Shown: positions 1 to 64,000, counted from the first letter of the stretch. The stretch is DNA of 64,000 bases from Candidatus Omnitrophota bacterium (GCA_003142795.1 PLNN01000019.1:51991-115990); one strand, 5' to 3'. The notes: a model not told the origin generated them from the sequence alone. Translations and numbers: made by a program.

Positions 1-3000
1 CTTGCCGCATTCGCCGCTATCATCACAGTATGGCGGCAGCATCCATCGACAGTTTCTCGTATAGTTAAAGCCGCGATCGTTCCCGCAGTTTGCATCGGAG
101 CTTCTTATCTCTTCGGGGATCTTTACGCCGGCCTTTTCAAGAATTCCGCATGGAGTTTGAAAACCATGCTTGCCAGCACGATCATTGGCGGAGCGACTTT
201 AGCAGGCGGAAGCTACATGGAACAGACGGCAAGAGGCGTAAAGGTCGATCGGTCCGAAGTCTTTCGCTGGGCGATAGCAGGCTCCGCCCTCTTAGGGCTT
301 CTCGCTTATGGCGCATGGTTCCCGTTGTTGACTCATTTGACAAAAGATAACAATTTCCTGTTTGCGGCGCTGGACATGTGCGTCTTCGCGCCATTTGTTT
401 TCATTCCTCTCGAATTCCTTGCCAAGAAGTATTTAGTGTCACCAGGGGACACAACAAATACTTTTAAAAACACGCTCCAGACGTGGGCTTTTGTTTCCGT
501 ATTAAATGTCGTTTGGTTCGGTCCTATCTTATTTTTAGGGAGAGCCCTCTGGCCGGACAAGATCGTCCTGATCGATGCCAATGCAGCAGTAATTTGGGCA
601 GGGCCTCTCGTCTATTTCCTTGGGGTTTGGAAAAGGTTCGGCGGTATATCCGGCCTGGCGAAGAAAGTCTTTAAGCTCAAAAAAGAGGCACTGGAAAAAG
701 ATGCCCCACTAGTGATACTGGGAGGCGAGGAAGAGCTGGCTTCCGAACTGCGCGGTTTTGCCAGATATTCGATGGTCGAGCAGGACCAGACCATAAAGAC
801 CGTCGTGGCGCACGGATTTAATGCCGGGAATACAGGGCTCCTACAGGATGATATAGAGATTCTATGGCAGCACTCATGGTTTGTCCGGCTGGTCAACTGG
901 CTTGAGAAAAGGCATCCGTCGATTTATGAAATGATAAGAAAAACTTACAGATCCTTTGGTATAGAGCTCGTCAAGACCGTTCCAACGATGGGTGCGTTCA
1001 TGTACGGATTTGGCGCCGGCGCACATAGGAATGATTTTGAGAAGGTTTTGCTATATCGCTCGACGAAAGGTTCGCGCAGCGCGCTTGCCATTGTCGATGA
1101 GGCCGAAGACGTCTTAAGGCGAAGTAAGGGGAATTTCGATCAGGACGTCAAAATAATAGCGTTCTTTAAAGCGTTGAAAAGATATGCGCGTTTAGTAGAC
1201 GACCAGGCTGCTCGCCACGGCCTTGATCTGACAGGCGTTTGGGGAGATGCGGCCAAGAGGGCGCGGCCGGTGACCATTCAGAACATCCTGGCGCTCGGGA
1301 CTTTTCTTGAATCGGCAAAACCGGGCCGCATCAGCCTGCGTAAATATTACAGGGCCCTCAACAGGGTAAGCTCTATACTCGAATCCCCGGCTGTGCCCAT
1401 ACATACATCTTTATGGAGCCATAAAGAAGCAACGCCGGTGGGATACCTGAAAGAAGCCGAAGAGCTTAAAATGCCGGATGGGTCGATCGTCTTTACCGAT
1501 AAGATAGTAGGACAATGGAATCTTAAAACCGTTAAACATGGTCCACTAGTTAAGATAGATGTTGTAAATACGGGGACTGGTGAGAAAGCCGTTTTGCCAG
1601 TGGTGCCGGAGGCTTTGAGGGCTATAGAAAAAGCGGAAGAGCTCGTCATCGCTCCGGAAAATATTCTGACCGATCTTAGTATGTTCCTTTCGGTTAAAGA
1701 GATCGCGGACGCGCTCGCCAAAAGAAAGGAGGCAGGCAAACCCACCATACTTGTGCTGCCGGTTTCGACCAAAGACGGCAATCCCGGCCTGATCGATGAA
1801 GGCATAGACGCGGCCCTTCGGGCAGGAATGGGTTACGGCATATCTGATATCGCCACGCATGTGATCGTAAACGACATTGAGAATGAGACGGATGTTCTTA
1901 TCAAAATTACCGCAAAAGAGATGTTTGCCAGAGAAGGCATGGAACCCGTTACGATCAGTCCCTCTTTCGAAAAAGTATTACGGGATAACGGCACGACCGT
2001 TTTTAAGGGTCCCTTGGGCGAGATCATCAAAACGCCGAGCAAAAAACCCGGGCTTGGGTCCCTGGAGGACAATTACCAGATAGCGTCGAACAGGCTTGCA
2101 TTCGTCCTGAAGATGATCGAGATATCGCATAAGTATAAGACGGCGCCGCTGTGGATAAGCGATATAGAAGGGACGATCAAACCGTCCGGCCATACGGTAC
2201 TGCCCTCCGAAGAAACGGAAGAGATCGCCTCGTGCTTAAAAGAAAACGTACCGTTCGGTCTCCTCACAGAAGCAGCAGCGGGCGATGCGGAGGAATCGAC
2301 CGCAAATCGCGTCAAAGCCCGGCTCGAATCAGGCGGCGCGACCGGCAAAATGCGCCTTATGCCTATGCAGGCGGTCGCGGGTTTGAGATGTTTTGTTTAT
2401 GATCCGGGTAACGGAAGATACGAGTTCATAACGGGTTTCGATTTAAGAAAAGAGATAGGCGACGATAAGTTCAATCATCTAAAGCAAATATGCGTCGATC
2501 TGGTCGAAAAATTCGGACTCGTGGAGCGTAATAAAAGATTGGGGTTTGCTGGCGAAAATGACAGCGGCTTCTGGGGACCTTATTTCGATGACCGCATAGG
2601 GGGAGTTACTTTTTCCGTGATCGGCAAAGACGCCTTGCAGGGATGGATCAGTCGGTACGAGACCAAAGGCGGCAAGGAGCTTAACCGTGTCTTACTGAAA
2701 TATTTAAATGACCGATGCGCCAACGAAGGCATTCCCGTAAAGTGGACCCTTGGGAGCGAATTCCAGATCGACGGAACGCATGAAAAGACAGACAAGGGGG
2801 ATGGTTTAAAATCCATAAGCGAGTTGACCGGCATTCCGCTGGAAGCCATAATTTTCAGCGGAGATAACATAAGATGGTCGAAAGAGGGCGAGCCTGGCGA
2901 CGACACCAAGGCGGCGCAGAGGGCAGGGTTCAGCCTCAACATGGACGGCAGATTACTTGATGAGCCGGTTGCCGGCAAGACGGTCATTACCGCATCGGAA

Positions 3001-6000
3001 AGGGGCGGTAAACACGGCATCCTTCCATACCTCCGTTTGTATAGGGCTTTTTACGCGACATTGCCGGATAAATATAAAGATTTTGAGAAGCGGCTTCAAG
3101 ACGGTATCGCACGCGAAAAAGAGCACCAGAAAAGGATGAGCCCGGAATGGGCAAGAGAACAGCTTAAGCTCTTTGTTGCGCAAGGTACTATACAAGGTGT
3201 GCCGGGAAAAGAGATAGAGACACTGTTCGATTATGCCGGAATTTTGCTTGATACAAAGACCGGGAATGAAGATGACTTGCAACTGGTTTATAAAACATTG
3301 AAAATAATTTCCCTGCTTGATATTTCTCCCGAATTAAGGCGTTTGACTGAGCATAAGTTACGCGACTTCGCCAGGAATACGCGCGCCAAAGATTTCGGAT
3401 CGTATAGCGGTGCCTACCAAGAAGGGGCTCTCAACATCTCCGTTAATACACCGTCCAAAGGACCTGCCCCGGTAGAAGCGCTTTCTGCGCTGGGCGCTGG
3501 CGAACAGTCCGCAGCCATCCATACCGGACTGGGAGCGTTTAAAGGCGGGAAAGTGGGGCACGTAATTTTATTGGGAGAGAACGAGCTGGACGAAGAATTA
3601 TTCAGCAGTCAAATGGAAAACATTCTTAAAATAGAGACAGCCTTCGGCTGCAAGGCAAGGGTCTGTATAGTTGCCAGCTTTAGGAATCACAGGGCGGTAA
3701 TTGAGCTATTAAAACAGAGAAAATTTTTTGGCCTTGAATCTGATCAGATTGCAATAGAATTTCAGGGGATCTATCAGAGCATGGGCGTGAGGGGACAAGG
3801 CCCATATTATTATCTGGAGGGCGGAAAGCATCTGGCAGCACCGGGTGACTTAGATGCGATATTGACACCGGTCTTGAGCGGAACGTTTACGGAATGGTCG
3901 AACGCCAGTGTCGAAGATATTATCGTATTGTCTTCGGCAGCTAAAGCTCCTGCAAATCCGGAAGAAGATTTTCTGATCCTTGGCCGGCTTATTGACACAA
4001 AGGCCGATATGGTCGTCTCTGTTACCGATAGGACAAAAGAAGACATAGGCGCTTCTCCGTATTATGACGCAGACAATAAACGTATAGTGCTATTGGAAGA
4101 TTATGCCGTTGGGCAAAATGTCACAAGAAATTTGCAGAGCAGCTTTCGCAACGCGGTTTCATTGTCGTCCCTCTTTAAACATATGGGAGTCGATCCTTTA
4201 CAGGCTCATGGCTTAAACCAGGCAGAATTATCAGATAAAGTCCGTGCTTTTATGCATGGATTGCGAGATAAGCCTTATGTCGTTCGAAAGGCAGTAACGG
4301 AAGAAGCCGGCAAGATAAGGCAATACAAGGTTGACCAGTTCAAGCATCCTTTCGGCAATCTCACTTTTAAACTGAAGACGGAGTATGTATATACGCCATC
4401 TCATAAATTAGCTACCGTATCTTCTGTCAGGCTTCGCAGATTCGGGCTTGGTTCGGTGGCGCAGATTATTTTAGCAGCTCTTCTTGTATCAATAGTAGGG
4501 GGAGCCGTTTGGCGCGACGCGCAGCAGCGGCTTGCTGTCGCGCTGCCGTATGGCATAACGATAGCGATAGTGATAGGCGCAATGATCTCAGCAACAATAT
4601 TGATACGTTGGATCATGAGTAATGGGTTTATATATATAAATGTAGGCGGCCAGCATCCTTCTCTCCTCAAAATAGAAAAAAAGATATGGCGCTCCATTGA
4701 TCGCGAAGACCAGGAAGCATTAAAATCGATAGTGGGCGCTGACGAAGCTGCGATAAAAGAGCTTATAGACCGTCCTGACAGCAGGATAGCGGAGTTTAAG
4801 GAGGATCCTATATCGCTGGAAGGAAAACTCGAAGAAGGTTATTGTGATGGGAGGACTATATATCTTCTGCTGAAGAAACCGATAATAACAGATGGCAAAG
4901 AGATAACCAGGTTAAGATTCCAGGGGGTCAGGCCTAAAATAGGCGAGAACGGAAAGATCGCTAATTATTCTGGTTACAGAGAGCTTGTAGCCGGCGAAGA
5001 TGGCCTTCTCCGTGTCGATGAGCCTCCCGCAGCCCGCCCGGCCGGCGCAAAACTTTATGACGGGGCATCGATAGAGTTTGAGGTCATGGATAATAGGTCG
5101 ATCCCCACCGATGTCGCGGTAGGTCTTGGCAAATACACGGGCATCGATTTCCAGGGGCAAAAGGTGGGCTACATCATAGCGGGAATGGAAGAACCCGATG
5201 GCCGCCTTTATACTAAAAAAGATACGATCGGCAGCATGTCTTGTGAATCGTTCAAAGAGCCGTCGAAAAAATTGACGATACTATTTCGCAAAGACAGTTT
5301 TAGCAAAGAAGAGCAAAGACGGATAGGGCGTACACTTAAAGCTAAGTATGAAGAGGGTGCAGGGGGACTTGAAGAGTCCGGCCTGCCCTTTGTTATATTG
5401 AGGGTAAGTAAAACACGAAACGACAGAATTAAAATAAAGCAAAGATATTCCAGCCACCCGGCTCAAAGATCGTCATTTAGATCTATCAGGGACCTTGACG
5501 ACGAAAGCGATATTTACCGTCAGTTTGGAAGGCTCATACGAAGAGCCCATGATAAAGGGTATTATGACCTGTTCCCAATTGTTATGCATCGTGAATACAC
5601 AGGTCCTACTATTCCCGAAGAGCAGACGCCTTCTTATTATGCGAGGTCGCATGAAACAAAAGTCGGCTTACGGCAGATCCGCGAAAGATGGGAAGTGGTT
5701 TCCAGAAATTTTTCCACGCTTAAACGCCGGGGTAAGCGGAATTCCTCAGAGAAAAACGCGGCGGAGCGGTTTATCGATATAACCAGTGTATTATTTGATC
5801 TTACACAGACCAAGATCACGAATATAGAGACAACTTTCGGTAATGCGCTTTACGGTGATGATGCCCCTACTCACACAAGTGCAACATCCATGGATGTTTC
5901 CCGTCTCATAGAGTCGTTCCTGGAAGGTTATTTTTATGATATCGACCCGCGCGACAGGACTTTCAGCGATATGTATGAAACTTGTATTCAATTCGAGCGC

Positions 6001-9000
6001 GATCCGAATAGATTACTAATGCCTGTCAATAAGCTCTACAACGCGATAGGGGTGGCTTTGTGGGAAGAGGAATCCGAGGAATTTGACAAATATCGCGGTC
6101 TCTTTATGCCAAATCTCATTGCGGCAGAGAAAAATAGCCGGCAGTCAGAAGGCGGCGCAGCCCGGTGGTTCAAGCCGCTGATCATGATGGGCGGGCTCGC
6201 AGCATTATCAGCTTTCGCTATAACGGCATTTGCAATATTGATACCTCATGCATCAGCAATACACACACAAGCCGTCACAGCTGCAATGCCGTGGTGGAGC
6301 GCGATACTCGGTATGTTCTTTTTAGGGTCTATCGGAGATTGGCCTTATGACCCAGGCAGGTCGCGCGGTGAAGACCCACACGCATTTGCCCTGCACCATT
6401 ATAACCAGGGGGTGCGTTTATGCAAGGCAGGACAATTAATAAAAGCCGTAGAGTGTTTTGACAAAGCCATCGAGGCTGTCCCGAATCATTACGCAATGCA
6501 TTATAACAGGGGGACGGCTTTGCTCGAATTAAAGAAATATGATGAGGCTATAAAGGACTTCGAACGAGTACTTGAACTAAACCCCGATTTTTCCATGGCA
6601 TATTATAATCGGGGCGAAGCGTACCTGGCGAAAGAAGAATATAGGGAGGCCATTGCAGATTTTACAAAGGCGATCGAGGCCGGACTTAAAAATGGCATTC
6701 TGTATTTCAATCGGGGCGTGGCCAAGCTGATAATTTATAAAGATGAAAGTGATCTTAGCTATAAAGATGACGGAATTCGCGATTTAGAAACAGCCGCGCA
6801 ATTGGAGCACCTGCTTATAGATAGGATCAGGTCGATAGCGGAAAATTATAACTTGGATATTAAATTACCGCCCCCGTCCTCGGGCCCGAGATTTATGTCG
6901 TTCCTCCTGCCGTTTATCATAGTAGCCTACTTTGCGAGCATGGGAGCCGTTTGGCCTGATATGCATCTGAGTTTTGCCGGCATATTAGCAGCCATGCAGA
7001 GTTGGTTCGCGACGGTCGGCGCCTCCGGCGCGCTACCGTGGATTGTAGGTGTAGCTGCAACAATCGCCGTCTTGATAACCACATTTATCGCATATAAAAA
7101 TAAATCCAAACCGTTAGTGTCTTCGCATCAGCCTTTTTTCTTTGTAAGACTGACCGGGCTGAAATATTTAATCGCTATTCCGCAGATATTATTAATGGCG
7201 TTTGTCCTTGGGTGCACCCCGCCAGATTCCGGGTCACAAAAAAATATTGAGAATAGAGCCGAGGAGGCCCAGATTGCCAAATTCGAAGAGGAAGAGGCGG
7301 AGCATGTTGATGAGATCGCCAAAGATAATAAGGACCTTCAGCAGAGAATAGCCGCTTTCGCCAGTATCGCAATGTCTAAATTCAGCGTCCACGGTTTCAA
7401 ATACGAAACGATTAACGATCGCGAGCGTCTAAAATCGCAGGAAGAAGGGACTAGATATCTCTTAGTTTCTGCGCGCGGTATAGACTCCATGTATCCTGCT
7501 GATGATAAGCGGGTAAAACTTGAAGTTTTGATGAAGAAATTTATAGACACCGCGGACGGGATGGTCAAGAATTCGTTCGGGACCGGCGATGTCCTGAACG
7601 AGTGCGATGCGATAATTAATAGAGCAAATAACCTGTATTTTATCCCCAACGGATATTTACTGGACTTCTTCGGCATAAACAAATTCGGCCAAGTCATTAC
7701 GTTCTCATACAAAATAGTCGATAAACAGCCTTATACGTGCAACGGCTACGATATTGGTGTCTGCTATATAGTCGAATTGACAGACTATTTTTCACAACGC
7801 CGTGCCGCCTACGCAACTAGCGGCAAAAAATTGATTATATTTAAGGATAGTTTAAATAAACCAATGGTCCTTCCCAAAAATGCCGGCGGCAGACATCAGG
7901 ACGCGATTAACAAGGAGCTTGCGAAGCTGCAGGCGCGTGACTCAATAGAGGATGCTGTAGATGCGAGCGCTATACATGAAGTTACGCATAGAGCTAATAA
8001 AGGATTTAAGGTGGGTTCAGGCTGGCTTGCGGGAAGCATGAGTCATGAAGATGAGGAAAAATCTGCCAGATTTTCCGCCTATTTTAATGGCAATGGTCAG
8101 GCGGTCGACATTGCTTATTCTCTGAGAAATATTGCTTACAATGCAACGCTGGACCAGGATGATCCAGATGGCGAATGTGCATTTATAGATGCGTTGGTGG
8201 TTCAGGGTATCCGGAAAGGATTATTTGATAAATCAGATTTTACATATGATACCCGAATTGGGCTGAATGGCTTGATGAATAGCCTCAGAAAAGAGACTAC
8301 CAAGATTGATGAAATGAATAAGGCCATTTTGTCGGTCGCTAAAGCATTTAATAAAGGATTTGATGCTGATGAAAAGGGATTTCGCGCCAAATTGAAAGCC
8401 CTTGTTCCCGAAGCGGCAAAACCATTGTTACCATCTTCTTATGTAATACCTGAAATCAAGCGTAAAGCCAGGCCTGCACCGGTAGAGCCGGCTCCTGTAA
8501 AAACTACGGAAGAGAAACCGTCCGCTGAATCTGCGGAACCGTCTAAAGAACAACCCGAGGCTAAAGCTCCTGTGAAACAGGCAGGGCCTGAGTCTGTAGT
8601 ACCTATTGTTAAGCCGGCAGCTCCGAAACCGGTATCGTTCCTCGTGCCTGTTGCCGATGATGCAACGGGTCAATTAAGGGTCGTCTTTAATATTGTGAAT
8701 AAGGCAAAGCAAGCTAATCCCGCCCTTGCCAACAATGGGAAGATCGAGACTCAGTATGGCGCCGGCAAATGGCTGACAAAGGTAAAATTGTCGGACGGCA
8801 AAGCAGCCTGGATATATATAGAACAGAAAGGCGACGGTAAAGCAGCGATTTTCACCGGTAAAAAACCAAAGTGGGTAGAGATCTATTTGATCGGCAAAGA
8901 CAAAAACGGTCTTTGCCTTTTCGACCCGGACGCCAAACAATGTACAGTTATCTCAGCGCGAGGGGATCTTATCGAAACAACCGTGGGTGAGGGGGAGACG

Positions 9001-12000
9001 ATAGAAGATGCGGTCAAAGAGGCACTTCACATGATACATAACCACAACACGCCATTCTACTGGCCTGCGCTCGCCATCGCGCCACAAACAACATTGCCGG
9101 ATCTCGGGTCGGCCGCGATACACAGCTACAATGAATTTAATACCGTCCTGCAGGTCTCCTATCGCTCCTACGGTATTACCATGCCCGCGGAATGGGACCG
9201 CATTATGCCGGCACTCTACGATACAATTTCGAGTCATACGGGATTCCTGTCTTTGAATAATCGTGAGCAGGTCACCATGATCAGGGAGCTGTACGATTTC
9301 CTTCAGCGGAAGCGGTACGAAAAGGCATCCATCAAACTTATGAGCCGCGACCATACCGTGCTCGCGTTCTTCGGCCGATCATCCGGTAAAGAAGGGGATA
9401 TTTTCGAAACCAGGTACGCAAACGTAGTGGATGTATACGGGGGCCATCTCGAATTATTCAAACCCGGCGAAAAAGGCATGACGCCTATGGAGGCGAAGGA
9501 AAAGTTTCTGGATCGTGCAGCGGAGCTGGCGGCAGCCGGAAAATTCGTAACGCTTATGGTGTGGTCTCATGGAGCGAAGACCGGGTTCGAGGTGAGCGGT
9601 ATGATGGGTATCTCCGACGCCGAGATGGCCGGCGCATTATCCGGTTCCCGCATTAAACTTAGTAGAAAGACGATCGACCTGACGAGGGTCAATGGTATTT
9701 TTAACTGTTGTTATGCGACGGATTTTACACTCAATATGCTTTCCGAACTCAAGCGCCAGACGGATGAAATGGGTAGTGCGCTCGTTTTCCCGGGTTCGAT
9801 CGTCGCAAGTACGTCACGCAATAGAGAAGCGCTCAGCACCGCCTTATGGGACAGTATAGGCGAATACCACGTCAGGACTAAGGGTAAAGACTCAAATAAC
9901 CCCTCATTGCCGCTTGGCGCAATCCTGACCTTTGTCGATGCCAATCTTTATACCCAAGGCCGCAAGCCAGAATTTGATGAAAACAATAAAATAAAAGGAT
10001 GGACCGTGCTTAAGCCTGAAATACTGCAGGATCCAGCCGTAATTATTCCGCTTAATGACAAAGACCGTGAGGAGCTACGCCGTATACTTCGGCTGAAGGA
10101 TTCCATGCCGGCGCCTAACTTTATCCAGATCGGGCTTGCTGAGCCCGCGCGCAATTTAAAACAAGAGGTCATCGACAGCGTTCCCGGTCTTGTTTCTGCG
10201 GCTGTGGCCGGATATAAAAGCCAAGGTGGGGCGTGGTTTCCCGGAACATTCTACCGGAAATTCATCGCGCCGCTCGAGACGCCGGTCTCGTTCGGGCTGG
10301 CATTTGCAGTAGCCCAGGCATTCGCGATGCGGATGGGGTGGCATGACATGGCACGGCCGCTTTGGCTTATGACCGCGCTTGTTCCTATAATTTTCTGGGC
10401 AGGACATATTCCCCGCTCGATTTACGACTATTATAAAGGAAATAAGATCACTGCACTTAAAGCAGATGTAAATATTCTTACAATTGCCGCTGCCGCAGGT
10501 ACTGCAGCCTGGCTTGGGGCAACAATGACCTTCCCCGCACTGAACAATATAGCTCCGTTACTGCTTTATTTCGGCATAATATTTCCGCTCACAATTCTGC
10601 ATATATATATCAATTGGAAAGACAACGTGGCCGGACATGACAAGAGGCCGTTTGCACAATTTACTTTAGGTACGCTTCTTACAGTTATGTTATATACCGC
10701 TTTCTTCTTCAGCGGTTATACAACATTCAGCCGATACTTTATTACGAATCCGAACGCTCCTATTCTTGAACAGCTTGAAGTGATCGAGCGAAGGGCTGCG
10801 ATACATAATAAGGTGAAAGGCCGTACCTCTGAACCGGTCTTTGGCATAGAGCCGATCGACGAGTCTATCATGCGGGCAAGTTTATATGAGCGCCTTGCCA
10901 GGGAAGATGCCGAAAATCGAAAAGAAGCCGTTGCAGGACTCCCATGGTATCAATCGCATGAAGACCTTGCCCGGGATGTTATCTATGTTACTCTGGAAGA
11001 CGGGTCGAAAATGGTTTACCTGGGAATAAAAGCAAATGGCATTAACCCGGATCCAAAACGTCCCGAAATGCCGATCAAGTGCATCCGTTTTCATGAAACG
11101 TACCAGAGCGTCATCGACCGCTACAAACCACTCCTGGCCCAGCCTGACGCCGGGACGCGTCTCGAGGCAGTGATAGCGCTCGGCATGCTTAAGGACCCTT
11201 CGCTCGTATCCGATTTTATGAGTGTTATAGAAAAAGATACGGATAGCCGCGTGCGGGGAAAGGCAATTGCCTCATTAGGATACATGGGGTATGGCGCCAA
11301 GCCGGCGATCGAACAGATCGTCCATATTTTTAAAAATAGCAAGGAAGACAGATTTGTCCGCATGATCGCAGCGGATGCTTTAAGCGGTATTGTCAAAAAT
11401 CTTCCGGATTCAAATGAGGACAAGACCGCAGTAATAAATATCCTTATTGACGTCATAAAAGATACGCTCTACGGCAGATTACAGGGCGATGATAAACAAA
11501 TCGGTAATGCAGCAAGTTTTGCGCTTATTAAAATAAAAGATCCGTCCACGGTCCATAAGATCATAGATGACATTCGTAAGGAAAAATCCGAACATGATAA
11601 AATTCAGCAGCCAAAAGATGAGCCGAGCAGCCGCAGTGAGCTCGGGTCCGACGCGTACATGAACTTTGCCGCCATATTCGGTACGCTCTTGTTAGGGACT
11701 ATCGGTAAATGGCCGTTTGCCTGGTTTACCTCGGACGGCGCAGGCTTATCGCAGAAAGCCAACAAATACTTTGAAGAAGCTATGAGGTGCTGCGAACACG
11801 GCAAATATGAAGAGAGCCTAGAGCCTTTTAACAGAACCATTGAACTGGCCCCGTATTATTATGCGGCATATAGAAACTTAGGAAATGCATATTTTATGTT
11901 GGATCGGTATGACGAGGCTATAGATAACTACAAAAAAGCGATCGAACGAAAACCCGATGATAATAATTCATATTTTAACATGGCTCAAGCATATGCCTTC

Positions 12001-15000
12001 AAAGATGAATATTCTGAAGCCGTCAAATGCATTACAAAGGCGATAGAATATCATACCGATGAAGATGAGCCTGAATATGGCGACCTATATTATAAGCGGG
12101 GCATCCTTAATTTTTACGCGGGTAATATAGAAGATGCCGAGCATGATTTGGAAATGGCCGTAAAATTAAAACCCGCACTCATATCCTCCGTCATATCATT
12201 CGTGCATGAGCATAAAGATAAATTAGATGTTAAGTTACCGCCCGCATCCCCGCCACCGGGCCAAGGCCCGAGATTTATGTCGCTCTTCCTGCCTTTTATT
12301 ATTAGTATAGGCATTTTCGCAAGTTTTGGAGCCGTCTGGCGCGACGCGCATCTGAGTTTCGGCAGCATATTAGAAGCTATACAAAGCTGGCTCGCGACGA
12401 TGGACACACCGGCTGTGCTGGGGTGGGCCGGCAGCATCTCAACCGGGCTTGCGCTGATGACAGCGATAATTGCTGCGCCGGAAGAAAGATTTAATTTAAG
12501 CGAACTCATCTCTTCTTATAAAAAAGATGTAAAGATAAGGGGGTATACCGCGTCTGAAAAATACAGCGCTATAATAGCAAGACTTATAAAGGCAGCGGCT
12601 ACAGAAGAGATAATCGAAGCGCTGGATGATATCTTTGTTTCCGGGGTGGTAAAATTCCATATGGGTTTTTATACTACCGCCGGCATCCTGGAATCGAGGA
12701 TGAATCTCGTAACAAGAGTGCTTGCCGATGAATTAAAAATACGCATTGCCGGCAGCAGCGCCGTGCAGTCGCAAGAATTCGCCGCTTTATATAAAAAGAT
12801 AAAAGATATAAGAGATGCCGAAAAAGATGCCAGGCTAGGCTTCGCGCGCTACGCGCTCAAAGTAGAAGGCAAGGGAAGCGGTGTGCGTAAGCGAAATGTG
12901 CCTGAAACACACAGGAGGTTTGACGAGTACGAAAAATTCCTTCATATAAGTTCGCTGGTCGAAGATATAAAAAACCGCAGGGACCTTTTAATCGCGAAAG
13001 GTGTTCTCGGAAAAGACGAAGCGATGAACATGCTCGACATAGGTTGCGGCGAAGGCGTATTTCTTGAACAATTGAGCGAAAAACTTACGGAAGCAGGTAT
13101 AAAGGCGAATCTGACCGGAACGGCCCTGAGAAGGAGTGAGGGATGGGCTGAAATAGAGGCAGCGCATAGCAATATTAAATTCATGGAGGGGATGGCTGAG
13201 GCGATGGATATTGGAATGGGGACTATCCACTATGCCGTAAGCGTCTATATGCTCCATTATTCGGAAGATAAGCTTAAGGTGATAGAAGAAGTATACCGCG
13301 TTCTTAGTCCTTACGGCATAGCGAGGATACATAGCAACGAGGAATCTACTCAAAAAGGCACTCCGCGATGGGAGGTTCTATTCGGCCGGATGGATCTGGC
13401 CGGCAGTTATAAGCTCCGTGTCGAGGACGCATATGAGTATAAAGGTACGGACAAGGACTATGAGGGGCCGGCCCTTGTGATCGAAAAAGACGATCCCCGG
13501 GAAATGCCTTGCGATCTATTATTCCCATATACACTCGACTCAGAGGGATTTTATCATCCTATAAGAATAGCACAGGTTAGACGCGCTGTTCCATGGCTGA
13601 AGACGGTCGCGATGATCCTTTTGGCCCCCCTTGCTCTGTTAGTGTTAGAAGGGGCCGGCTGGCGCGACGCGCACATGAACCTTGGCGGGATATTAGAATA
13701 CATGCAGAGCTGGTTAGTGACGATAACCACCGCGCCCGGCGCGCTGCCTGGGCTAACAACAATTTTTACGATGGCAGGCTTTGCGTTTGGTTCATTTATA
13801 ATAAGCAAAAGAGACATATCATTATTTTTTAACAAATCATCCAAGAAACAAAAAAACCAGCTGCTGAACGGCAAGATCCAAAAGGTATGGCCGGGCAAGC
13901 TCTCTGGCGATAAGATCAATAAAGCGCTCGATAGCGCGATTGGACACCTTCCTGATAATCTGCAAGAAATAGTGATACTTAAATATTACGGCGATGGCGA
14001 TAGCGGGCCCTTAACAGACTACGATATCGCAGATCGCTACAAGGTAACCGTTGCAGCGATAAGGGATTCCCTTAGGCGGGCGCATAAAAGGATAAAAACG
14101 GATCTTTTGGAGCAGAATGCGGTAAAGGATATTCTGCCGTCATATCTCGATCCCAAAAAATTGCTGGAAAAACGCTTTTTTGCAAGATCGCATACAGACC
14201 GCGGCGGATTTGCGTTGCTTGATATAGCGGCAATAATTCCGCTTGCGGGCCTTATCGTGGCACTATCGGGATCATTTATTATTGGCATGGCGCTCGGCAG
14301 CCCGTCTGTATTTCTGCGCGATTACATCCATTTCGCCTCCGGCGCGTTTACCCTCCGAAGCCCCGAATGGTTAATGAATATCGGCGTAGGAGGGCTGCCG
14401 TGGCTTAAATACATTGCAGCCTCTATTTCTTTATCCGGATTTCTGATGGCCAGGTCCCGCAAACGTGATTTACGGCAAGCCCAGTCAATGCAAGCGTCGA
14501 AACCCCAGCCGGTCAGGCCGAGAGAGCGGAAATACCTGCGCCTATTGAGCGATTTCGAAAAGAAGCGCGCCCGGGTTATGAAGTTGGCGGAAGCCCAGCC
14601 TCCGGCGCCTTGCCGCATCGTATTCGACGATAAGAATATCGGTAAAGATAAAATAACGTCTATAGAGGAAACAGTACGCGCGCAATTGCCCCGTCTTCAG
14701 GAGATGGCGAGAACCGGATACGACATCTCTTTCGGAGCGTCCAGCCAGGATATATTACGCACCATATATATAGAAAGAAGCCAGCGGCCGGAAGGAGAGA
14801 TAGAGCTGACTCGTGACCGCGCGTTCCTCGCGCTCCATCTGCCTGTTGAAAACCCTGACATAGCCGCTAGGGCGATGAATGATCTGATGGAAAAAATGGG
14901 TAAATATCTCAAAACCCCGAATGTGGGAGTTACAACTATCGTTCCCGTTGTTCATAGCGACAGTGCCAGCTTTGGAAACATAGATTATCTCATAACCAAA

Positions 15001-18000
15001 TCGTTGCGTGACGCAAAGAATGAGGGCAGGCGCGCCGAGATCATCGTCGAATGCGGTGTAATACAGCCATACTCGTGCTACGAATCGGATCTCGAAGAGT
15101 TTAAAACAACGGATGCGTATAAAAGGATGAATAAGAAGCCAAAAAATCTTTCCAACATTTTATTTGATCCGGGCTTCAAAGACGCCCGCGCCGCGTTCTT
15201 AAATTATGTTCATGATGAAGAGCTCGATATGCAGGACGAAACAAGCAGAATGATATACAGCGGTTTTGATTCGAATATTAAATATATATATCCCAGAGAA
15301 TCTTTCTCAGCCCCGCTTTATATGCGTCTTTTCAAGGCGCAAGCCGTGCCTATCCATGAAGATATATGGGACGATACAACATTATTGTTCCTTAGGCTTG
15401 ATTATAATTCATTCGACCGCCTGAAGCCCAAGATCCCGGTTACCTTTAATGAGCTTACGCGGTTCGAAGATAGTTACCTTCAAACCCAGCTTGACTTCAT
15501 AAAAATAGCTCATATCCGGGACGCCCGCCTGGAAAGGCAGCTTGCCGCATTGCCTCTCGATCCGGATGTCAAGGACCGCCTCTTCATTCTCGGCGGAAAA
15601 CATGCGCGCGGGATCAAGAGATATTCTCCCGTTGCGTCATTATTCCAATTTCAGGATGAATCGGCGCATTGGCGGCAATTGAAAGATGTATATCCATTCA
15701 TGCATGCGCGAGCTACGGCAGAGAGCGTTCTAAGCGACGCGATACACGATTGGATCGACGAGAAATTTCCGGATGGAATTCACGACCCGACACCAGGATC
15801 GGATGAAATGCAATCGTTTATTGCCATGAATATTCCAGACGATGACAACTGGCGCCACATGATAGATATAGATTTCATCGAGTTCCTCCTTGGTTTATCT
15901 AAGGAACGTGCGGATAAGCGGCCGCTTACCGAGAAAAATCAAGTTCGCGTATATGGTATCCTCAAAACTATCGTGGGTGACATGGGCAGTGGAGATCTGA
16001 AAAAATGGCTTATAGATTATTGCAATACCGCGCCGGGATCTCAAAGTGCCGCAACAGACCTGATCAATCAGCGGCTGCGTGAACGGCTGTCATCGGATGA
16101 ACGCGCATTCTTGTTAGGCGATCCGGATTCGCGCATAACCGGCGTAGCATGGATGGGGAAGAAGAATTTCGATAGTCGCAGTATTTATAGCGCAAGTAAC
16201 CCCGTAAGAAAATCCACCGCAATGGTCGGCGGAGTAATTTTACGATCGGACCTTGGAGGGGAAAGCCATCCCGGAAAAGGAAGCGTTCCGGATGAGGACA
16301 GGTTAAGCGAAAGCGTTCTCGAAAACTGGATGAGTGTTATAAAGGATGGAAACAAATTAGGAGAAAAAGCAATACCCGTGGTGCTAAAGGGCGGCGCGGC
16401 ATCCGGAGATGAGAAGAGAGATTTTTATACATGCCTGCACTTCCTTACATTCAATGTGTATGTAGTACCGGCAGAGGAATTAAACGGCCGTAGTTTCTGG
16501 TACAGCGATGCTACAAACAGTGTCTATATAGCAGACCGCGCCTTTACGCAAGCAGAGCTGGCAAAGATAATTGGAGAATTGCAATACATTCAGGATCGTA
16601 TAAATGCCGGCAGGTCCGATGACATAGAGAATAGGGCATTCAATTGGACGTGGACCAATGCCGAACCGCCGCAACTCGAAAAACCCGTTTCGAGCGAAGG
16701 ACAAAATGATACGGCTAATAAAGCTATCGGCGAATCGGATGACAACAAACAGATCAATTCTGGCGGGGAACAGAACAATGGACGAAGGGCCAGAAGGGAA
16801 AAGAAGGTCGAAACGCCCGCCCAGAAGGCGGCAAGTTTTATACCCCCTATCAAGTCGGCGGTGAGTAGGGCGCTCGCCGGAAGCATCCTTCCGAATATGA
16901 CCGCTTTGATAGATCCGAAACTGAGGACCGCTCCGACTATTTTGTTTGACGCGTCTTCTTATAAGAACCCCGTATTAAGTATTATTGGTATAGTCGGCAG
17001 TCCAAAACTTATCCCGATAATCCCCGACCCACGCGTATTGAAGACCCTGGATAATAGCAGTCGGTATACAGCTCAATTTTCTATGGATGAGATCAATTTT
17101 CGTTTAAAGGAACGCCATCCGGAGACGGCCCTGTTAAATGACGAATGGACCGATCTGGCAGTTACCCAGATACAGGCATACCCTTCACAAAAGAAAAGAG
17201 AGTGGTTAACCCGGCAATTTTCCGTGCTCAGGGCCATTGTGGAAAGATCGACAGGCGCTTTTGCAAATGATATGGCCAAATATCCGGCCGAAACTAAGAT
17301 CGTGCGGGACGCCGCAAATAAACTCGAGATGTCGTATAGGACGGTCACGAAAAAGATATTTGAGCTGCAAAGGAAGCTTAAGGCAAAGAGCAATGACGGC
17401 TGGATAACATCCGCAGACGTTGCAGAAAACATGGATTCGCTGAAAGAAGTAATGGCGGCATGGCCTCGCGGCATCTTTGTTTTAGAAAAAAATAAATCGC
17501 TTCTTTCTGGCGATATGAGAAGAATGGACGATTGGATATTGGAGTTGCAGAATACGCTGCTGCCGTCCCTGAAAAATTATGACATCTTCAACCTGCTTTC
17601 CGATAAAGCTGTGGCGCAAATGCCGGCCGGTATATTAAATGAAGTCTATTATGACGCATTTCGGTCGGTGTGGCTCGAGGAACTGCGCGATATCGGGTCG
17701 AGCATTGCGGAATCGGGCGATGAAGAGCTTGATGGCTATGCGTGGGAATGCTGCAGGCTGGCTTCATACGTATTCGCGCTCGAATGGGAATCTGTATTTA
17801 CCGACTTAACCGCCGAAAAGGCGGTGCCTGCAGGGAAAAGCAGTTTCGTTTCAAATACGCCGATAGGCGGGGCGGGTATTTTATTATTAGACGGTGAGAT
17901 GCAGCCGCGCGAATTTATTCCCGGCGCCGGCACGATGGATGCCGGCGACCTTGCATTGAGGCACCATCCGTTCATGTTAAAAGAGCAGTACAGGCCGGGC

Positions 18001-21000
18001 GATCGCATAGTGATAGTCTGCCCTTCTACCACGGGTTTTCCCAATTTCGAACAGATCCACTCATATTTGGAAGACATGTTCGTCCTGCGCAGGATGCTTC
18101 CGGATTCTCCGCAGGTATACCTTGGAGTTGCGACTATTTCGGGAGAGATGCGCCTGTATGGGATGGCCGGGTCGCGCGAAGGCGGTGATCATTGGGCAGA
18201 GCTTATCAATAGTCTCTATGACGAGCTTCCAAAATACCGTAAACTTAAAAAGACATTAAAGGATTCCTTCGCTTTACATGCCGATAGAAAAATATACGAT
18301 AGATATATAGGCGATGATACTGAAAAGGATAAGAAAAAGAGGCCATCATTGCGGATAGGCAATAGCAGTACAGTTATCTCAAAAGAAATGGAGGATATCC
18401 TCGCAAAGAAAGATGAGGGGGAGATAGAAAAGATAGAGAATAATCCTATCTACATGATCATGAAAGATGTAGTGGAACAATTGCCTTTGAACATAAGAAA
18501 GTCTCTTATCGAAGGTTACGGCCGCGAAGAGGCGGACAGGATAATGAATGCGGTCATGAACAGGTTCGAAAAACAATTCAGGGACCTAAAGGCATTTTCA
18601 AAGACCATCTATTCGGTAAACGATCTCGATAAGTTTTTCTGGGAGATATCATCCAAAGTTTCAAGGGTTAACATGTTCATAGCCGAGTGCCGTGGTTCTG
18701 ATCTCCTCGATGAATACATAACTCGAAAAGGGTTTCTGGAGGTCGTAGAGATAGGCGGCCTTACCGTATCTACGAACCCTTCTCCAATACAGGGCCTGGC
18801 TCCTCCCCCTACACAAGGCGAGACTGCCCGCCAGAGCGTCCTGTCCAGGGTTATGCGCAGTCATGCGCAGTCTTTTGCGCCGGACAAGGTCCTTCGCGCG
18901 GGCAAATCTATCATCGATCAGCTCAGGAACGATGCCAGACAATCGCTTGACGGTAAATTGCTTCCGAATTCTGTCAGTATCCGTCCAGAGGTGATGAATA
19001 TGGGCGAAACGCTCATAGAAACAGACAATCTTTCCGTGGACAGACCGCTCTTTAATCTATGCTTCATGCATGATTTTCTTGGCATTTCCACTCAGCCGAA
19101 TTTTGTAGTAATCCCGGACCCAAAGAGCATAGCCCCTTATTTACAGCGATATAAGACCGTTTTGGACAAATATGAATTGACTACGAGGCTCGAAAAGGCC
19201 AACCCGGCCGCTAAGAAATTATACAATATATACCGCGATGAAAAGCCGGCGCCGGATGTTGATCCGGAACTATTGTGGAAATGGACGAGAGACCTCTGCA
19301 TCAACGCTAAAGAGGTGTTGGAAGAGCGTTACGGGAACATTTATAACATTGAACACGATATCGAAGCGCTTAAGGATAAAAACCCGAAAATTGCAGGCGA
19401 GATAGAAGATGCCAAAAACACGGTTGTGGGCCTTGTTAAAAAAGAATTTAAAGTAAGCCGTATGGCTATAGAGGCCTTTGATAGATTATGTAGATTTAAA
19501 AAAGACGATAAAATTCCCGCCTCCGAAGTAAAAAGAGAGATCGAGCAGCTTATAGCTTACCTTGATACATGGCCAAGATTGCAGTTTGGATTGAGAGATA
19601 CCCTTAACGATCTTTCTCAAGGTGAGGATTATGTTGAGTTCGAAATATTGGAAAATATAATATCCGAATTCGGGAAGGCCCTGAGCCAGCACAGGTTCCA
19701 GATCTTTGCAGAGCATTCTTTGCATAGTGAAGCCATGGAGCTGATCTATTATGACGCCTTAAGGCTTGCACTGTTGAAATTATGCACGGACCCCTCAGAA
19801 GGGATATTGCCGCGCATATCGGCATGGGCCGATCATAAACAAAATATCCCGGTTTCGATGAGAACGGACGTCTATCGCTTGTTTGATGAGACTATGGGCC
19901 TTGTGCAATATGAAGTGATCACCGATGCCATAAAAGAAAAAGTGCTTGTAGGAAAATCAGATGATAGATCGAGGGCGCATCCGCCCATAGGAGGCTTGGG
20001 CGTATTATTTCTTAGAGGGGCCGGCGAGGATAACGGTCAATTGCAGGTCCGGCGATATTTGCCCGGCGCTTACCTGTCCAGTCCGGGTAAAACGCAGTAT
20101 AACCCGCAATATGTAAAACGCTGGTATCAGAAAGGCGATAGCATTATTCTGATGTACCCTTCATACAGCGAATATCTCAATGCGGAAAGTATCAGGAATT
20201 TTGCGGAAGACTGTCTGAATCTCCGTAAAGATGTGCCCGGATTATCGGAAATACTGGTCGGCATTATGCAGCCAAACGGCGCTGTGGCGGTCTACCGCCC
20301 GAGGGCGCAGCTGGATGACGCTGCTGCATTGTATCAGTTGACGTTTAAGACCGCTGAGATCTTGAGCCCTTACCTATCGCAGTTCAGGGTTTATGTGGAA
20401 GATGAAACCTTTATATGGTTTTCCAGGGCTTTCACAGAATTTCAGAGCCGCAGCAAAAACATGCCTTTTAATAGCGGGGATGGGAATAGGCTTTTAAAGT
20501 TGAACCCCGATAGGTCGGTATTATTCAATATGTTCCGCCAAAAAGCAAATGACCGCCTGAGAAGCCTGGGAGCTATACTTGTCAAAGGCCTCGAGAGGTG
20601 CGGGTATGATCATAAAACCGCTGTTTCTATGGTAGAGCGGGTAAAAACACGCCTTAACGGTGAATTCAGAAAGATTAAAACGTTCGATGTCGCTATCGAT
20701 GATGGCCAGAGCGTCTTTTTAAATGATAAAGGCTTAAGAGAAGAGATGGAGACCATTGTCTATAAAGCTATAATGGCTGTCGGCGAAGAGATGGCGAGTT
20801 ATTTGATCGAGGACCAGGAATTATTCGAGCCGATCAAGATCCGCGGGCTGACAGATACAGATGAGGCCGCCAGAAAAAGAGAAGCCGCGAAAGCGCAAAG
20901 GCTGAAGAGAGAAGAATTGCGCAGAAAAATTGCAGCTATTCGCAAGACAAATTTTACCGATCCACAGGCTGTCCGTCAAGCATTTGAAGACAGCAAAATG

Positions 21001-24000
21001 CTTTTTGATAATGTTGCCGCGGCCGGAGAGATCAAAGGGGCCCTTGCTGAGCATCTTCATACGGTAATCGGCCACACGTTGGCCGAGAAATTCGTTAGAA
21101 GAACGCTCGATGATTCACAAAATATGTGGGAGGCGTTCCTAGGCGGCGAGGCTGTTGAAGCGGATGCCTTCTTCAATCTCGGCGAACGGCAGGCATTGGC
21201 AGAATTGGTGATGAACGCTGAATCAGGCAGTGAGGTGAATGGATTTAAAGCCGGGATCGATACAGCTCGCCAGCAATTTCCCATAATGGATTCCATCAAT
21301 GGCTGGGCGGAACTTGCCTATTATGTTTTGGAACAGGATGAGATCGGCCGGGACGATATAAACACTGCCGTAGAAATGATCAAGCCTATCGAAGAAAGCA
21401 TTAAAGGGCTTTCCGGCGAGGATTCACAGCGCGCGGAGGATCGTTTCAGGCAAATTCTGAATAGTTTTAAAGATAGACTAACCCCCGGCATTCTCTCCGA
21501 GCTGGAAGAGATGTTTCCTGACGGTAACGGCGCGGAGGATATTGAATGGGAGAGGCTTATAAGGTTATTACCTGGTTTAGAACTTGCGTGCCGTGTGTTC
21601 AGTGAGGCCGGCTTATATTCATCACAGGCTGAGCGGGATAAATTTGAAAAAGGAAAACTTAAAGTCCAAGCAGCCGTGGAGGAGCAGGGAGTGTATTATG
21701 AAATAGCCAGGCTGAATAACGAAGAAAAGGATACTGGGAAAACCTCTAAAGAAAAATCAGCGAAAGTCTTAAGGCTTAATATAGGCAATTCGCTGGTTTT
21801 TTACAACCGGTATAGCGGCAGGCCAATAAAGATAACGCTTAACAGGATTGAAAAAGGGCGGCTATACTTTGACGTTGATACCCCATTCGGACTTGTAGCT
21901 ATAGGGGGCGCTGAGCTGTCAAGAACGGCTTTTAATCATAATGGTGAATGGCGCAGTACTTCTATTAGAGAGCGCGCCGCAGACCATTGGAAAGCGGTAG
22001 ACGGAAGGCTGCGCTTTATCACTCTGTGCGGCATCGACCTGTTTTCAAGAGAGCGGGATTATGGTGTCGAGAACCGTCTCTGGGTTTTTCCGTATAAAGT
22101 GTTATATGGCTTGATAGAAGACGACACTATAATCGTCGAATCTGCCGATACAAAAAAGGACAATAAAAGAGATGAAGATAAAGTAGAATTTAAAAATGTC
22201 GATGCCGGTATATGCCTGCGGATAGATCGTGTATTACCTGACGGGACCGCTAACGTTGCTCTGGAAGACCCGCTTAACCAGTGCGACTACAATAAGGTCG
22301 AAGTTATTGAGCCGGCCGGGCAAAAGCCCGTGGCTAATTCCGCCGTCAATTGGCTGAATCTCGGCCTGGCGTTACTCGGTTTTGTGCCGCTTATCATAAG
22401 TCAATTCTTCGGGTTCGACCTGTATAATTTTATCCAGACCGCTGCGGTTATCAGTTCTATCTATGTTACCTCGTTCCTAATACATGAACTGAACCATTAC
22501 CTTGACCTATATGGCTACTCATGGAAGAACCTGAAGAGTTTCGTGACGGACCGACCAGCGCTTGAAGTGAATGCCGAAGGTATAAGCGTCTCCGGAGCGA
22601 GAGGAACTCCCGGGGTCCTGGTAAGTGCGGCATTAGGATACGTCTCATATCTTTTCATATCGCTGATCCCGCAATACGCGATTCCCGCCTTGATCATAAA
22701 CATAGCACTCATCTCTAAATCAGACCTCACGAATATAATGAAAAGTGATGTTTTTAAAGAACTGATCATTAAGATACGTGGCAGCGAATTTTATAATGCA
22801 CTGTATGAATTCATGTTAGAGATTTACAGTTTCGTCGCAGAAATTTTTAGCGTCTTTAATGATATTTTTCAAACTTTGGTATCTATTATAAAAGATCTTC
22901 TTGCCTCATTTGAAATATTGTTCGAAATATCATTCAAATCTGCCGAAGAGATGGAGCGAGAAAGAGAGCAAAGGAAAGACGAGGCGAGGCAGTTATTGCA
23001 TTTCTTATCCGACAACAGATATTCTCTCGGCCAGTTTAGCGCACAGCAGGTAGTTCGCAGGGTCCTCGATAAAGGTAAAACATTAAGGTCGTTCATATTA
23101 CCGGACGGCGTTTCGAGAGGAGTATCATTGAATGCTGTCATTAATGCATATATAAAAATAGACGGAAACCAAGAGACTGCGCTCAGTCTGAGCCAGAAGA
23201 ACGCCGTCAGCGATAATATGTTTGTCCGGCAGGAAGCGGTAGATTCGCTCTATAATTTCCTTCCATATGCTACGGACCTGGAAACATTCGAGGATATCTG
23301 CGATACGCCGGTAAAGACAGTAGAAGGTGGAGCTTCAACAGCAATAAACCTGTTCCTTAAGAATGCGGCCAGCCCGTTGGAGGCCCACCAGGATCTTACC
23401 AACACTATTATAGCTAAAATAATCTTTGGCAATTGTTCTGATCTACTGATCAAAAAGTTGGTGAAATGTCTGGGCTCAGCCGATAAAGATGAACGTCATA
23501 ATGCCGCGAACCTCTTGATATTGCTGACGAAGAGAGATGATGCCGACATAGTGAGCGCCATTGTCGGCGAGATCCCGAATATAAGAAAAGAATATTTTGT
23601 CTATAACGATGCGGAGATCGCGTATGGCGCGTATAGCCTGCTGGCGGGACTTGCAAGAGAGACAGAAAATGAGGCGATACTCACGGCTATAATAATAGAA
23701 ACACGGCATATAATCAGATATCTGAGCCTGGATGATGAAGCTATATGCGACAGGGTCAGATCAGCGGTCTATCAATTATTGTTAACAGGCAGAAAAAAAA
23801 TAATGGATGCCGTTGCCAGAGAGATCCCGGCCAGGATCATAGGATATATGAAAAATATCGAAGCCCCGCATGCCTGTTATGCCGCTCACGAACTTATGAA
23901 CCTTTTCATAACCAGCGGTTATCCTGTTATAGATGTCGCCATAGAAAAAAATCGCGCGGATATAAGAAAGATACTGATAATAAACAAAGAACTGAACGCG

Positions 24001-27000
24001 GGCCGTTACGATAATATCACCAGGGCGGCTAAAGATGCTTTCAGGGCGCTTAATTCTTTGGGAAGATCGCCCGGCCAGAGAGGACTAGGCGCAGGCGAGA
24101 TACCGCTGCTTAAATTATTGGCGGACAAAGATGTAGCGGCAGGCTGGTACAGTGAAAAGACGGCTATCCGTTTTCAAACAGTCGTTGAGTCGATCCTGTT
24201 CGTTGCATGGCCCTTGATATCGCTTGCCGGTATGCCGATACTGCATCAGGCCGCCATAATATTGGGAAGCGGAGCCTTATTCGGGCTGCTTCACTGGAAT
24301 GGGCTCGTCAATTTCTTCATAAGGCTGTTGACGGGCAGGACGCTTAATCTTCCCCAGGCGCCGCCTCTTTTAAGCGTTATCGGCATAACATCACTGAATG
24401 TTTTAACATTGACCGCAGTCGCTTGCCTTTCATACATTATTCCTTCAGCCGTGAAAGACCCTGTATCGGCGGGTCTTGCGGCAGCCTTCATAACTGTCAC
24501 GGGATTTCTCCTTGCAACAGGAAAACATTATCTCGCCAATATAAAACGTCGCCAAACTCGTCCAGCCGGACTATATGACCCGCAGAAAGGATACAGGTTC
24601 GGGCAACAGGGCATTGAAGATATGGACCAGGTGAAGCTCGCTATCCAGTCTATCATGGACTTAACAAAACACGTCATAAGCAATATTTCTAAAACTCCCT
24701 ACGGAATAAAGAATAAAGATAAATTCAGGAAGTTGATATTATTGTTTTATCAGTCTTTCAATGCGGAACGAATTGCCTATAGTAGATTTGAAGAACGAAC
24801 TGAAGCGAACGGAAACGTCGCAACGATAAAAGTAACGCCTGATAAATATGACACTATAGTGGAAATATCAGACGGTTACAGCTATATGGCGGACTATTTA
24901 TTTAAAGCATTCTCGATATTAGAAGAGTTGCGCGCGCGCCCGGAGAATTTACCGGAAAGTCTTTTGCAGGATATTTACAATCTTGCGAGAGAAACAGAGG
25001 AGCTATTGTGGAAAATCGGAAAAGTATCGCTTAGTTTTAAGCGTATCGAGGACGATATAGCGCGATTCCGGGCCTGGGATCTGCTGGAGGCGAGTTCTGT
25101 GAGGGGTATGTTACGGCAGCCGTCTTTATTGATCGATCAGCCTCTCCGCTCTCTTGTGTACAATGCGCGCGCCAGAGACTATCTCGAACATGTCATTACC
25201 CAGGAGTTGAGGCCGGGAGGCTATACAGAACTCCTGGATATGCCCGCGGGCGAAGTCATTAAAATCGTTATGCTAGCCTTGAGCCACACTTCGTATGAGG
25301 CGCGCATCAGGGCGGCAGAAGGGGCTGAAGCGCTTGCTTTTATTGGCCGCGAAACCAACCATGTTATAAAAAGACGCTCGCTATCAAATGCTGTTATTGA
25401 TACAAGGATCGACATAAACGGGAAGAAGGAAGGCATCGTCAGTCTTTTATTGGCCGGGCTTAGAAATAGAGACACCCATCGTGCCAATGTTAAGACATTG
25501 GCGTATCTTTTGAAAGAACCAGACGATCTTTTAAACAGAAAAATATACAGTAGTATAGCAATAGCCAGCGCGCGAATGGCCGACATAGCGCAAGAGAAAG
25601 CGCCGGACCGTCGCGGAATGACGCTTGAAGTGGTTATTGCAGCGATTGCGATCCTGGCCATTCTTTTGCCATATGTCATTATACCGCTTGTAAGAGACGT
25701 CTACGATCTTGGTTTTAGTCTTGCACTTAAGAGCTGGTGGGAAACGGTCGGATTGATAGGATCGGTATCATTTATTTCAGGGGCCATCGCGACAACGTTT
25801 ATTTTAATTTTCCATACTATTACCATTTCACCGCTTTCTTTCTACGAGGGCCGTCGTGAAAGTCGTGCATCCGAAGACGGATTATTATTGGAAGCGCTGA
25901 TACCGGATGCTGGGTCGGAACGGATAAATTTCCGCCATGAATTAAAACATTATTTAAATAAAGGTAAGAAATTGCTCGGCGAAGGCGAGTATGCAGGCGC
26001 TATGGAATGTTTTGACAAAGGTATCTCAATATACGGCAGATGGCACAGGTCGGGAGCGGCTTCTACCAAGACTGCATCTTATGTGGGCGCGATGGAAGGT
26101 TTTATGCGCGACCTTGCTTCATATACGAAAACAACCATAGAGGAAATTGCCATGTTTGGGACGTTCCAGGATTGCGTGGCGGCATGGAAGATATGCGACG
26201 ATCGGATCAGCGGTCCTTTTTGGCAAATAAGTTGTCAGGATATTCACGAAAGCATTTCAAGACGTCTTTACACAATTGCGAAAAAAGAAGAAATTAAGGT
26301 AGTGGAAAACAAAATCAATTTTGATTTTGAAGATGTGATCTTTGATAATGATAAAGCGTTAGTTCTCAAATACAATGGGATAAATGTAGTGCATGACGAA
26401 AAGAGCGCGCAAAATAACGGAACCAGGGTATGGCTGGTCGGTTCCCACTATGGTTCCGCGCAAATTAGCATGCCGCTGGACACTTTTCTGGCCGACATAT
26501 CCCGCGGAAGATACGTGAAGCTTCTTCCTGACGATGAATTTCCGACGGGTATGCCGCAGATGCCTCAAGACAAATCCGAAATATCAAAGAGTGTCGTAAG
26601 GCTCATCGAGCGCAATGACGCCGCCGCTTTAAGGGTCCTGGGCGCCTGGCTGCAGAATGATGATGCCGTTTCGAGAGAAGCCATATTTCACGTGATCATG
26701 GGATTTGCCAATAAACCGGAGTATGGTGCGATCCATGAGCTGCTGATCAATGAAATTCTCAATAATGATAACATGCCATGGCTACGCCGGGTGCTTACTT
26801 CTAAAAATGATCCCCTGCGCAGTTGCGCGAAAAATCTCATATCGAGTCGCCCGATTTCGGATAACGTCACAGCTCTCTTGAGGGAACTGGAAGCGCCAAT
26901 GATACTCATAGGGATCCCGCGTCTTCACCTTACAGATAAGGGCGAAGCCGAGGCCGCCGAAAGATCCATCTTTGAGAATGCGGTAGAAACGGCGGGCAAA

Positions 27001-27915
27001 GAGATAGCGGCAAAAGCGGAGATCGTTTATTTTGAGGACAGCGGCGACGAAAAAGCCAATCTTGAATATGTTTCCCGTGAAGCAAGGCGGCGCGGGGCGG
27101 CAATGGCTATTCCCGTAAGGAGCGGCATAAAGGCAAGCAAGTTCGAAGAAGAATTAAAGAATGGATTTTTGACAGAGGCCACCTCGTCGCTTATAGAATG
27201 CAAACTCCTGACGATGACCGTCGATGAGCAGAGAGAAAGCATGAAAAGGCTCAGGCAGGTTTTACCTGAAATGCTCGCGGAAATAAATACGCTGAGCCTG
27301 TACAGCATGAATTTCAGGATGAGGGCCATCCATCGCGATTATGTGTCGGCTAACAGAAGTATCGCGGCGATAGCGGATCAACCCGAATTAGAGGGCGTCG
27401 GCGTAAGGGCCGTTGTCGTCCATTCCATCGAGGAGATCAAGTCTCAGGCTGAAGCAAATAACGGCAGGAAAAATTTCAGGATAGTTCTTATCCCAAGCGA
27501 TGACGAAAAGGATAAATGTGCCGATAAACCGGCATTATTAGAACGTGAAGACATAACGAAAGATATGCTAAGGCCCGAAGACCTGATGGTCATGGAAAGA
27601 GGAACGCCGCTGTCGAAGATAAGAGATGAGGTCGCTAGATCCTATGAGAATGAGAAGGGATCCAGGCCGAAGAGGATAGCCATAGCCGACAAGTCTAACG
27701 ACGATGGCATAAAGGCCGAAGTGCCGGATGACGTTTTGTTCCTTGAATACAATGAAGTAGCCGGCCCATGGGTCTACTATGCCCTCTGCGCGGTCATAAT
27801 GAATCCTGATGAGATCGTCAAGTGGAGAAAATGGCTAAAAGCGATAGAAAAGAACGATATCGAACGTTTCCGCAAAGCGATCGAACAGTTTAAGGTAGTG
27901 CTTATGAACGCATAA
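1..27915 (+). CDS. Giant polytopic membrane protein of at least 9,300 aa, incomplete at its 5' end. It is a mosaic of TM clusters, TPR and HEAT repeats, an HAD-IIB-like domain, a SAM-MTase-like domain and a sigma-70 r4-like HTH.
   Basis: Single uninterrupted ORF in frame +1 ending at TAA 27913-27915. The ORF track places the first ATG at 157, but the same frame has no stop back to nt 1 and translates to hydrophobic helix-like sequence (LAAFAAIITVW...), so the gene probably begins upstream of the window. Hydrophobic helix clusters lie at nt ~160-680, 4420-4625, 6880-7110, 10200-10740, 12280-12480, 13600-13810, 14215-14450, 22340-22720, 24180-24540 and 25620-25850. Confidence 0.8.
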   Translation, partial: LAAFAAIITVWRQHPSTVSRIVKAAIVPAVCIGASYLFGDLYAGLFKNSAWSLKTMLASTIIGGATLAGGSYMEQTARGVKVDRSEVFRWAIAGSALLGLLAYGAWFPLLTHLTKDNNFLFAALDMCVFAPFVFIPLEFLAKKYLVSPGDTTNTFKNTLQTWAFVSVLNVVWFGPILFLGRALWPDKIVLIDANAAVIWAGPLVYFLGVWKRFGGISGLAKKVFKLKKEALEKDAPLVILGGEEELASELRGFARYSMVEQDQTIKTVVAHGFNAGNTGLLQDDIEILWQHSWFVRLVNWLEKRHPSIYEMIRKTYRSFGIELVKTVPTMGAFMYGFGAGAHRNDFEKVLLYRSTKGSRSALAIVDEAEDVLRRSKGNFDQDVKIIAFFKALKRYARLVDDQAARHGLDLTGVWGDAAKRARPVTIQNILALGTFLESAKPGRISLRKYYRALNRVSSILESPAVPIHTSLWSHKEATPVGYLKEAEELKMPDGSIVFTDKIVGQWNLKTVKHGPLVKIDVVNTGTGEKAVLPVVPEALRAIEKAEELVIAPENILTDLSMFLSVKEIADALAKRKEAGKPTILVLPVSTKDGNPGLIDEGIDAALRAGMGYGISDIATHVIVNDIENETDVLIKITAKEMFAREGMEPVTISPSFEKVLRDNGTTVFKGPLGEIIKTPSKKPGLGSLEDNYQIASNRLAFVLKMIEISHKYKTAPLWISDIEGTIKPSGHTVLPSEETEEIASCLKENVPFGLLTEAAAGDAEESTANRVKARLESGGATGKMRLMPMQAVAGLRCFVYDPGNGRYEFITGFDLRKEIGDDKFNHLKQICVDLVEKFGLVERNKRLGFAGENDSGFWGPYFDDRIGGVTFSVIGKDALQGWISRYETKGGKELNRVLLKYLNDRCANEGIPVKWTLGSEFQIDGTHEKTDKGDGLKSISELTGIPLEAIIFSGDNIRWSKEGEPGDDTKAAQRAGFSLNMDGRLLDEPVAGKTVITASERGGKHGILPYLRLYRAFYATLPDKYKDFEKRLQDGIAREKEHQKRMSPEWAREQLKLFVAQGTIQGVPGKEIETLFDYAGILLDTKTGNEDDLQLVYKTLKIISLLDISPELRRLTEHKLRDFARNTRAKDFGSYSGAYQEGALNISVNTPSKGPAPVEALSALGAGEQSAAIHTGLGAFKGGKVGHVILLGENELDEELFSSQMENILKIETAFGCKARVCIVASFRNHRAVIELLKQRKFFGLESDQIAIEFQGIYQSMGVRGQGPYYYLEGGKHLAAPGDLDAILTPVLSGTFTEWSNASVEDIIVLSSAAKAPANPEEDFLILGRLIDTKADMVVSVTDRTKEDIGASPYYDADNKRIVLLEDYAVGQNVTRNLQSSFRNAVSLSSLFKHMGVDPLQAHGLNQAELSDKVRAFMHGLRDKPYVVRKAVTEEAGKIRQYKVDQFKHPFGNLTFKLKTEYVYTPSHKLATVSSVRLRRFGLGSVAQIILAALLVSIVGGAVWRDAQQRLAVALPYGITIAIVIGAMISATILIRWIMSNGFIYINVGGQHPSLLKIEKKIWRSIDREDQEALKSIVGADEAAIKELIDRPDSRIAEFKEDPISLEGKLEEGYCDGRTIYLLLKKPIITDGKEITRLRFQGVRPKIGENGKIANYSGYRELVAGEDGLLRVDEPPAARPAGAKLYDGASIEFEVMDNRSIPTDVAVGLGKYTGIDFQGQKVGYIIAGMEEPDGRLYTKKDTIGSMSCESFKEPSKKLTILFRKDSFSKEEQRRIGRTLKAKYEEGAGGLEESGLPFVILRVSKTRNDRIKIKQRYSSHPAQRSSFRSIRDLDDESDIYRQFGRLIRRAHDKGYYDLFPIVMHREYTGPTIPEEQTPSYYARSHETKVGLRQIRERWEVVSRNFSTLKRRGKRNSSEKNAAERFIDITSVLFDLTQTKITNIETTFGNALYGDDAPTHTSATSMDVSRLIESFLEGYFYDIDPRDRTFSDMYETCIQFERDPNRLLMPVNKLYNAIGVALWEEESEEFDKYRGLFMPNLIAAEKNSRQSEGGAARWFKPLIMMGGLAALSAFAITAFAILIPHASAIHTQAVTAAMPWWSAILGMFFLGSIGDWPYDPGRSRGEDPHAFALHHYNQGVRLCKAGQLIKAVECFDKAIEAVPNHYAMHYNRGTALLELKKYDEAIKDFERVLELNPDFSMAYYNRGEAYLAKEEYREAIADFTKAIEAGLKNGILYFNRGVAKLIIYKDESDLSYKDDGIRDLETAAQLEHLLIDRIRSIAENYNLDIKLPPPSSGPRFMSFLLPFIIVAYFASMGAVWPDMHLSFAGILAAMQSWFATVGASGALPWIVGVAATIAVLITTFIAYKNKSKPLVSSHQPFFFVRLTGLKYLIAIPQILLMAFVLGCTPPDSGSQKNIENRAEEAQIAKFEEEEAEHVDEIAKDNKDLQQRIAAFASIAMSKFSVHGFKYETINDRERLKSQEEGTRYLLVSARGIDSMYPADDKRVKLEVLMKKFIDTADGMVKNSFGTGDVLNECDAIINRANNLYFIPNGYLLDFFGINKFGQVITFSYKIVDKQPYTCNGYDIGVCYIVELTDYFSQRRAAYATSGKKLIIFKDSLNKPMVLPKNAGGRHQDAINKELAKLQARDSIEDAVDASAIHEVTHRANKGFKVGSGWLAGSMSHEDEEKSARFSAYFNGNGQAVDIAYSLRNIAYNATLDQDDPDGECAFIDALVVQGIRKGLFDKSDFTYDTRIGLNGLMNSLRKETTKIDEMNKAILSVAKAFNKGFDADEKGFRAKLKALVPEAAKPLLPSSYVIPEIKRKARPAPVEPAPVKTTEEKPSAESAEPSKEQPEAKAPVKQAGPESVVPIVKPAAPKPVSFLVPVADDATGQLRVVFNIVNKAKQANPALANNGKIETQYGAGKWLTKVKLSDGKAAWIYIEQKGDGKAAIFTGKKPKWVEIYLIGKDKNGLCLFDPDAKQCTVISARGDLIETTVGEGETIEDAVKEALHMIHNHNTPFYWPALAIAPQTTLPDLGSAAIHSYNEFNTVLQVSYRSYGITMPAEWDRIMPALYDTISSHTGFLSLNNREQVTMIRELYDFLQRKRYEKASIKLMSRDHTVLAFFGRSSGKEGDIFETRYANVVDVYGGHLELFKPGEKGMTPMEAKEKFLDRAAELAAAGKFVTLMVWSHGAKTGFEVSGMMGISDAEMAGALSGSRIKLSRKTIDLTRVNGIFNCCYATDFTLNMLSELKRQTDEMGSALVFPGSIVASTSRNREALSTALWDSIGEYHVRTKGKDSNNPSLPLGAILTFVDANLYTQGRKPEFDENNKIKGWTVLKPEILQDPAVIIPLNDKDREELRRILRLKDSMPAPNFIQIGLAEPARNLKQEVIDSVPGLVSAAVAGYKSQGGAWFPGTFYRKFIAPLETPVSFGLAFAVAQAFAMRMGWHDMARPLWLMTALVPIIFWAGHIPRSIYDYYKGNKITALKADVNILTIAAAAGTAAWLGATMTFPALNNIAPLLLYFGIIFPLTILHIYINWKDNVAGHDKRPFAQFTLGTLLTVMLYTAFFFSGYTTFSRYFITNPNAPILEQLEVIERRAAIHNKVKGRTSEPVFGIEPIDESIMRASLYERLAREDAENRKEAVAGLPWYQSHEDLARDVIYVTLEDGSKMVYLGIKANGINPDPKRPEMPIKCIRFHETYQSVIDRYKPLLAQPDAGTRLEAVIALGMLKDPSLVSDFMSVIEKDTDSRVRGKAIASLGYMGYGAKPAIEQIVHIFKNSKEDRFVRMIAADALSGIVKNLPDSNEDKTAVINILIDVIKDTLYGRLQGDDKQIGNAASFALIKIKDPSTVHKIIDDIRKEKSEHDKIQQPKDEPSSRSELGSDAYMNFAAIFGTLLLGTIGKWPFAWFTSDGAGLSQKANKYFEEAMRCCEHGKYEESLEPFNRTIELAPYYYAAYRNLGNAYFMLDRYDEAIDNYKKAIERKPDDNNSYFNMAQAYAFKDEYSEAVKCITKAIEYHTDEDEPEYGDLYYKRGILNFYAGNIEDAEHDLEMAVKLKPALISSVISFVHEHKDKLDVKLPPASPPPGQGPRFMSLFLPFIISIGIFASFGAVWRDAHLSFGSILEAIQSWLATMDTPAVLGWAGSISTGLALMTAIIAAPEERFNLSELISSYKKDVKIRGYTASEKYSAIIARLIKAAATEEIIEALDDIFVSGVVKFHMGFYTTAGILESRMNLVTRVLADELKIRIAGSSAVQSQEFAALYKKIKDIRDAEKDARLGFARYALKVEGKGSGVRKRNVPETHRRFDEYEKFLHISSLVEDIKNRRDLLIAKGVLGKDEAMNMLDIGCGEGVFLEQLSEKLTEAGIKANLTGTALRRSEGWAEIEAAHSNIKFMEGMAEAMDIGMGTIHYAVSVYMLHYSEDKLKVIEEVYRVLSPYGIARIHSNEESTQKGTPRWEVLFGRMDLAGSYKLRVEDAYEYKGTDKDYEGPALVIEKDDPREMPCDLLFPYTLDSEGFYHPIRIAQVRRAVPWLKTVAMILLAPLALLVLEGAGWRDAHMNLGGILEYMQSWLVTITTAPGALPGLTTIFTMAGFAFGSFIISKRDISLFFNKSSKKQKNQLLNGKIQKVWPGKLSGDKINKALDSAIGHLPDNLQEIVILKYYGDGDSGPLTDYDIADRYKVTVAAIRDSLRRAHKRIKTDLLEQNAVKDILPSYLDPKKLLEKRFFARSHTDRGGFALLDIAAIIPLAGLIVALSGSFIIGMALGSPSVFLRDYIHFASGAFTLRSPEWLMNIGVGGLPWLKYIAASISLSGFLMARSRKRDLRQAQSMQASKPQPVRPRERKYLRLLSDFEKKRARVMKLAEAQPPAPCRIVFDDKNIGKDKITSIEETVRAQLPRLQEMARTGYDISFGASSQDILRTIYIERSQRPEGEIELTRDRAFLALHLPVENPDIAARAMNDLMEKMGKYLKTPNVGVTTIVPVVHSDSASFGNIDYLITKSLRDAKNEGRRAEIIVECGVIQPYSCYESDLEEFKTTDAYKRMNKKPKNLSNILFDPGFKDARAAFLNYVHDEELDMQDETSRMIYSGFDSNIKYIYPRESFSAPLYMRLFKAQAVPIHEDIWDDTTLLFLRLDYNSFDRLKPKIPVTFNELTRFEDSYLQTQLDFIKIAHIRDARLERQLAALPLDPDVKDRLFILGGKHARGIKRYSPVASLFQFQDESAHWRQLKDVYPFMHARATAESVLSDAIHDWIDEKFPDGIHDPTPGSDEMQSFIAMNIPDDDNWRHMIDIDFIEFLLGLSKERADKRPLTEKNQVRVYGILKTIVGDMGSGDLKKWLIDYCNTAPGSQSAATDLINQRLRERLSSDERAFLLGDPDSRITGVAWMGKKNFDSRSIYSASNPVRKSTAMVGGVILRSDLGGESHPGKGSVPDEDRLSESVLENWMSVIKDGNKLGEKAIPVVLKGGAASGDEKRDFYTCLHFLTFNVYVVPAEELNGRSFWYSDATNSVYIADRAFTQAELAKIIGELQYIQDRINAGRSDDIENRAFNWTWTNAEPPQLEKPVSSEGQNDTANKAIGESDDNKQINSGGEQNNGRRARREKKVETPAQKAASFIPPIKSAVSRALAGSILPNMTALIDPKLRTAPTILFDASSYKNPVLSIIGIVGSPKLIPIIPDPRVLKTLDNSSRYTAQFSMDEINFRLKERHPETALLNDEWTDLAVTQIQAYPSQKKREWLTRQFSVLRAIVERSTGAFANDMAKYPAETKIVRDAANKLEMSYRTVTKKIFELQRKLKAKSNDGWITSADVAENMDSLKEVMAAWPRGIFVLEKNKSLLSGDMRRMDDWILELQNTLLPSLKNYDIFNLLSDKAVAQMPAGILNEVYYDAFRSVWLEELRDIGSSIAESGDEELDGYAWECCRLASYVFALEWESVFTDLTAEKAVPAGKSSFVSNTPIGGAGILLLDGEMQPREFIPGAGTMDAGDLALRHHPFMLKEQYRPGDRIVIVCPSTTGFPNFEQIHSYLEDMFVLRRMLPDSPQVYLGVATISGEMRLYGMAGSREGGDHWAELINSLYDELPKYRKLKKTLKDSFALHADRKIYDRYIGDDTEKDKKKRPSLRIGNSSTVISKEMEDILAKKDEGEIEKIENNPIYMIMKDVVEQLPLNIRKSLIEGYGREEADRIMNAVMNRFEKQFRDLKAFSKTIYSVNDLDKFFWEISSKVSRVNMFIAECRGSDLLDEYITRKGFLEVVEIGGLTVSTNPSPIQGLAPPPTQGETARQSVLSRVMRSHAQSFAPDKVLRAGKSIIDQLRNDARQSLDGKLLPNSVSIRPEVMNMGETLIETDNLSVDRPLFNLCFMHDFLGISTQPNFVVIPDPKSIAPYLQRYKTVLDKYELTTRLEKANPAAKKLYNIYRDEKPAPDVDPELLWKWTRDLCINAKEVLEERYGNIYNIEHDIEALKDKNPKIAGEIEDAKNTVVGLVKKEFKVSRMAIEAFDRLCRFKKDDKIPASEVKREIEQLIAYLDTWPRLQFGLRDTLNDLSQGEDYVEFEILENIISEFGKALSQHRFQIFAEHSLHSEAMELIYYDALRLALLKLCTDPSEGILPRISAWADHKQNIPVSMRTDVYRLFDETMGLVQYEVITDAIKEKVLVGKSDDRSRAHPPIGGLGVLFLRGAGEDNGQLQVRRYLPGAYLSSPGKTQYNPQYVKRWYQKGDSIILMYPSYSEYLNAESIRNFAEDCLNLRKDVPGLSEILVGIMQPNGAVAVYRPRAQLDDAAALYQLTFKTAEILSPYLSQFRVYVEDETFIWFSRAFTEFQSRSKNMPFNSGDGNRLLKLNPDRSVLFNMFRQKANDRLRSLGAILVKGLERCGYDHKTAVSMVERVKTRLNGEFRKIKTFDVAIDDGQSVFLNDKGLREEMETIVYKAIMAVGEEMASYLIEDQELFEPIKIRGLTDTDEAARKREAAKAQRLKREELRRKIAAIRKTNFTDPQAVRQAFEDSKMLFDNVAAAGEIKGALAEHLHTVIGHTLAEKFVRRTLDDSQNMWEAFLGGEAVEADAFFNLGERQALAELVMNAESGSEVNGFKAGIDTARQQFPIMDSINGWAELAYYVLEQDEIGRDDINTAVEMIKPIEESIKGLSGEDSQRAEDRFRQILNSFKDRLTPGILSELEEMFPDGNGAEDIEWERLIRLLPGLELACRVFSEAGLYSSQAERDKFEKGKLKVQAAVEEQGVYYEIARLNNEEKDTGKTSKEKSAKVLRLNIGNSLVFYNRYSGRPIKITLNRIEKGRLYFDVDTPFGLVAIGGAELSRTAFNHNGEWRSTSIRERAADHWKAVDGRLRFITLCGIDLFSRERDYGVENRLWVFPYKVLYGLIEDDTIIVESADTKKDNKRDEDKVEFKNVDAGICLRIDRVLPDGTANVALEDPLNQCDYNKVEVIEPAGQKPVANSAVNWLNLGLALLGFVPLIISQFFGFDLYNFIQTAAVISSIYVTSFLIHELNHYLDLYGYSWKNLKSFVTDRPALEVNAEGISVSGARGTPGVLVSAALGYVSYLFISLIPQYAIPALIINIALISKSDLTNIMKSDVFKELIIKIRGSEFYNALYEFMLEIYSFVAEIFSVFNDIFQTLVSIIKDLLASFEILFEISFKSAEEMEREREQRKDEARQLLHFLSDNRYSLGQFSAQQVVRRVLDKGKTLRSFILPDGVSRGVSLNAVINAYIKIDGNQETALSLSQKNAVSDNMFVRQEAVDSLYNFLPYATDLETFEDICDTPVKTVEGGASTAINLFLKNAASPLEAHQDLTNTIIAKIIFGNCSDLLIKKLVKCLGSADKDERHNAANLLILLTKRDDADIVSAIVGEIPNIRKEYFVYNDAEIAYGAYSLLAGLARETENEAILTAIIIETRHIIRYLSLDDEAICDRVRSAVYQLLLTGRKKIMDAVAREIPARIIGYMKNIEAPHACYAAHELMNLFITSGYPVIDVAIEKNRADIRKILIINKELNAGRYDNITRAAKDAFRALNSLGRSPGQRGLGAGEIPLLKLLADKDVAAGWYSEKTAIRFQTVVESILFVAWPLISLAGMPILHQAAIILGSGALFGLLHWNGLVNFFIRLLTGRTLNLPQAPPLLSVIGITSLNVLTLTAVACLSYIIPSAVKDPVSAGLAAAFITVTGFLLATGKHYLANIKRRQTRPAGLYDPQKGYRFGQQGIEDMDQVKLAIQSIMDLTKHVISNISKTPYGIKNKDKFRKLILLFYQSFNAERIAYSRFEERTEANGNVATIKVTPDKYDTIVEISDGYSYMADYLFKAFSILEELRARPENLPESLLQDIYNLARETEELLWKIGKVSLSFKRIEDDIARFRAWDLLEASSVRGMLRQPSLLIDQPLRSLVYNARARDYLEHVITQELRPGGYTELLDMPAGEVIKIVMLALSHTSYEARIRAAEGAEALAFIGRETNHVIKRRSLSNAVIDTRIDINGKKEGIVSLLLAGLRNRDTHRANVKTLAYLLKEPDDLLNRKIYSSIAIASARMADIAQEKAPDRRGMTLEVVIAAIAILAILLPYVIIPLVRDVYDLGFSLALKSWWETVGLIGSVSFISGAIATTFILIFHTITISPLSFYEGRRESRASEDGLLLEALIPDAGSERINFRHELKHYLNKGKKLLGEGEYAGAMECFDKGISIYGRWHRSGAASTKTASYVGAMEGFMRDLASYTKTTIEEIAMFGTFQDCVAAWKICDDRISGPFWQISCQDIHESISRRLYTIAKKEEIKVVENKINFDFEDVIFDNDKALVLKYNGINVVHDEKSAQNNGTRVWLVGSHYGSAQISMPLDTFLADISRGRYVKLLPDDEFPTGMPQMPQDKSEISKSVVRLIERNDAAALRVLGAWLQNDDAVSREAIFHVIMGFANKPEYGAIHELLINEILNNDNMPWLRRVLTSKNDPLRSCAKNLISSRPISDNVTALLRELEAPMILIGIPRLHLTDKGEAEAAERSIFENAVETAGKEIAAKAEIVYFEDSGDEKANLEYVSREARRRGAAMAIPVRSGIKASKFEEELKNGFLTEATSSLIECKLLTMTVDEQRESMKRLRQVLPEMLAEINTLSLYSMNFRMRAIHRDYVSANRSIAAIADQPELEGVGVRAVVVHSIEEIKSQAEANNGRKNFRIVLIPSDDEKDKCADKPALLEREDITKDMLRPEDLMVMERGTPLSKIRDEVARSYENEKGSRPKRIAIADKSNDDGIKAEVPDDVLFLEYNEVAGPWVYYALCAVIMNPDEIVKWRKWLKAIEKNDIERFRKAIEQFKVVLMNA
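2149..2950 (+). other. HAD-IIB-like phosphatase domain (phosphomannomutase, MPGP or SPP-like) embedded in ORF1
   Basis: Motif-I-like LWISDIEGTI sits at ~2149-2178 as a DxEGT variant of DxDGT. GVTFSVIGKDALQGW resembles the eukaryotic-type PMM FSIGGQ block. Motif III KGDGLKSISELTGIPLEAIIFSGDNI lies at ~2791-2878. Confidence 0.5.
4420..4625 (+). repeat. Intragenic TM-hairpin module, copy A (partial, with GGAVWRDAQQ)
   Basis: Protein-level repeat (SVAQIILAALLVSIVGGAVWRDAQQRL...) with DNA-level similarity (ggagccgtttggcgcgacgcgca) to the copies at 6856, 12226 and 13577. Confidence 0.6.
6376..6740 (+). other. TPR repeat block 1 in ORF1
   Basis: Repeated 34-aa units with the W/LG/Y/A/F/A/P signature: AVECFDKAIEAVPNHYAMHYNRGTALLELKKYDEAIKDFERVLELNPDFSMAYYNRGEAYLAKEEYREAIADFTKAIE. 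Confidence 0.8.
6856..7110 (+). repeat. Intragenic module copy B: KLPPPSSGPRFMS followed by a TM hairpin (GAVWPDMHLSF...QSWFAT)
   Basis: About 80-85% nucleotide identity over ~150 nt to 12265-12415 (for example gggcccgagatttatgtcg and ggagccgt.tggc...catctgagttt). Follows TPR block 1. Confidence 0.75.
11146..11410 (+). other. HEAT/PBS-lyase-type repeats in ORF1
   Basis: DAGTRLEAVIALGMLKDP...DSRVRGKAIASLGYMG...DRFVRMIAADALSGI shows a repeated ~30-aa helical unit with R/A/L/G spacing typical of HEAT. Confidence 0.6.
11755..12180 (+). other. TPR repeat block 2 in ORF1
   Basis: AYRNLGNAYFMLDRYDEAIDNYKKAIERKPDDNNSYFNMAQAYAFKDEYSEAVKCITKAIEY... reads as canonical TPR units. Confidence 0.8.
12226..12486 (+). 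repeat. Intragenic module copy C: KLPPASPPPGQGPRFMS followed by a TM hairpin (GAVWRDAHLSF...QSWLAT)
   Basis: Paralogous to 6856-7110 at both DNA and protein level. It again lies directly after a TPR block. Confidence 0.75.
13009..13340 (+). other. Class I SAM-dependent methyltransferase-like domain embedded in ORF1
   Basis: Motif I MLDIGCGEGVFLEQL (hh-D/E-hGxGxG) is present. The downstream acidic and hydrophobic motifs (EAMDIGMGTIHYAVSVYMLHY and VLSPYGIARI) match the Rossmann MTase post-I, II and III spacing. Confidence 0.65.
13577..13815 (+). repeat. Intragenic TM-hairpin module, copy D (EGAGWRDAHMNLGGILEYMQSWLVT)
   Basis: DNA similarity (ctggcgcgacgcgca...atattagaa.acatgcagagctgg) to copies B and C. 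Confidence 0.7.
13930..14105 (+). other. Sigma-70 region-4-like helix-turn-helix segment embedded in ORF1
   Basis: LPDNLQEIVILKYYGDGDSGPLTDYDIADRYKVTVAAIRDSLRRAHKRIK fits the ECF/sigma-70 r4 pattern Lp.r.R.V..L.y.eg.s..EIA..lg...gTVksrl.RAr..L. Confidence 0.5.
22340..22720 (+). other. TM cluster carrying an HExxH motif (SFLIHELNHYLD) in ORF1
   Basis: Three hydrophobic helices surround a HELNH motif at nt ~22483-22497. A second HExxH (AIHEVTHRA) lies at 7975-7989 in a soluble region. Confidence 0.35.
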
Positions 27916-27957
27916 TATTTATGCCTGCAGGTTCGCCAAGTGTCCTGCGGCATGAAA

Positions 27958-27988
27958 CCGTGCCTGCGCCTCCCAGGTGCAGGCACGG
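27958..27988 (+). terminator. Candidate stem-loop terminator after ORF1
   Basis: Perfect 10-bp GC-rich stem ccgtgcctgc / gcaggcacgg with an 11-nt loop, 43 nt after the TAA. It is followed by A/T-rich sequence with no clean U-tract. A second, imperfect hairpin lies at 27921-27953. Confidence 0.4.
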
Positions 27989-28004
27989 CCTATATAAATA
28001 AGTT

Positions 28005-28146
28005 AAATAACAAAAAGTTATATAATATTATTGACAATGTTATATTAATATTATACCCTATATAAAAGAATAAAAAGTTATAAATAGTATAGAATTTGCT
28101 TAAACATTCACAAAAATATGAAATATGAAGGGCTGAAAAACCAGAA
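28005..28146 (+). promoter_or_regulatory. Extremely AT-rich promoter region for ORF2
   Basis: GC is about 20% here. Elements present are TTGACA at 28031-28036, several TATAAT-like hexamers, an 11-bp direct repeat aaaaagttata at 28011-28021 and 28072-28082, and a 10-codon uORF (28118-28150) whose TGA overlaps the ORF2 ATG. Confidence 0.45.
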
Positions 28147-31100
28147 ATGAATTTTGAGGGCTTAGTTAAAAGTAAATCGGTAAAAAACGAGCTGACTTCC
28201 AAATGTCTTTTTACGGGCTGGCAAAGTCATAGAAAGAAAAAATGGATTTGCCTCATCGCCATTATTCTTACCTGTACCTTCATTCCTCAAAACATAGCAT
28301 ATTCTCAAGATGCCGCTCCTATTTGGTCTAAGGAACAGAACGGGAACGGCGATGTCAGAATTCCTAAAGAAATTGCCGTTATAAAAGAATCTTACGCCGC
28401 CTCAAACGGTAAGACCGTGATCAATATACAAGACGCCCATGCTTCTCTAGGCGCCCAAGAATCGATCGTAGCCGCACTAGACTTTTTGGTGGCTAATTAC
28501 GACTTAAAGTTGGTAGCCATTGAAGGCTCAAGCGGATACATCGATACCTCTCTTTTAAAAACATTTCCCAATGAACGCATGAGAAGGAGTGCCGCTGAAT
28601 ATCTCATGAAACAGGGCAAAATGTCTGCGGGTGAATTCTTTTCCATCACGTCAAATAAACCAATAGCATTATATGGGATAGAAGATAAGCCGTTATATAC
28701 TGAGAACGTAGAGCAATTCCGTAAAATATACGAAATAAACGAGTCGGCAGGCAAAGATATCAAGAAAATGCTTGAAGTCCTGAGATCTTTAAAGGGCAAG
28801 ATCTATTCCGACGATCTGAAAGCGCTTGATGAAGATGCGGATCTGCATATAAACGGTAAGATATCATTTAGCGCACGATGGAAATTAACCCGGGACCTGG
28901 CGGCAAGATACGGGATCGATTATAAAAAATATGATAATCTGGCGAAGCTTATAAGATCTTTTGATCTGGAAAAAGGGATAAATTTTGAGAAAGCGAATAA
29001 AGAACGTAGTTTATTAATAAATGAACTGAGCAAAAAACTTCCTAAAGACAGGCTTGAACAAGTAATATTAAAATCCGCCTCATTCAGCGCTCATAAAATT
29101 GCTCAAGGTGAATACTATGCCTACCTGCAGCGTCTTGTCAGGGAAAATGGCATAGATCCCAGCCCCTATTCCAATCTCATTGCGTATACAGATTATGCAG
29201 CCCTTTATGAATCTGTAGACATTTTAGCGGTTTTTGAAGAAATAAAGGATTTAGAAGGCCGCATCCAGAGTAAGCTATTCAAAAATGAGGACCAGAAGAA
29301 ACTTTACGAATTCTCGCAATACATTGGACAGTTAAAAGACCTGTTCGAACTGAAGCTTACAAATGTGGATTTTAAATGTATTTCTGAGAACGGAAAAGAG
29401 TCTAATGCCCGCGAGATCTCAAAATTCGTAAAAGATGCCGCCGTAAAATATAACGTTAAGATCGATAATAAAGAAAATGACCTCGCTGGAACATTCCGCA
29501 ACATACCCATCGCATTAGAATTTTATAAAACAGCCGAAAAGAGAAACTCTGCGATGCTCGCCAATACGATAAAGCGGATGAGCGCGGAGGGGCAGAGGAT
29601 GGCGGCGTTGATAACCGGCGGCTACCATACAAAAGGGCTGACAGAAAGGCTGAAAGAAAATAAGACCTCTTATTTTGTACTGCTGCCGACATTCGATCCA
29701 TCCAAGGGAGAAAGGCCCTACGCCGCGATACTCACGAATAAAAAACAATCTTATGAATCGTTTCTGGACACAGGCAAATATTATCTTGCCACAAGCGCTT
29801 TGCTCGAAGGCGCCGACTTAACCAAATTCGAAGAAGCCTTCGGGCATATATTGGAACAAACGATCGATGAAATAAAAACCAAAGTTTCTGATCCCGGAGA
29901 AATAGAAACAAGGCTATTATCATCAATACATAGCTGGGTAGAAAACCGCGAGTCTTTCCTCAAGGCTAACCCTCCGCCCGGGGAGTTTCGTCCCATAAGA
30001 TCGGAGGAATTTGAAAAATATCTTTTGAGATTGTCCGGAAAATTACTCAGCAAACCGGAGAAATGGGAAGAAAAGGACAGAGACACAAAAGGCGAGAACG
30101 CCGGCCATGCGCGCGAAATAATAGAGGATTTAATAAAACAAGGTAAAGTGGTTGAAGTCTTCCTTGCAAAAGACCACCTGGTGGCATATCGCGTGAGATG
30201 GATATACGATTACAAGCCGGGACAGATACAAGAACGAGACAATGTCTTCGAGGAAGAGATAAAAGTGAATCAGTTGTTTACCACGGTGCAGCAAAATCAT
30301 ATGATTAGTTGGATAAGAGTCCATCCCATTAACAGGGGCGCGATCAGGCTCCCGCACTTTCGGGTAATTCTTGATGATGTCAGCTTAAGATGGACGGATC
30401 ATATTGAAACGTCTAATATTTGCCATGCCGGACATCGCGATGGCGTTATCTACATAGGCGAACGTCTATTAACGTCCATGTTTGATTATGCCAGCGATCC
30501 CGTTAGAAATCTTGTCCTGGACCAGGATGAATATCAGCATTTATTAGACCCTAATTTTGTCTGTACGGTTGACAAAAAAGTACTGAAAAAAAGATTAAGA
30601 GCGGTTAACGAAAGAATAAAAGATATTTTAAGCAAACCCCCATCAATCGCCAAATATAAACTTAAAGTTTGCACCACGCATGACGAGGCTATTGCTAAGC
30701 ATAGCGGCATCAACCCCGATAACGGTAATATACGATGGGGTAACTTTCGGCCACGGATGAACCCCTATATAACAGATCGGATAGGCCCCATAACGGTTTC
30801 AGCCGGACTTTACATTATAAAAAGCAAGGGAGGCCCTTCTTTAGAAACAGCGGATACAAATATGAAAATATGGGTGGAGGGGAAGGACGAACCCGGCAAG
30901 TGGAATGAAATAAAGATGGATATGATTTACGCCAAGGATCTGGGCGGGGGGATCGCTTTTTCGTTTGTCGGCACTCTACCCGCTTTCTTCAAGGGCAAGT
31001 ACACATTTAGGTATTCAGTGGATGGCGGTAAGAACTGGCAATGGGCCAATAATGGCCCGGGAGACGATAGGGTAATAATCAGGCAGGAAGCCTTGCAACA

Positions 31101-34100
31101 GAGCGGGAAAAAATTGATTGCAAAGCAGGCGGATGAATATCTGATAGGTCCAAGAGGCGGGAAACATCGCACCATACGCCTTTATAAGCACGACTTGAAT
31201 TTAAGGTGGATATTTGATATGCCTTCTGACAGCTCCGGACGCCGGATAATTTTTAGCGACAATAACATAGGGTCTGTCCAAGGAAAGGGTGAAGGCAGCG
31301 TAAGTATGTATTACGATCCTCTAGAGAAAGCCGTCCTGATCAACATGGAGAGCATGGTATCTAATGGGCCGTCACAAGATAGTGTTGGCGTACTTCGAGA
31401 GGCCGGATGGGATTTAGCGCGCATAAAAATACCCATAGATGAAAATGGCATAGCGAAAGAAGTTATCCATGAACGCGAATTTATGGGGATTTCGCGTTCA
31501 GGCATCGCGATTCTTTTAAAACATGCGGGGGTAGATACAAAATTTAAAGATATTTACGCATTAGTTAAGCAGGAGTTAGTTCTTCGCGAAGTAGATAAGT
31601 TTGCTGAGGAGCAGGAAGCTCAAGATACCAAGACACTGTCAATAGATCCTATGAATAAGGTAGATGATTTCTTAAGAGATCCTGAGGCTTTTGGTGTTTT
31701 TGAGAATTTGCGGGGTGACATAAAAAAGATAGAAGATATAATTATATTCGCAAAACCATGGGAATTGAAACAATATGCCTTAGAACGTCTTAAAGGGCTT
31801 GTTAATAAAGGATATTACGGTAGAGATGAGTATTTTGAACTTGCGACCTACGCCGCTGAAAAAGACGGCCTTGAAGAAATGGCCTATATAGAGAGAACGA
31901 TAAGGCAAGATAAGTCTTTTCTTACCGATATGGGTATAGATGCCGCCAGGGTAGACAGCATTACTTTACATTGGCGCGCCCGCGGCCTTACCAAAGCCAT
32001 ATATCACGTGACAATAAACATGGACGACGGTACGGAGCGCATTTTTGCCATAAGCCTTATGAGGCCGCTCTATTCGCAATTAGGGTTTTCGATGGAAGAG
32101 ATCGAGAAGTCATTGGATCTCTGGTCAAAGATGAGCGAGGCAGGCGTAGACTACGTGCCCCACTTTTATGCCGTAAGGCGGATTAACGATTATCGGCCGA
32201 AATTATTCGATAAAGAACTGCCGGTGCATACGACGCCGGGACCTACGATAGTTTCCAACACTATCAATCCGGCAAAGATCATGTACAATGACTTATTGAT
32301 AATAGCAAGAGAGTTCGTTCAGGGCTATGACATGCCCGGATATTGCACACATTGTTGTACTACGCATCAGGAAGAGAGGGATGTATATGTCGCCGGAATA
32401 AGCGCGTACTTCCGGATGTGGAAAGAGGGCAAAAAAACTGTTGCCGACACAGGGCGAGCTCTATTAAATCCCGATCCGCGCAATGTTGTTGTGCATCCCG
32501 AAGGCAATAATTACCATGGCGTTGTTACCGATCTAAATGGTTTGCGGGAAGGGGTCGGCCTGGAGGAACTTTTAACATCATTGCAAAAAACAGGTTATGA
32601 AAAAAAGGACGTCCTGGCTGCCGCGCGGCAGACGCTCGATGGGGCAGAGTATGAATTTGCGAAACAATATTATAGAACAGGCGAGCATCCGGATTTTAAG
32701 GCTGTGTGTACAGAAGCCCTTACACGCGAGAGCATCCAAAAATTAGTTGCCGGAATATTAAAGAATCCGGCCAGGTTAAATAAAGAGGAGCAGGTAATCT
32801 CCCCCAAAAAAGTGAAATTTGCGCTTGACAGCATCTTCCACATCGTAGGAAGAAGTACGAATGATCTATCCGGCGAAGATAGGCGTTTAATACTCTCAAA
32901 GATAAAAAGACTTATTCGCCAGGGATTTCCAAATAAAATAAGATATTTTCGCATGAGAGAAAGCCAGCAACCGGTCGCTGAGATGCTATGTGCATTCGCA
33001 AAAGAAAATACGCACTATCTTGTAGAGGGGTTCCTTAATGATGAAGGGTTTTCTTCCGCAGGGAATAGTTTGGCGCGGGAAGGACACCTGCGCAGAGTGA
33101 TATTACGTCAGATGCTTAGGGAACTTTATCCGAAAGGGGACAAAGCCGATAACATAGAAAAGACTCTATTAGGCCCGGATTTACTGTTTCGCGAAGCCCT
33201 TAGTAACTACGCGTGGAAATGTCGTATCAGGACCGCCATGGAAGACCATGTGCTGTGCCGAAACCTGGTGACCTATCAGAAATCTCGCGACAAAGACGTG
33301 GCCAGGCGCGCCGCGGCAGAATATGTAGAGACTATTTATATGATAATGAAGAAAGAGATGGATGAAGACGGAAGGGTGTTTGGTAGTAGCGAAGAATTGA
33401 TCGATTATCTAAGGACACATTTCGGCGTAAGAAAATTTATTATCGCCGGCGGCAAGGGCACAAGATTCTCCCCCGGTGGTCTTATCCTAAAGCCTCGTTT
33501 TAAACCAGACAACTATAACACCAATATAAAACTCTCCAGGGAATCATCGGCTTTCGGAACGCTTGAAGACGTGATAGTCGTTGACGCCACCACCGTGTTT
33601 TACATACTTAAAGACAAGTGTCCCATAGCTGCATCTATAAAGAGTGGAATACGCGATAGGATAAGCAGCGAGATTTCAAAACTTGTGGATGCAGGTGTTA
33701 TAGATAGCCGAAAAGGGGCGGATTTATCAAGCGCTATACGCAGGATAGTCGATGAAGAGATGCATTACACTCGCAGGCCCGATGGTCTATGGGACCTATC
33801 CATGGTGTTGCGCTCCATAGAAGAAAAGGCAGGCGAGAAAGACTTGAAGAGCCATCTGGTCATTGATAAGATAGCGTACGCGATATTTAAGACAATAATG
33901 GATGACAAGACGCTGATAGATAAAAGTAAGATAGACGAGCTCTTTGGCAGAAATTGCATTGTGGTGTTGGACTCAGGGGAAGGGCACGGAGGCGCTTATG
34001 CTGAAGCATTGTCCGAACTTGAGACTAGCGGTAAATTGCAAGAAGCGCGCTATTCGGTCATAGTGTATGCCGATTCACCCGGATGGGGGCTCGATAGGTA

Positions 34101-37100
34101 TCCCAATTACGTCTTTACGTCTTACCTTGCCACGGTGAACCTTCTTTCTCCGAAAGTGAATGACTTACCGAAAGTTACCATAGCGGTAAAAAACCCGAAA
34201 GACGGCAGGGCTGAAGGACGCGCTCGCGTTTTTACCGAATACACCGAAAAATTTGCCAATACACCTATAGGACTTAAGGAATGGGCAGACATGTCTCCCG
34301 CAGAAAGAGCCGAATCTATCGATATGGCAAGGCAACACGACCAGAGATGGCTTACAAATGCCAATATTCTTATCTATGATACGATGTGGGCCGCAAAGAG
34401 ACGCGGTGTTCTCTATGAGCGCTATCGTCACGAACTCGGAGAAGCCGGCGAGCACAAACAAAGATCTTATGAGTATTGGGCTAGCGATTATTTAAATATT
34501 GCCGCCGCTGAATATGAAGAAACAGCGAAAGAAAACCCGGATGCTTCGCCTATGACACGTCTTGTGTATGTCGGAGAGAGCGCTCCGGACGCATTGAAGA
34601 CCCTACCGACGGCTCTAAATTATAGAGATGATCGCCAAGACATGATAATAAAAAAGATAAGGGCGATGGGAGTCGTTGTTGATCCTGATGTGACGATATC
34701 GATATCCAGCGATGATATGGGTGCGGCAAGTTTTGATCTGTGCAGAGCTATCGATTCTATTTTTGGGGACAATCGTGAAGACGCACCTGGATCCGGTCCA
34801 ATAAGACTTAAGGGCACCATACATCTTAGCGATACCGTAGTTGTCAAAAAAGGAGCTACTTTGGATGGCACCAAAAAAGACATTTCGCTGACAGGCAAGT
34901 GCGTTGTTGAAAGAGGCGTGGAGCTGGGTGGTGTTATCGCAGAAAATGAGCTCTTTACCAACAGCCGCCCATACGAACAGGAAAATGTTTACCTGACAGG
35001 GTTTCCGTTTTCGAGCCAGAGCACCGTTGAATCTGTCCCGGTTACCGGAATAGATTTCAGGGCTATGGGTATTATTGTAAACGATTCCACAAGAGTATGG
35101 ATCGCAAAAAAGGATAAAGATAGAAGTGACCTCGAGATCCTCAAAAACATTTTCGGAAACGACACAGACGGCCACAGGGTGACAGACCAGATATTTTTAT
35201 ATGGCGATATTGTTCTGGATGAAAACGTCAGGGTTGAAAATGGAACTATGTTGGACGGACGGCGTAATAGAGTAATTCTTACCGGTAAGACCCACGTAGG
35301 TAAAGGCGTAAATTTAAAAGGCGTCAAGGCGGAAGACACGGTGTTTGCCGGCATCGATTATCTCGATGTCTACCATTACAGGCAACCGGCACACGACTCT
35401 ATTATCGAGATCAATAATTCTCTTTTTGTTAATTCTTACATAGAGTTCGGCGCCAAGGTGCGTAACTCTATGGCAATAAATTCCTGCGTTATGACAGAAG
35501 CGCTAATAGCCGAATCCGACATTTTAGGAGAAATCGTTGTCCCAGGTAATGATATTACAAATCGCCGGTTAAAAGACATGGTTAATACCGTATCTCTGTC
35601 TGTCGAAATAGGAGATAGGATCGAAAAGGATTATGTGCCCGGGCCATTCCGCCTCGAAGAATTATCTCCGGAAGATCAGGTGGGCATAAGAGAAGGTTAT
35701 CAAAAAGTTGCCGCATATTTTTATGAAAGGATTATCCCAGTTAGATCGGTAAGGAAAAGATTGATCGAAGATACACAAAAGTTCTTATACAGTGATGTTA
35801 CGGCCAAGCTTACAATAGAACAGCTGAAGCAATATATATTCGCCAAGGCAAGGGAAAATATCAGAAGATACGGCTCAAAAAGCAATGAGGCGGAAAGGCC
35901 TGCGCGGCTTGCGGCAGTTATCAGGGCACATTTGCAGCCGGTAATGGAAGAAGCGCATAGCGTGGACATGGGAAATGCGCCGGTCGCCAGGAACACGTTT
36001 CGCAGACTGGCCATATTGAGCGCCAGGTTCAATTTTGTGGACTATTCTATAAATCCGGAAATTTTCGACACCGGCCATCTGGATGCGGCTGCAAAAAACC
36101 CCGAAAAAGATTTTACGCTTCTGGATCAATTTGCCGAAAAAGAACTTGCCATTGACGGTCTGAATAAATTTGAGGAGATGGTCTTTGGCAGCCGCAAAGG
36201 AACGTTCTTATATCTCACTGATAATATAGGAGAGACCGAAGCTGACGCGCCGATGTGGGAATTTCTGGTCAGGATGGGGCACACCGTAGTTATCGGTGCC
36301 AAAGATGAATTTTGCTTTGGAGACATCGACGTTGAGGGAGTAGAAAAGATAATAGCTGACCATCCATCTCTTTCGGAATACGAGAAAAGCGGGGGAATAA
36401 GAGTTATTAAGACCGGTTCTGCGAGCGAGGGTGTATTCGCCCATAGTTTTAGCCATGAAGTGCAGGAAGTCTTAAAAGATAAATCTCTCATAGCGTTAAT
36501 TTCTAAAGGTCAGGCCAACATATTCAGTCTATCCGCCCGGAACAACATGAAAATGCCGGTAGTAGCTATGCTTGTGTCAAAGTCTATTACAGCAAAGAGG
36601 ATCACCGGTATCGCGCCCAAAGTTGTCGGCGACAAAACGACATTTTGGCCCGTCATCGCCGTGATCCCGGCAGGGAGCCATATAATGGACTGTAAAGGGC
36701 CGAGCCAATTCGAGGGAACGCTTCAAAGGTTTGGCACCGTTCGTGACGAGCTGGTTTCCGGGGAAAGGTCGAGTTTCATCGTAGGTTTACCGAAAGGCAC
36801 ACCAAAAAAAATTGCGAGCATGGTAGAAACGGCGGTCAATGCCTCCCCGCTTCTCGGCAAAACGGCAAAAATAGAAGTATTCAGCGAAGGAGCAGAAGAG
36901 TTCGATGAAATGTTGGCAAAGGAAAGGACGAACGGTGTTTATCTTGACGAAAGCGTTTTGAGCCAGCTGGCTGCTCAACAAGATGCCCAGGACTTGATCA
37001 ATTCTGTGAGCGTCACCGTTTCAAGTATACTTATAGATTCCAGGACGCGCGAGGATCTGGAAAATATTTTGATCGAAATCGAGCAGAATATTGAAGCGAT

Positions 37101-37842
37101 CAAGAAATGCGACATCGACGAAGATAAAGCAAAATTGGAAGAGCTAATGAATAAGCATTCTAGCTACATAAAAGATCTCAAGTTGCTCATCTCCCGTAGA
37201 AAGCAAATAATAGAAAAGGCCTACAACAGTAATATTGATAGAATAGTGAGAGAGGCTACATCGTATGACAACAAGATAGCGGTGGCGACCACCGAAACTG
37301 TGGCCGGGTTCGATCCGTTCACATTCGACAACATAGGGAAAGCTGCGGCTCAAGGCATCGTAAACTATTTTATTTTTGGCGATATATTAAAAAGTCCCGA
37401 AGAGGCTGAAGCTTTTGTGAAGGCCTGCGGATACGAAGGCGATATGGCCGCTATACGATTCATAGACAAAAGAGGCCTTTCGTACAGGGAGTTAGCCGCC
37501 AGAATAGCCGCAGAAACTAACTTGCCCATGGAGAAAATAGGCATAAGGGCCGCTGCGGGCGAGCTTGAACTTCCGAAAAACGGGGAAGAAGCCGTACCTG
37601 GCGTATTATTAGAAGTACAGGCCAAGGGAGATATCTATTTAGCGATGAATTCCTACCAGGCACTGCTTAAGATACTAACACAACTAAAAGAAGGCGCTAC
37701 TCTTGAAGAGATTAAGATATCCGGCGTGGAAAAGACTGGTCGAAGGGGCGTATTCAATTATTCACCTCGAATAGATTACGATAAAGATATGAAAGATTAT
37801 AGAAATGCCATTGGGCTAATTTTGGTACGGACAAATGCGTAG
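28147..37842 (+). CDS. Giant secreted or anchored multidomain protein (3231 aa): N-terminal conserved domain, sugar-nucleotidyltransferase-like segment and left-handed beta-helix
   Basis: Uninterrupted ORF. The N-terminal KKKWICLIAIILTCTFIPQNIAYSQD reads as a signal peptide or anchor. It is paralogous to ORF3 over the N-terminal ~430 aa and over the NTP-transferase motif. Confidence 0.8.
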   Translation: MNFEGLVKSKSVKNELTSKCLFTGWQSHRKKKWICLIAIILTCTFIPQNIAYSQDAAPIWSKEQNGNGDVRIPKEIAVIKESYAASNGKTVINIQDAHASLGAQESIVAALDFLVANYDLKLVAIEGSSGYIDTSLLKTFPNERMRRSAAEYLMKQGKMSAGEFFSITSNKPIALYGIEDKPLYTENVEQFRKIYEINESAGKDIKKMLEVLRSLKGKIYSDDLKALDEDADLHINGKISFSARWKLTRDLAARYGIDYKKYDNLAKLIRSFDLEKGINFEKANKERSLLINELSKKLPKDRLEQVILKSASFSAHKIAQGEYYAYLQRLVRENGIDPSPYSNLIAYTDYAALYESVDILAVFEEIKDLEGRIQSKLFKNEDQKKLYEFSQYIGQLKDLFELKLTNVDFKCISENGKESNAREISKFVKDAAVKYNVKIDNKENDLAGTFRNIPIALEFYKTAEKRNSAMLANTIKRMSAEGQRMAALITGGYHTKGLTERLKENKTSYFVLLPTFDPSKGERPYAAILTNKKQSYESFLDTGKYYLATSALLEGADLTKFEEAFGHILEQTIDEIKTKVSDPGEIETRLLSSIHSWVENRESFLKANPPPGEFRPIRSEEFEKYLLRLSGKLLSKPEKWEEKDRDTKGENAGHAREIIEDLIKQGKVVEVFLAKDHLVAYRVRWIYDYKPGQIQERDNVFEEEIKVNQLFTTVQQNHMISWIRVHPINRGAIRLPHFRVILDDVSLRWTDHIETSNICHAGHRDGVIYIGERLLTSMFDYASDPVRNLVLDQDEYQHLLDPNFVCTVDKKVLKKRLRAVNERIKDILSKPPSIAKYKLKVCTTHDEAIAKHSGINPDNGNIRWGNFRPRMNPYITDRIGPITVSAGLYIIKSKGGPSLETADTNMKIWVEGKDEPGKWNEIKMDMIYAKDLGGGIAFSFVGTLPAFFKGKYTFRYSVDGGKNWQWANNGPGDDRVIIRQEALQQSGKKLIAKQADEYLIGPRGGKHRTIRLYKHDLNLRWIFDMPSDSSGRRIIFSDNNIGSVQGKGEGSVSMYYDPLEKAVLINMESMVSNGPSQDSVGVLREAGWDLARIKIPIDENGIAKEVIHEREFMGISRSGIAILLKHAGVDTKFKDIYALVKQELVLREVDKFAEEQEAQDTKTLSIDPMNKVDDFLRDPEAFGVFENLRGDIKKIEDIIIFAKPWELKQYALERLKGLVNKGYYGRDEYFELATYAAEKDGLEEMAYIERTIRQDKSFLTDMGIDAARVDSITLHWRARGLTKAIYHVTINMDDGTERIFAISLMRPLYSQLGFSMEEIEKSLDLWSKMSEAGVDYVPHFYAVRRINDYRPKLFDKELPVHTTPGPTIVSNTINPAKIMYNDLLIIAREFVQGYDMPGYCTHCCTTHQEERDVYVAGISAYFRMWKEGKKTVADTGRALLNPDPRNVVVHPEGNNYHGVVTDLNGLREGVGLEELLTSLQKTGYEKKDVLAAARQTLDGAEYEFAKQYYRTGEHPDFKAVCTEALTRESIQKLVAGILKNPARLNKEEQVISPKKVKFALDSIFHIVGRSTNDLSGEDRRLILSKIKRLIRQGFPNKIRYFRMRESQQPVAEMLCAFAKENTHYLVEGFLNDEGFSSAGNSLAREGHLRRVILRQMLRELYPKGDKADNIEKTLLGPDLLFREALSNYAWKCRIRTAMEDHVLCRNLVTYQKSRDKDVARRAAAEYVETIYMIMKKEMDEDGRVFGSSEELIDYLRTHFGVRKFIIAGGKGTRFSPGGLILKPRFKPDNYNTNIKLSRESSAFGTLEDVIVVDATTVFYILKDKCPIAASIKSGIRDRISSEISKLVDAGVIDSRKGADLSSAIRRIVDEEMHYTRRPDGLWDLSMVLRSIEEKAGEKDLKSHLVIDKIAYAIFKTIMDDKTLIDKSKIDELFGRNCIVVLDSGEGHGGAYAEALSELETSGKLQEARYSVIVYADSPGWGLDRYPNYVFTSYLATVNLLSPKVNDLPKVTIAVKNPKDGRAEGRARVFTEYTEKFANTPIGLKEWADMSPAERAESIDMARQHDQRWLTNANILIYDTMWAAKRRGVLYERYRHELGEAGEHKQRSYEYWASDYLNIAAAEYEETAKENPDASPMTRLVYVGESAPDALKTLPTALNYRDDRQDMIIKKIRAMGVVVDPDVTISISSDDMGAASFDLCRAIDSIFGDNREDAPGSGPIRLKGTIHLSDTVVVKKGATLDGTKKDISLTGKCVVERGVELGGVIAENELFTNSRPYEQENVYLTGFPFSSQSTVESVPVTGIDFRAMGIIVNDSTRVWIAKKDKDRSDLEILKNIFGNDTDGHRVTDQIFLYGDIVLDENVRVENGTMLDGRRNRVILTGKTHVGKGVNLKGVKAEDTVFAGIDYLDVYHYRQPAHDSIIEINNSLFVNSYIEFGAKVRNSMAINSCVMTEALIAESDILGEIVVPGNDITNRRLKDMVNTVSLSVEIGDRIEKDYVPGPFRLEELSPEDQVGIREGYQKVAAYFYERIIPVRSVRKRLIEDTQKFLYSDVTAKLTIEQLKQYIFAKARENIRRYGSKSNEAERPARLAAVIRAHLQPVMEEAHSVDMGNAPVARNTFRRLAILSARFNFVDYSINPEIFDTGHLDAAAKNPEKDFTLLDQFAEKELAIDGLNKFEEMVFGSRKGTFLYLTDNIGETEADAPMWEFLVRMGHTVVIGAKDEFCFGDIDVEGVEKIIADHPSLSEYEKSGGIRVIKTGSASEGVFAHSFSHEVQEVLKDKSLIALISKGQANIFSLSARNNMKMPVVAMLVSKSITAKRITGIAPKVVGDKTTFWPVIAVIPAGSHIMDCKGPSQFEGTLQRFGTVRDELVSGERSSFIVGLPKGTPKKIASMVETAVNASPLLGKTAKIEVFSEGAEEFDEMLAKERTNGVYLDESVLSQLAAQQDAQDLINSVSVTVSSILIDSRTREDLENILIEIEQNIEAIKKCDIDEDKAKLEELMNKHSSYIKDLKLLISRRKQIIEKAYNSNIDRIVREATSYDNKIAVATTETVAGFDPFTFDNIGKAAAQGIVNYFIFGDILKSPEEAEAFVKACGYEGDMAAIRFIDKRGLSYRELAARIAAETNLPMEKIGIRAAAGELELPKNGEEAVPGVLLEVQAKGDIYLAMNSYQALLKILTQLKEGATLEEIKISGVEKTGRRGVFNYSPRIDYDKDMKDYRNAIGLILVRTNA
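28415..29700 (+). other. Conserved N-terminal domain shared by ORF2 and ORF3, possibly a TraB/GumN/Tiki-like fold
   Basis: ORF2 has INIQDAHASLGAQ...AIEGSSGYIDTS...ERNSAMLANTIKRM...ALITGGYHTKGLTERLKE. ORF3 has IHIQDAHCNYEAQ...SVEGADGFVDTA...VLITGGFHTTGISKILEG. The C-terminal RN...GG.H.G motif resembles the TraB/GumN GaaHLxG motif. The fold assignment is tentative. Confidence 0.35.
33439..33474 (+). other. Sugar-phosphate nucleotidyltransferase glycine-rich motif (IIAGGKGTRFSP) in ORF2
   Basis: Matches the GGxGTR(L/F)xP signature of ManC, GalU and RmlA-type NTP-transferases. Confidence 0.5.
34800..35540 (+). other. Left-handed beta-helix (hexapeptide-repeat) region in ORF2
   Basis: Successive [LIV]-G-x-x-x-x hexads: IRLKGTIHLSDTVVVKKGATLDGTKKDISLTGKCVVERGVELGGVIAEN and VRVENGTMLDGRRNRVILTGKTHVGKGVNLKGVKAED. 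Confidence 0.5.
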
Positions 37843-37957
37843 CTTATTAAGCTATAAAAAAGTTAGATTTTATGGATTGACAAGATTTTCAATTATGGTA
37901 TAGTTTATATACTATAATTAAAGCGATAAAAAGTCATTAATGATAGTTATCCACAAA

Positions 37958-37983
37958 GTAGTGGACGTTTAAACGTCCACTAC
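37958..37983 (+). promoter_or_regulatory. Perfect 26-bp palindrome (gtagtggacgtttaaacgtccactac) 18 nt upstream of the ORF3 start, a candidate operator or RNA hairpin
   Basis: gtagtggacgttt is the exact reverse complement of aaacgtccactac and the site is centred on tttaaa. It lies between the AT-rich promoter-like region (TTGACA 37877-37882, TATAAT 37913-37918) and the RBS aaggagag at 37988-37995. There is no downstream U-tract. Confidence 0.55.
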
Positions 37984-38000
37984 AACTAAGGAGAGTATAA

Positions 38001-41000
38001 ATGGTCAAACCATTATCCGGTTTCAGGAACACAATAGTCTGTAAAACCATCTCACTTTTTCTATTACAAGCTTTTCTCTTCTATAACACCTCCTTTGCAT
38101 CCATCGACAAGGCAGCCTCGCAGCCACTTACTAAAGATGTTAAATTTAAACAGGCATCCATTGATGATATAGGCATATCCAAAGACATAGGCACTATAAA
38201 GACGAAATTCAAAGGCAGCGGCGAAAAACTTCTTATCCACATCCAGGACGCCCATTGTAATTACGAAGCCCAGACGAATATCGCGAAGATCCTCGAAACT
38301 CTATCTAAAGATTACAATATTAACACAATATCGGTAGAAGGCGCTGACGGTTTTGTCGATACCGCGTGGTTCAAATCATTTCCGGACGCCGATATCCGCA
38401 AAGAGGTTGCCGACTACTTCATGAAGAAGGGCGAGATAACCGGCGCCGAATTCCTCTCTATTACAAAAGATTATCCGATCAAGCTGTACGGCGCAGAAGA
38501 CCGCGACCTATATATAAAGAACCTCAATGCCTTCACCCAGATCTACCCCCACAAGCAGGAGATAGAAAAATACCTCTTAGGCGTAAAGACCATCCTCGGT
38601 AAGCTTAAATCATACATCTACTCCAAAGACCTGATGAGTTTCGACGCTGTGACCGAAGACTATAAAGATAAGAAGAAGACGCTGTCTGATTACGCTAAGG
38701 TGTTGAGCATCCAGCTGAAACGCCATAATCTGGACCTTAAAGCCTATCCCGATTTCTCAAAGTTAGTCTATACGCTAATCTACGAAGATAAGATCGATTT
38801 CAAGGTCGTCGACCAGGAAAGGGCGAACCTTATAGATGCGATCTCTAAAGCCATTCCGAAAGACAAGCTCCAGGATATGGTGGTAAAAAGCTTCTCTTTC
38901 AAGACGGGCAAGATCACCGCGTCCGAATATTATGAATATTTAAAAACAATCGCCATAGATAACAATATCGATTTTATGAAATTGTATCCGAACCTTTCGA
39001 ACTATGTTATCTATACGAAACTTTACGACAAGATAAACACTGAACATCTCTTTGACGAAATAGACAGGATAAAGATCGCCGTAAAGGATAAGCTTTTCGA
39101 GAACGACGACCAGCGCATTTTAAGTGATGCATGGGATAACGTAAACATCCTCGTGGGATTTATCAACATCAAGTTATCGAATAAGGAATACGATTATTAC
39201 AAGGCCCACAGGGACAGGTTCAAGGTAGAATTTTTCAGTGATTTTATTAAATCCAAAGTCGGCCAATATAATCTCGCCTATAATATAGACGAGCCGACCG
39301 AGAACGTAAAGACGAACATTCCGCAGCTGGAGACATTTTACGAGACGGCTTCCAAGAGGGACAAGGTGCTTGTCGATAATACAGTCGGTTCTATGAAGAA
39401 AGAGAAGGCAAACGTCGCAGTCCTGATAACAGGCGGTTTTCACACTACAGGCATATCGAAGATCCTTGAGGGAATGAACATATCATATATAGTAGTATGC
39501 CCGACCATCACCAAAGACGTCGAATCTCCGTATATCCAGGTCCTCACAAACCAGAAGACACCGTTCGAGGAGATACTGACAGAGAGCGCAACGCCCACGA
39601 AGAAGGATTCACTGCTGGGACCGTATCTACTCGCACGTAAGATCATGATGCGTTTGAACGGTGAGAAGGGTGCAATCAAGGCGCTTCAGGGCGCCGTAAA
39701 CCAGGCCGGCGGAGAAGCCGATCCTGTCGGGGCGATACAGTCGTGGGTGGCGTTCTATGTCGATCGTTATGTAGCCGCGATCAGAAGTGATGAACGGGCA
39801 AATAATAGCACGCCGCAGTCACTCGAAACATTGCGCAATGCCTTCGTTTTAGCGTTTTACAACTCTTTAGACACGCCTCGTATTTCACCGGAAGAGAAGA
39901 AGCAATTCGAACGGGAAACGCCTCCGCTCATAGAAGTGGAATTCAATAAGCTTATCAATACACAGACCGCGTCCGAATCTGCGCCGACGCAGCAGAATAT
40001 TCCCACGATAGTCAGAAAATCGCCTACGGATAATTCTGACGAATTGGATAAAAACGGCTTAAGGAAGCCGGGCGATTCTAGGCGGGACTACCAGAAACCG
40101 GACTCGCTGATACGCAACATCGGTGAAGGACGCGCGGCGGCTGAAAAAGCCATAAAGAATTTTGATATCCAAAGCGATGCCCGTAAGGCTTTGATCAAAA
40201 TTTTTGTTGATAGTTGGACGGCGAGAGGCCCTGAAGCTTTCTCAAAAGATCTGGAACGTTTTCAAGCAGATCCTCTTGGATTTGCACAGGAACAGTTGCA
40301 AAACACGGAAAAGAGACTCACGGCCATCAGACAAAATCTGGATAGAGTAGCATATTCACCAAGTTCTAAAAAAAGGCCTGTTGCGCAAGATTTGAAAAAA
40401 GACTTAGAAAGTGCAATTTGGCTTAAAAACGCTTTAACAAACTTCATTTCGGAACTCGAAAACAAGAACACGGCAGGGGCGGACCATAAAAATACGGTGC
40501 AATCCGTGTCCGAAGCGCGCGCGGCGGCAGAAGCTGCTGTTGCCAAGGCAGGCCATGGCAATATTAAGTATTATTTAGAACCAGTGGACAGAAATCCTGC
40601 ATACAAATTTTTTATCGACTATTTAGTGGGGAAATGGAATAAAAACTCGTCTGTCGAGTTTACGCAAGCATTGGAAAGACTCAACGCATATCCTCTCGAT
40701 ATTTTTGATGAGGTTCAGGCTGCGGCGAAAAAAAATAGCGCAGATGCTATCATTAAATGGACCGGTGTTCATAAATCTACCGAACCTGGAAAACTACCAG
40801 CTCCCATAAGTCCTGAAGAGAAAAACCTGCATGATGCATGGGAGAGGGCAAGCGCTATAGAGGGCCAGTTTAATGGCTACATTCACCATCTCGAACAGGC
40901 AAGCTGGAAGCGCGCCCCGCAATCCATGCCGGTGAGGAAGGGTGCTGGCGATAAGGCGACTGACAGCGGCATATACGGTATGATGGAACTTAACGATGCC

Positions 41001-44000
41001 GAAGTCGCGGCGATGCGCGAAATACAACGCCAAAGTTTCGTGGAAGGAACTTATAGAATAGCCACGGCCAAGGAGCTTGGGTTTACGGAATTGGGCGATT
41101 TCCGGTTTGTCGTGCATTACGGCCTCGAAGCCAGGATAGAGAAATATAATAAAGAGCACGGAACGAACCTTAAGACCGACAGGATCGACGCAGGCACAGG
41201 CGGCGAGGAATACGGTTATGGGCTCAGGCAGGCGCATATAAGCGCATATCGCTTTAATTCTCTGATCAGAACGAAATCCGGCAAAAGAGTGCTGGAAGTA
41301 ATAGCCACTCACGAATCTTTGGGCCACATCGCGATCGCGAATAAAGAAGGCGGCTCAGCTGCCTATAAAATGAAGCTTGCCGACCCGGCCATGAACGAAG
41401 AGGATGTCGTGGACTTTCATGTCCCCGGAGCTAATACAAGATGTGCATACGACTGGCTTCCAGGCAACATTACCATACGGCAGTTATTAGCGCAGATAGA
41501 TGAAAGCCGCAAAAACGATGAATTATACCAGATGGAAGAAGGGCTTCTCACCGATACCGCTTATGGTACAGCCGCTCGTGACGAGATAGTAAGACTGAGA
41601 AAAGAAGGCAAGGATTATGAGGCAGGCGAATTTGCAAAGTTAGTTTACGCAAGAAGAGCCAATATCGACAGGATGAAGAAAGTGCTTACAGAGCCTTATA
41701 AAGATTATGACGTCATCATCATAAGCTCTACAACCGAAGCTGAAGCAAAAGACCAGGAAGCTAATCTCAGGAAAATTTTCGGCGGCATCAAGACATCGAA
41801 CAATGCGATGGGTAACAAGGTGTGCGTCCTCTCTATGCTTGACACTTCGGAAGGTAACAACCTGATAGGGCAAAATGTTACAGAGGCCGAGGCAATAGAG
41901 GCGTTTAAGAAATGGGCAACCGAGAACGGCTTACCGGAAACGGACCTTACTAAGCTCCAGGCCGAAAAAAAGGTAAAAGTGGCAACATATCATAACGGCG
42001 GCAAGGCCGAGAGATTTTCTCCGGCCGGCCAGGCATTGAACCTGTCAAGGGCAGACCAGCTGCTTGTTGGAAGCGTCTTTGACATGAATGGCAAACCTAT
42101 AGAATTAAATCTTCTTTTGACCGTCATTCTATCCACTGCATTTAACGCTGAAACGAACGATGGATCGATGCACGATGTGTATTGGGCGAACCAGGCAGAA
42201 GTTGGCGCAGTGTTGAGTGTGATCAGGCATGGATACGTCTTTAACAAATTTGCAGTTGCGGTGCCGGCAAATCCCAGCATGAAAGACCTGTATGATTACG
42301 GGACGTTGATCGCGACAAAAGATGGCCGTATACTGAAGTTCCTCGGCAATAAGAAACTTACCGAGAAAAATAGTGCCGGCAGGTATATCCCAACCTCAGA
42401 TCCATACTGGCGTGCTAAATATGACGAGCTGATGGAGGCCGCCAAAGAGGGCAGGGCATATTTTGATTACGGTTCATTCAGCATGAGCTTAGATATGCAG
42501 AATGCTCTTCTCGAATATTGGCGCGACGTTAAAAAAATATTTACTGTTATGCAGAATGATGTAAATGGCAGAGCAGGTATATCGCGCGAGATCGATCCTC
42601 AGATGACCCAGAATATTGTTCCGATAGTAAATGGTGTAATGGGCCATGAGGCTGAGCTAAGTCAGCTTCCGACTATCACAGAATTGGATTCAGCTGCTGA
42701 TAAGAACGCGATTTTGCACAAAGCCTATCTTGCATTATTAAATATAATGGCTCCCGAATACAAAACCATATTAGAAGGTCTATATACGAAAGCAAAAGAG
42801 GATTTAGTAAAAAAGGAAAAAAAGGAGCCCGGGAAGAAAGATAACGATCAGAATCTCCAGGCTATATACGAAACGATCGAATTTTTCATCAGATACAAAG
42901 ATACTGTTAATTTAATGAAAGGATTTGGTATAATAGATTTCGGGCCCGGCAGCCATTGGTTCGCATATAAGAGGCTGCTCGATATGGGTAACGAGAAATT
43001 CTTTATGTTGGCCGATATGACCGGGCAGAGCATGGAACTCGAGCCCAATGGTAATGATCTACGTGCGACCGCGACTGTCCAGGATAAGGTAAAGGCTGAA
43101 GATGCCCGCAGGCTAAGGAGTATACCAAACAGCGCTGTCTGCGTATTTGAGGTGAACGGGCAAAAGGTAACGCTTAGCGCCGGGCAGGCGGCTAAAGGGT
43201 GGGAAGGCCATGGCGTTAAAGTAAAGGGCTCTATTATACAAGGGAATACCGTTCTTCTGCCCGGCTCAGAGATCGTAAATAGCGGCGTCAATAATTCCCA
43301 GGGCCGGATAGCGGCTGCAAATTCATATATAGATTCATCGACCGCCCCGAAAATAGAGGCTAAGAATAGCATTGTAGTAAACGGCGTTGATGGAAAACTT
43401 ATTATCGCGAATAGCGAAATTGTAACCGACGCGTTCAGGCCGGTTATACATGACGACAGGTTCGCGGACGGGCATACGAGGATGCGAGCGCCCGTAGGAT
43501 ACGATCCTAAGCCGGGCGATGAAGCCCTGGCGGCCAAAATGTCGGATGCCGTCAGGTTCGGCGATAACAAATATTCATTTGAGGAGATCAGGAATATGTC
43601 GTGCGACAAGGACGCGAACAAGGCGATCGAGAAGACGGCAAGAGATAGTGTACATGCGAGGCTCCAAATGATATCCGAACGCTGCAAATATTGTATAGAT
43701 CATTTCAAGCTGTTGAAATTCGGAACAAGCGGATTGAGAGACAATGACTCCGCTCTTACCGATATGGAGGTATATATAAACGTCCGCGGCCTTGTGAGAT
43801 ATCTTACCGGCATCAACTCGAGGATGGACGTGCCGGACCATATTAAGAAACTGGTATATGAAGGAGCTATTCAAAAATTGTCCGACATAGTGCTTGCAGG
43901 AGATCTCAGGCCGTCCACCCCCCGGATTTTAAAAGCAGTCGCAGTTGGTATAGTAGCGGAAGGCGGCGCGCCTGTATATATAGGAAAACAGCCAACGCCC

Positions 44001-47000
44001 CTGCAAGTTCTCTACTCATTGAAGAAATCAATGGCAGGATTCATGACTACAGGCAGTCATATCCCGCTCGGTATGAACGGCCTTAAAGGTAACAGGCCAA
44101 ACGGTGAGTTGTTAAAACAAGAAGAGAAACTCATCCTGACGGAAGTCGCCAAAGTGAGAAACGGGGAATATCTTCAAACCGATGCCGAAAGCATGTTCGA
44201 TAGGAACGGATTTTTCAGGACGGACGGCAAGATTTCCGGAAACCAGCGCAATATCATTTCGAAAGCCGAAGAAGCCCTTGATCCGGAGAATCCGAATAGA
44301 CGCGAAGCGGAGAAACTATACGAAGACCGTTATTTAGGCGGTCTGGGAAGGTGCCTCGAGGGCGTCGACGTTCTCTTCTGGCAGCATTCTGCGGTTGGCC
44401 GCGATATCATTCCCGATATTATGAGAAAGATGGGAGCCAACATTACGACCGTTGCGCCTCTCGATGTGAGTAAAGGCGAATTCTGCTCACTAGATACGGA
44501 AGATGTTAAGCCGCAATTCAAGCAGCTGGTAAAGAAATTGATGCAAGATAATAATAAGAAGGTCCTTATCACAACCGATGGCGATTCCGATAGGCCCGCC
44601 GTATTTATACTGGCGAAGAATCCTTTTAAGAATGGCGAGGAAGACGTTTATTATTTAACCGGAGATAAGCTCGCTATAATTACGGCGTTGTTATTGAAGC
44701 CCAAGTTCTTTGCGATACCGGTTACGTCAAACCATATAGCTCTGCAGAAATTACGTGATGCGGTCCCCGGCATTAAAATAGAGCTTACAGATGTAGGCTC
44801 TCCTTATATTGCCGAGGCTATGTATGCGAATAACGAAGGCGATCAGGCCAATGGCTGCGAGGTCAATGGAGGATATTTCATAGGGTCTCAGGTATTCAGG
44901 ATGCCCGAAGAAACAATAGCGAAAATAAGGGCATTGAACAGGAGCTCCTCTTCTCCGCTCGCTGAGCCCACCGGCGAATTTTCATATCTTCCTTCGCGGG
45001 ACGCGTCAATCGCGTTAATAAGCATACTGCTTTCGGCGAAACTGAAGAATATGACGGTCGAGGAGTTGATAAGGGACACGTTCAGCGGAAAATACGCGGC
45101 TGAGACATCGGCCGGGCTCGTTGAGAACGTATCCGATAAGCAGCGCACGCCCGGATGCGAAGATTACCAGAAAGAGATGGGACCTGCAATAGCGAAGAAC
45201 CTTTCTCCGAAAAACGCAAATATACTCGAGGTGATATTTGAGGGAGATGAAGTAAGGTATGTGCTTAAAGACGATGCCTCAGGAAAAAAACGCGATGCCG
45301 ACAAGCCGTTGAAGGCAGAGGCATTGGCTATAAAGTCACGGCTTGAGGCGAGATTGAAAACTATAGCCGGCTTGCAGGGCCAAAATATCGTACAGATCAA
45401 TTTTAAAAACGGCGTTCGTGTATTCTGGTCGAACAGGGAAACTATACATTTACGAGCGTCCAGCAACGCGGCGCAGTTCAGGGGATATACCCTGGCACCC
45501 GGCGAGATGTTCGATCCCCGGCCGGAGCAGATGGTTGAAGAGATGACCGCGCCAAGCACCGGGCCGCTCGTTAAAATAATTCAAGATTATATAAATGAAA
45601 CTACCGGCAAAGCTGTCTCTACTGCCGCGGCATCGGCCTCGTCTTCCAGGAAATCGCCCGGCAGGTTCGCGACATCGGCAGACGCGCCGCAGGGCGGACA
45701 CTTGCGCGAGCTAGTTGCTATCGGTACAAAATACTCGCTTGATTCGGTCGATCCCGACCTGATAGATAGAGAGATCGCCAACGGAGCCACCAGTGCTACG
45801 TCTAATCCTATTATAATATCGAACCTTGTCAAAAAAGTGCTTGCGAATATCGAGAAGAACGGCGGTCCGCAGACTGAATTCGAGAAAGGAATTTATTCGA
45901 TCCTCGCAAAATCTCCCAATGAGGAAGTCGCGACCAGAGAAGCGACCAAATTTATCATAGGTTTCGTCGCGGCAAAATTCAGGCCCGTTTATGACAGAAC
46001 AAGCAAGAATGACGGATATGTAAGCATTGAAGTCGATCCTCGGCTAGAGGACACGAAAGAAGGCCCGTATGCAACATGGACGCATGAAGAGCGGGTGGCC
46101 GAAGTTAAGCGTCAAGCCGTCGAATTCAGCAAGATCGCGCCTAATATCCTGATAAAGATACCTGCTACTAAAGCCGGACTTGACGCCCTGGAAGATCTCG
46201 CCTATCAAGGCATAAACCTTAACGTTACTCTTATATTTACGCCTGAACAGGCTTATGCGGCAAGAGAGAATGTATGGAAAGGCCTCCAAAGAAGAAAAGC
46301 TGAAGGGAAGTCCTTAGACATAAAGAGTGTTTATAGCATCTTTGTCAGCCGGACCGATGATTATACGGCTAAGAAAGCCCCGGATCTGCCTTCAAATGTT
46401 CAGGGAGAGATTGGAATATACATCGCGAAGCTCATATATCTTCAGAATAAAGAATTCTGGCAGGATAAAGGACTTTCCTTGAGCCAGGAAATGATATTTG
46501 CTTCTACCGGCAGTAAATCAAAATTGGTAGCCGGGATCAAGACCGAAGCGGATGTTTTAAAACTAGTCGAATTAGCGACATCCGGATCCAAGGAAGCAGA
46601 AGATGCGATGAATGCATTAAAAGAAATGTGTAGATATGTCTATGAACTTGCAGGAGACGATATTCAGACCAATCCGCCCCTGACAGCATTTGCCGTGAAT
46701 GTCGCACCATTTGCGATAACCGAAAAAAGAGTAGGTGCATTACCTGCTTCCGAAGTTCGGAAGATAATGATACAATATTTAGATTCTCACATGCAGGAAC
46801 TTTATGAGGCACTAATGACTGATGGCATTGCGAAATTCGTGAATCCGCAAGTTGAGTTGGTAAAGAACGTTGCAGCGGCTATGGCAAAAATTCCGAGATC
46901 GCCTGCCGCAACTCCGGAGAATATCGTGAAAACGCTCGTAGATAATCGTAATCCTCAGGCTGCTGTGGCCGGCATATTCGATAATCGCCAGGAGAGTGAA

Positions 47001-50000
47001 TATCTGCCTGCCCTGAGTGCAGTCGCTAATGAATTGAATAAGCGCTACGCAACTCTTACGTCCGATCAGAGGGATGAGCTTTGGCCGGTATTAGAAGAGT
47101 TTTATTCTACCCTGACCAGACGAGCGTGGAGCACCGTAAATGACGTAAATATAGCACGCGGCCTTCAGATAATGACCGGCAATACCATTGCCATTCAGAA
47201 TCTGATCGAGATAGGCCTGAGCGGAGCAAAGAGTATACAACTTACCGATAAGGCCGACGAGATGTTGAAAGCCGAAGATAAAGATAGAGGGCCAAGCTAC
47301 ATTAAAGCTTTTTCTATTCCTAAATCAATAGGCATTGCCGAAAGCGAAGGCCGCCCGGGTGTTTATTGGAGAGGCGCCGAAGGCATTACAAAACTGGGAC
47401 CCAATGGCGAAAATATATTGCCGTGGGCCGCATACGCAGCGAATCAGCATGATGAATATAAGAAATTCATAGGTTATACTATGCTTCATGTGAGCGATTT
47501 TCACGTTACTGTGTTTGTAAATCAATTTCTTCCAAATTCGATCCAATATACGAGCACGGGCGCAGGCCACTATCAGGGAGATAAACTTGATGTAAAAGTT
47601 GTTACAAGAGGTGCCCTTCGCCAGATGCAGGACGTATATAATGCAACCGGCAATCGGACAACAACGACAGCGCAGGATGCAGGAAAAGGTAGATGGGTAT
47701 TTGCATCTCCGCGCACAGTCGACTATACCGTTCCGCTTAGGCCAATAACGGTATTCAATGATGAAAGCATATTACCGCTGGGTACAAATATGCGCGCAAT
47801 CGGACCTGAAACAGTGCAGGTTGCTCCTTACGCGACTATTGATTTCAATGGTAAGCCTGTATTGGTCAAAGCTGTCAGCGACGCTCCCGTGTTAACGCAA
47901 CTGGAATCATATCCCGACCGTAGCGCCGTCCTGACTAGAGCGCCGGTACAAATAGCAGAATCGGAAAGGGTAACTGTTTTGGATGCGAACACAGTAACAG
48001 CTATAGGAAGGTTGAATGATCTTATCGAATCCGGACACCCGCTTAATATCACATCAACATATAATTTAGGAAAGAACGGTTACAAGTGGGGCGAGCCAGC
48101 CGGAGTGAGTTTCATAATCGGGCTTGAAAGTAATACTCTGCCAGCCGTCCTGCAGGAAGCCATCAGCACCAAAGACCGCGTTGCCGAAAGATTGATAGCC
48201 GCAGGCGTGATAGACTTGGGTGAAGGCTATAGCCTTCCGACGAGCGTATTGTCATCGTATTTTGGCCAGGAGCCTGAAATTACAACTAAGGTGCTTGCTT
48301 CAGCGATGCCTCTGTCTGTGCAACTGCATACTTTTGCCGAGATGATAATCCCTCTCGAAAAAGGGACTGCATGGATAGGGGTCAAAGAGAATGTCACAGC
48401 CGAACAATTAATAGAAGCGGCTAAAGAAGGCAGGATCCAGGATGTTCTGCAGGAAGTTGAGCTTGAGACGGGAGTGCCGATGATCGTTCCTGCTTATCTG
48501 CCGCATGCTTACGGAAAAGTGAGGGTCTATGAGGTTAAGGCAGTTACGCCTCAAGAAGACGCTACCGGCACAACCTCATTCTTTGACAGGCTGAAATATT
48601 TAAGCCCTGAATTTGAAGCTCAATTGAAGGCTTTGAACATTACATCGTTACAGATGACTCCGGAGCAGTTAAGACAGCTCAATCCCGGAAGAGAGAAGAA
48701 AGACGTTCTTACGATGCCTGAAGCAACTTTGGCCGAGACGAAGAAACGATTGGCTGAGGCCGAAAGCTCAGGCGCTTTGAATAAAACGAATATCGAGAAT
48801 TTGAAGTTTACACCGGTCATTGTGAGCGCGCCATCCATGAAGAATACCGAAGAGGCGAGGCTTGAGGTAATGGGCGTGGCAGAAGGACGTTTTATAACGG
48901 TCCGTTATACGGTTGCGGAGAATCAGTCGATCCAGTCGGGCCCGATTCTATCCGGCAGAAAGCACACGCTTTTTGTATCAGAAGGCGAGATCGAATTAAA
49001 TACCGATCAGGGCGTTACTACAACATTGAAAAGAGGCCAGGATATAACTGTGACGCCTAATATGCAGTATTACACCATCAGGTCACTGAAAGGCACGGCC
49101 GTTATTTATACACAGGTTCCGCCGAAGAAAGAATTGCCCGCAACTGAAACCGCGAGGCTTGCAGCGCAGATCAATAATAATCAGAAAAGCCTGAAGGCTG
49201 CCGTATCGAAAGGAAGAGAGGTCATTCTCGCCCCGAACGACAGGACCTCCGAAAGATTATCTGTTACAAGCAGCGCGAAACAGGATATCCCGCAGGCGAA
49301 AGAGAAAGAGGTGGCCTTATCGCTCGAAGACGGCAAAGCGGCTATCGTTAAAGAGAATGGCGATACGGTAGAATTAAAGCCTGGTAATCCCATAATCGTT
49401 CCGGCAGGCATGCCGTTATCGATACAGTCACCGGTTGTGGCGATAGTGAAAATTGCTTATACGGAATCTCGTGAAGAGAGCGCTTCATTTACGTCCATTA
49501 ATGTCACAAAGCGTAATCTCGCGGCGATCACAGCCACAGGTAAGATAGACCTGCTGGTTAACGACAGCCTTTACCAGAAGGACGGCGACTATGCCAATTC
49601 TGTCGCAAAAGAGCAGGAATTCTGGAAGGGGTTGAACGTCGACGTCGTATTGGTAAAATATAGCGATGAGCTTGGATTGAGCGACGCGGCCGATAAGTCG
49701 ATCAGGAACGGCGCTATTCCCATTTTGGTCGGAACGGCAGAAAATTTCCAGAAGGCGGATGTTTCTGATCCAAAGATAGCGAAATTGTTGTTGAAGGCAA
49801 AGATATTGCCTCCAATCGATCTGGCGAAGATAGAAGGTCGCCGCGGCTGGTTCTTTACAAGAGAAATAGAAGCCAGCGCGATCCTTTTGGCTGCTACAAC
49901 CGTCCAGAATATACGAGATCATGATCCGATAGCGGAAGACCTGCAGAAATTGATGCAGAAATTCGGTTTGCCGATAGACGACATCAACCAGCTCTTATGC

Positions 50001-50177
50001 ACGATGTCTTTCGAGGAATTGCAGAAGCTGGGAAGCGATTTCCTCGATGCGAATGGCATGCCTAGCCTGTTAGCGAAGATAGAACTGGTAAAACGGCTAT
50101 TGATAACGCTGCCTGCTAAACCATTCAATGCCGACGACGATCTTCACAGGCGCCGCGAAGTTCTCTGGAGCGTGTAA
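38001..50177 (+). CDS. Giant secreted multidomain protein (4058 aa): N-terminal conserved domain, NTP-transferase-like motif, LbH, phosphohexomutase domain, transaldolase domain and cupin-like segments
   Basis: Uninterrupted ORF with a strong RBS (aaggagag, 6-nt spacer, ATG 38001). The N-terminal signal-peptide-like segment is [22 protein letters not shown]. The embedded enzyme domains are listed as separate features. Confidence 0.85.
   Translation: [4058 protein letters not shown]
38225..39515 (+). other. Conserved N-terminal domain, paralogue of ORF2 28415-29700
   Basis: See the ORF2 domain feature. Protein identity across the domain is about 30-35% by eye. Confidence 0.35.
41987..42031 (+). 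other. Degenerate NTP-transferase glycine-rich motif ([15 protein letters not shown]) in ORF3
   Basis: Aligns with ORF2 IIAGGKGTRFSPGG but has GKAER in place of GxGTR. Confidence 0.3.
43200..43440 (+). other. Hexapeptide-repeat (LbH) segment in ORF3
   Basis: [70 protein letters not shown]. Confidence 0.4.
43700..45520 (+). other. Complete alpha-D-phosphohexomutase (PGM/PMM superfamily) domain embedded in ORF3
   Basis: It has the N-terminal [10 protein letters not shown] motif, the catalytic-serine loop [11 protein letters not shown] (equivalent to TASHNP), the metal loop TTDGDSDRP (DGDxDR) and the phosphate-binding loop [15 protein letters not shown] (RxSGTEPxxRxY-like). It is collinear with the free-standing paralogue at 58964-60622. 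Confidence 0.8.
45700..46560 (+). other. Complete transaldolase-family domain embedded in ORF3
   Basis: It is collinear with E. coli TalB. [13 protein letters not shown] aligns with [28 protein letters not shown] aligns with [57 protein letters not shown] aligns with [40 protein letters not shown], with the Schiff-base Lys conserved. [11 protein letters not shown] aligns with ISPFVGRILDW. Confidence 0.8.
48900..49450 (+). other. Cupin-like segments in ORF3, possibly mannose-6-phosphate isomerase type II-like
   Basis: [57 protein letters not shown] and [34 protein letters not shown] have the G(X)5HXH...E...G...P.G..H...N shape. No strict motif was verified. Confidence 0.3.
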
Positions 50178-50196
50178 TCTATACGAGGTTATAACT

Positions 50197-52446
50197 ATGA
50201 GTAAGACAATTAAGAGGGCGCTCGGCGCCCTCTTAATTTTAGTGTTTGCCGTCCAGACCTGCTATTGCGGGGATATTTCATCCGCTCCCTCAAAAGCACG
50301 CACAGACAAACTTGCCCCGAAAACCCTTTTCCAGAAAGCGTTCGCTCCCGAAAATTCCGAAGAATTCAGGAATTCCATCCTATCCGATGTCCGTTTGCTG
50401 ACACTCTCATTTTCTATCGCATTTCATTTTCTGGAAGACCGTCCCAACTACCCGAATTTAAAAGGCCCCCACGACCTTAATACTATCGTAAGAAATGAAT
50501 TCAGGAATGACAAGTCTCTTATAGATACTTTGGACAACAACATCAATCTTGCCGGTGTTCGCCACGAAGACGGCATAGTCTATGTCCCGGTTAAACGGGA
50601 CGGCAAAAATTACGAAGTCAAAATATGCACGAAGAAGGCATTCGACTCGCTCGGCTCAATAGAATCCCAGTGGTGCGTCTCGCCGCGTTTCGTAATACAG
50701 GCAGTTGAGATAAAAGCGAATCGAGACAAAAGGCGCGAGGCGCTGAGCGGCAATGATGCGGCAGTCCTCGCAAAATTCGAAGAGACGATAAGAAGGTTAG
50801 TCGGTGAAGGCAGGACAATAATCTGGTTTTCCGACATGGATGGGACGTTTACGGCTTCCGGCGGCAAGGCCGCCGATCGAGCCGTGCGAAACGTGCGGTG
50901 TATAACCACGCATAAAAATGATTTTTTTGTTGTCATAACGGGCGTTGGTTCCAACGCTTTGCGCCGACAGATACTCGACTTAAGCCAAAGGGAAGCAATG
51001 TCGGCAGACTCTGAAAGGGATTTGAGAAATCTGTTCGGCGCGTCGAATAACGGTTCCGAAATATATGTCTATAGCCTGAAAAACCACACTTTTGTGCGGG
51101 AATCATATGTGAATATAAAAGATTTTCTCGGGGGTAAATATCTGGAGCTTATAAATGCCCTCAACAGGTGCATACTTGGGATGAAGATGCAAAAGATGCT
51201 TAAAGACGTGACGGGTCAAGACGATTTTAGAGGGAGTCCGATCGACGCACGGCCAAGCCCGGAATACCCGTCTCAGATATCGTTAATGGTCCTGGGCAGT
51301 AAGGCGACGGATGAGGACAAGGATCATTTCGAAAAAGCGGAGAAAGATCCGAAGTCGCCGTATTACGAGGTGAGGGAGAGGGTCTATCTGCCTTTTCTTA
51401 AAGAAATGCTGCGCTCCTTAGGGATAAATGTCGAAGTGAGGGTATCCGGCAAGAGCTCCCTCGATATCACGGTCATCAACAAGGCGGATGCCATCCGGAT
51501 GATACTTTACAGGCTTAAAAAAGTCGGCAGGCTGCCAAAGAAAGAGGCGCCCGTAATCATCTTCTCCGGCGACGCCTTCGGCGCCAACGAGAACGATGAG
51601 CCGGCAATCGATGTAGCGGACATCGTCATAAACGTCGGCAAAGATATCCCGCGCGCAAGATTCGAAGGCAGGGAATATTTCTCTCTTCCCGATACCAACC
51701 AGGACGGCCTTAATAAGTTTTTAGAAGCATACATCATGGCGAAATTCCCGAATCCATCCATGAGCGACAACGAGCCACTCATCGGTAACGGCTTTAACTC
51801 TGAGGACATGGCAAGAGACGAAATAATAAAGACATCGGAAGAAAAAAGGATGGAACGCATCCATGATATCCACATGAGTCTCTATCCTGGCGTTCCCGAA
51901 GGCAAAACCCTTTATCGCGTAATGCAGGTCGAACATGTCCCGATTTCGATGCGCGCGAAACTTATCCCGGCCATTTCCAGATTGAATAGGGAACATCCGG
52001 AGTTGCAGGAAAAGATAGAGATAGTGGAAGGGAAAGATATTATCGGCAGGGTAAAAGAACTTATAAATGACCCGAACAATATAGTGATGGTCGCCGTAGC
52101 GGACGAGCAATATTTAAAGGACCTTCCCGAGCTTCCGGATACGAAGGATAAGGAAAAAAGCAGGTTAAGGGCGCTTGTTTTCCGGGGAGATGCCCAACTG
52201 GAATGTGTCCTAGCCGCGCTGAGGGCTCTTTATCTGGATGATATCGGCGCATTAAGGGAACTTTATGAGTTGGCGTCAGGCAATAAATTGGCAGCGAGCG
52301 ACCAGGAGATTATCAACGCTATAAACAATCCTCGGGAACTTGCCCGTAAGATCATATTCAATTTTAAGCCTATCCGCGTAGAGACACAGGACATGCAGGA
52401 GAGGCTTGACAGAAGGCTCGTCGAGCTGATCCGCGAGGCGGCATAA
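50197..52446 (+). CDS. Secreted HAD-IIB family hydrolase-like protein, about 750 aa
   Basis: RBS acgagg 9 nt upstream of ATG 50197. The ORF-track start at 50128 lies inside ORF3 and is rejected. The signal peptide is MSKTIKRALGALLILVFAVQTCYC. HAD motif I FSDMDGTFT is perfect (50833-50847). Motif III K...IIFSGDAFGANENDE is IIB-type, as in MPGP, SPP and T6PP. Confidence 0.7.
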   Translation: MSKTIKRALGALLILVFAVQTCYCGDISSAPSKARTDKLAPKTLFQKAFAPENSEEFRNSILSDVRLLTLSFSIAFHFLEDRPNYPNLKGPHDLNTIVRNEFRNDKSLIDTLDNNINLAGVRHEDGIVYVPVKRDGKNYEVKICTKKAFDSLGSIESQWCVSPRFVIQAVEIKANRDKRREALSGNDAAVLAKFEETIRRLVGEGRTIIWFSDMDGTFTASGGKAADRAVRNVRCITTHKNDFFVVITGVGSNALRRQILDLSQREAMSADSERDLRNLFGASNNGSEIYVYSLKNHTFVRESYVNIKDFLGGKYLELINALNRCILGMKMQKMLKDVTGQDDFRGSPIDARPSPEYPSQISLMVLGSKATDEDKDHFEKAEKDPKSPYYEVRERVYLPFLKEMLRSLGINVEVRVSGKSSLDITVINKADAIRMILYRLKKVGRLPKKEAPVIIFSGDAFGANENDEPAIDVADIVINVGKDIPRARFEGREYFSLPDTNQDGLNKFLEAYIMAKFPNPSMSDNEPLIGNGFNSEDMARDEIIKTSEEKRMERIHDIHMSLYPGVPEGKTLYRVMQVEHVPISMRAKLIPAISRLNREHPELQEKIEIVEGKDIIGRVKELINDPNNIVMVAVADEQYLKDLPELPDTKDKEKSRLRALVFRGDAQLECVLAALRALYLDDIGALRELYELASGNKLAASDQEIINAINNPRELARKIIFNFKPIRVETQDMQERLDRRLVELIREAA

Positions 52447-52500
52447 GGTCCTTTTTGCCCTTGACGGAATAAATGCTGTATGATAACCTAATCTTCCATT

Positions 52501-53529
52501 ATGAAGACACTCAGATCTGGCATCATTGGATGCGGCACCATCTTTCCGATGCACGCCCAATCGATCAAGAATATAAAAGAAGCACGGCTTGTCGCCGTAT
52601 GCGACATTAAAAAAGACCGCGCAAGGGATAAAGCTAAAAAGTATGCCTGCGCCGGTTATACCGATTACAAAAAGATGTTCGCCGAAACACATCTCGACGT
52701 AGTCCATATCTGCACTCCTCATTACCTTCACATGCCGATGATCATCGAAGCGGCCAAACGGAAAATAAACGTAATAAGCGAAAAGCCGATGGCCCTCAAC
52801 CCGGAACAGGCCAAAAAAGAGATCGCGGCAGCAAAAAAGAATAAAATTACTTTTGGTGTAATATTCCAGAACAGGTTCAATCCCGGCTCGCAGCTTGTAA
52901 AAAGCAGGATAGACGACAAAAGTCTTGGTAAATTAAAAGCCGCGAAACTCGTTCTCACATATCATAAACCGGACAGTTATTATAAGAAGAGCGACTGGAA
53001 GGGCAGGCTCAACAAAGAGGGCGGCGGCGTAGTAATTGACCAGGCCATTCATTACCTGGATATAGTCCGATGGCTTATCCCAAGCCCCATCGGCTATGTC
53101 GAAGCGAAATGCTCGAACCGCATGCACACATTTACGGATGTCGAAGACTCAGCCGAGGGCATAGTTAAATTCAAGAACGGATTTTACCTGTGTTTCTACC
53201 TGATCAATTGTTATTCATTCGATGACGATCCTTTTATCGACATCGATTGCGAAAAGGCAAGGGTTCACATAGTCAAAGACTCGGCTTACATAGGATACAA
53301 GAACGGCAGGAACGAGAAGGCTGAGCCCGGAGCGGATGAATATATAGATTATGGCGACGGAGTAAGGGATTACTGGGGTTATTGCCACTTTAACGAGATA
53401 CGCGAGTTCTATCGCTCATTGGCTGCAGGTAAGAAGCCCGCCGTAACCGCGGAAGACGCTAAAAAGACACAGGACCTCATATGGGCTATATATGAATCGT
53501 CCAAACGCGGCAAAAAAATATATCTATAA
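52501..53529 (+). CDS. Gfo/Idh/MocA family NAD(P)-dependent oxidoreductase
   Basis: N-terminal Rossmann motif GIIGCGTIFPMHAQ, the EKP motif (ISEKPMAL), and a C-terminal alpha/beta dimerisation region typical of the family. Confidence 0.85.
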   Translation: MKTLRSGIIGCGTIFPMHAQSIKNIKEARLVAVCDIKKDRARDKAKKYACAGYTDYKKMFAETHLDVVHICTPHYLHMPMIIEAAKRKINVISEKPMALNPEQAKKEIAAAKKNKITFGVIFQNRFNPGSQLVKSRIDDKSLGKLKAAKLVLTYHKPDSYYKKSDWKGRLNKEGGGVVIDQAIHYLDIVRWLIPSPIGYVEAKCSNRMHTFTDVEDSAEGIVKFKNGFYLCFYLINCYSFDDDPFIDIDCEKARVHIVKDSAYIGYKNGRNEKAEPGADEYIDYGDGVRDYWGYCHFNEIREFYRSLAAGKKPAVTAEDAKKTQDLIWAIYESSKRGKKIYL

Positions 53530-53538
53530 AATAAGATT

Positions 53539-53580
53539 TTGATTTTTTAGTATGATTTTAGTATAATAATCATACTTTTT
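53539..53580 (+). promoter_or_regulatory. Near-consensus sigma-70 promoter (TTGATT-17-TATAAT) overlapping an inverted repeat and T-tract (agtatgatt/aatcatact, then tttt)
   Basis: The -35 TTGATT is at 53539-53544 and the -10 TATAAT at 53562-53567, with an exact 17-bp spacer. The -10 sits in the loop of a 9-bp AT-rich inverted repeat (53549-53576) followed by TTTT. This could act as a promoter for 53619, a weak terminator for 52501, or both. Confidence 0.45.
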
Positions 53581-53618
53581 GTTAGATTAGAACCAAAATT
53601 TTAGAAAGGGAAACAGCA

Positions 53619-54656
53619 ATGGCAGTAAGGATCGGAATTATCGGCTGCGGGAAGATAGCTGATAGGGCAAGTTTACCGAATCTGGTGAACTATAGGGGGA
53701 AAGCGGAAGTAAAGGTATTGTGTGATGTCGATGTGTCAAAAGCTAAGGCTCTGAAAGATAAATTCGAACTATGCGGCGCCGATGTGGTAAAGGACTGGAA
53801 GAAGCTCATTACCAGAAAAGACATCGACGCTGTTTTTGTCGATACTCCAAATTATTTACATGAGGAGATGACGGTAGGGGCCGCGGAAAATAAGAAGCAT
53901 ATCCTTGTGGAAAAACCTATAGCTATAACGGTCAAGAGTGCCGATAAAATGATAAAAGCCGCCAAATCTAACGGCGTCTATCTTATGGTCGAGCAGACGC
54001 ACAGGTTCAATCCCATTCATCAGGCGGCGAAGAAGGTCCTTGAATCGGGGATGCTCGGGAAGATACATAATATAAGAGGCAGGATCGGGCATGCCGGCCC
54101 GGAATACTGGTCTGAGGGCAAGGCTCACTGGTTCTACGACAAGAAGAGATCCGGCGGCGGCGCCATGGTAGATATAGGCGTGCACATCACAGACCTCATC
54201 AGATGGTTCGCGGCTAAGCCGATCACTGAAGTATTTGCTACGATAAGGACTATCGAAAAGGGCGTAAAGGTTGACGACAACGCGACGGTACTATTAAAAT
54301 TCGAGGACGGCTCAAAGGGCGAGATAGAATGCAGCTGGACGACAAGGCCGTATGAGGTCATGACGTTCGCTTACGGCACAAAAGGCAAGATGATGACAAA
54401 CCTCGGCGCTGATAAACCGATCAAAGTGGTCATAGCCAATACGAATAAAGGTGAAGATCCGAACTGTACCCTCGAAGAATTATATCCTGAGGTCGGACCG
54501 GGCGGCGACTGGGAAAATTCAGTCCATTACTTTGTAGATTGCCTGGTTAAGGGCGAGCGGCCATCCGTTTCGGGCGAAGAAGGCCGTGAGACGATCCGCA
54601 TTATCAGCTCAGCGTATGAGTCGAATGAATCGGGAAAGTGGGTAAAAATAAAATGA
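53619..54656 (+). CDS. Gfo/Idh/MocA family oxidoreductase
   Basis: RBS aaaggga upstream. Motifs are IGIIGCGKIADRA and VEKPIAI, followed by the conserved HRFNP region. Confidence 0.85.
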   Translation: MAVRIGIIGCGKIADRASLPNLVNYRGKAEVKVLCDVDVSKAKALKDKFELCGADVVKDWKKLITRKDIDAVFVDTPNYLHEEMTVGAAENKKHILVEKPIAITVKSADKMIKAAKSNGVYLMVEQTHRFNPIHQAAKKVLESGMLGKIHNIRGRIGHAGPEYWSEGKAHWFYDKKRSGGGAMVDIGVHITDLIRWFAAKPITEVFATIRTIEKGVKVDDNATVLLKFEDGSKGEIECSWTTRPYEVMTFAYGTKGKMMTNLGADKPIKVVIANTNKGEDPNCTLEELYPEVGPGGDWENSVHYFVDCLVKGERPSVSGEEGRETIRIISSAYESNESGKWVKIK

Positions 54657-55468
54657 AGCTCGGGCTTTGCACTTGGTCATACAACAGGACATTTGCCGCA
54701 AGAAAAATGGACCTGGAAAAACTGATGCACGTATGCGCGGATGATCTGAAAGTGGGCGGCATGGATATAATCGACGTTCATTTTAAGTCAGGTGACCCCG
54801 CCGTTCTTTTGAAAGACATGGATTATCTCTTAAAGATAAAAAGATTAGCGACGGACCTCGCGATAACGATATCGGCAGTCTCGCCTGGAAACAGCTTTGG
54901 CAAGGATAAGGAGTCCGATGAGAAGGCGGAAGTAGAAAAGATAAACAAATGGACCGATGTGGCCTATGTCCTCGGCTCGCCGAACTTAAGGATATTCGCA
55001 GGATGGGCGCCAAAAGAGAGACACGAAGAGCTTTGGCCGAAGGTCGTGAAGAGCATTAAAGAGTGCGCCGCTTATTCGGCGAAAAAAGGCATTACGCTCG
55101 CGATCGAATCTCACAACGGCGGCGGATACCTTCCGACGTCGATAGAGACTCACAAGCTGCTCAATGACGTGAATTCTCCCTGGGTTAAGCTGAATCTTGA
55201 TACAGGAAATTACCAGGACCCGGATATGTATGACGCCCTGAAAAGATCCATGCCTTATACAACACACATGCACTGCAAGATCCATGAGCTTTCGAAAGAT
55301 GGCAAAGAGCTGCAGTTCGATTTCGATAAGATATTCAAGATACTAAAGGAAACAAATTACCGCGGTTTCTTCAACGTAGAATACGAAGGCAAGGAAGAAG
55401 AATTGTCCTATGTTCCGATCGCGTTCGCGATGGTGCGGCAGTTCATGAAAAAATACGAGGTATTCTGA
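54653..55468 (+). CDS. Sugar phosphate isomerase/epimerase (xylose-isomerase-like TIM barrel)
   Basis: The start ATG at 54653 overlaps the upstream stop (ATGA), indicating translational coupling. The upstream in-frame ATG at 54638 is rejected. MKLGLCTWSYNRTF and the E/H metal-ligand pattern (ESHNGG...DTGN...EYEG) are typical of AP-endonuclease-2/XylA-like TIM barrels. Confidence 0.75.
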   Translation: MKLGLCTWSYNRTFAARKMDLEKLMHVCADDLKVGGMDIIDVHFKSGDPAVLLKDMDYLLKIKRLATDLAITISAVSPGNSFGKDKESDEKAEVEKINKWTDVAYVLGSPNLRIFAGWAPKERHEELWPKVVKSIKECAAYSAKKGITLAIESHNGGGYLPTSIETHKLLNDVNSPWVKLNLDTGNYQDPDMYDALKRSMPYTTHMHCKIHELSKDGKELQFDFDKIFKILKETNYRGFFNVEYEGKEEELSYVPIAFAMVRQFMKKYEVF

Positions 55469-55499
55469 GATATAGGGACCGGTAGCCAGAGGATAACGG

Positions 55500-56411
55500 A
55501 TGAAAAAAAAGCGCGGATTTTTCGCAAAGCTTAACGAGCAGAAGTGGTCATTCCTTTTTATAGCGCCCGCCGTGCTTCTGTTCGTCATATTCGTATTGGG
55601 CCCATTGGTCGCTTCCCTGTACTGGTCATTCACGGAATATAACGGCATCACCGCTCCGAAATGGGTAGGCCTGGCCAATTACAAGAACATATTCTTTAAC
55701 GATCCGCGTTTTTGGACGTCCATCCGGAATACGGTATTTTACACCGTAGGCATAATTCCAGCGGGAGTTATCTTATCACTGCTCCTGGCAATGGCCATTG
55801 ACCAGCGCATAAGGTTCAAGAATTTTTTCATGGTCATATATTTCATCCCGTCGGTAACATCGGTCATAGCGCTCTCAGTAATATGGAAATGGCTCTTCGC
55901 CGGAGAGAAATACGGGCTCATCAATTACTTTTTGATATCGATCGGCCTGAAGCCGATAGACTGGCTGATGAGTCCTATCTGGACGCTGCCCGCTATCATT
56001 ATAATGTCGATCTGGGCCGGCATAGGATACAACATGATACTCTTCCTGGCGGGCCTGCAGACCATTCCCACGAGTGTATATGAGGCGGCCGACATTGACG
56101 GCGCGAATACCTGGGAGAAATTCTGCAACATAACGCTCCCTCTCTTAAAGCCGACGATGGTCTTTGTAGTCATAATGGGCTTCATAGCGTCATTCCAGGT
56201 CTTTGAACGTATATATATAATGACCGAATCGGAATTCGGCATAGGAGGCGTGCTCGATTCCGCGCTCACGGTAGTCGCGTACTTGTACGACATGGGCTTC
56301 AGGAAACTCCAGATGGGCTATGCCTCGGCGCTCGGTTACATAATCTTCATGGTAATATTCGTGATCACATTGATAAACCTGAGATTCATAAAGGCAAAGG
56401 TCGACTATTAG
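55500..56411 (+). CDS. Carbohydrate ABC transporter permease (MalF/UgpA-type)
   Basis: Six predicted TM helices and the EAA loop YEAADIDGANTWEKFCNITLPLLKP. Confidence 0.85.
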   Translation: MKKKRGFFAKLNEQKWSFLFIAPAVLLFVIFVLGPLVASLYWSFTEYNGITAPKWVGLANYKNIFFNDPRFWTSIRNTVFYTVGIIPAGVILSLLLAMAIDQRIRFKNFFMVIYFIPSVTSVIALSVIWKWLFAGEKYGLINYFLISIGLKPIDWLMSPIWTLPAIIIMSIWAGIGYNMILFLAGLQTIPTSVYEAADIDGANTWEKFCNITLPLLKPTMVFVVIMGFIASFQVFERIYIMTESEFGIGGVLDSALTVVAYLYDMGFRKLQMGYASALGYIIFMVIFVITLINLRFIKAKVDY

Positions 56412-56423
56412 TAAGCCCCTTCA

Positions 56424-56452
56424 TTGACAGGCAGTTATGGAAGTGCTATAAT
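56424..56452 (+). promoter_or_regulatory. Consensus sigma-70 promoter with extended -10 (TTGACA-17-TGcTATAAT) upstream of the GH130 gene
   Basis: TTGACA 56424-56429, TATAAT 56447-56452, exact 17-bp spacer, TG at 56444-56445. RBS agagagga precedes ATG 56511. Confidence 0.7.
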
Positions 56453-56510
56453 TTCCATCTATTTATATAAAATATAACTGATAAACAATACACACAAAGA
56501 GAGGAAAATA

Positions 56511-57455
56511 ATGATGAAGGCAGCCAAATATCCTATATGCAAGCGGTATGAGGGGAATCCTATATTGACGGGTAAAGATTTCCCGGCCGAGGCCGATATT
56601 AAAAATGTTTTTAATTCCGGCATCGTGAAACACAATGGTAAGTATCTGATGATCTGCCGGGTGGAGAATTCCGCTTTGCTTGACCGCTTCTGGATAGCGG
56701 AGAGTGCGGACGGTTATCATTTTAAGCCGTGGCCGAAGCCGATGGATATGCCCCACGACGATCCGTTATTCAAGCAATATTCCTCCAGCATGTATTATGA
56801 CCCGCGCGTGACAAAAATAGGGGATACATTTTACATGGTCCATGCCGCGCACAGCGGACATACCTGCCGGTTGAGCCTGATGAAGACAAAAGACTTTAAA
56901 AAGGTTCAATGGATGGGGTTTATTTCCGAAACAGATAATCGCAATGGGGTGCTTTTCCCGGAGAAGATCAACGGGTTGTACGCGCGCCTCGACCGGCCCA
57001 ATACCGGATCCAATAACGGCGATATCTGGATATCTTATTCTCCGGATCTGGTTTATTGGGGAAAGAGTGAATGCGTCTTCAGGAACTGGGAAGGGATACG
57101 CTGGGCCTGGACAAAGATCGGGGCCGGAGCCGTTCCTATCAGGACAAAAGAGGGATGGCTGACCATTTTCCACGGAGTACGCACTCAATGCCATTCTCAT
57201 TATGTTTATCAATTAGGTGTTTGTCTTTTGGACCTGAAGGATCCTGCAAAAGTCAAGGCTATGGCTGAAGACGCGATCTTGATCCCCGAGGAGCAATACG
57301 AACTTGTGGGACAGACTCCCAGCGTGGTCTTTACCTGCGGCGCTGTGGTGGAGGATAACGGCGAGGTTAAAATTTATTACGGCGGCGCTGATACGGTTCA
57401 ATGCGTAGCTACCACAAGCGTCCAGCGGCTTATCGACGCATGTCATAATCGCTAA
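56511..57455 (+). CDS. Glycoside hydrolase family 130-like beta-mannoside phosphorylase or hydrolase
   Basis: GH130 hallmarks are present: an N-terminal YEGNPIL-type motif, GIVKHNGKYLMI, DPRV and NRNGVLFPEKINGLYARLDRP. Confidence 0.7.
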   Translation: MMKAAKYPICKRYEGNPILTGKDFPAEADIKNVFNSGIVKHNGKYLMICRVENSALLDRFWIAESADGYHFKPWPKPMDMPHDDPLFKQYSSSMYYDPRVTKIGDTFYMVHAAHSGHTCRLSLMKTKDFKKVQWMGFISETDNRNGVLFPEKINGLYARLDRPNTGSNNGDIWISYSPDLVYWGKSECVFRNWEGIRWAWTKIGAGAVPIRTKEGWLTIFHGVRTQCHSHYVYQLGVCLLDLKDPAKVKAMAEDAILIPEEQYELVGQTPSVVFTCGAVVEDNGEVKIYYGGADTVQCVATTSVQRLIDACHNR

Positions 57456-57493
57456 AGCTTAAAAGCGCAAAAAATAAAAAGGAGAGAACACCA

Positions 57494-58963
57494 ATGGAAG
57501 AAGCTGTCCCTGTTAATAGGAGGAAAGTTGAGAGGCGGAAAGCTCTGCGAGATCGTCTTCCGTGGTTTACCAAGTTAGCCTATAGTCTTGGCACGGCCGT
57601 TGATATGTGGGGTCTATGGTTATACCCGGCCGTTGCTTTTGCGGTCTTCAACATGTATTTGGGTGTTCAGCCGTGGCTGGTAGGCTTGGCGCTTACGTTG
57701 ATCCGGATATGGGATGCCCTTATCGACCCTATAGTGGGATGGCTGTCCGATAATTTGCGTACCAAATGGGGCCGCCGGCGTCCATTTATTTTGATAGGTG
57801 GTATTTTAAGTGGACTATGCCTGCCGGTTTTGTTCCTGGTGTCACCGTCCTGGGCGTCGATGAAATTCCTAGGCGTGTCTGTGGTGTTCTGGTATATGAT
57901 GTTGTCCACCATGTTGTATTATCCGATAGTCAGCTGTTTTACCGTACCCTACTATAGTTTGGGCGCGGAAATGTCGCCTGATTATGAAGAGCGCACCTCC
58001 ATCATGTCTTATCGCAGTATGACACAAAAGGTCTCGGAATTGGGCAATTTTTATGCTTTGCGTTTTACCAACCTGGCCTGGTTCCTTATTCCCGGAACGG
58101 CACAAAAAAATACTCTCCTGGGAATGCGGATCTACACATGCATATTGGGCGTGGTAATGGCTCTTTTTGCCGTAATAATTTTCTTCAGGGTCAAAGAACG
58201 CTACTACCATACAGTGGTGGTGAAGGTTAAAGAAAAGGTTTCGATCTTGAGTTCCCTGGGTGAGACCCTTAGGTGTAAGCCATTCCGTCAGCTGATGGTC
58301 ATGGGCGGCGCTTTTACTTTGGGTACGAGTATGGTGGGCTCGCTTGGATATTATGCCACGGTTTTTTATGTAGCCGAGGGCAACAGGATCATGGGAGATA
58401 ATTGGCAGTTTTGGATGGGTGTGGCCTTTATGATAGGCGGCCTTATAGGGGTTCCGCTGCATGCGCAGCTTGCGCATAAGATCGGCAAGCGCGAGGCAGC
58501 AGTGGTAGCCTGCGTCATAGGCATATGCGGTTACGGCGGTTCATGGTTCCTTTATACGCCGGCGATCAAGTGGCTGCAGATGATATCATCGGCTTTGATG
58601 GGGATGGCTGCGGCTTCTCTCTGGATGCTGCATAGCGCAATCGGCGCCGACATTATGGACTACGACGAGCTAAATACGGGCAGACGAAGGGAAGGTTCTT
58701 TCACTGCCTGTGGTTCCTATATCCTAAAATTAGGAAATTCACTCGGGTATTATGTTTCCGGCCTTATTTTGACATGGGCGGGTTTTACCTGGAATCTCAA
58801 GGTGCAGGCGCCGCAAACCATATTCTGGATCCGCTCAAGCCTCGCTTCTTTGCCGGTCGTAGGCCTGATCGTCGCTATCATTTTTGTTATGCGTGTTCCG
58901 CTCACAAGAGAAAGATCCGAGGATATCCGCGATAGTCTCGAAGAGCGCAGAGGCACGGTGTAA
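57494..58963 (+). CDS. MFS transporter, glycoside-pentoside-hexuronide (GPH):cation symporter family
   Basis: RBS aaggagag. Twelve TM helices. GPH signature LIRIWDALIDPIVGWLSDNLRTKWGRRRPF. Confidence 0.8.
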   Translation: MEEAVPVNRRKVERRKALRDRLPWFTKLAYSLGTAVDMWGLWLYPAVAFAVFNMYLGVQPWLVGLALTLIRIWDALIDPIVGWLSDNLRTKWGRRRPFILIGGILSGLCLPVLFLVSPSWASMKFLGVSVVFWYMMLSTMLYYPIVSCFTVPYYSLGAEMSPDYEERTSIMSYRSMTQKVSELGNFYALRFTNLAWFLIPGTAQKNTLLGMRIYTCILGVVMALFAVIIFFRVKERYYHTVVVKVKEKVSILSSLGETLRCKPFRQLMVMGGAFTLGTSMVGSLGYYATVFYVAEGNRIMGDNWQFWMGVAFMIGGLIGVPLHAQLAHKIGKREAAVVACVIGICGYGGSWFLYTPAIKWLQMISSALMGMAAASLWMLHSAIGADIMDYDELNTGRRREGSFTACGSYILKLGNSLGYYVSGLILTWAGFTWNLKVQAPQTIFWIRSSLASLPVVGLIVAIIFVMRVPLTRERSEDIRDSLEERRGTV

Positions 58964-60622
58964 GTGGAATTAAAGTTCGGCACAAGCGGATTAAGAGATA
59001 CGGTTGAGAATATGACCGATATGGAATGTTATGTTAATGCAAGGGGTTTCATTGCGTATCTTAAAGAGACAGGAGAATTTAAAGAAGGCGATTGTATCGC
59101 AATAGGCGGGGATAGAAGGCCCAGCACGTATAAGATAAAAAGGGCCGTTGCAGGGGCTACTTGTGATATGGGCGGCATAGCAGACGATCAAGGACAGGTT
59201 CCCAGTCCTGCTTTAGCTTATTATGCAATGCGCAATAATATGGCCAGTATCATGGTTACAGGCAGTCATATACCGGCTGATAGGAATGGTATAAAGTTCA
59301 CAAAACGAACGGGCGAGATATTGAAATCGGATGAGCCGGGTATTCTGGAAAATGTCCGAAAAGAAAGAATAAAAGTTCATTTCAATCTTGAAGAAGATTC
59401 GATTTTTGATAAAAAAGGAAATTTTAAAACAACAGTTGAGCCCAAGTTTAATGAGCTCTTAAGAGATAAATGTTATACAGGCAAGGCTCGCGAATTATAT
59501 ATAGACAGGTATAGAAGCGTATTCGGGAATAATTTTTTTCCTGAGGGGACAAAAATATTCCTGTATCAACATTCTGCCGTGGCTAGAGACATCGTAAAAG
59601 AGATCTTTGAAAGTTTAGGCGCGCAAGTTTTTGCGCCTGATATCGAGATAGATAATGTTCCTTTAAGAAGCGATGAGTTTGTCCCGGTTGACACCGAAAG
59701 TGTTTCTGACAAGACTTTATCGCTCTTTAAGAAGGTTCTCCTGGATAATGATCTCGATATCGGGATAACGCTAGACGGCGATTCGGATAGACCGCTTCTT
59801 GTTTACAGGGAATGTGAAGAAGGTAAACCGAAAAACTCTGTAAAATATATAACAGGCGATATTTTAGGGTTGCTTGCCATATTGGGTCTGGAAAAATTAA
59901 ATATAAAAGTAGACGCCGTGTGTGTTCCTGTCAGCGCAAATGACGCTATTATAAAGGTCTGTAAAGAAAAAGGCATAGAATTGACCCAGACCAGGATAGG
60001 GTCGCCTTTTGTTATTGCCGCAATGAATGATTCTATCGCAAGCCATTCAGGCGAATGGAATGTGTTTGCGTGGGAATCGAACGGCGGTTTTCTAACAGGG
60101 ACCGATCTTAAGATAGGAGATAAAACCCTTAGGGCTTTACCTACCAGAGATGCGGTGCTTCCGTTAATAAGCGTTATACATTTGGTCGTAAAAAGCGGAA
60201 TGGGCGTTTCAGGATTAATAAAAACGCTCCCTAAAAGGTTCACGCATGCGGATAGAAAAAAAGAATTTCCTGTGGAAATGAGTAAGCGCATAATCAGTTA
60301 TTTGACTCCTAAAGATCTGAATGACGCGGAAGAGCTGGAAGAAATTAAAAAAAGAATAGAGGAAGCGTTCTTGAGTGAGGATGGTTTTGGAAAAGTTAAG
60401 AGCATAGATTATACAGATGGGATAAAGATATTTTTTGATAATGGTGAGATATCGCATCTCAGGCCATCCGGTAATGCGCCGGAGTTCAGGAATTATGCTA
60501 TCGCGGATTCGCAAGGCAGAGCGCGGGAAATGGTGCGGATAGGGATCGAGAAGGTAATGCCGAGGTTAGCTGAGACCGGCGGGCAGAAAGTGGGCATAAA
60601 ACGAGCGGTATGGAAAATCTAA
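58964..60622 (+). CDS. Alpha-D-phosphohexomutase (phosphoglucomutase or phosphomannomutase family)
   Basis: GTG start immediately after the MFS stop. Motifs are FGTSGLRD, TGSHIPADRNG (catalytic Ser), TLDGDSDRP (metal loop) and HLRPSGNAPEFRNY (phosphate loop). It is paralogous to ORF3 43700-45520. Confidence 0.8.
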   Translation: MELKFGTSGLRDTVENMTDMECYVNARGFIAYLKETGEFKEGDCIAIGGDRRPSTYKIKRAVAGATCDMGGIADDQGQVPSPALAYYAMRNNMASIMVTGSHIPADRNGIKFTKRTGEILKSDEPGILENVRKERIKVHFNLEEDSIFDKKGNFKTTVEPKFNELLRDKCYTGKARELYIDRYRSVFGNNFFPEGTKIFLYQHSAVARDIVKEIFESLGAQVFAPDIEIDNVPLRSDEFVPVDTESVSDKTLSLFKKVLLDNDLDIGITLDGDSDRPLLVYRECEEGKPKNSVKYITGDILGLLAILGLEKLNIKVDAVCVPVSANDAIIKVCKEKGIELTQTRIGSPFVIAAMNDSIASHSGEWNVFAWESNGGFLTGTDLKIGDKTLRALPTRDAVLPLISVIHLVVKSGMGVSGLIKTLPKRFTHADRKKEFPVEMSKRIISYLTPKDLNDAEELEEIKKRIEEAFLSEDGFGKVKSIDYTDGIKIFFDNGEISHLRPSGNAPEFRNYAIADSQGRAREMVRIGIEKVMPRLAETGGQKVGIKRAVWKI

Positions 60623-61467
60623 AGAGCAAGCACTTCCAAAATGTCGCGATAAAGGGCGTGATATACGCATTCCTTTTCATCGGCGCGATCTCCATAGCGA
60701 TCCCCTATGTCTGGATGTTCGTCACCAGCATAAAGCCCGTCGAAGAGGTGCAGTCGTACCCGCCTTCATTCATAGTGAAGCATCCGACGCTCTTACCTTA
60801 TCACGACCTCTTCCGGCTTATCCCGATACTGAGGTACGTCTGGAACTCCATATACGTCTCGGCTACCGTCACCATTGCCAACGTATTCTTCTGCTCGCTG
60901 GCAGGTTACGCATTCGCCAAACATCGGTTCTGGGGCCGCGATAAGATATTCTTTGTCCTCTTAGGTTCGCTCATGATACCGTGGCAGGTCAATCTCATTT
61001 CAGGATTCATATTGATAAGGAAGCTGGGTTGGCTTAATTCGTATAACGCATTGATCGTCCCGGTCATGGCAGGCGTATTCGGCATATTCCTGTGCAGGCA
61101 ATTCATAATGGCCATACCCGACGACCTGGTGGACGCGGCTAAGATAGACGGATGCAGCGAATTCACTATCTACAGGCTCGTCATACTTCCCCTGATAAAA
61201 CCGGTCCTCGCGACGCTGGCGATATTAACGTTCCTGCAGCAGTGGAACAACTTCATATGGCCTCTCATAGTGATAAACTCGAGCGAGATGCGCACGTTGC
61301 CGCTCGCCCTTTCCGTTCTCAATGGCCAATTCGGCACGAGATTCGCGATAGTCATGGCAGGCGCAGTCGTGGCGACGACGCCGATGCTCATTGTTTTCCT
61401 CGCGTTCCAGAAGTATTTCATGGAGGGGGTAGCGATGACGGGGCTTAAGGGATATAGCAAAATGTAG
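60610..61467 (+). CDS. Carbohydrate ABC transporter permease (MalG/UgpE-type)
   Basis: Overlaps the upstream gene by 13 nt. EAA loop DAAKIDGCSEFTIYRLVILPLIKP. Six TM helices. Confidence 0.85.
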   Translation: MENLKSKHFQNVAIKGVIYAFLFIGAISIAIPYVWMFVTSIKPVEEVQSYPPSFIVKHPTLLPYHDLFRLIPILRYVWNSIYVSATVTIANVFFCSLAGYAFAKHRFWGRDKIFFVLLGSLMIPWQVNLISGFILIRKLGWLNSYNALIVPVMAGVFGIFLCRQFIMAIPDDLVDAAKIDGCSEFTIYRLVILPLIKPVLATLAILTFLQQWNNFIWPLIVINSSEMRTLPLALSVLNGQFGTRFAIVMAGAVVATTPMLIVFLAFQKYFMEGVAMTGLKGYSKM

Positions 61468-61504
61468 GCCTGGTGCCTAATAAATAGGAGATAAGGAAAA
61501 TAAA

Positions 61505-63157
61505 ATGAGACCAAAGATAAAAAAAATAATTCTATACACGATCTTTAGTTTATTTCTATTTACGAATGTTTCGTGCGCACAGGCTAAAGATGAGCCCTCT
61601 TCCGGCAAAAGGGCGGCACAAGGCTCAAAACCTCCTGCAAGTTCGGAACTTGTAAACCCGCAACATGAGAATGATAACAGCCTGGTCTACCTGAAGGTCC
61701 TCAATGCCGTTGCATCTGGCTTCGACGAGACGCCGGAGTGGGCGCCAAAACCAGACGCCATGGCTGTGGTGGACAGGTCGTTTGAGACCAGGTGGGCTTC
61801 CGGTTATAAGGATGGCGAATGGGTATATATCGATTTCGGTAAACCAAAGACGATGTCCAAGGTAGTGATAAAATGGGAACAGGCTTACGCGCCTAACTAC
61901 GAAGTGCTGACGTCCGATGATGCGAAAACCTGGAAACGGCTTGTCCTTATGGAAGGCCAGACAGGCGGAACGAGCGAAATAGGATTCCAGCCCGTTACGT
62001 GCAGGTATGTAAAATTGGTCGGGCTTACGAGGGTAAACCCTGAATGGGGAATATCTGTATGGGAATTCGAAGCCTATGGCCCCGCGGATAAGAACCCGGG
62101 CGATGTTGCGAACGTAGCGGCCGTTACCAAGAAAGAAAAGACTGCGGAAGAGAAAAAGCTGGAAGCGATAAGGCTCATTACCAACCCGATAGTCCCGTCT
62201 CCCGGCGCCATTACCGTAAATGAATTCCAGAGAGGTGTGAATTATACTTCCTGGTCTACCGACGAACTTAATACAGACATGTCGGATTACAGCCTCATCC
62301 ATCTTTCACAGCTCGGCGTGGGGCACGTTGCCTTGATGGCCGTCTATTACCAGGTCAATCCCGAGTCGAAGGCTATCACTGCGGATGAAAAGAAGACGAC
62401 GAGCGATGAGTCGGTTGGACATGCGATAAATATTATCCATGCGCTTGGCATGAAGGTCATGCTGAAGCCTCACGTGGATCTTGTCGACGAAGAGGCCAGG
62501 ACGAATATCATTCCCAGCGATGATTGGTTCGTAAGCTATAGAAATTTCATACTTCACTACGCGGAACTGGCGGCAAAATATAATGTCGAACTTTTGTGCA
62601 TCGGTACGGAGCTGTCGAATACGACTACGTCGAAATGGAAAGACAAGTGGACCGACATAATAAAGGATATACGCAAAGTTTATAAGGGGTCGCTTACCTA
62701 TGCTGCCAACTGGGATGAGTACGAGACCGTTTCTTTCTGGCCGGAGGTCGACTATATAGGAATGGACGCATATTTCCCGCTTACCAAAGAAAATAATCCC
62801 CCCCTGCAAGCTCTTATAAAAGCATGGGAAGGACAGGCCGCTATCTTAGAGAAATGGCTGAAAGACAATAACCTCAATAAACCCATAATATTTACTGAGG
62901 TGGGCTACGATACCATAGAAGGCTCGAACAGGCAGCCGTGGCGCGTGCTGCCGACGCTTGCTACGCGCAAGGAGAGCCAGGACGAACAGGCGAATTGCCT
63001 ATCCGCTCTTCTGGAGGTCATGACCCAAAAAAGCTGGTTCAAGGGGTTCTACTGGTGGAATTACTTCCCGCGTCCTGACATAGGCGCTTTCGGATACACG
63101 CTTCGCGATAAAAAGGGCGAGAAGATTTTGTCGGAATGGTATAAGAGATTGAAATAA
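61505..63157 (+). CDS. Lipoprotein with F5/8-type-C (discoidin) carbohydrate-binding domain and clan GH-A TIM-barrel glycoside hydrolase domain (mannanase-like)
   Basis: Lipobox FTNVSC after a signal peptide. Discoidin block FETRWASGYKDGEWVYIDF...VWEFEAYG. The C-terminal (beta/alpha)8-like region has candidate catalytic Glu in GTELSN (acid/base) and FTEVGY (nucleophile). Confidence 0.65.
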   Translation: MRPKIKKIILYTIFSLFLFTNVSCAQAKDEPSSGKRAAQGSKPPASSELVNPQHENDNSLVYLKVLNAVASGFDETPEWAPKPDAMAVVDRSFETRWASGYKDGEWVYIDFGKPKTMSKVVIKWEQAYAPNYEVLTSDDAKTWKRLVLMEGQTGGTSEIGFQPVTCRYVKLVGLTRVNPEWGISVWEFEAYGPADKNPGDVANVAAVTKKEKTAEEKKLEAIRLITNPIVPSPGAITVNEFQRGVNYTSWSTDELNTDMSDYSLIHLSQLGVGHVALMAVYYQVNPESKAITADEKKTTSDESVGHAINIIHALGMKVMLKPHVDLVDEEARTNIIPSDDWFVSYRNFILHYAELAAKYNVELLCIGTELSNTTTSKWKDKWTDIIKDIRKVYKGSLTYAANWDEYETVSFWPEVDYIGMDAYFPLTKENNPPLQALIKAWEGQAAILEKWLKDNNLNKPIIFTEVGYDTIEGSNRQPWRVLPTLATRKESQDEQANCLSALLEVMTQKSWFKGFYWWNYFPRPDIGAFGYTLRDKKGEKILSEWYKRLK

Positions 63158-63175
63158 TACCACCCCCGCGCAATT

Positions 63176-63841
63176 ATGCGTATACTGATCGTTGAAGACG
63201 AGAAAAAGATCGCCGAATTCATGAAGCGCGGCCTGAAAGAAGAGGGCTATGCGGTCGACGTTGCCTATGACGGAGAAGAAGGGCAGTTCCTCGCCAGGAC
63301 AAATACCTACGACCTCATCATCCTCGACCTCATGCTTCCGAAGCTCGATGGCATCAGCCTCTGTAAAGGTTTGAGAAAAGAAGGTCTTGCCGTTCCTGTA
63401 ATAATGGTGACAGCGAAGGATGCCGTAGAAGATAAGGTTGCCGGCCTCGATTCCGGAGCGGACGATTATATTACAAAGCCTTTTGCCTTCGAAGAACTTC
63501 TCGCAAGAATAAGGGCGTTATTGAGGAAGAAAGGCGTCCCCGCCACCACGCTCCTTGTAGACGAGCTAACGCTTGATCTGGTCACCCACAAGGTGACGCG
63601 CCGGGGGGCTGAAATAATACTCACCGCTAAAGAATACGCGCTCCTCGAATACATGATGCGCAACGCCGGGAAAGTCATTACCCGTACGATGATCTCGGAA
63701 CACGTCTGGGACACCGATTTCGATACATTCACCAACGTTATAGACGTTTATATAAATTACCTGCGAAAGAAGATAGACGCGGGCAACAGTAAGAAACTGA
63801 TACAGACCGTGCGCGGCCGCGGTTACATGCTGAAAGGCTAA
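63176..63841 (+). CDS. OmpR/PhoB-family response regulator
   Basis: Receiver domain MRILIVEDE...DLIILDLMLP...VIMVTAK and a winged-helix C-terminus ending RGRGYMLKG. Confidence 0.9.
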   Translation: MRILIVEDEKKIAEFMKRGLKEEGYAVDVAYDGEEGQFLARTNTYDLIILDLMLPKLDGISLCKGLRKEGLAVPVIMVTAKDAVEDKVAGLDSGADDYITKPFAFEELLARIRALLRKKGVPATTLLVDELTLDLVTHKVTRRGAEIILTAKEYALLEYMMRNAGKVITRTMISEHVWDTDFDTFTNVIDVYINYLRKKIDAGNSKKLIQTVRGRGYMLKG

Positions 63842-63848
63842 GGTCGGG

Positions 63849-64000
63849 ATGTTCCTCAAAACTATCCGTTTCAAAACCACCATCCTTTATACGGCAATAC
63901 TGGCCATTACGCTGACTTCTTTCAGCGCCATCTTGTACCACAACGTGGCGACCAGCCTTTACAACGGTATGGATACGCTCCTGACCTCGCGCGCAGGCGG
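63849..64000 (+). CDS. Sensor histidine kinase, N-terminal fragment; the 3' end runs off the window
   Basis: ATG is 8 nt after the RR stop. The N-terminal TM helix is TILYTAILAITLTSF. Its position downstream of an OmpR-type RR supports the call. Confidence 0.5.
   Translation, partial: MFLKTIRFKTTILYTAILAITLTSFSAILYHNVATSLYNGMDTLLTSRAG

Follow-up and report, generated by a model that had tools for sequence, protein, structure and literature searches.

A transaldolase domain as an internal module of a modular megaprotein family of Omnitrophota

Residues 2566-2963 of the 4058-residue product of ORF3, encoded in a window of 64,000 nucleotides (the whole stretch of DNA analysed) from a Candidatus Omnitrophota bacterium (GCA_003142795.1 PLNN01000019.1:51991-115990), form a transaldolase (TAL) domain that, judging from its sequence and modelled structure, is probably a genuine and competent enzyme of the class-I-aldolase type, carried as a cargo cassette of Omnitrophota modular megaproteins. 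The identity of the domain, its predicted fold and residue conservation, as well as the architecture and taxonomy of the family, come directly from the analysis.

Identity and active site of the transaldolase module

45606..45695, + strand: linker rich in Ala, Ser and Pro (aa 2536-2565), without Met, upstream of TAL; read from the sequence
45696..46889, + strand: TAL module (aa 2566-2963), complete (beta/alpha)8 barrel with C-terminal helix; from Pfam, alignments, AF2 and Foldseek
45798-45809, + strand: TSNP motif of TAL
46023-46046, + strand: SIEVDPRL motif of TAL
46146-46169, + strand: ILIKIPAT motif of TAL
46155..46157, + strand: codon for Lys2719, which corresponds to TalB K132 and is predicted to form the Schiff base; column invariant in the 101-sequence alignment (K160 there)
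46221-46241, + strand: NVTLIFT motif of TAL

An intact TAL domain, collinear with TalB and lying deep in the 4058-residue protein, had been proposed at 45700-46560 in the preliminary description; the domain and its position were confirmed, while the extent proved too short, covering only about the first 70% of the module. The profile HMM search suggested there placed the domain, by the whole-domain threshold, in the family PF00923 (TAL_FSA, EC 2.2.1.2), with 125 bits against a cutoff of 27 (E 4.8e-36) over aa 2579-2955 and profile positions 2-283 of 285. The equivalog cutoffs of the NCBIfam transaldolases were not reached (best matches NF002881, 126 vs 367 bits; NF003026, 112 vs 344), and the module is a family member, not an equivalog of a curated subfamily. 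The structure prediction and superposition on TalB, likewise suggested earlier, gave an AF2 model with a pLDDT of 94.7 and a pTM of 0.92, for which the top Foldseek matches in the PDB were transaldolases (3clm of N. gonorrhoeae, E 1.8e-18, TM 0.81; 3r5e of C. glutamicum, TM 0.80), with a TM of about 0.71 for TalB (1ONR/1UCW). The predicted fold is like that of the free-standing TALs of ~350 aa, and the alignment with them is collinear all the way from strand 1 to the C-terminal helix; the closest relatives of the module are such enzymes of the PVC group and others (41-48% identity over ~90% of the query); the module differs from them in starting at residue 2566 of 4058, behind a signal-like N-terminus.

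For the active site, E. coli TalB, its sequence verified as identical to PDB 1UCW, served as the residue reference. All the catalytic residues and motifs that had been claimed are present. The aligned pairs are D17 and D2584, N35 and N2602, E96 and E2677, K132 and K2719, N154 and N2741, T156 and T2743, S176 and S2779, F178 and F2781, and R181 and R2784, and this Asp/Asn/Glu/Lys/Asn/Thr/Ser/Phe/Arg set is identical to that of the free-standing TALs. The Schiff-base lysine of strand 4 and the catalytic Glu96 and Asp17 of TalB have their counterparts in K2719, E2677 and D2584, a loss of the catalytic Lys or Glu not being seen. The phosphate-site residues S226 and R228 of TalB find no residue-for-residue alignment in the module, nor in its free-standing relatives. 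Position 178 is Phe, as in the transferase type, not the Tyr of the F6P aldolase, and, as the titles of PDB entries 3cwn and 3kof also indicate, this exchange (F178Y) separates the two activities.

By the TalB mechanism, Lys2719 would form a Schiff base with fructose-6-P or sedoheptulose-7-P, the acid-base steps would fall to Asp2584, Glu2677 and Thr2743, and the phosphate would be held by Ser2779, Arg2784 and the ASTGSK loop, with Phe2781 in place of Tyr presumably keeping the transferase rather than the F6P aldolase activity. The reaction predicted for the module is the transfer of a dihydroxyacetone unit between F6P/S7P and E4P/GAP, and we infer catalysis by what is apparently a working copy. 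That the barrel was retained only as structure, or for binding sugar phosphates or ketoses in a surface protein, a repurposing that had been offered earlier, is now disfavoured and seems very improbable. Such a binding module would suit the predicted extracytoplasmic location, which would cut the enzyme off from its substrates, the scores under the equivalog cutoffs, and three lineage-specific insertions (about 12, 4 and 25 aa) common only to the homologue P0002. It is opposed, however, by the retention of all catalytic and phosphate-binding residues tested and of all 76 positions invariant in the 101-sequence alignment of the module with 100 free-standing TALs, and by the comparison with P0002, in which TAL is the best conserved of all modules (65% identity vs 29-51% for the other alignable ones). 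In addition, P0245, a complete family member of 1651 aa, has as its only recognisable cargo a TAL of a different subfamily (PF00923, 152 bits), which was therefore recruited independently, TAL having entered the family twice, and in which the Asp, Asn, Glu, Lys, Thr, Ser and Arg motifs are retained too.

The gene and its surroundings

28147..37842, + strand: ORF2, a 3231-aa tandem paralogue of ORF3, with the same kind of signal-like N-terminus and N-domain (34% identity)
37877..37904, + strand: promoter-like site upstream of ORF3, TTGACA-16-TATAGT (11/12, TG extension); a consensus match only
37988..37995, + strand: Shine-Dalgarno sequence of ORF3, AAGGAGAG, AAGGAG core at a distance of 7 nt from the start codon ATG (38001); direct reading of the sequence
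38001..50177, + strand: ORF3, the modular megaprotein with transaldolase (4058 aa), a 12.2-kb frame without a stop codon
50208..50238, + strand: terminator-like hairpin with a 14-bp stem, then T-rich, 30 nt past the ORF3 stop codon

The gap of 158 nt between ORF2, whose cargo is an ARMT1-like damage-control phosphatase, and ORF3 contains the promoter-like site, and the terminator-like hairpin lies in the 5' part of the coding sequence of the ORF that follows. At 6-13 kb downstream of ORF3, there are a mannoside phosphorylase (GH130), sugar transporters and a mannanase, and a free-standing phosphoglucomutase/phosphomannomutase (PGM/PMM) lies at 58964-60622; neither the GH130 nor the free PGM/PMM has a signal peptide, which suggests that the embedded copies may have a different role.

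The metagenomic origin of the window and the free-standing state of the closest TAL relatives would agree with a chimeric giant frame, or with sequencing or frame errors having joined separate genes, TAL then being a free gene. The chance of this is negligible, and an assembly or gene-call artefact was ruled out. Gene calling gives the identical 4058-aa product of the 12.2-kb stop-free frame for 4 independent contigs (e.g., Logan SRR7151659), hence it is not an assembly artefact; the frame has a Shine-Dalgarno sequence, an ATG and a promoter-like site of its own; P0002, from another study, is collinear (N-domain, region C, PGM, TAL, region E, cupins, tail); and hundreds of family members share the same bookends. 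The embedded TAL has no start codon of its own: no Met, the only start looked for, occurs in the in-frame Ser/Ala-rich linker before it or at the start of the domain.

Other modules of the polypeptide

38148..39590, + strand: N-terminal family-defining domain (aa ~50-530), alpha/beta core of the TIKI/EreA/ChaN fold
39591..41450, + strand: spacer (aa 531-1150), mostly helical, poorly conserved, with no family match
41451..43700, + strand: conserved module (aa 1151-1900) common to ~24/120 relatives, containing the glycine loop GGKAERFSP and, C-terminally, a part that resembles a beta-helix
43713..45536, + strand: PGM/PMM module (aa ~1905-2512), Pfam PGM_PMM_I + II; PDB 4hjh phosphomannomutase, E 6.7e-31
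44046-44066, + strand: TGSHIP loop of the PGM/PMM module, intact
44574-44597, + strand: DGDSDRP loop of the PGM/PMM module, intact
46968..48020, + strand: module (aa 2990-3340) common to P0001, P0002, P0003 and others, with no Pfam or PDB match
48021..49580, + strand: cupin-containing region (aa 3341-3860), Cupin_2 at aa 3655-3690 and MPI_cupin/Cupin_3 at aa 3767-3805
49581..50174, + strand: conserved C-terminal region (aa 3861-4058), to which ~55/120 relatives align
50100-50174, + strand: family tail LITLPAKPFNADDDLHRRREVLWSV at the end of ORF3, a motif present in nearly all 120 relatives

The core of the N-domain (aa 64-165 and 472-501), split by a helical insert of ~300 aa, has the parallel beta-sheet fold of the superfamily of TIKI, erythromycin esterase, ChaN, TraB and HopBA1, although the domain escapes all existing Pfam and NCBIfam models. 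Its invariant residues D83-A84-H85, E113, R453 and H481 follow the right order, D83-x-H85, E113 and H481 standing after the strands 77-81, 109-112 and 472-476, as judged for the putative 2His/2Glu motif by residue order and strand ends; from the rest of the superfamily it differs by the helical insertion and by Asp in place of the first Glu. The domain is a probable hydrolase. Behind it, the coverage of ORF3 by its 120 relatives drops to about 0 at aa 700-950. The module at aa 1151-1900 was considered as a sugar-1-phosphate nucleotidyltransferase and rejected, since hhalign against the PF00483 regions of relatives aligned only the 23-aa Gly-loop, with a probability of 1.9%; PDB sequence searches with aa 981-1900 and aa 2971-4058 gave no significant match.

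The PGM/PMM module, which is 30% identical over its full length to the free-standing PGM/PMM of the window, stands directly upstream of TAL, and the cupin domains, with scores at or just under the gathering cutoffs, stand downstream. The cupin region contains a possible QxH motif of the type-I phosphomannose isomerase kind (LSVQLH, nt 48312-48332), but its assignment to that enzyme was rejected, the match to the PF20511 region of P0022 being weak (BLAST E 0.27) and the cupins near threshold; from sequence, the region can be called isomerase-like only weakly. With TAL between these two modules, the polypeptide would tether enzymes with common hexose-phosphate intermediates (hexose-1-P <-> hexose-6-P <-> F6P <-> S7P + GAP), and the outcome would be several activities for sugar-phosphate interconversion joined covalently in one chain, in which we infer the modules to cooperate. 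The fused metabolon suggested in the preliminary description is thus plausible, fitting the adjacent PGM/PMM and cupins as well as the sugar-phosphate cargo of the relatives, but it is not demonstrated.

The protein family and transaldolase as its cargo

The search with the N-domain returned 8471 clusters (50% identity) at E <= 1e-3, in which the match is nearly always N-terminal. The lengths range from about 500 to 5600 aa, with hundreds of homologues at 2200-5568 aa, and all homologues with a named source are Omnitrophota, to which the family is restricted. Across the 120 homologues, aa ~10-550 of ORF3 are common to all, and the plan read from the sequences consists of a Sec-type signal-like N-terminus, a TIKI/EreA/ChaN-fold domain of ~480 aa, swappable enzyme cargo and a conserved tail. 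Beyond the PGM/PMM, TAL and cupins of ORF3, the relatives carry ~12 further enzyme families; the cargo Pfams of the 120 homologues include PGM/PMM, PFK, PGK, FBA-II, GlpX (FBPase), PGI, cupin-PGI, UDPGP, NTP_transferase, CofD and ROK. The cargo changes readily: P0003, though 75% identical to ORF3 in the N-region, has other cargo, and the TAL cassette is missing from P0001. TAL is a rare cargo, found in ORF3, P0002 and P0245. A search of JGI metagenome contigs for further members of the embedded lineage gave only 3 loci, all at 41-45% identity, which is the range of the free-standing TALs, and a protein search with the TAL domain returned only free TALs of ~350 aa and missed P0002, which makes it unusable for counting embedded ones.

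The N-terminus and the location of the enzymes

38001..38099, + strand: signal-peptide-like N-terminus (aa 1-33), n-region K3/R9/K15, h-region I17-Y28, cleavage-type motif S31-F32-A33 before S34

The evidence for a signal peptide in ORF3 is of the rule-based kind (n-region, h-region, cleavage-type motif, charge bias), and by it the N-terminus resembles a Sec signal peptide, in line with what had been claimed earlier: the n-region is basic, the h-region, at 12-13 residues, falls within the usual 7-15, and small residues at -3/-1 are accompanied by the charge bias. The same pattern is found in 120 homologues, with a net charge of +4.0 before and -1.0 after the hydrophobic stretch, and the segment is conserved family-wide (F25 at -9, 85%; N29 at -5, 70%; A33, 79%), with A/S/G-x-A at -3/-1 in at least 80 of 115 family sequences. 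In the AF2 model, a helix (12-31) is followed by a disordered stretch (31-48). A Tat signal was rejected, RR occurring in just 11/115 family N-termini and ORF3 having F-R-N against the S/T-R-R-x-F-L-K motif. Internal transmembrane (TM) segments were rejected as well: the two windows above a Kyte-Doolittle value of 1.6 (aa 3798 and 2224) are not TM helices because both fall within folded domains (cupin and PGM) and include Pro or Lys.

By these topology rules, the balance tips slightly towards placing the bulk of ORF3 on the trans side of the cytoplasmic membrane. The ATP-dependent cargo of the relatives argues for an ATP-containing compartment. The predicted export signal would also put a sugar-phosphate enzyme where its substrates are normally absent.

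The protein may, tentatively, be an exported self-processing carrier resembling the MARTX toxins, in which Sec export would be followed by cutting of the linkers or the tail by the TIKI-fold protease, and the modules would work outside the cytoplasm, namely in the periplasm, at the cell surface, or in the prey or host cell, with sugar-phosphate pools converted or drained. The positive-inside asymmetry and the A/S/G-x-A pattern across the family, the absence of a convincing internal TM segment, and the conserved ends around cargo that is freely shuffled even in close relatives (P0003, P0001) speak for such a carrier, as does the free cytoplasmic PGM/PMM paralogue nearby, which suggests another location for the embedded copy; preprints on giant Omnitrophota proteins also take similar domains as extracellular and propose proteolytic processing. 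However, the PFK, PGK, ROK-kinase and nucleotidyltransferase cargo needs ATP or NTP, which is absent from the periplasm and the medium, and extracellular sugar phosphates are not normal. Besides, the junctions between modules in ORF3 and P0002 show no conserved cleavage motif, secretion or injection machinery is lacking in the window, RTX repeats and CPD were not found in ORF3 by Pfam, and the protease activity of the N-domain is only putative, the superfamily including esterases and non-enzymes. On catalysis, the carrier overlaps with the linked sugar-phosphate enzymes proposed above, to which it adds export and processing.

A cytoplasmic, membrane-tethered metabolon, in which the N-terminal helix would tether or target the 450-kDa polypeptide without export and hexose phosphates, possibly drawn from the adjacent mannan-utilisation genes, would be channelled, is an equally uncertain candidate. 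Every cargo type is a cytoplasmic central-carbon enzyme, several of them ATP-dependent; the GH130, sugar transporters and mannanase downstream would give hexose-1-P for the route PMM -> isomerase -> TAL; and the conservation of the N-terminal segment goes far beyond that of ordinary signal peptides, a hint of some function besides generic Sec targeting. The charges and the -3/-1 pattern, however, mark an N-in/C-out signal, not an N-out anchor, the lone hydrophobic segment, at about 12-13 residues, is shorter than a stable anchor would call for, and the signal-less free PGM/PMM and GH130 already supply a cytoplasmic route. The 2026 preprint (bioRxiv 10.64898/2026.06.07.730766) bears on both sides of the matter, for it considers sugar-metabolism modules compatible with the cytoplasmic face in TM-only proteins but revised the cytoplasmic reading for a metabolic giant bearing a signal peptide.

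Comparison with known systems

On transaldolase in Omnitrophota, or as part of secreted proteins with several domains, the literature search returned nothing relevant. For this phylum, two preprints have already reported sugar-metabolism domains in long proteins with signal peptides, as 'multi-enzyme metabolic clusters' in long or giant proteins (the 2026 preprint) and as glycolytic domains in 'Archaeovorins' (bioRxiv 10.1101/2023.11.21.568195). In both, PGM/PMM, PGI, FBPase, FBA and ROK domains tile very long signal-peptide or TM proteins, with the same paradox of an extracytoplasmic prediction for cytoplasmic enzymes and with proteolytic processing proposed. ORF3 shares with the clusters of the 2026 preprint the Omnitrophota origin and the many enzyme Pfams per polypeptide, but at 4058 aa lies below the length of at least 10,000 aa of that catalogue. 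The giants of the two preprints reach at least 10,000 or at least 30,000 aa, whereas the ORF3 family, of ~500-5600 aa, has a single N-terminal hydrophobic segment and bookends. Keyword searches of the two texts gave no match to 'transaldolase', 'TIKI', 'TraB' or 'erythromycin', and the passages found with 'C-terminal' did not concern a conserved tail.

TAL in such a protein had been described as unexpected. It is normally a free enzyme, but the surprise is much reduced, since it is one cargo of a huge modular, enzyme-carrying Omnitrophota family, since sugar-metabolism domains figure in the two preprints, and since there is a precedent of a TAL fusion in the bifunctional transaldolase/phosphoglucose isomerase NF007080 (~949 aa). 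There, TAL is naturally joined to another F6P-handling enzyme, from which it follows that fusion is tolerated; in contrast to ORF3, that enzyme is cytoplasmic, two-domain and without a signal, and ORF3 matches its model with 88 bits against a cutoff of 712, in the TAL part only, and has no PGI (PF00342) domain.

The MARTX toxins, known from Vibrio and relatives, run to several thousand residues and combine conserved ends, RTX-type glycine-rich repeats at both of them, a cysteine protease domain, variable, recombining central enzymatic modules and autoprocessing. ORF3, by analogy only, is also multi-thousand-residue, with conserved ends and a variable enzymatic centre, but it lacks the RTX/glycine-rich repeats and the cysteine protease domain (no Pfam match anywhere in ORF3), has an N-terminal Sec-type signal, not a C-terminal T1SS signal, and carries central-carbon enzymes, not toxins. 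A TIKI-fold domain (RRSP) occurs in MARTX toxins (PMC6254334); in ORF3 this fold is the constant N-terminal part, not cargo. It is conceivable, though rather unlikely, that Omnitrophota possess a very large, previously undefined family of MARTX-like Sec-exported carriers, with the TIKI-fold protease and the tail constant and the central-carbon cargo shuffled, which would be released or displayed outside the cytoplasm, possibly in the prey or host, re-routing or harvesting the sugar phosphates of the victim for ultra-small host-dependent bacteria.

Implications for the biology of Omnitrophota

In textbooks, transaldolase belongs to the cytosol. In ORF3, it forms a cassette within a polypeptide for which all the topology rules predict transport across the membrane, and the same holds for the glycolytic/gluconeogenic enzyme toolbox in thousands of related Omnitrophota proteins. 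The family definition, which combines a signal-like peptide with a TIKI-fold domain, enzyme cargo and a conserved tail, provides a searchable handle on multi-enzyme giants that have so far been descriptive, and the size of ORF3 and of the 1651-aa P0245 permits their use as experimental test cases. If these proteins are cytoplasmic, they would be among the most extensive natural covalent enzyme tethering in bacteria, and a conserved signal-like peptide would then be shown to have a further function. Should their site of action be outside, the host-dependent nanobacteria would export central metabolism, which would be a new strategy of predation or parasitism.

The embedded transaldolase

The 4058-aa modular protein ORF3 contains an intact transaldolase (TAL) domain, as the preliminary description had claimed, and the Pfam model PF00923 (TAL_FSA) matched aa 2579-2955 far above its gathering cutoff of 27 bits (125 bits, E 4.8e-36), with the alignment spanning positions 2-283 of the 285 in the profile. 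The motifs TSNP, SIEVDPRL, ILIKIPAT and NVTLIFT are all four present where that description placed them; its interval, 45700-46560, was correctly located but takes in only about the first 70% of the domain, the boundaries of which are aa 2566-2963 (nt 45696-46889). The NCBIfam transaldolase models match below their equivalog cutoffs, and among solved structures the closest in sequence are the transaldolases of N. gonorrhoeae (3CLM) and C. glutamicum (3R5E). The embedded enzyme is an ordinary PF00923 member.

Residues were mapped in an alignment of the ORF3 TAL with seven free-standing relatives, the TAL of P0002 (one of two other TAL-bearing homologues of ORF3) and E. coli TalB, the reference sequence of which is identical to PDB 1UCW. 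The expected retention of the catalytic residues was borne out, nine TalB positions including K132 and E96 being all matched in ORF3.

TalB residues and their ORF3 counterparts
D17: D2584
N35: N2602
E96: E2677
K132: K2719
N154: N2741
T156: T2743
S176: S2779
F178: F2781
R181: R2784

Aligned with 100 free-standing transaldolases (101 sequences in all), the ORF3 TAL keeps 76 of the 76 invariant positions. The Phe at the TalB F178 position (ORF3 Phe2781), which we take to be a mark of transaldolase and not of F6P aldolase, indicates that the module is a predicted transaldolase rather than an F6P aldolase. Of the mapped residues, PDB entries 1i2n-1i2r carry mutations at D17, N35, E96, T156 and S176, and 3cwn and 3kof at F178 and R181. 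The AlphaFold2 model of aa 2560-2970 (mean pLDDT 94.7, pTM 0.92) shows eight strand-helix units along with a long helix at the C-terminus, and in the Foldseek comparison with the PDB transaldolases came on top (3clm, E 1.8e-18 and TM 0.81; 3r5e, TM 0.80; TalB, TM about 0.71). The linker preceding the module is Ala/Ser/Pro-rich and without Met, and a separate TAL product from an internal ATG is therefore unlikely. Thus, the segment is probably a catalytically competent transaldolase, which would be one activity tethered, beside other hexose-phosphate enzymes, in a modular enzyme carrier specific to Omnitrophota.

Genetic context and neighbouring modules

The first 50 kb of the window are filled by three very long ORFs of the + strand, and ORF3 is followed by a mannan-utilisation-like gene set (52501-63841, +), which also includes two GFO/IDH/MocA oxidoreductases, a xylose-isomerase-like TIM protein and two ABC permeases.

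Features of the window
157-27915, +, ORF1, 9252 aa
28147-37842, +, ORF2, 3231 aa
37877-37904, promoter-like site upstream of ORF3
~37957-37983, +, inverted repeat GTGGACGTTTAAACGTCCAC in the ORF3 5' leader (found by eye, coordinates approximate)
38001-50177, +, ORF3, 4058 aa, carrying TAL
50208-50238, +, hairpin with a perfect 14-bp stem and a T-rich tail, 30 nt past the ORF3 stop codon
56511-57455, +, GH130 mannoside phosphorylase
within the mannan set, +, MFS_2 transporter
58964-60622, +, free-standing PGM/PMM
61505-63157, +, GH113 mannanase with an F5/8-C domain, signal-bearing
63176-63841, +, OmpR-type response regulator

ORF3 has a strong Shine-Dalgarno sequence, AAGGAGAG, with the AAGGAG core 7 nt ahead of the ATG; the inverted repeat lies between it and the promoter-like site. 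The downstream hairpin falls within the signal-peptide-coding part of the next ORF (likely start 50197, 749 aa, no Pfam match) and may act as a terminator or attenuator that overlaps the start of a coding region. Since an identical 4058-aa product was called on four independent contigs, one of them from Logan run SRR7151659, ORF3 is genuine and did not arise from this one assembly.

ORF2 is a tandem paralogue of ORF3 with the same signal-like N-terminus and the same TIKI-fold N-domain (34% identical), its only Pfam match being an ARMT1-like damage-control phosphatase in the cargo (aa 2561-2814). ORF1 lacks the family N-domain; hydrophobic segments mark its N-terminus, the protein further carries a CofD-like domain (aa 443-616), TPR blocks (~2115-2175 and ~3903-3977), HEAT repeats (3659-3743) and a methyltransferase (aa 4283-4394), and no Pfam match was obtained in its C-terminal 4626 aa. 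The end of ORF1, ...KVVLMNA, resembles that of ORF2, ...LILVRTNA.

Directly upstream of TAL, ORF3 carries a PGM/PMM module, in which TGSHIP forms the phosphoserine loop and DGDSDRP the metal loop; the module is 30% identical over the full length to the free-standing PGM/PMM, a protein without a signal peptide. Downstream of TAL there are one further module and cupin domains (Cupin_2 and MPI cupin matches near threshold), with a QxH-type motif as a weak link to type-I PMI. A route from hexose-1-P through hexose-6-P and F6P to TAL would thus be chemically coherent with these modules as well as with the mannan-use neighbourhood. The preliminary description had offered either a fused metabolon or a repurposed sugar-phosphate-binding module; the inferred coherence of the linked sugar-phosphate activities agrees with the former, and the retained active-site motifs make a module for binding only unlikely, so that this interpretation is supported in part.

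The carrier family and its cargo

The search with whole ORF3 returned hundreds of proteins of 2200-5568 aa, and all the source-named matches were of Candidatus Omnitrophota/Omnitrophica. The sharing of the ORF3 regions was assessed from BLAST segments of 120 relatives mapped onto ORF3.

ORF3 regions and the number of the 120 relatives that share them
aa ~10-550: 120 of 120, at about 50% identity
aa ~1900-2500 (PGM/PMM region): roughly half
C-terminal ~200 aa: roughly half
aa 1150-1900: about 24
TAL segment: 1 (P0002)

The precomputed Pfam content of the relatives is a catalogue of sugar-phosphate metabolism: PGM/PMM, PFK (PF00365), PGK (PF00162), class II FBP aldolase (PF01116), GlpX FBPase (PF03320), PGI (PF00342), cupin-type PGI (PF06560), UDPGP (PF01704), NTP_transferase (PF00483), CofD (PF01933), and ROK kinase plus HAD. 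P0001, the closest relative, matches ORF3 collinearly on either side of TAL but has ~109 unrelated residues in its place, and P0003 is 75% identical to ORF3 across the first ~700 aa (BLAST) yet carries different cargo; the cargo units thus act like cassettes.

When 1.84 billion cluster representatives were searched exhaustively by HMMER for the N-domain (aa ~50-530), 8471 proteins matched at E <= 1e-3, and 3574 did so at the stricter E <= 1e-30; they are about 500-5568 aa long, and the match lies almost always at the protein N-terminus. Among the GTDB species representatives, the N-domain was found in Omnitrophota MAGs, of which some are labelled 'uncultured Planctomycetia' and one is Auribacter; several genomes hold more than one paralogue, and the best match is 69% identical.

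ORF3 and P0002 (3966 aa) have a common architecture of N-domain, region C, PGM, TAL, region E, cupins and tail, with identities of 65% in TAL, 51% in the N-domain, 48% in region C, 39% in region F, 38% in region E and 29% at the C-terminus; judged by these values, TAL is the most constrained part of the pair. Upstream of the P0002 gene (ENA ERZ24794666 NODE_1313) lies a gene whose product is at least 6241 aa long and includes HAD, dCMP deaminase, HD, PIG-L, NTP_transferase and FBPase domains, and after the P0002 gene come genes for a 1792-aa starch-synthase-domain protein and a GFO/IDH/MocA protein, so clustering of long multi-enzyme genes is common to this locus and the window.

The third TAL-bearing member, P0245 (1651 aa), is complete, with the signal-like N-terminus, N-domain, spacer, TAL (aa 864-1215) and C-terminal tail. 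Its TAL, the only recognisable cargo, scores 152 bits with PF00923, retains the Asp, Asn, Glu, Lys, Asn/Thr and Ser/Phe/Arg motifs, is 31% identical to that of ORF3 and belongs to a different subfamily; TAL was therefore recruited at least twice. As a minimal complete member, P0245 is small enough for a tractable construct. The JGI metagenome contigs scanned with patterns specific to the embedded lineage yielded no further members, and TAL is a rare cargo within the family.

Constant ends of the carrier

The N-terminus of ORF3 (38001-38099) reads MVKPLSGFRNTIVCK-TISLFLLQAFLFY-NTSFA|S, where the bar marks the predicted cleavage point, and its design is common to 120 of 120 homologues. The mean net charge of 15 residues is +4.0 ahead of the uncharged stretch and -1.0 behind it; A/S/G-x-A occupies positions -3/-1 in at least 80 of 115 family sequences; and the family pattern is [KR][KR]S[FL][FL]xK-x-[IV]-S-[LI]...F(-9)...[SY]-N(-5)-[IV]-[SAG]-F-A(-1), conserved to 89% at -19 (K/R), 85% at -9 (F), 70% at -5 (N) and 79% at -1 (A). 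Judged by standard rules, the segment would be a Sec-type signal or an N-in/C-out signal-anchor, and no convincing internal TM segments were found in ORF3. A canonical Tat signal was ruled out, because RR occurs in only 11 of 115 N-termini. Across ORF3 and the 120 homologues, conservation is far above that of ordinary signal peptides, and the peptide, instead of being a generic Sec leader, may serve as a specialised targeting signal.

The family-invariant residues of the N-domain, D83-A84-H85, E113, R453 and G478-G479-x-H481, sit just behind strands 77-81, 109-112 and 472-476. They follow the same order as the 2His/2Glu(+Arg) site of RRSP (E3900, H3902, E3930, R4001, H4030), described also for Bcr135 (PMC6254334), from which we infer a putative active hydrolase, peptidase or esterase. 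At the other end, nearly all members finish in one of two related tails, ...LLxxMPIKPFDxxxQLxxRRKVMWSV (in ORF3 LITLPAKPFNADDDLHRRREVLWSV, window 50100-50174) or ...ILPRIxPxDxxxAxEAYKAAxxALxSL, for which a sorting signal, a substrate of the N-domain and a head-to-tail docking peptide are candidate roles.

Location and significance

The predicted N-in/C-out topology signals and the free cytoplasmic paralogues encoded next door point to an extracytoplasmic role for the ORF3 cargo; against it stands that PFK, PGK, ROK kinases and nucleotidyltransferases are found as cargo in relatives that share this N-terminus, enzymes that need ATP or NTP and so require a cytoplasm, the producer's or a victim's. 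An extracytoplasmic role might involve processing by the TIKI-fold domain under a MARTX-like logic, to which the constant ends and variable cargo bear a likeness. An exported, self-processing carrier system delivering central-carbon enzymes outside the cell or into prey seems improbable.

The same location paradox appears in two preprints on much longer Omnitrophota proteins, of at least 10,000-30,000 aa as against 4058 aa in ORF3 (bioRxiv 10.1101/2023.11.21.568195; bioRxiv 10.64898/2026.06.07.730766), both of which lean to placing the proteins outside the cell or in the periplasm, perhaps with proteolytic processing. The former lists TPI, PGI, FBPase, PGM/PMM and FBA, and the latter defines 'multi-enzyme metabolic clusters'. 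In keyword searches of the two texts, the words 'transaldolase', 'TIKI', 'TraB' and 'erythromycin' did not occur, the passages retrieved with 'C-terminal' from the 2026 preprint do not concern a conserved tail, and further full-text searches for transaldolase in Omnitrophota or in secreted multidomain proteins gave nothing relevant. A precedent of TAL fusion is the bifunctional TAL/PGI of NF007080, a model to which ORF3 does not belong. TAL is a new cargo type in the long multi-enzyme proteins of Omnitrophota, and of greater weight is that its finding gives a way into a sharply definable family, recognisable by its signal-like peptide, TIKI-fold domain, enzyme cargo and conserved tail.
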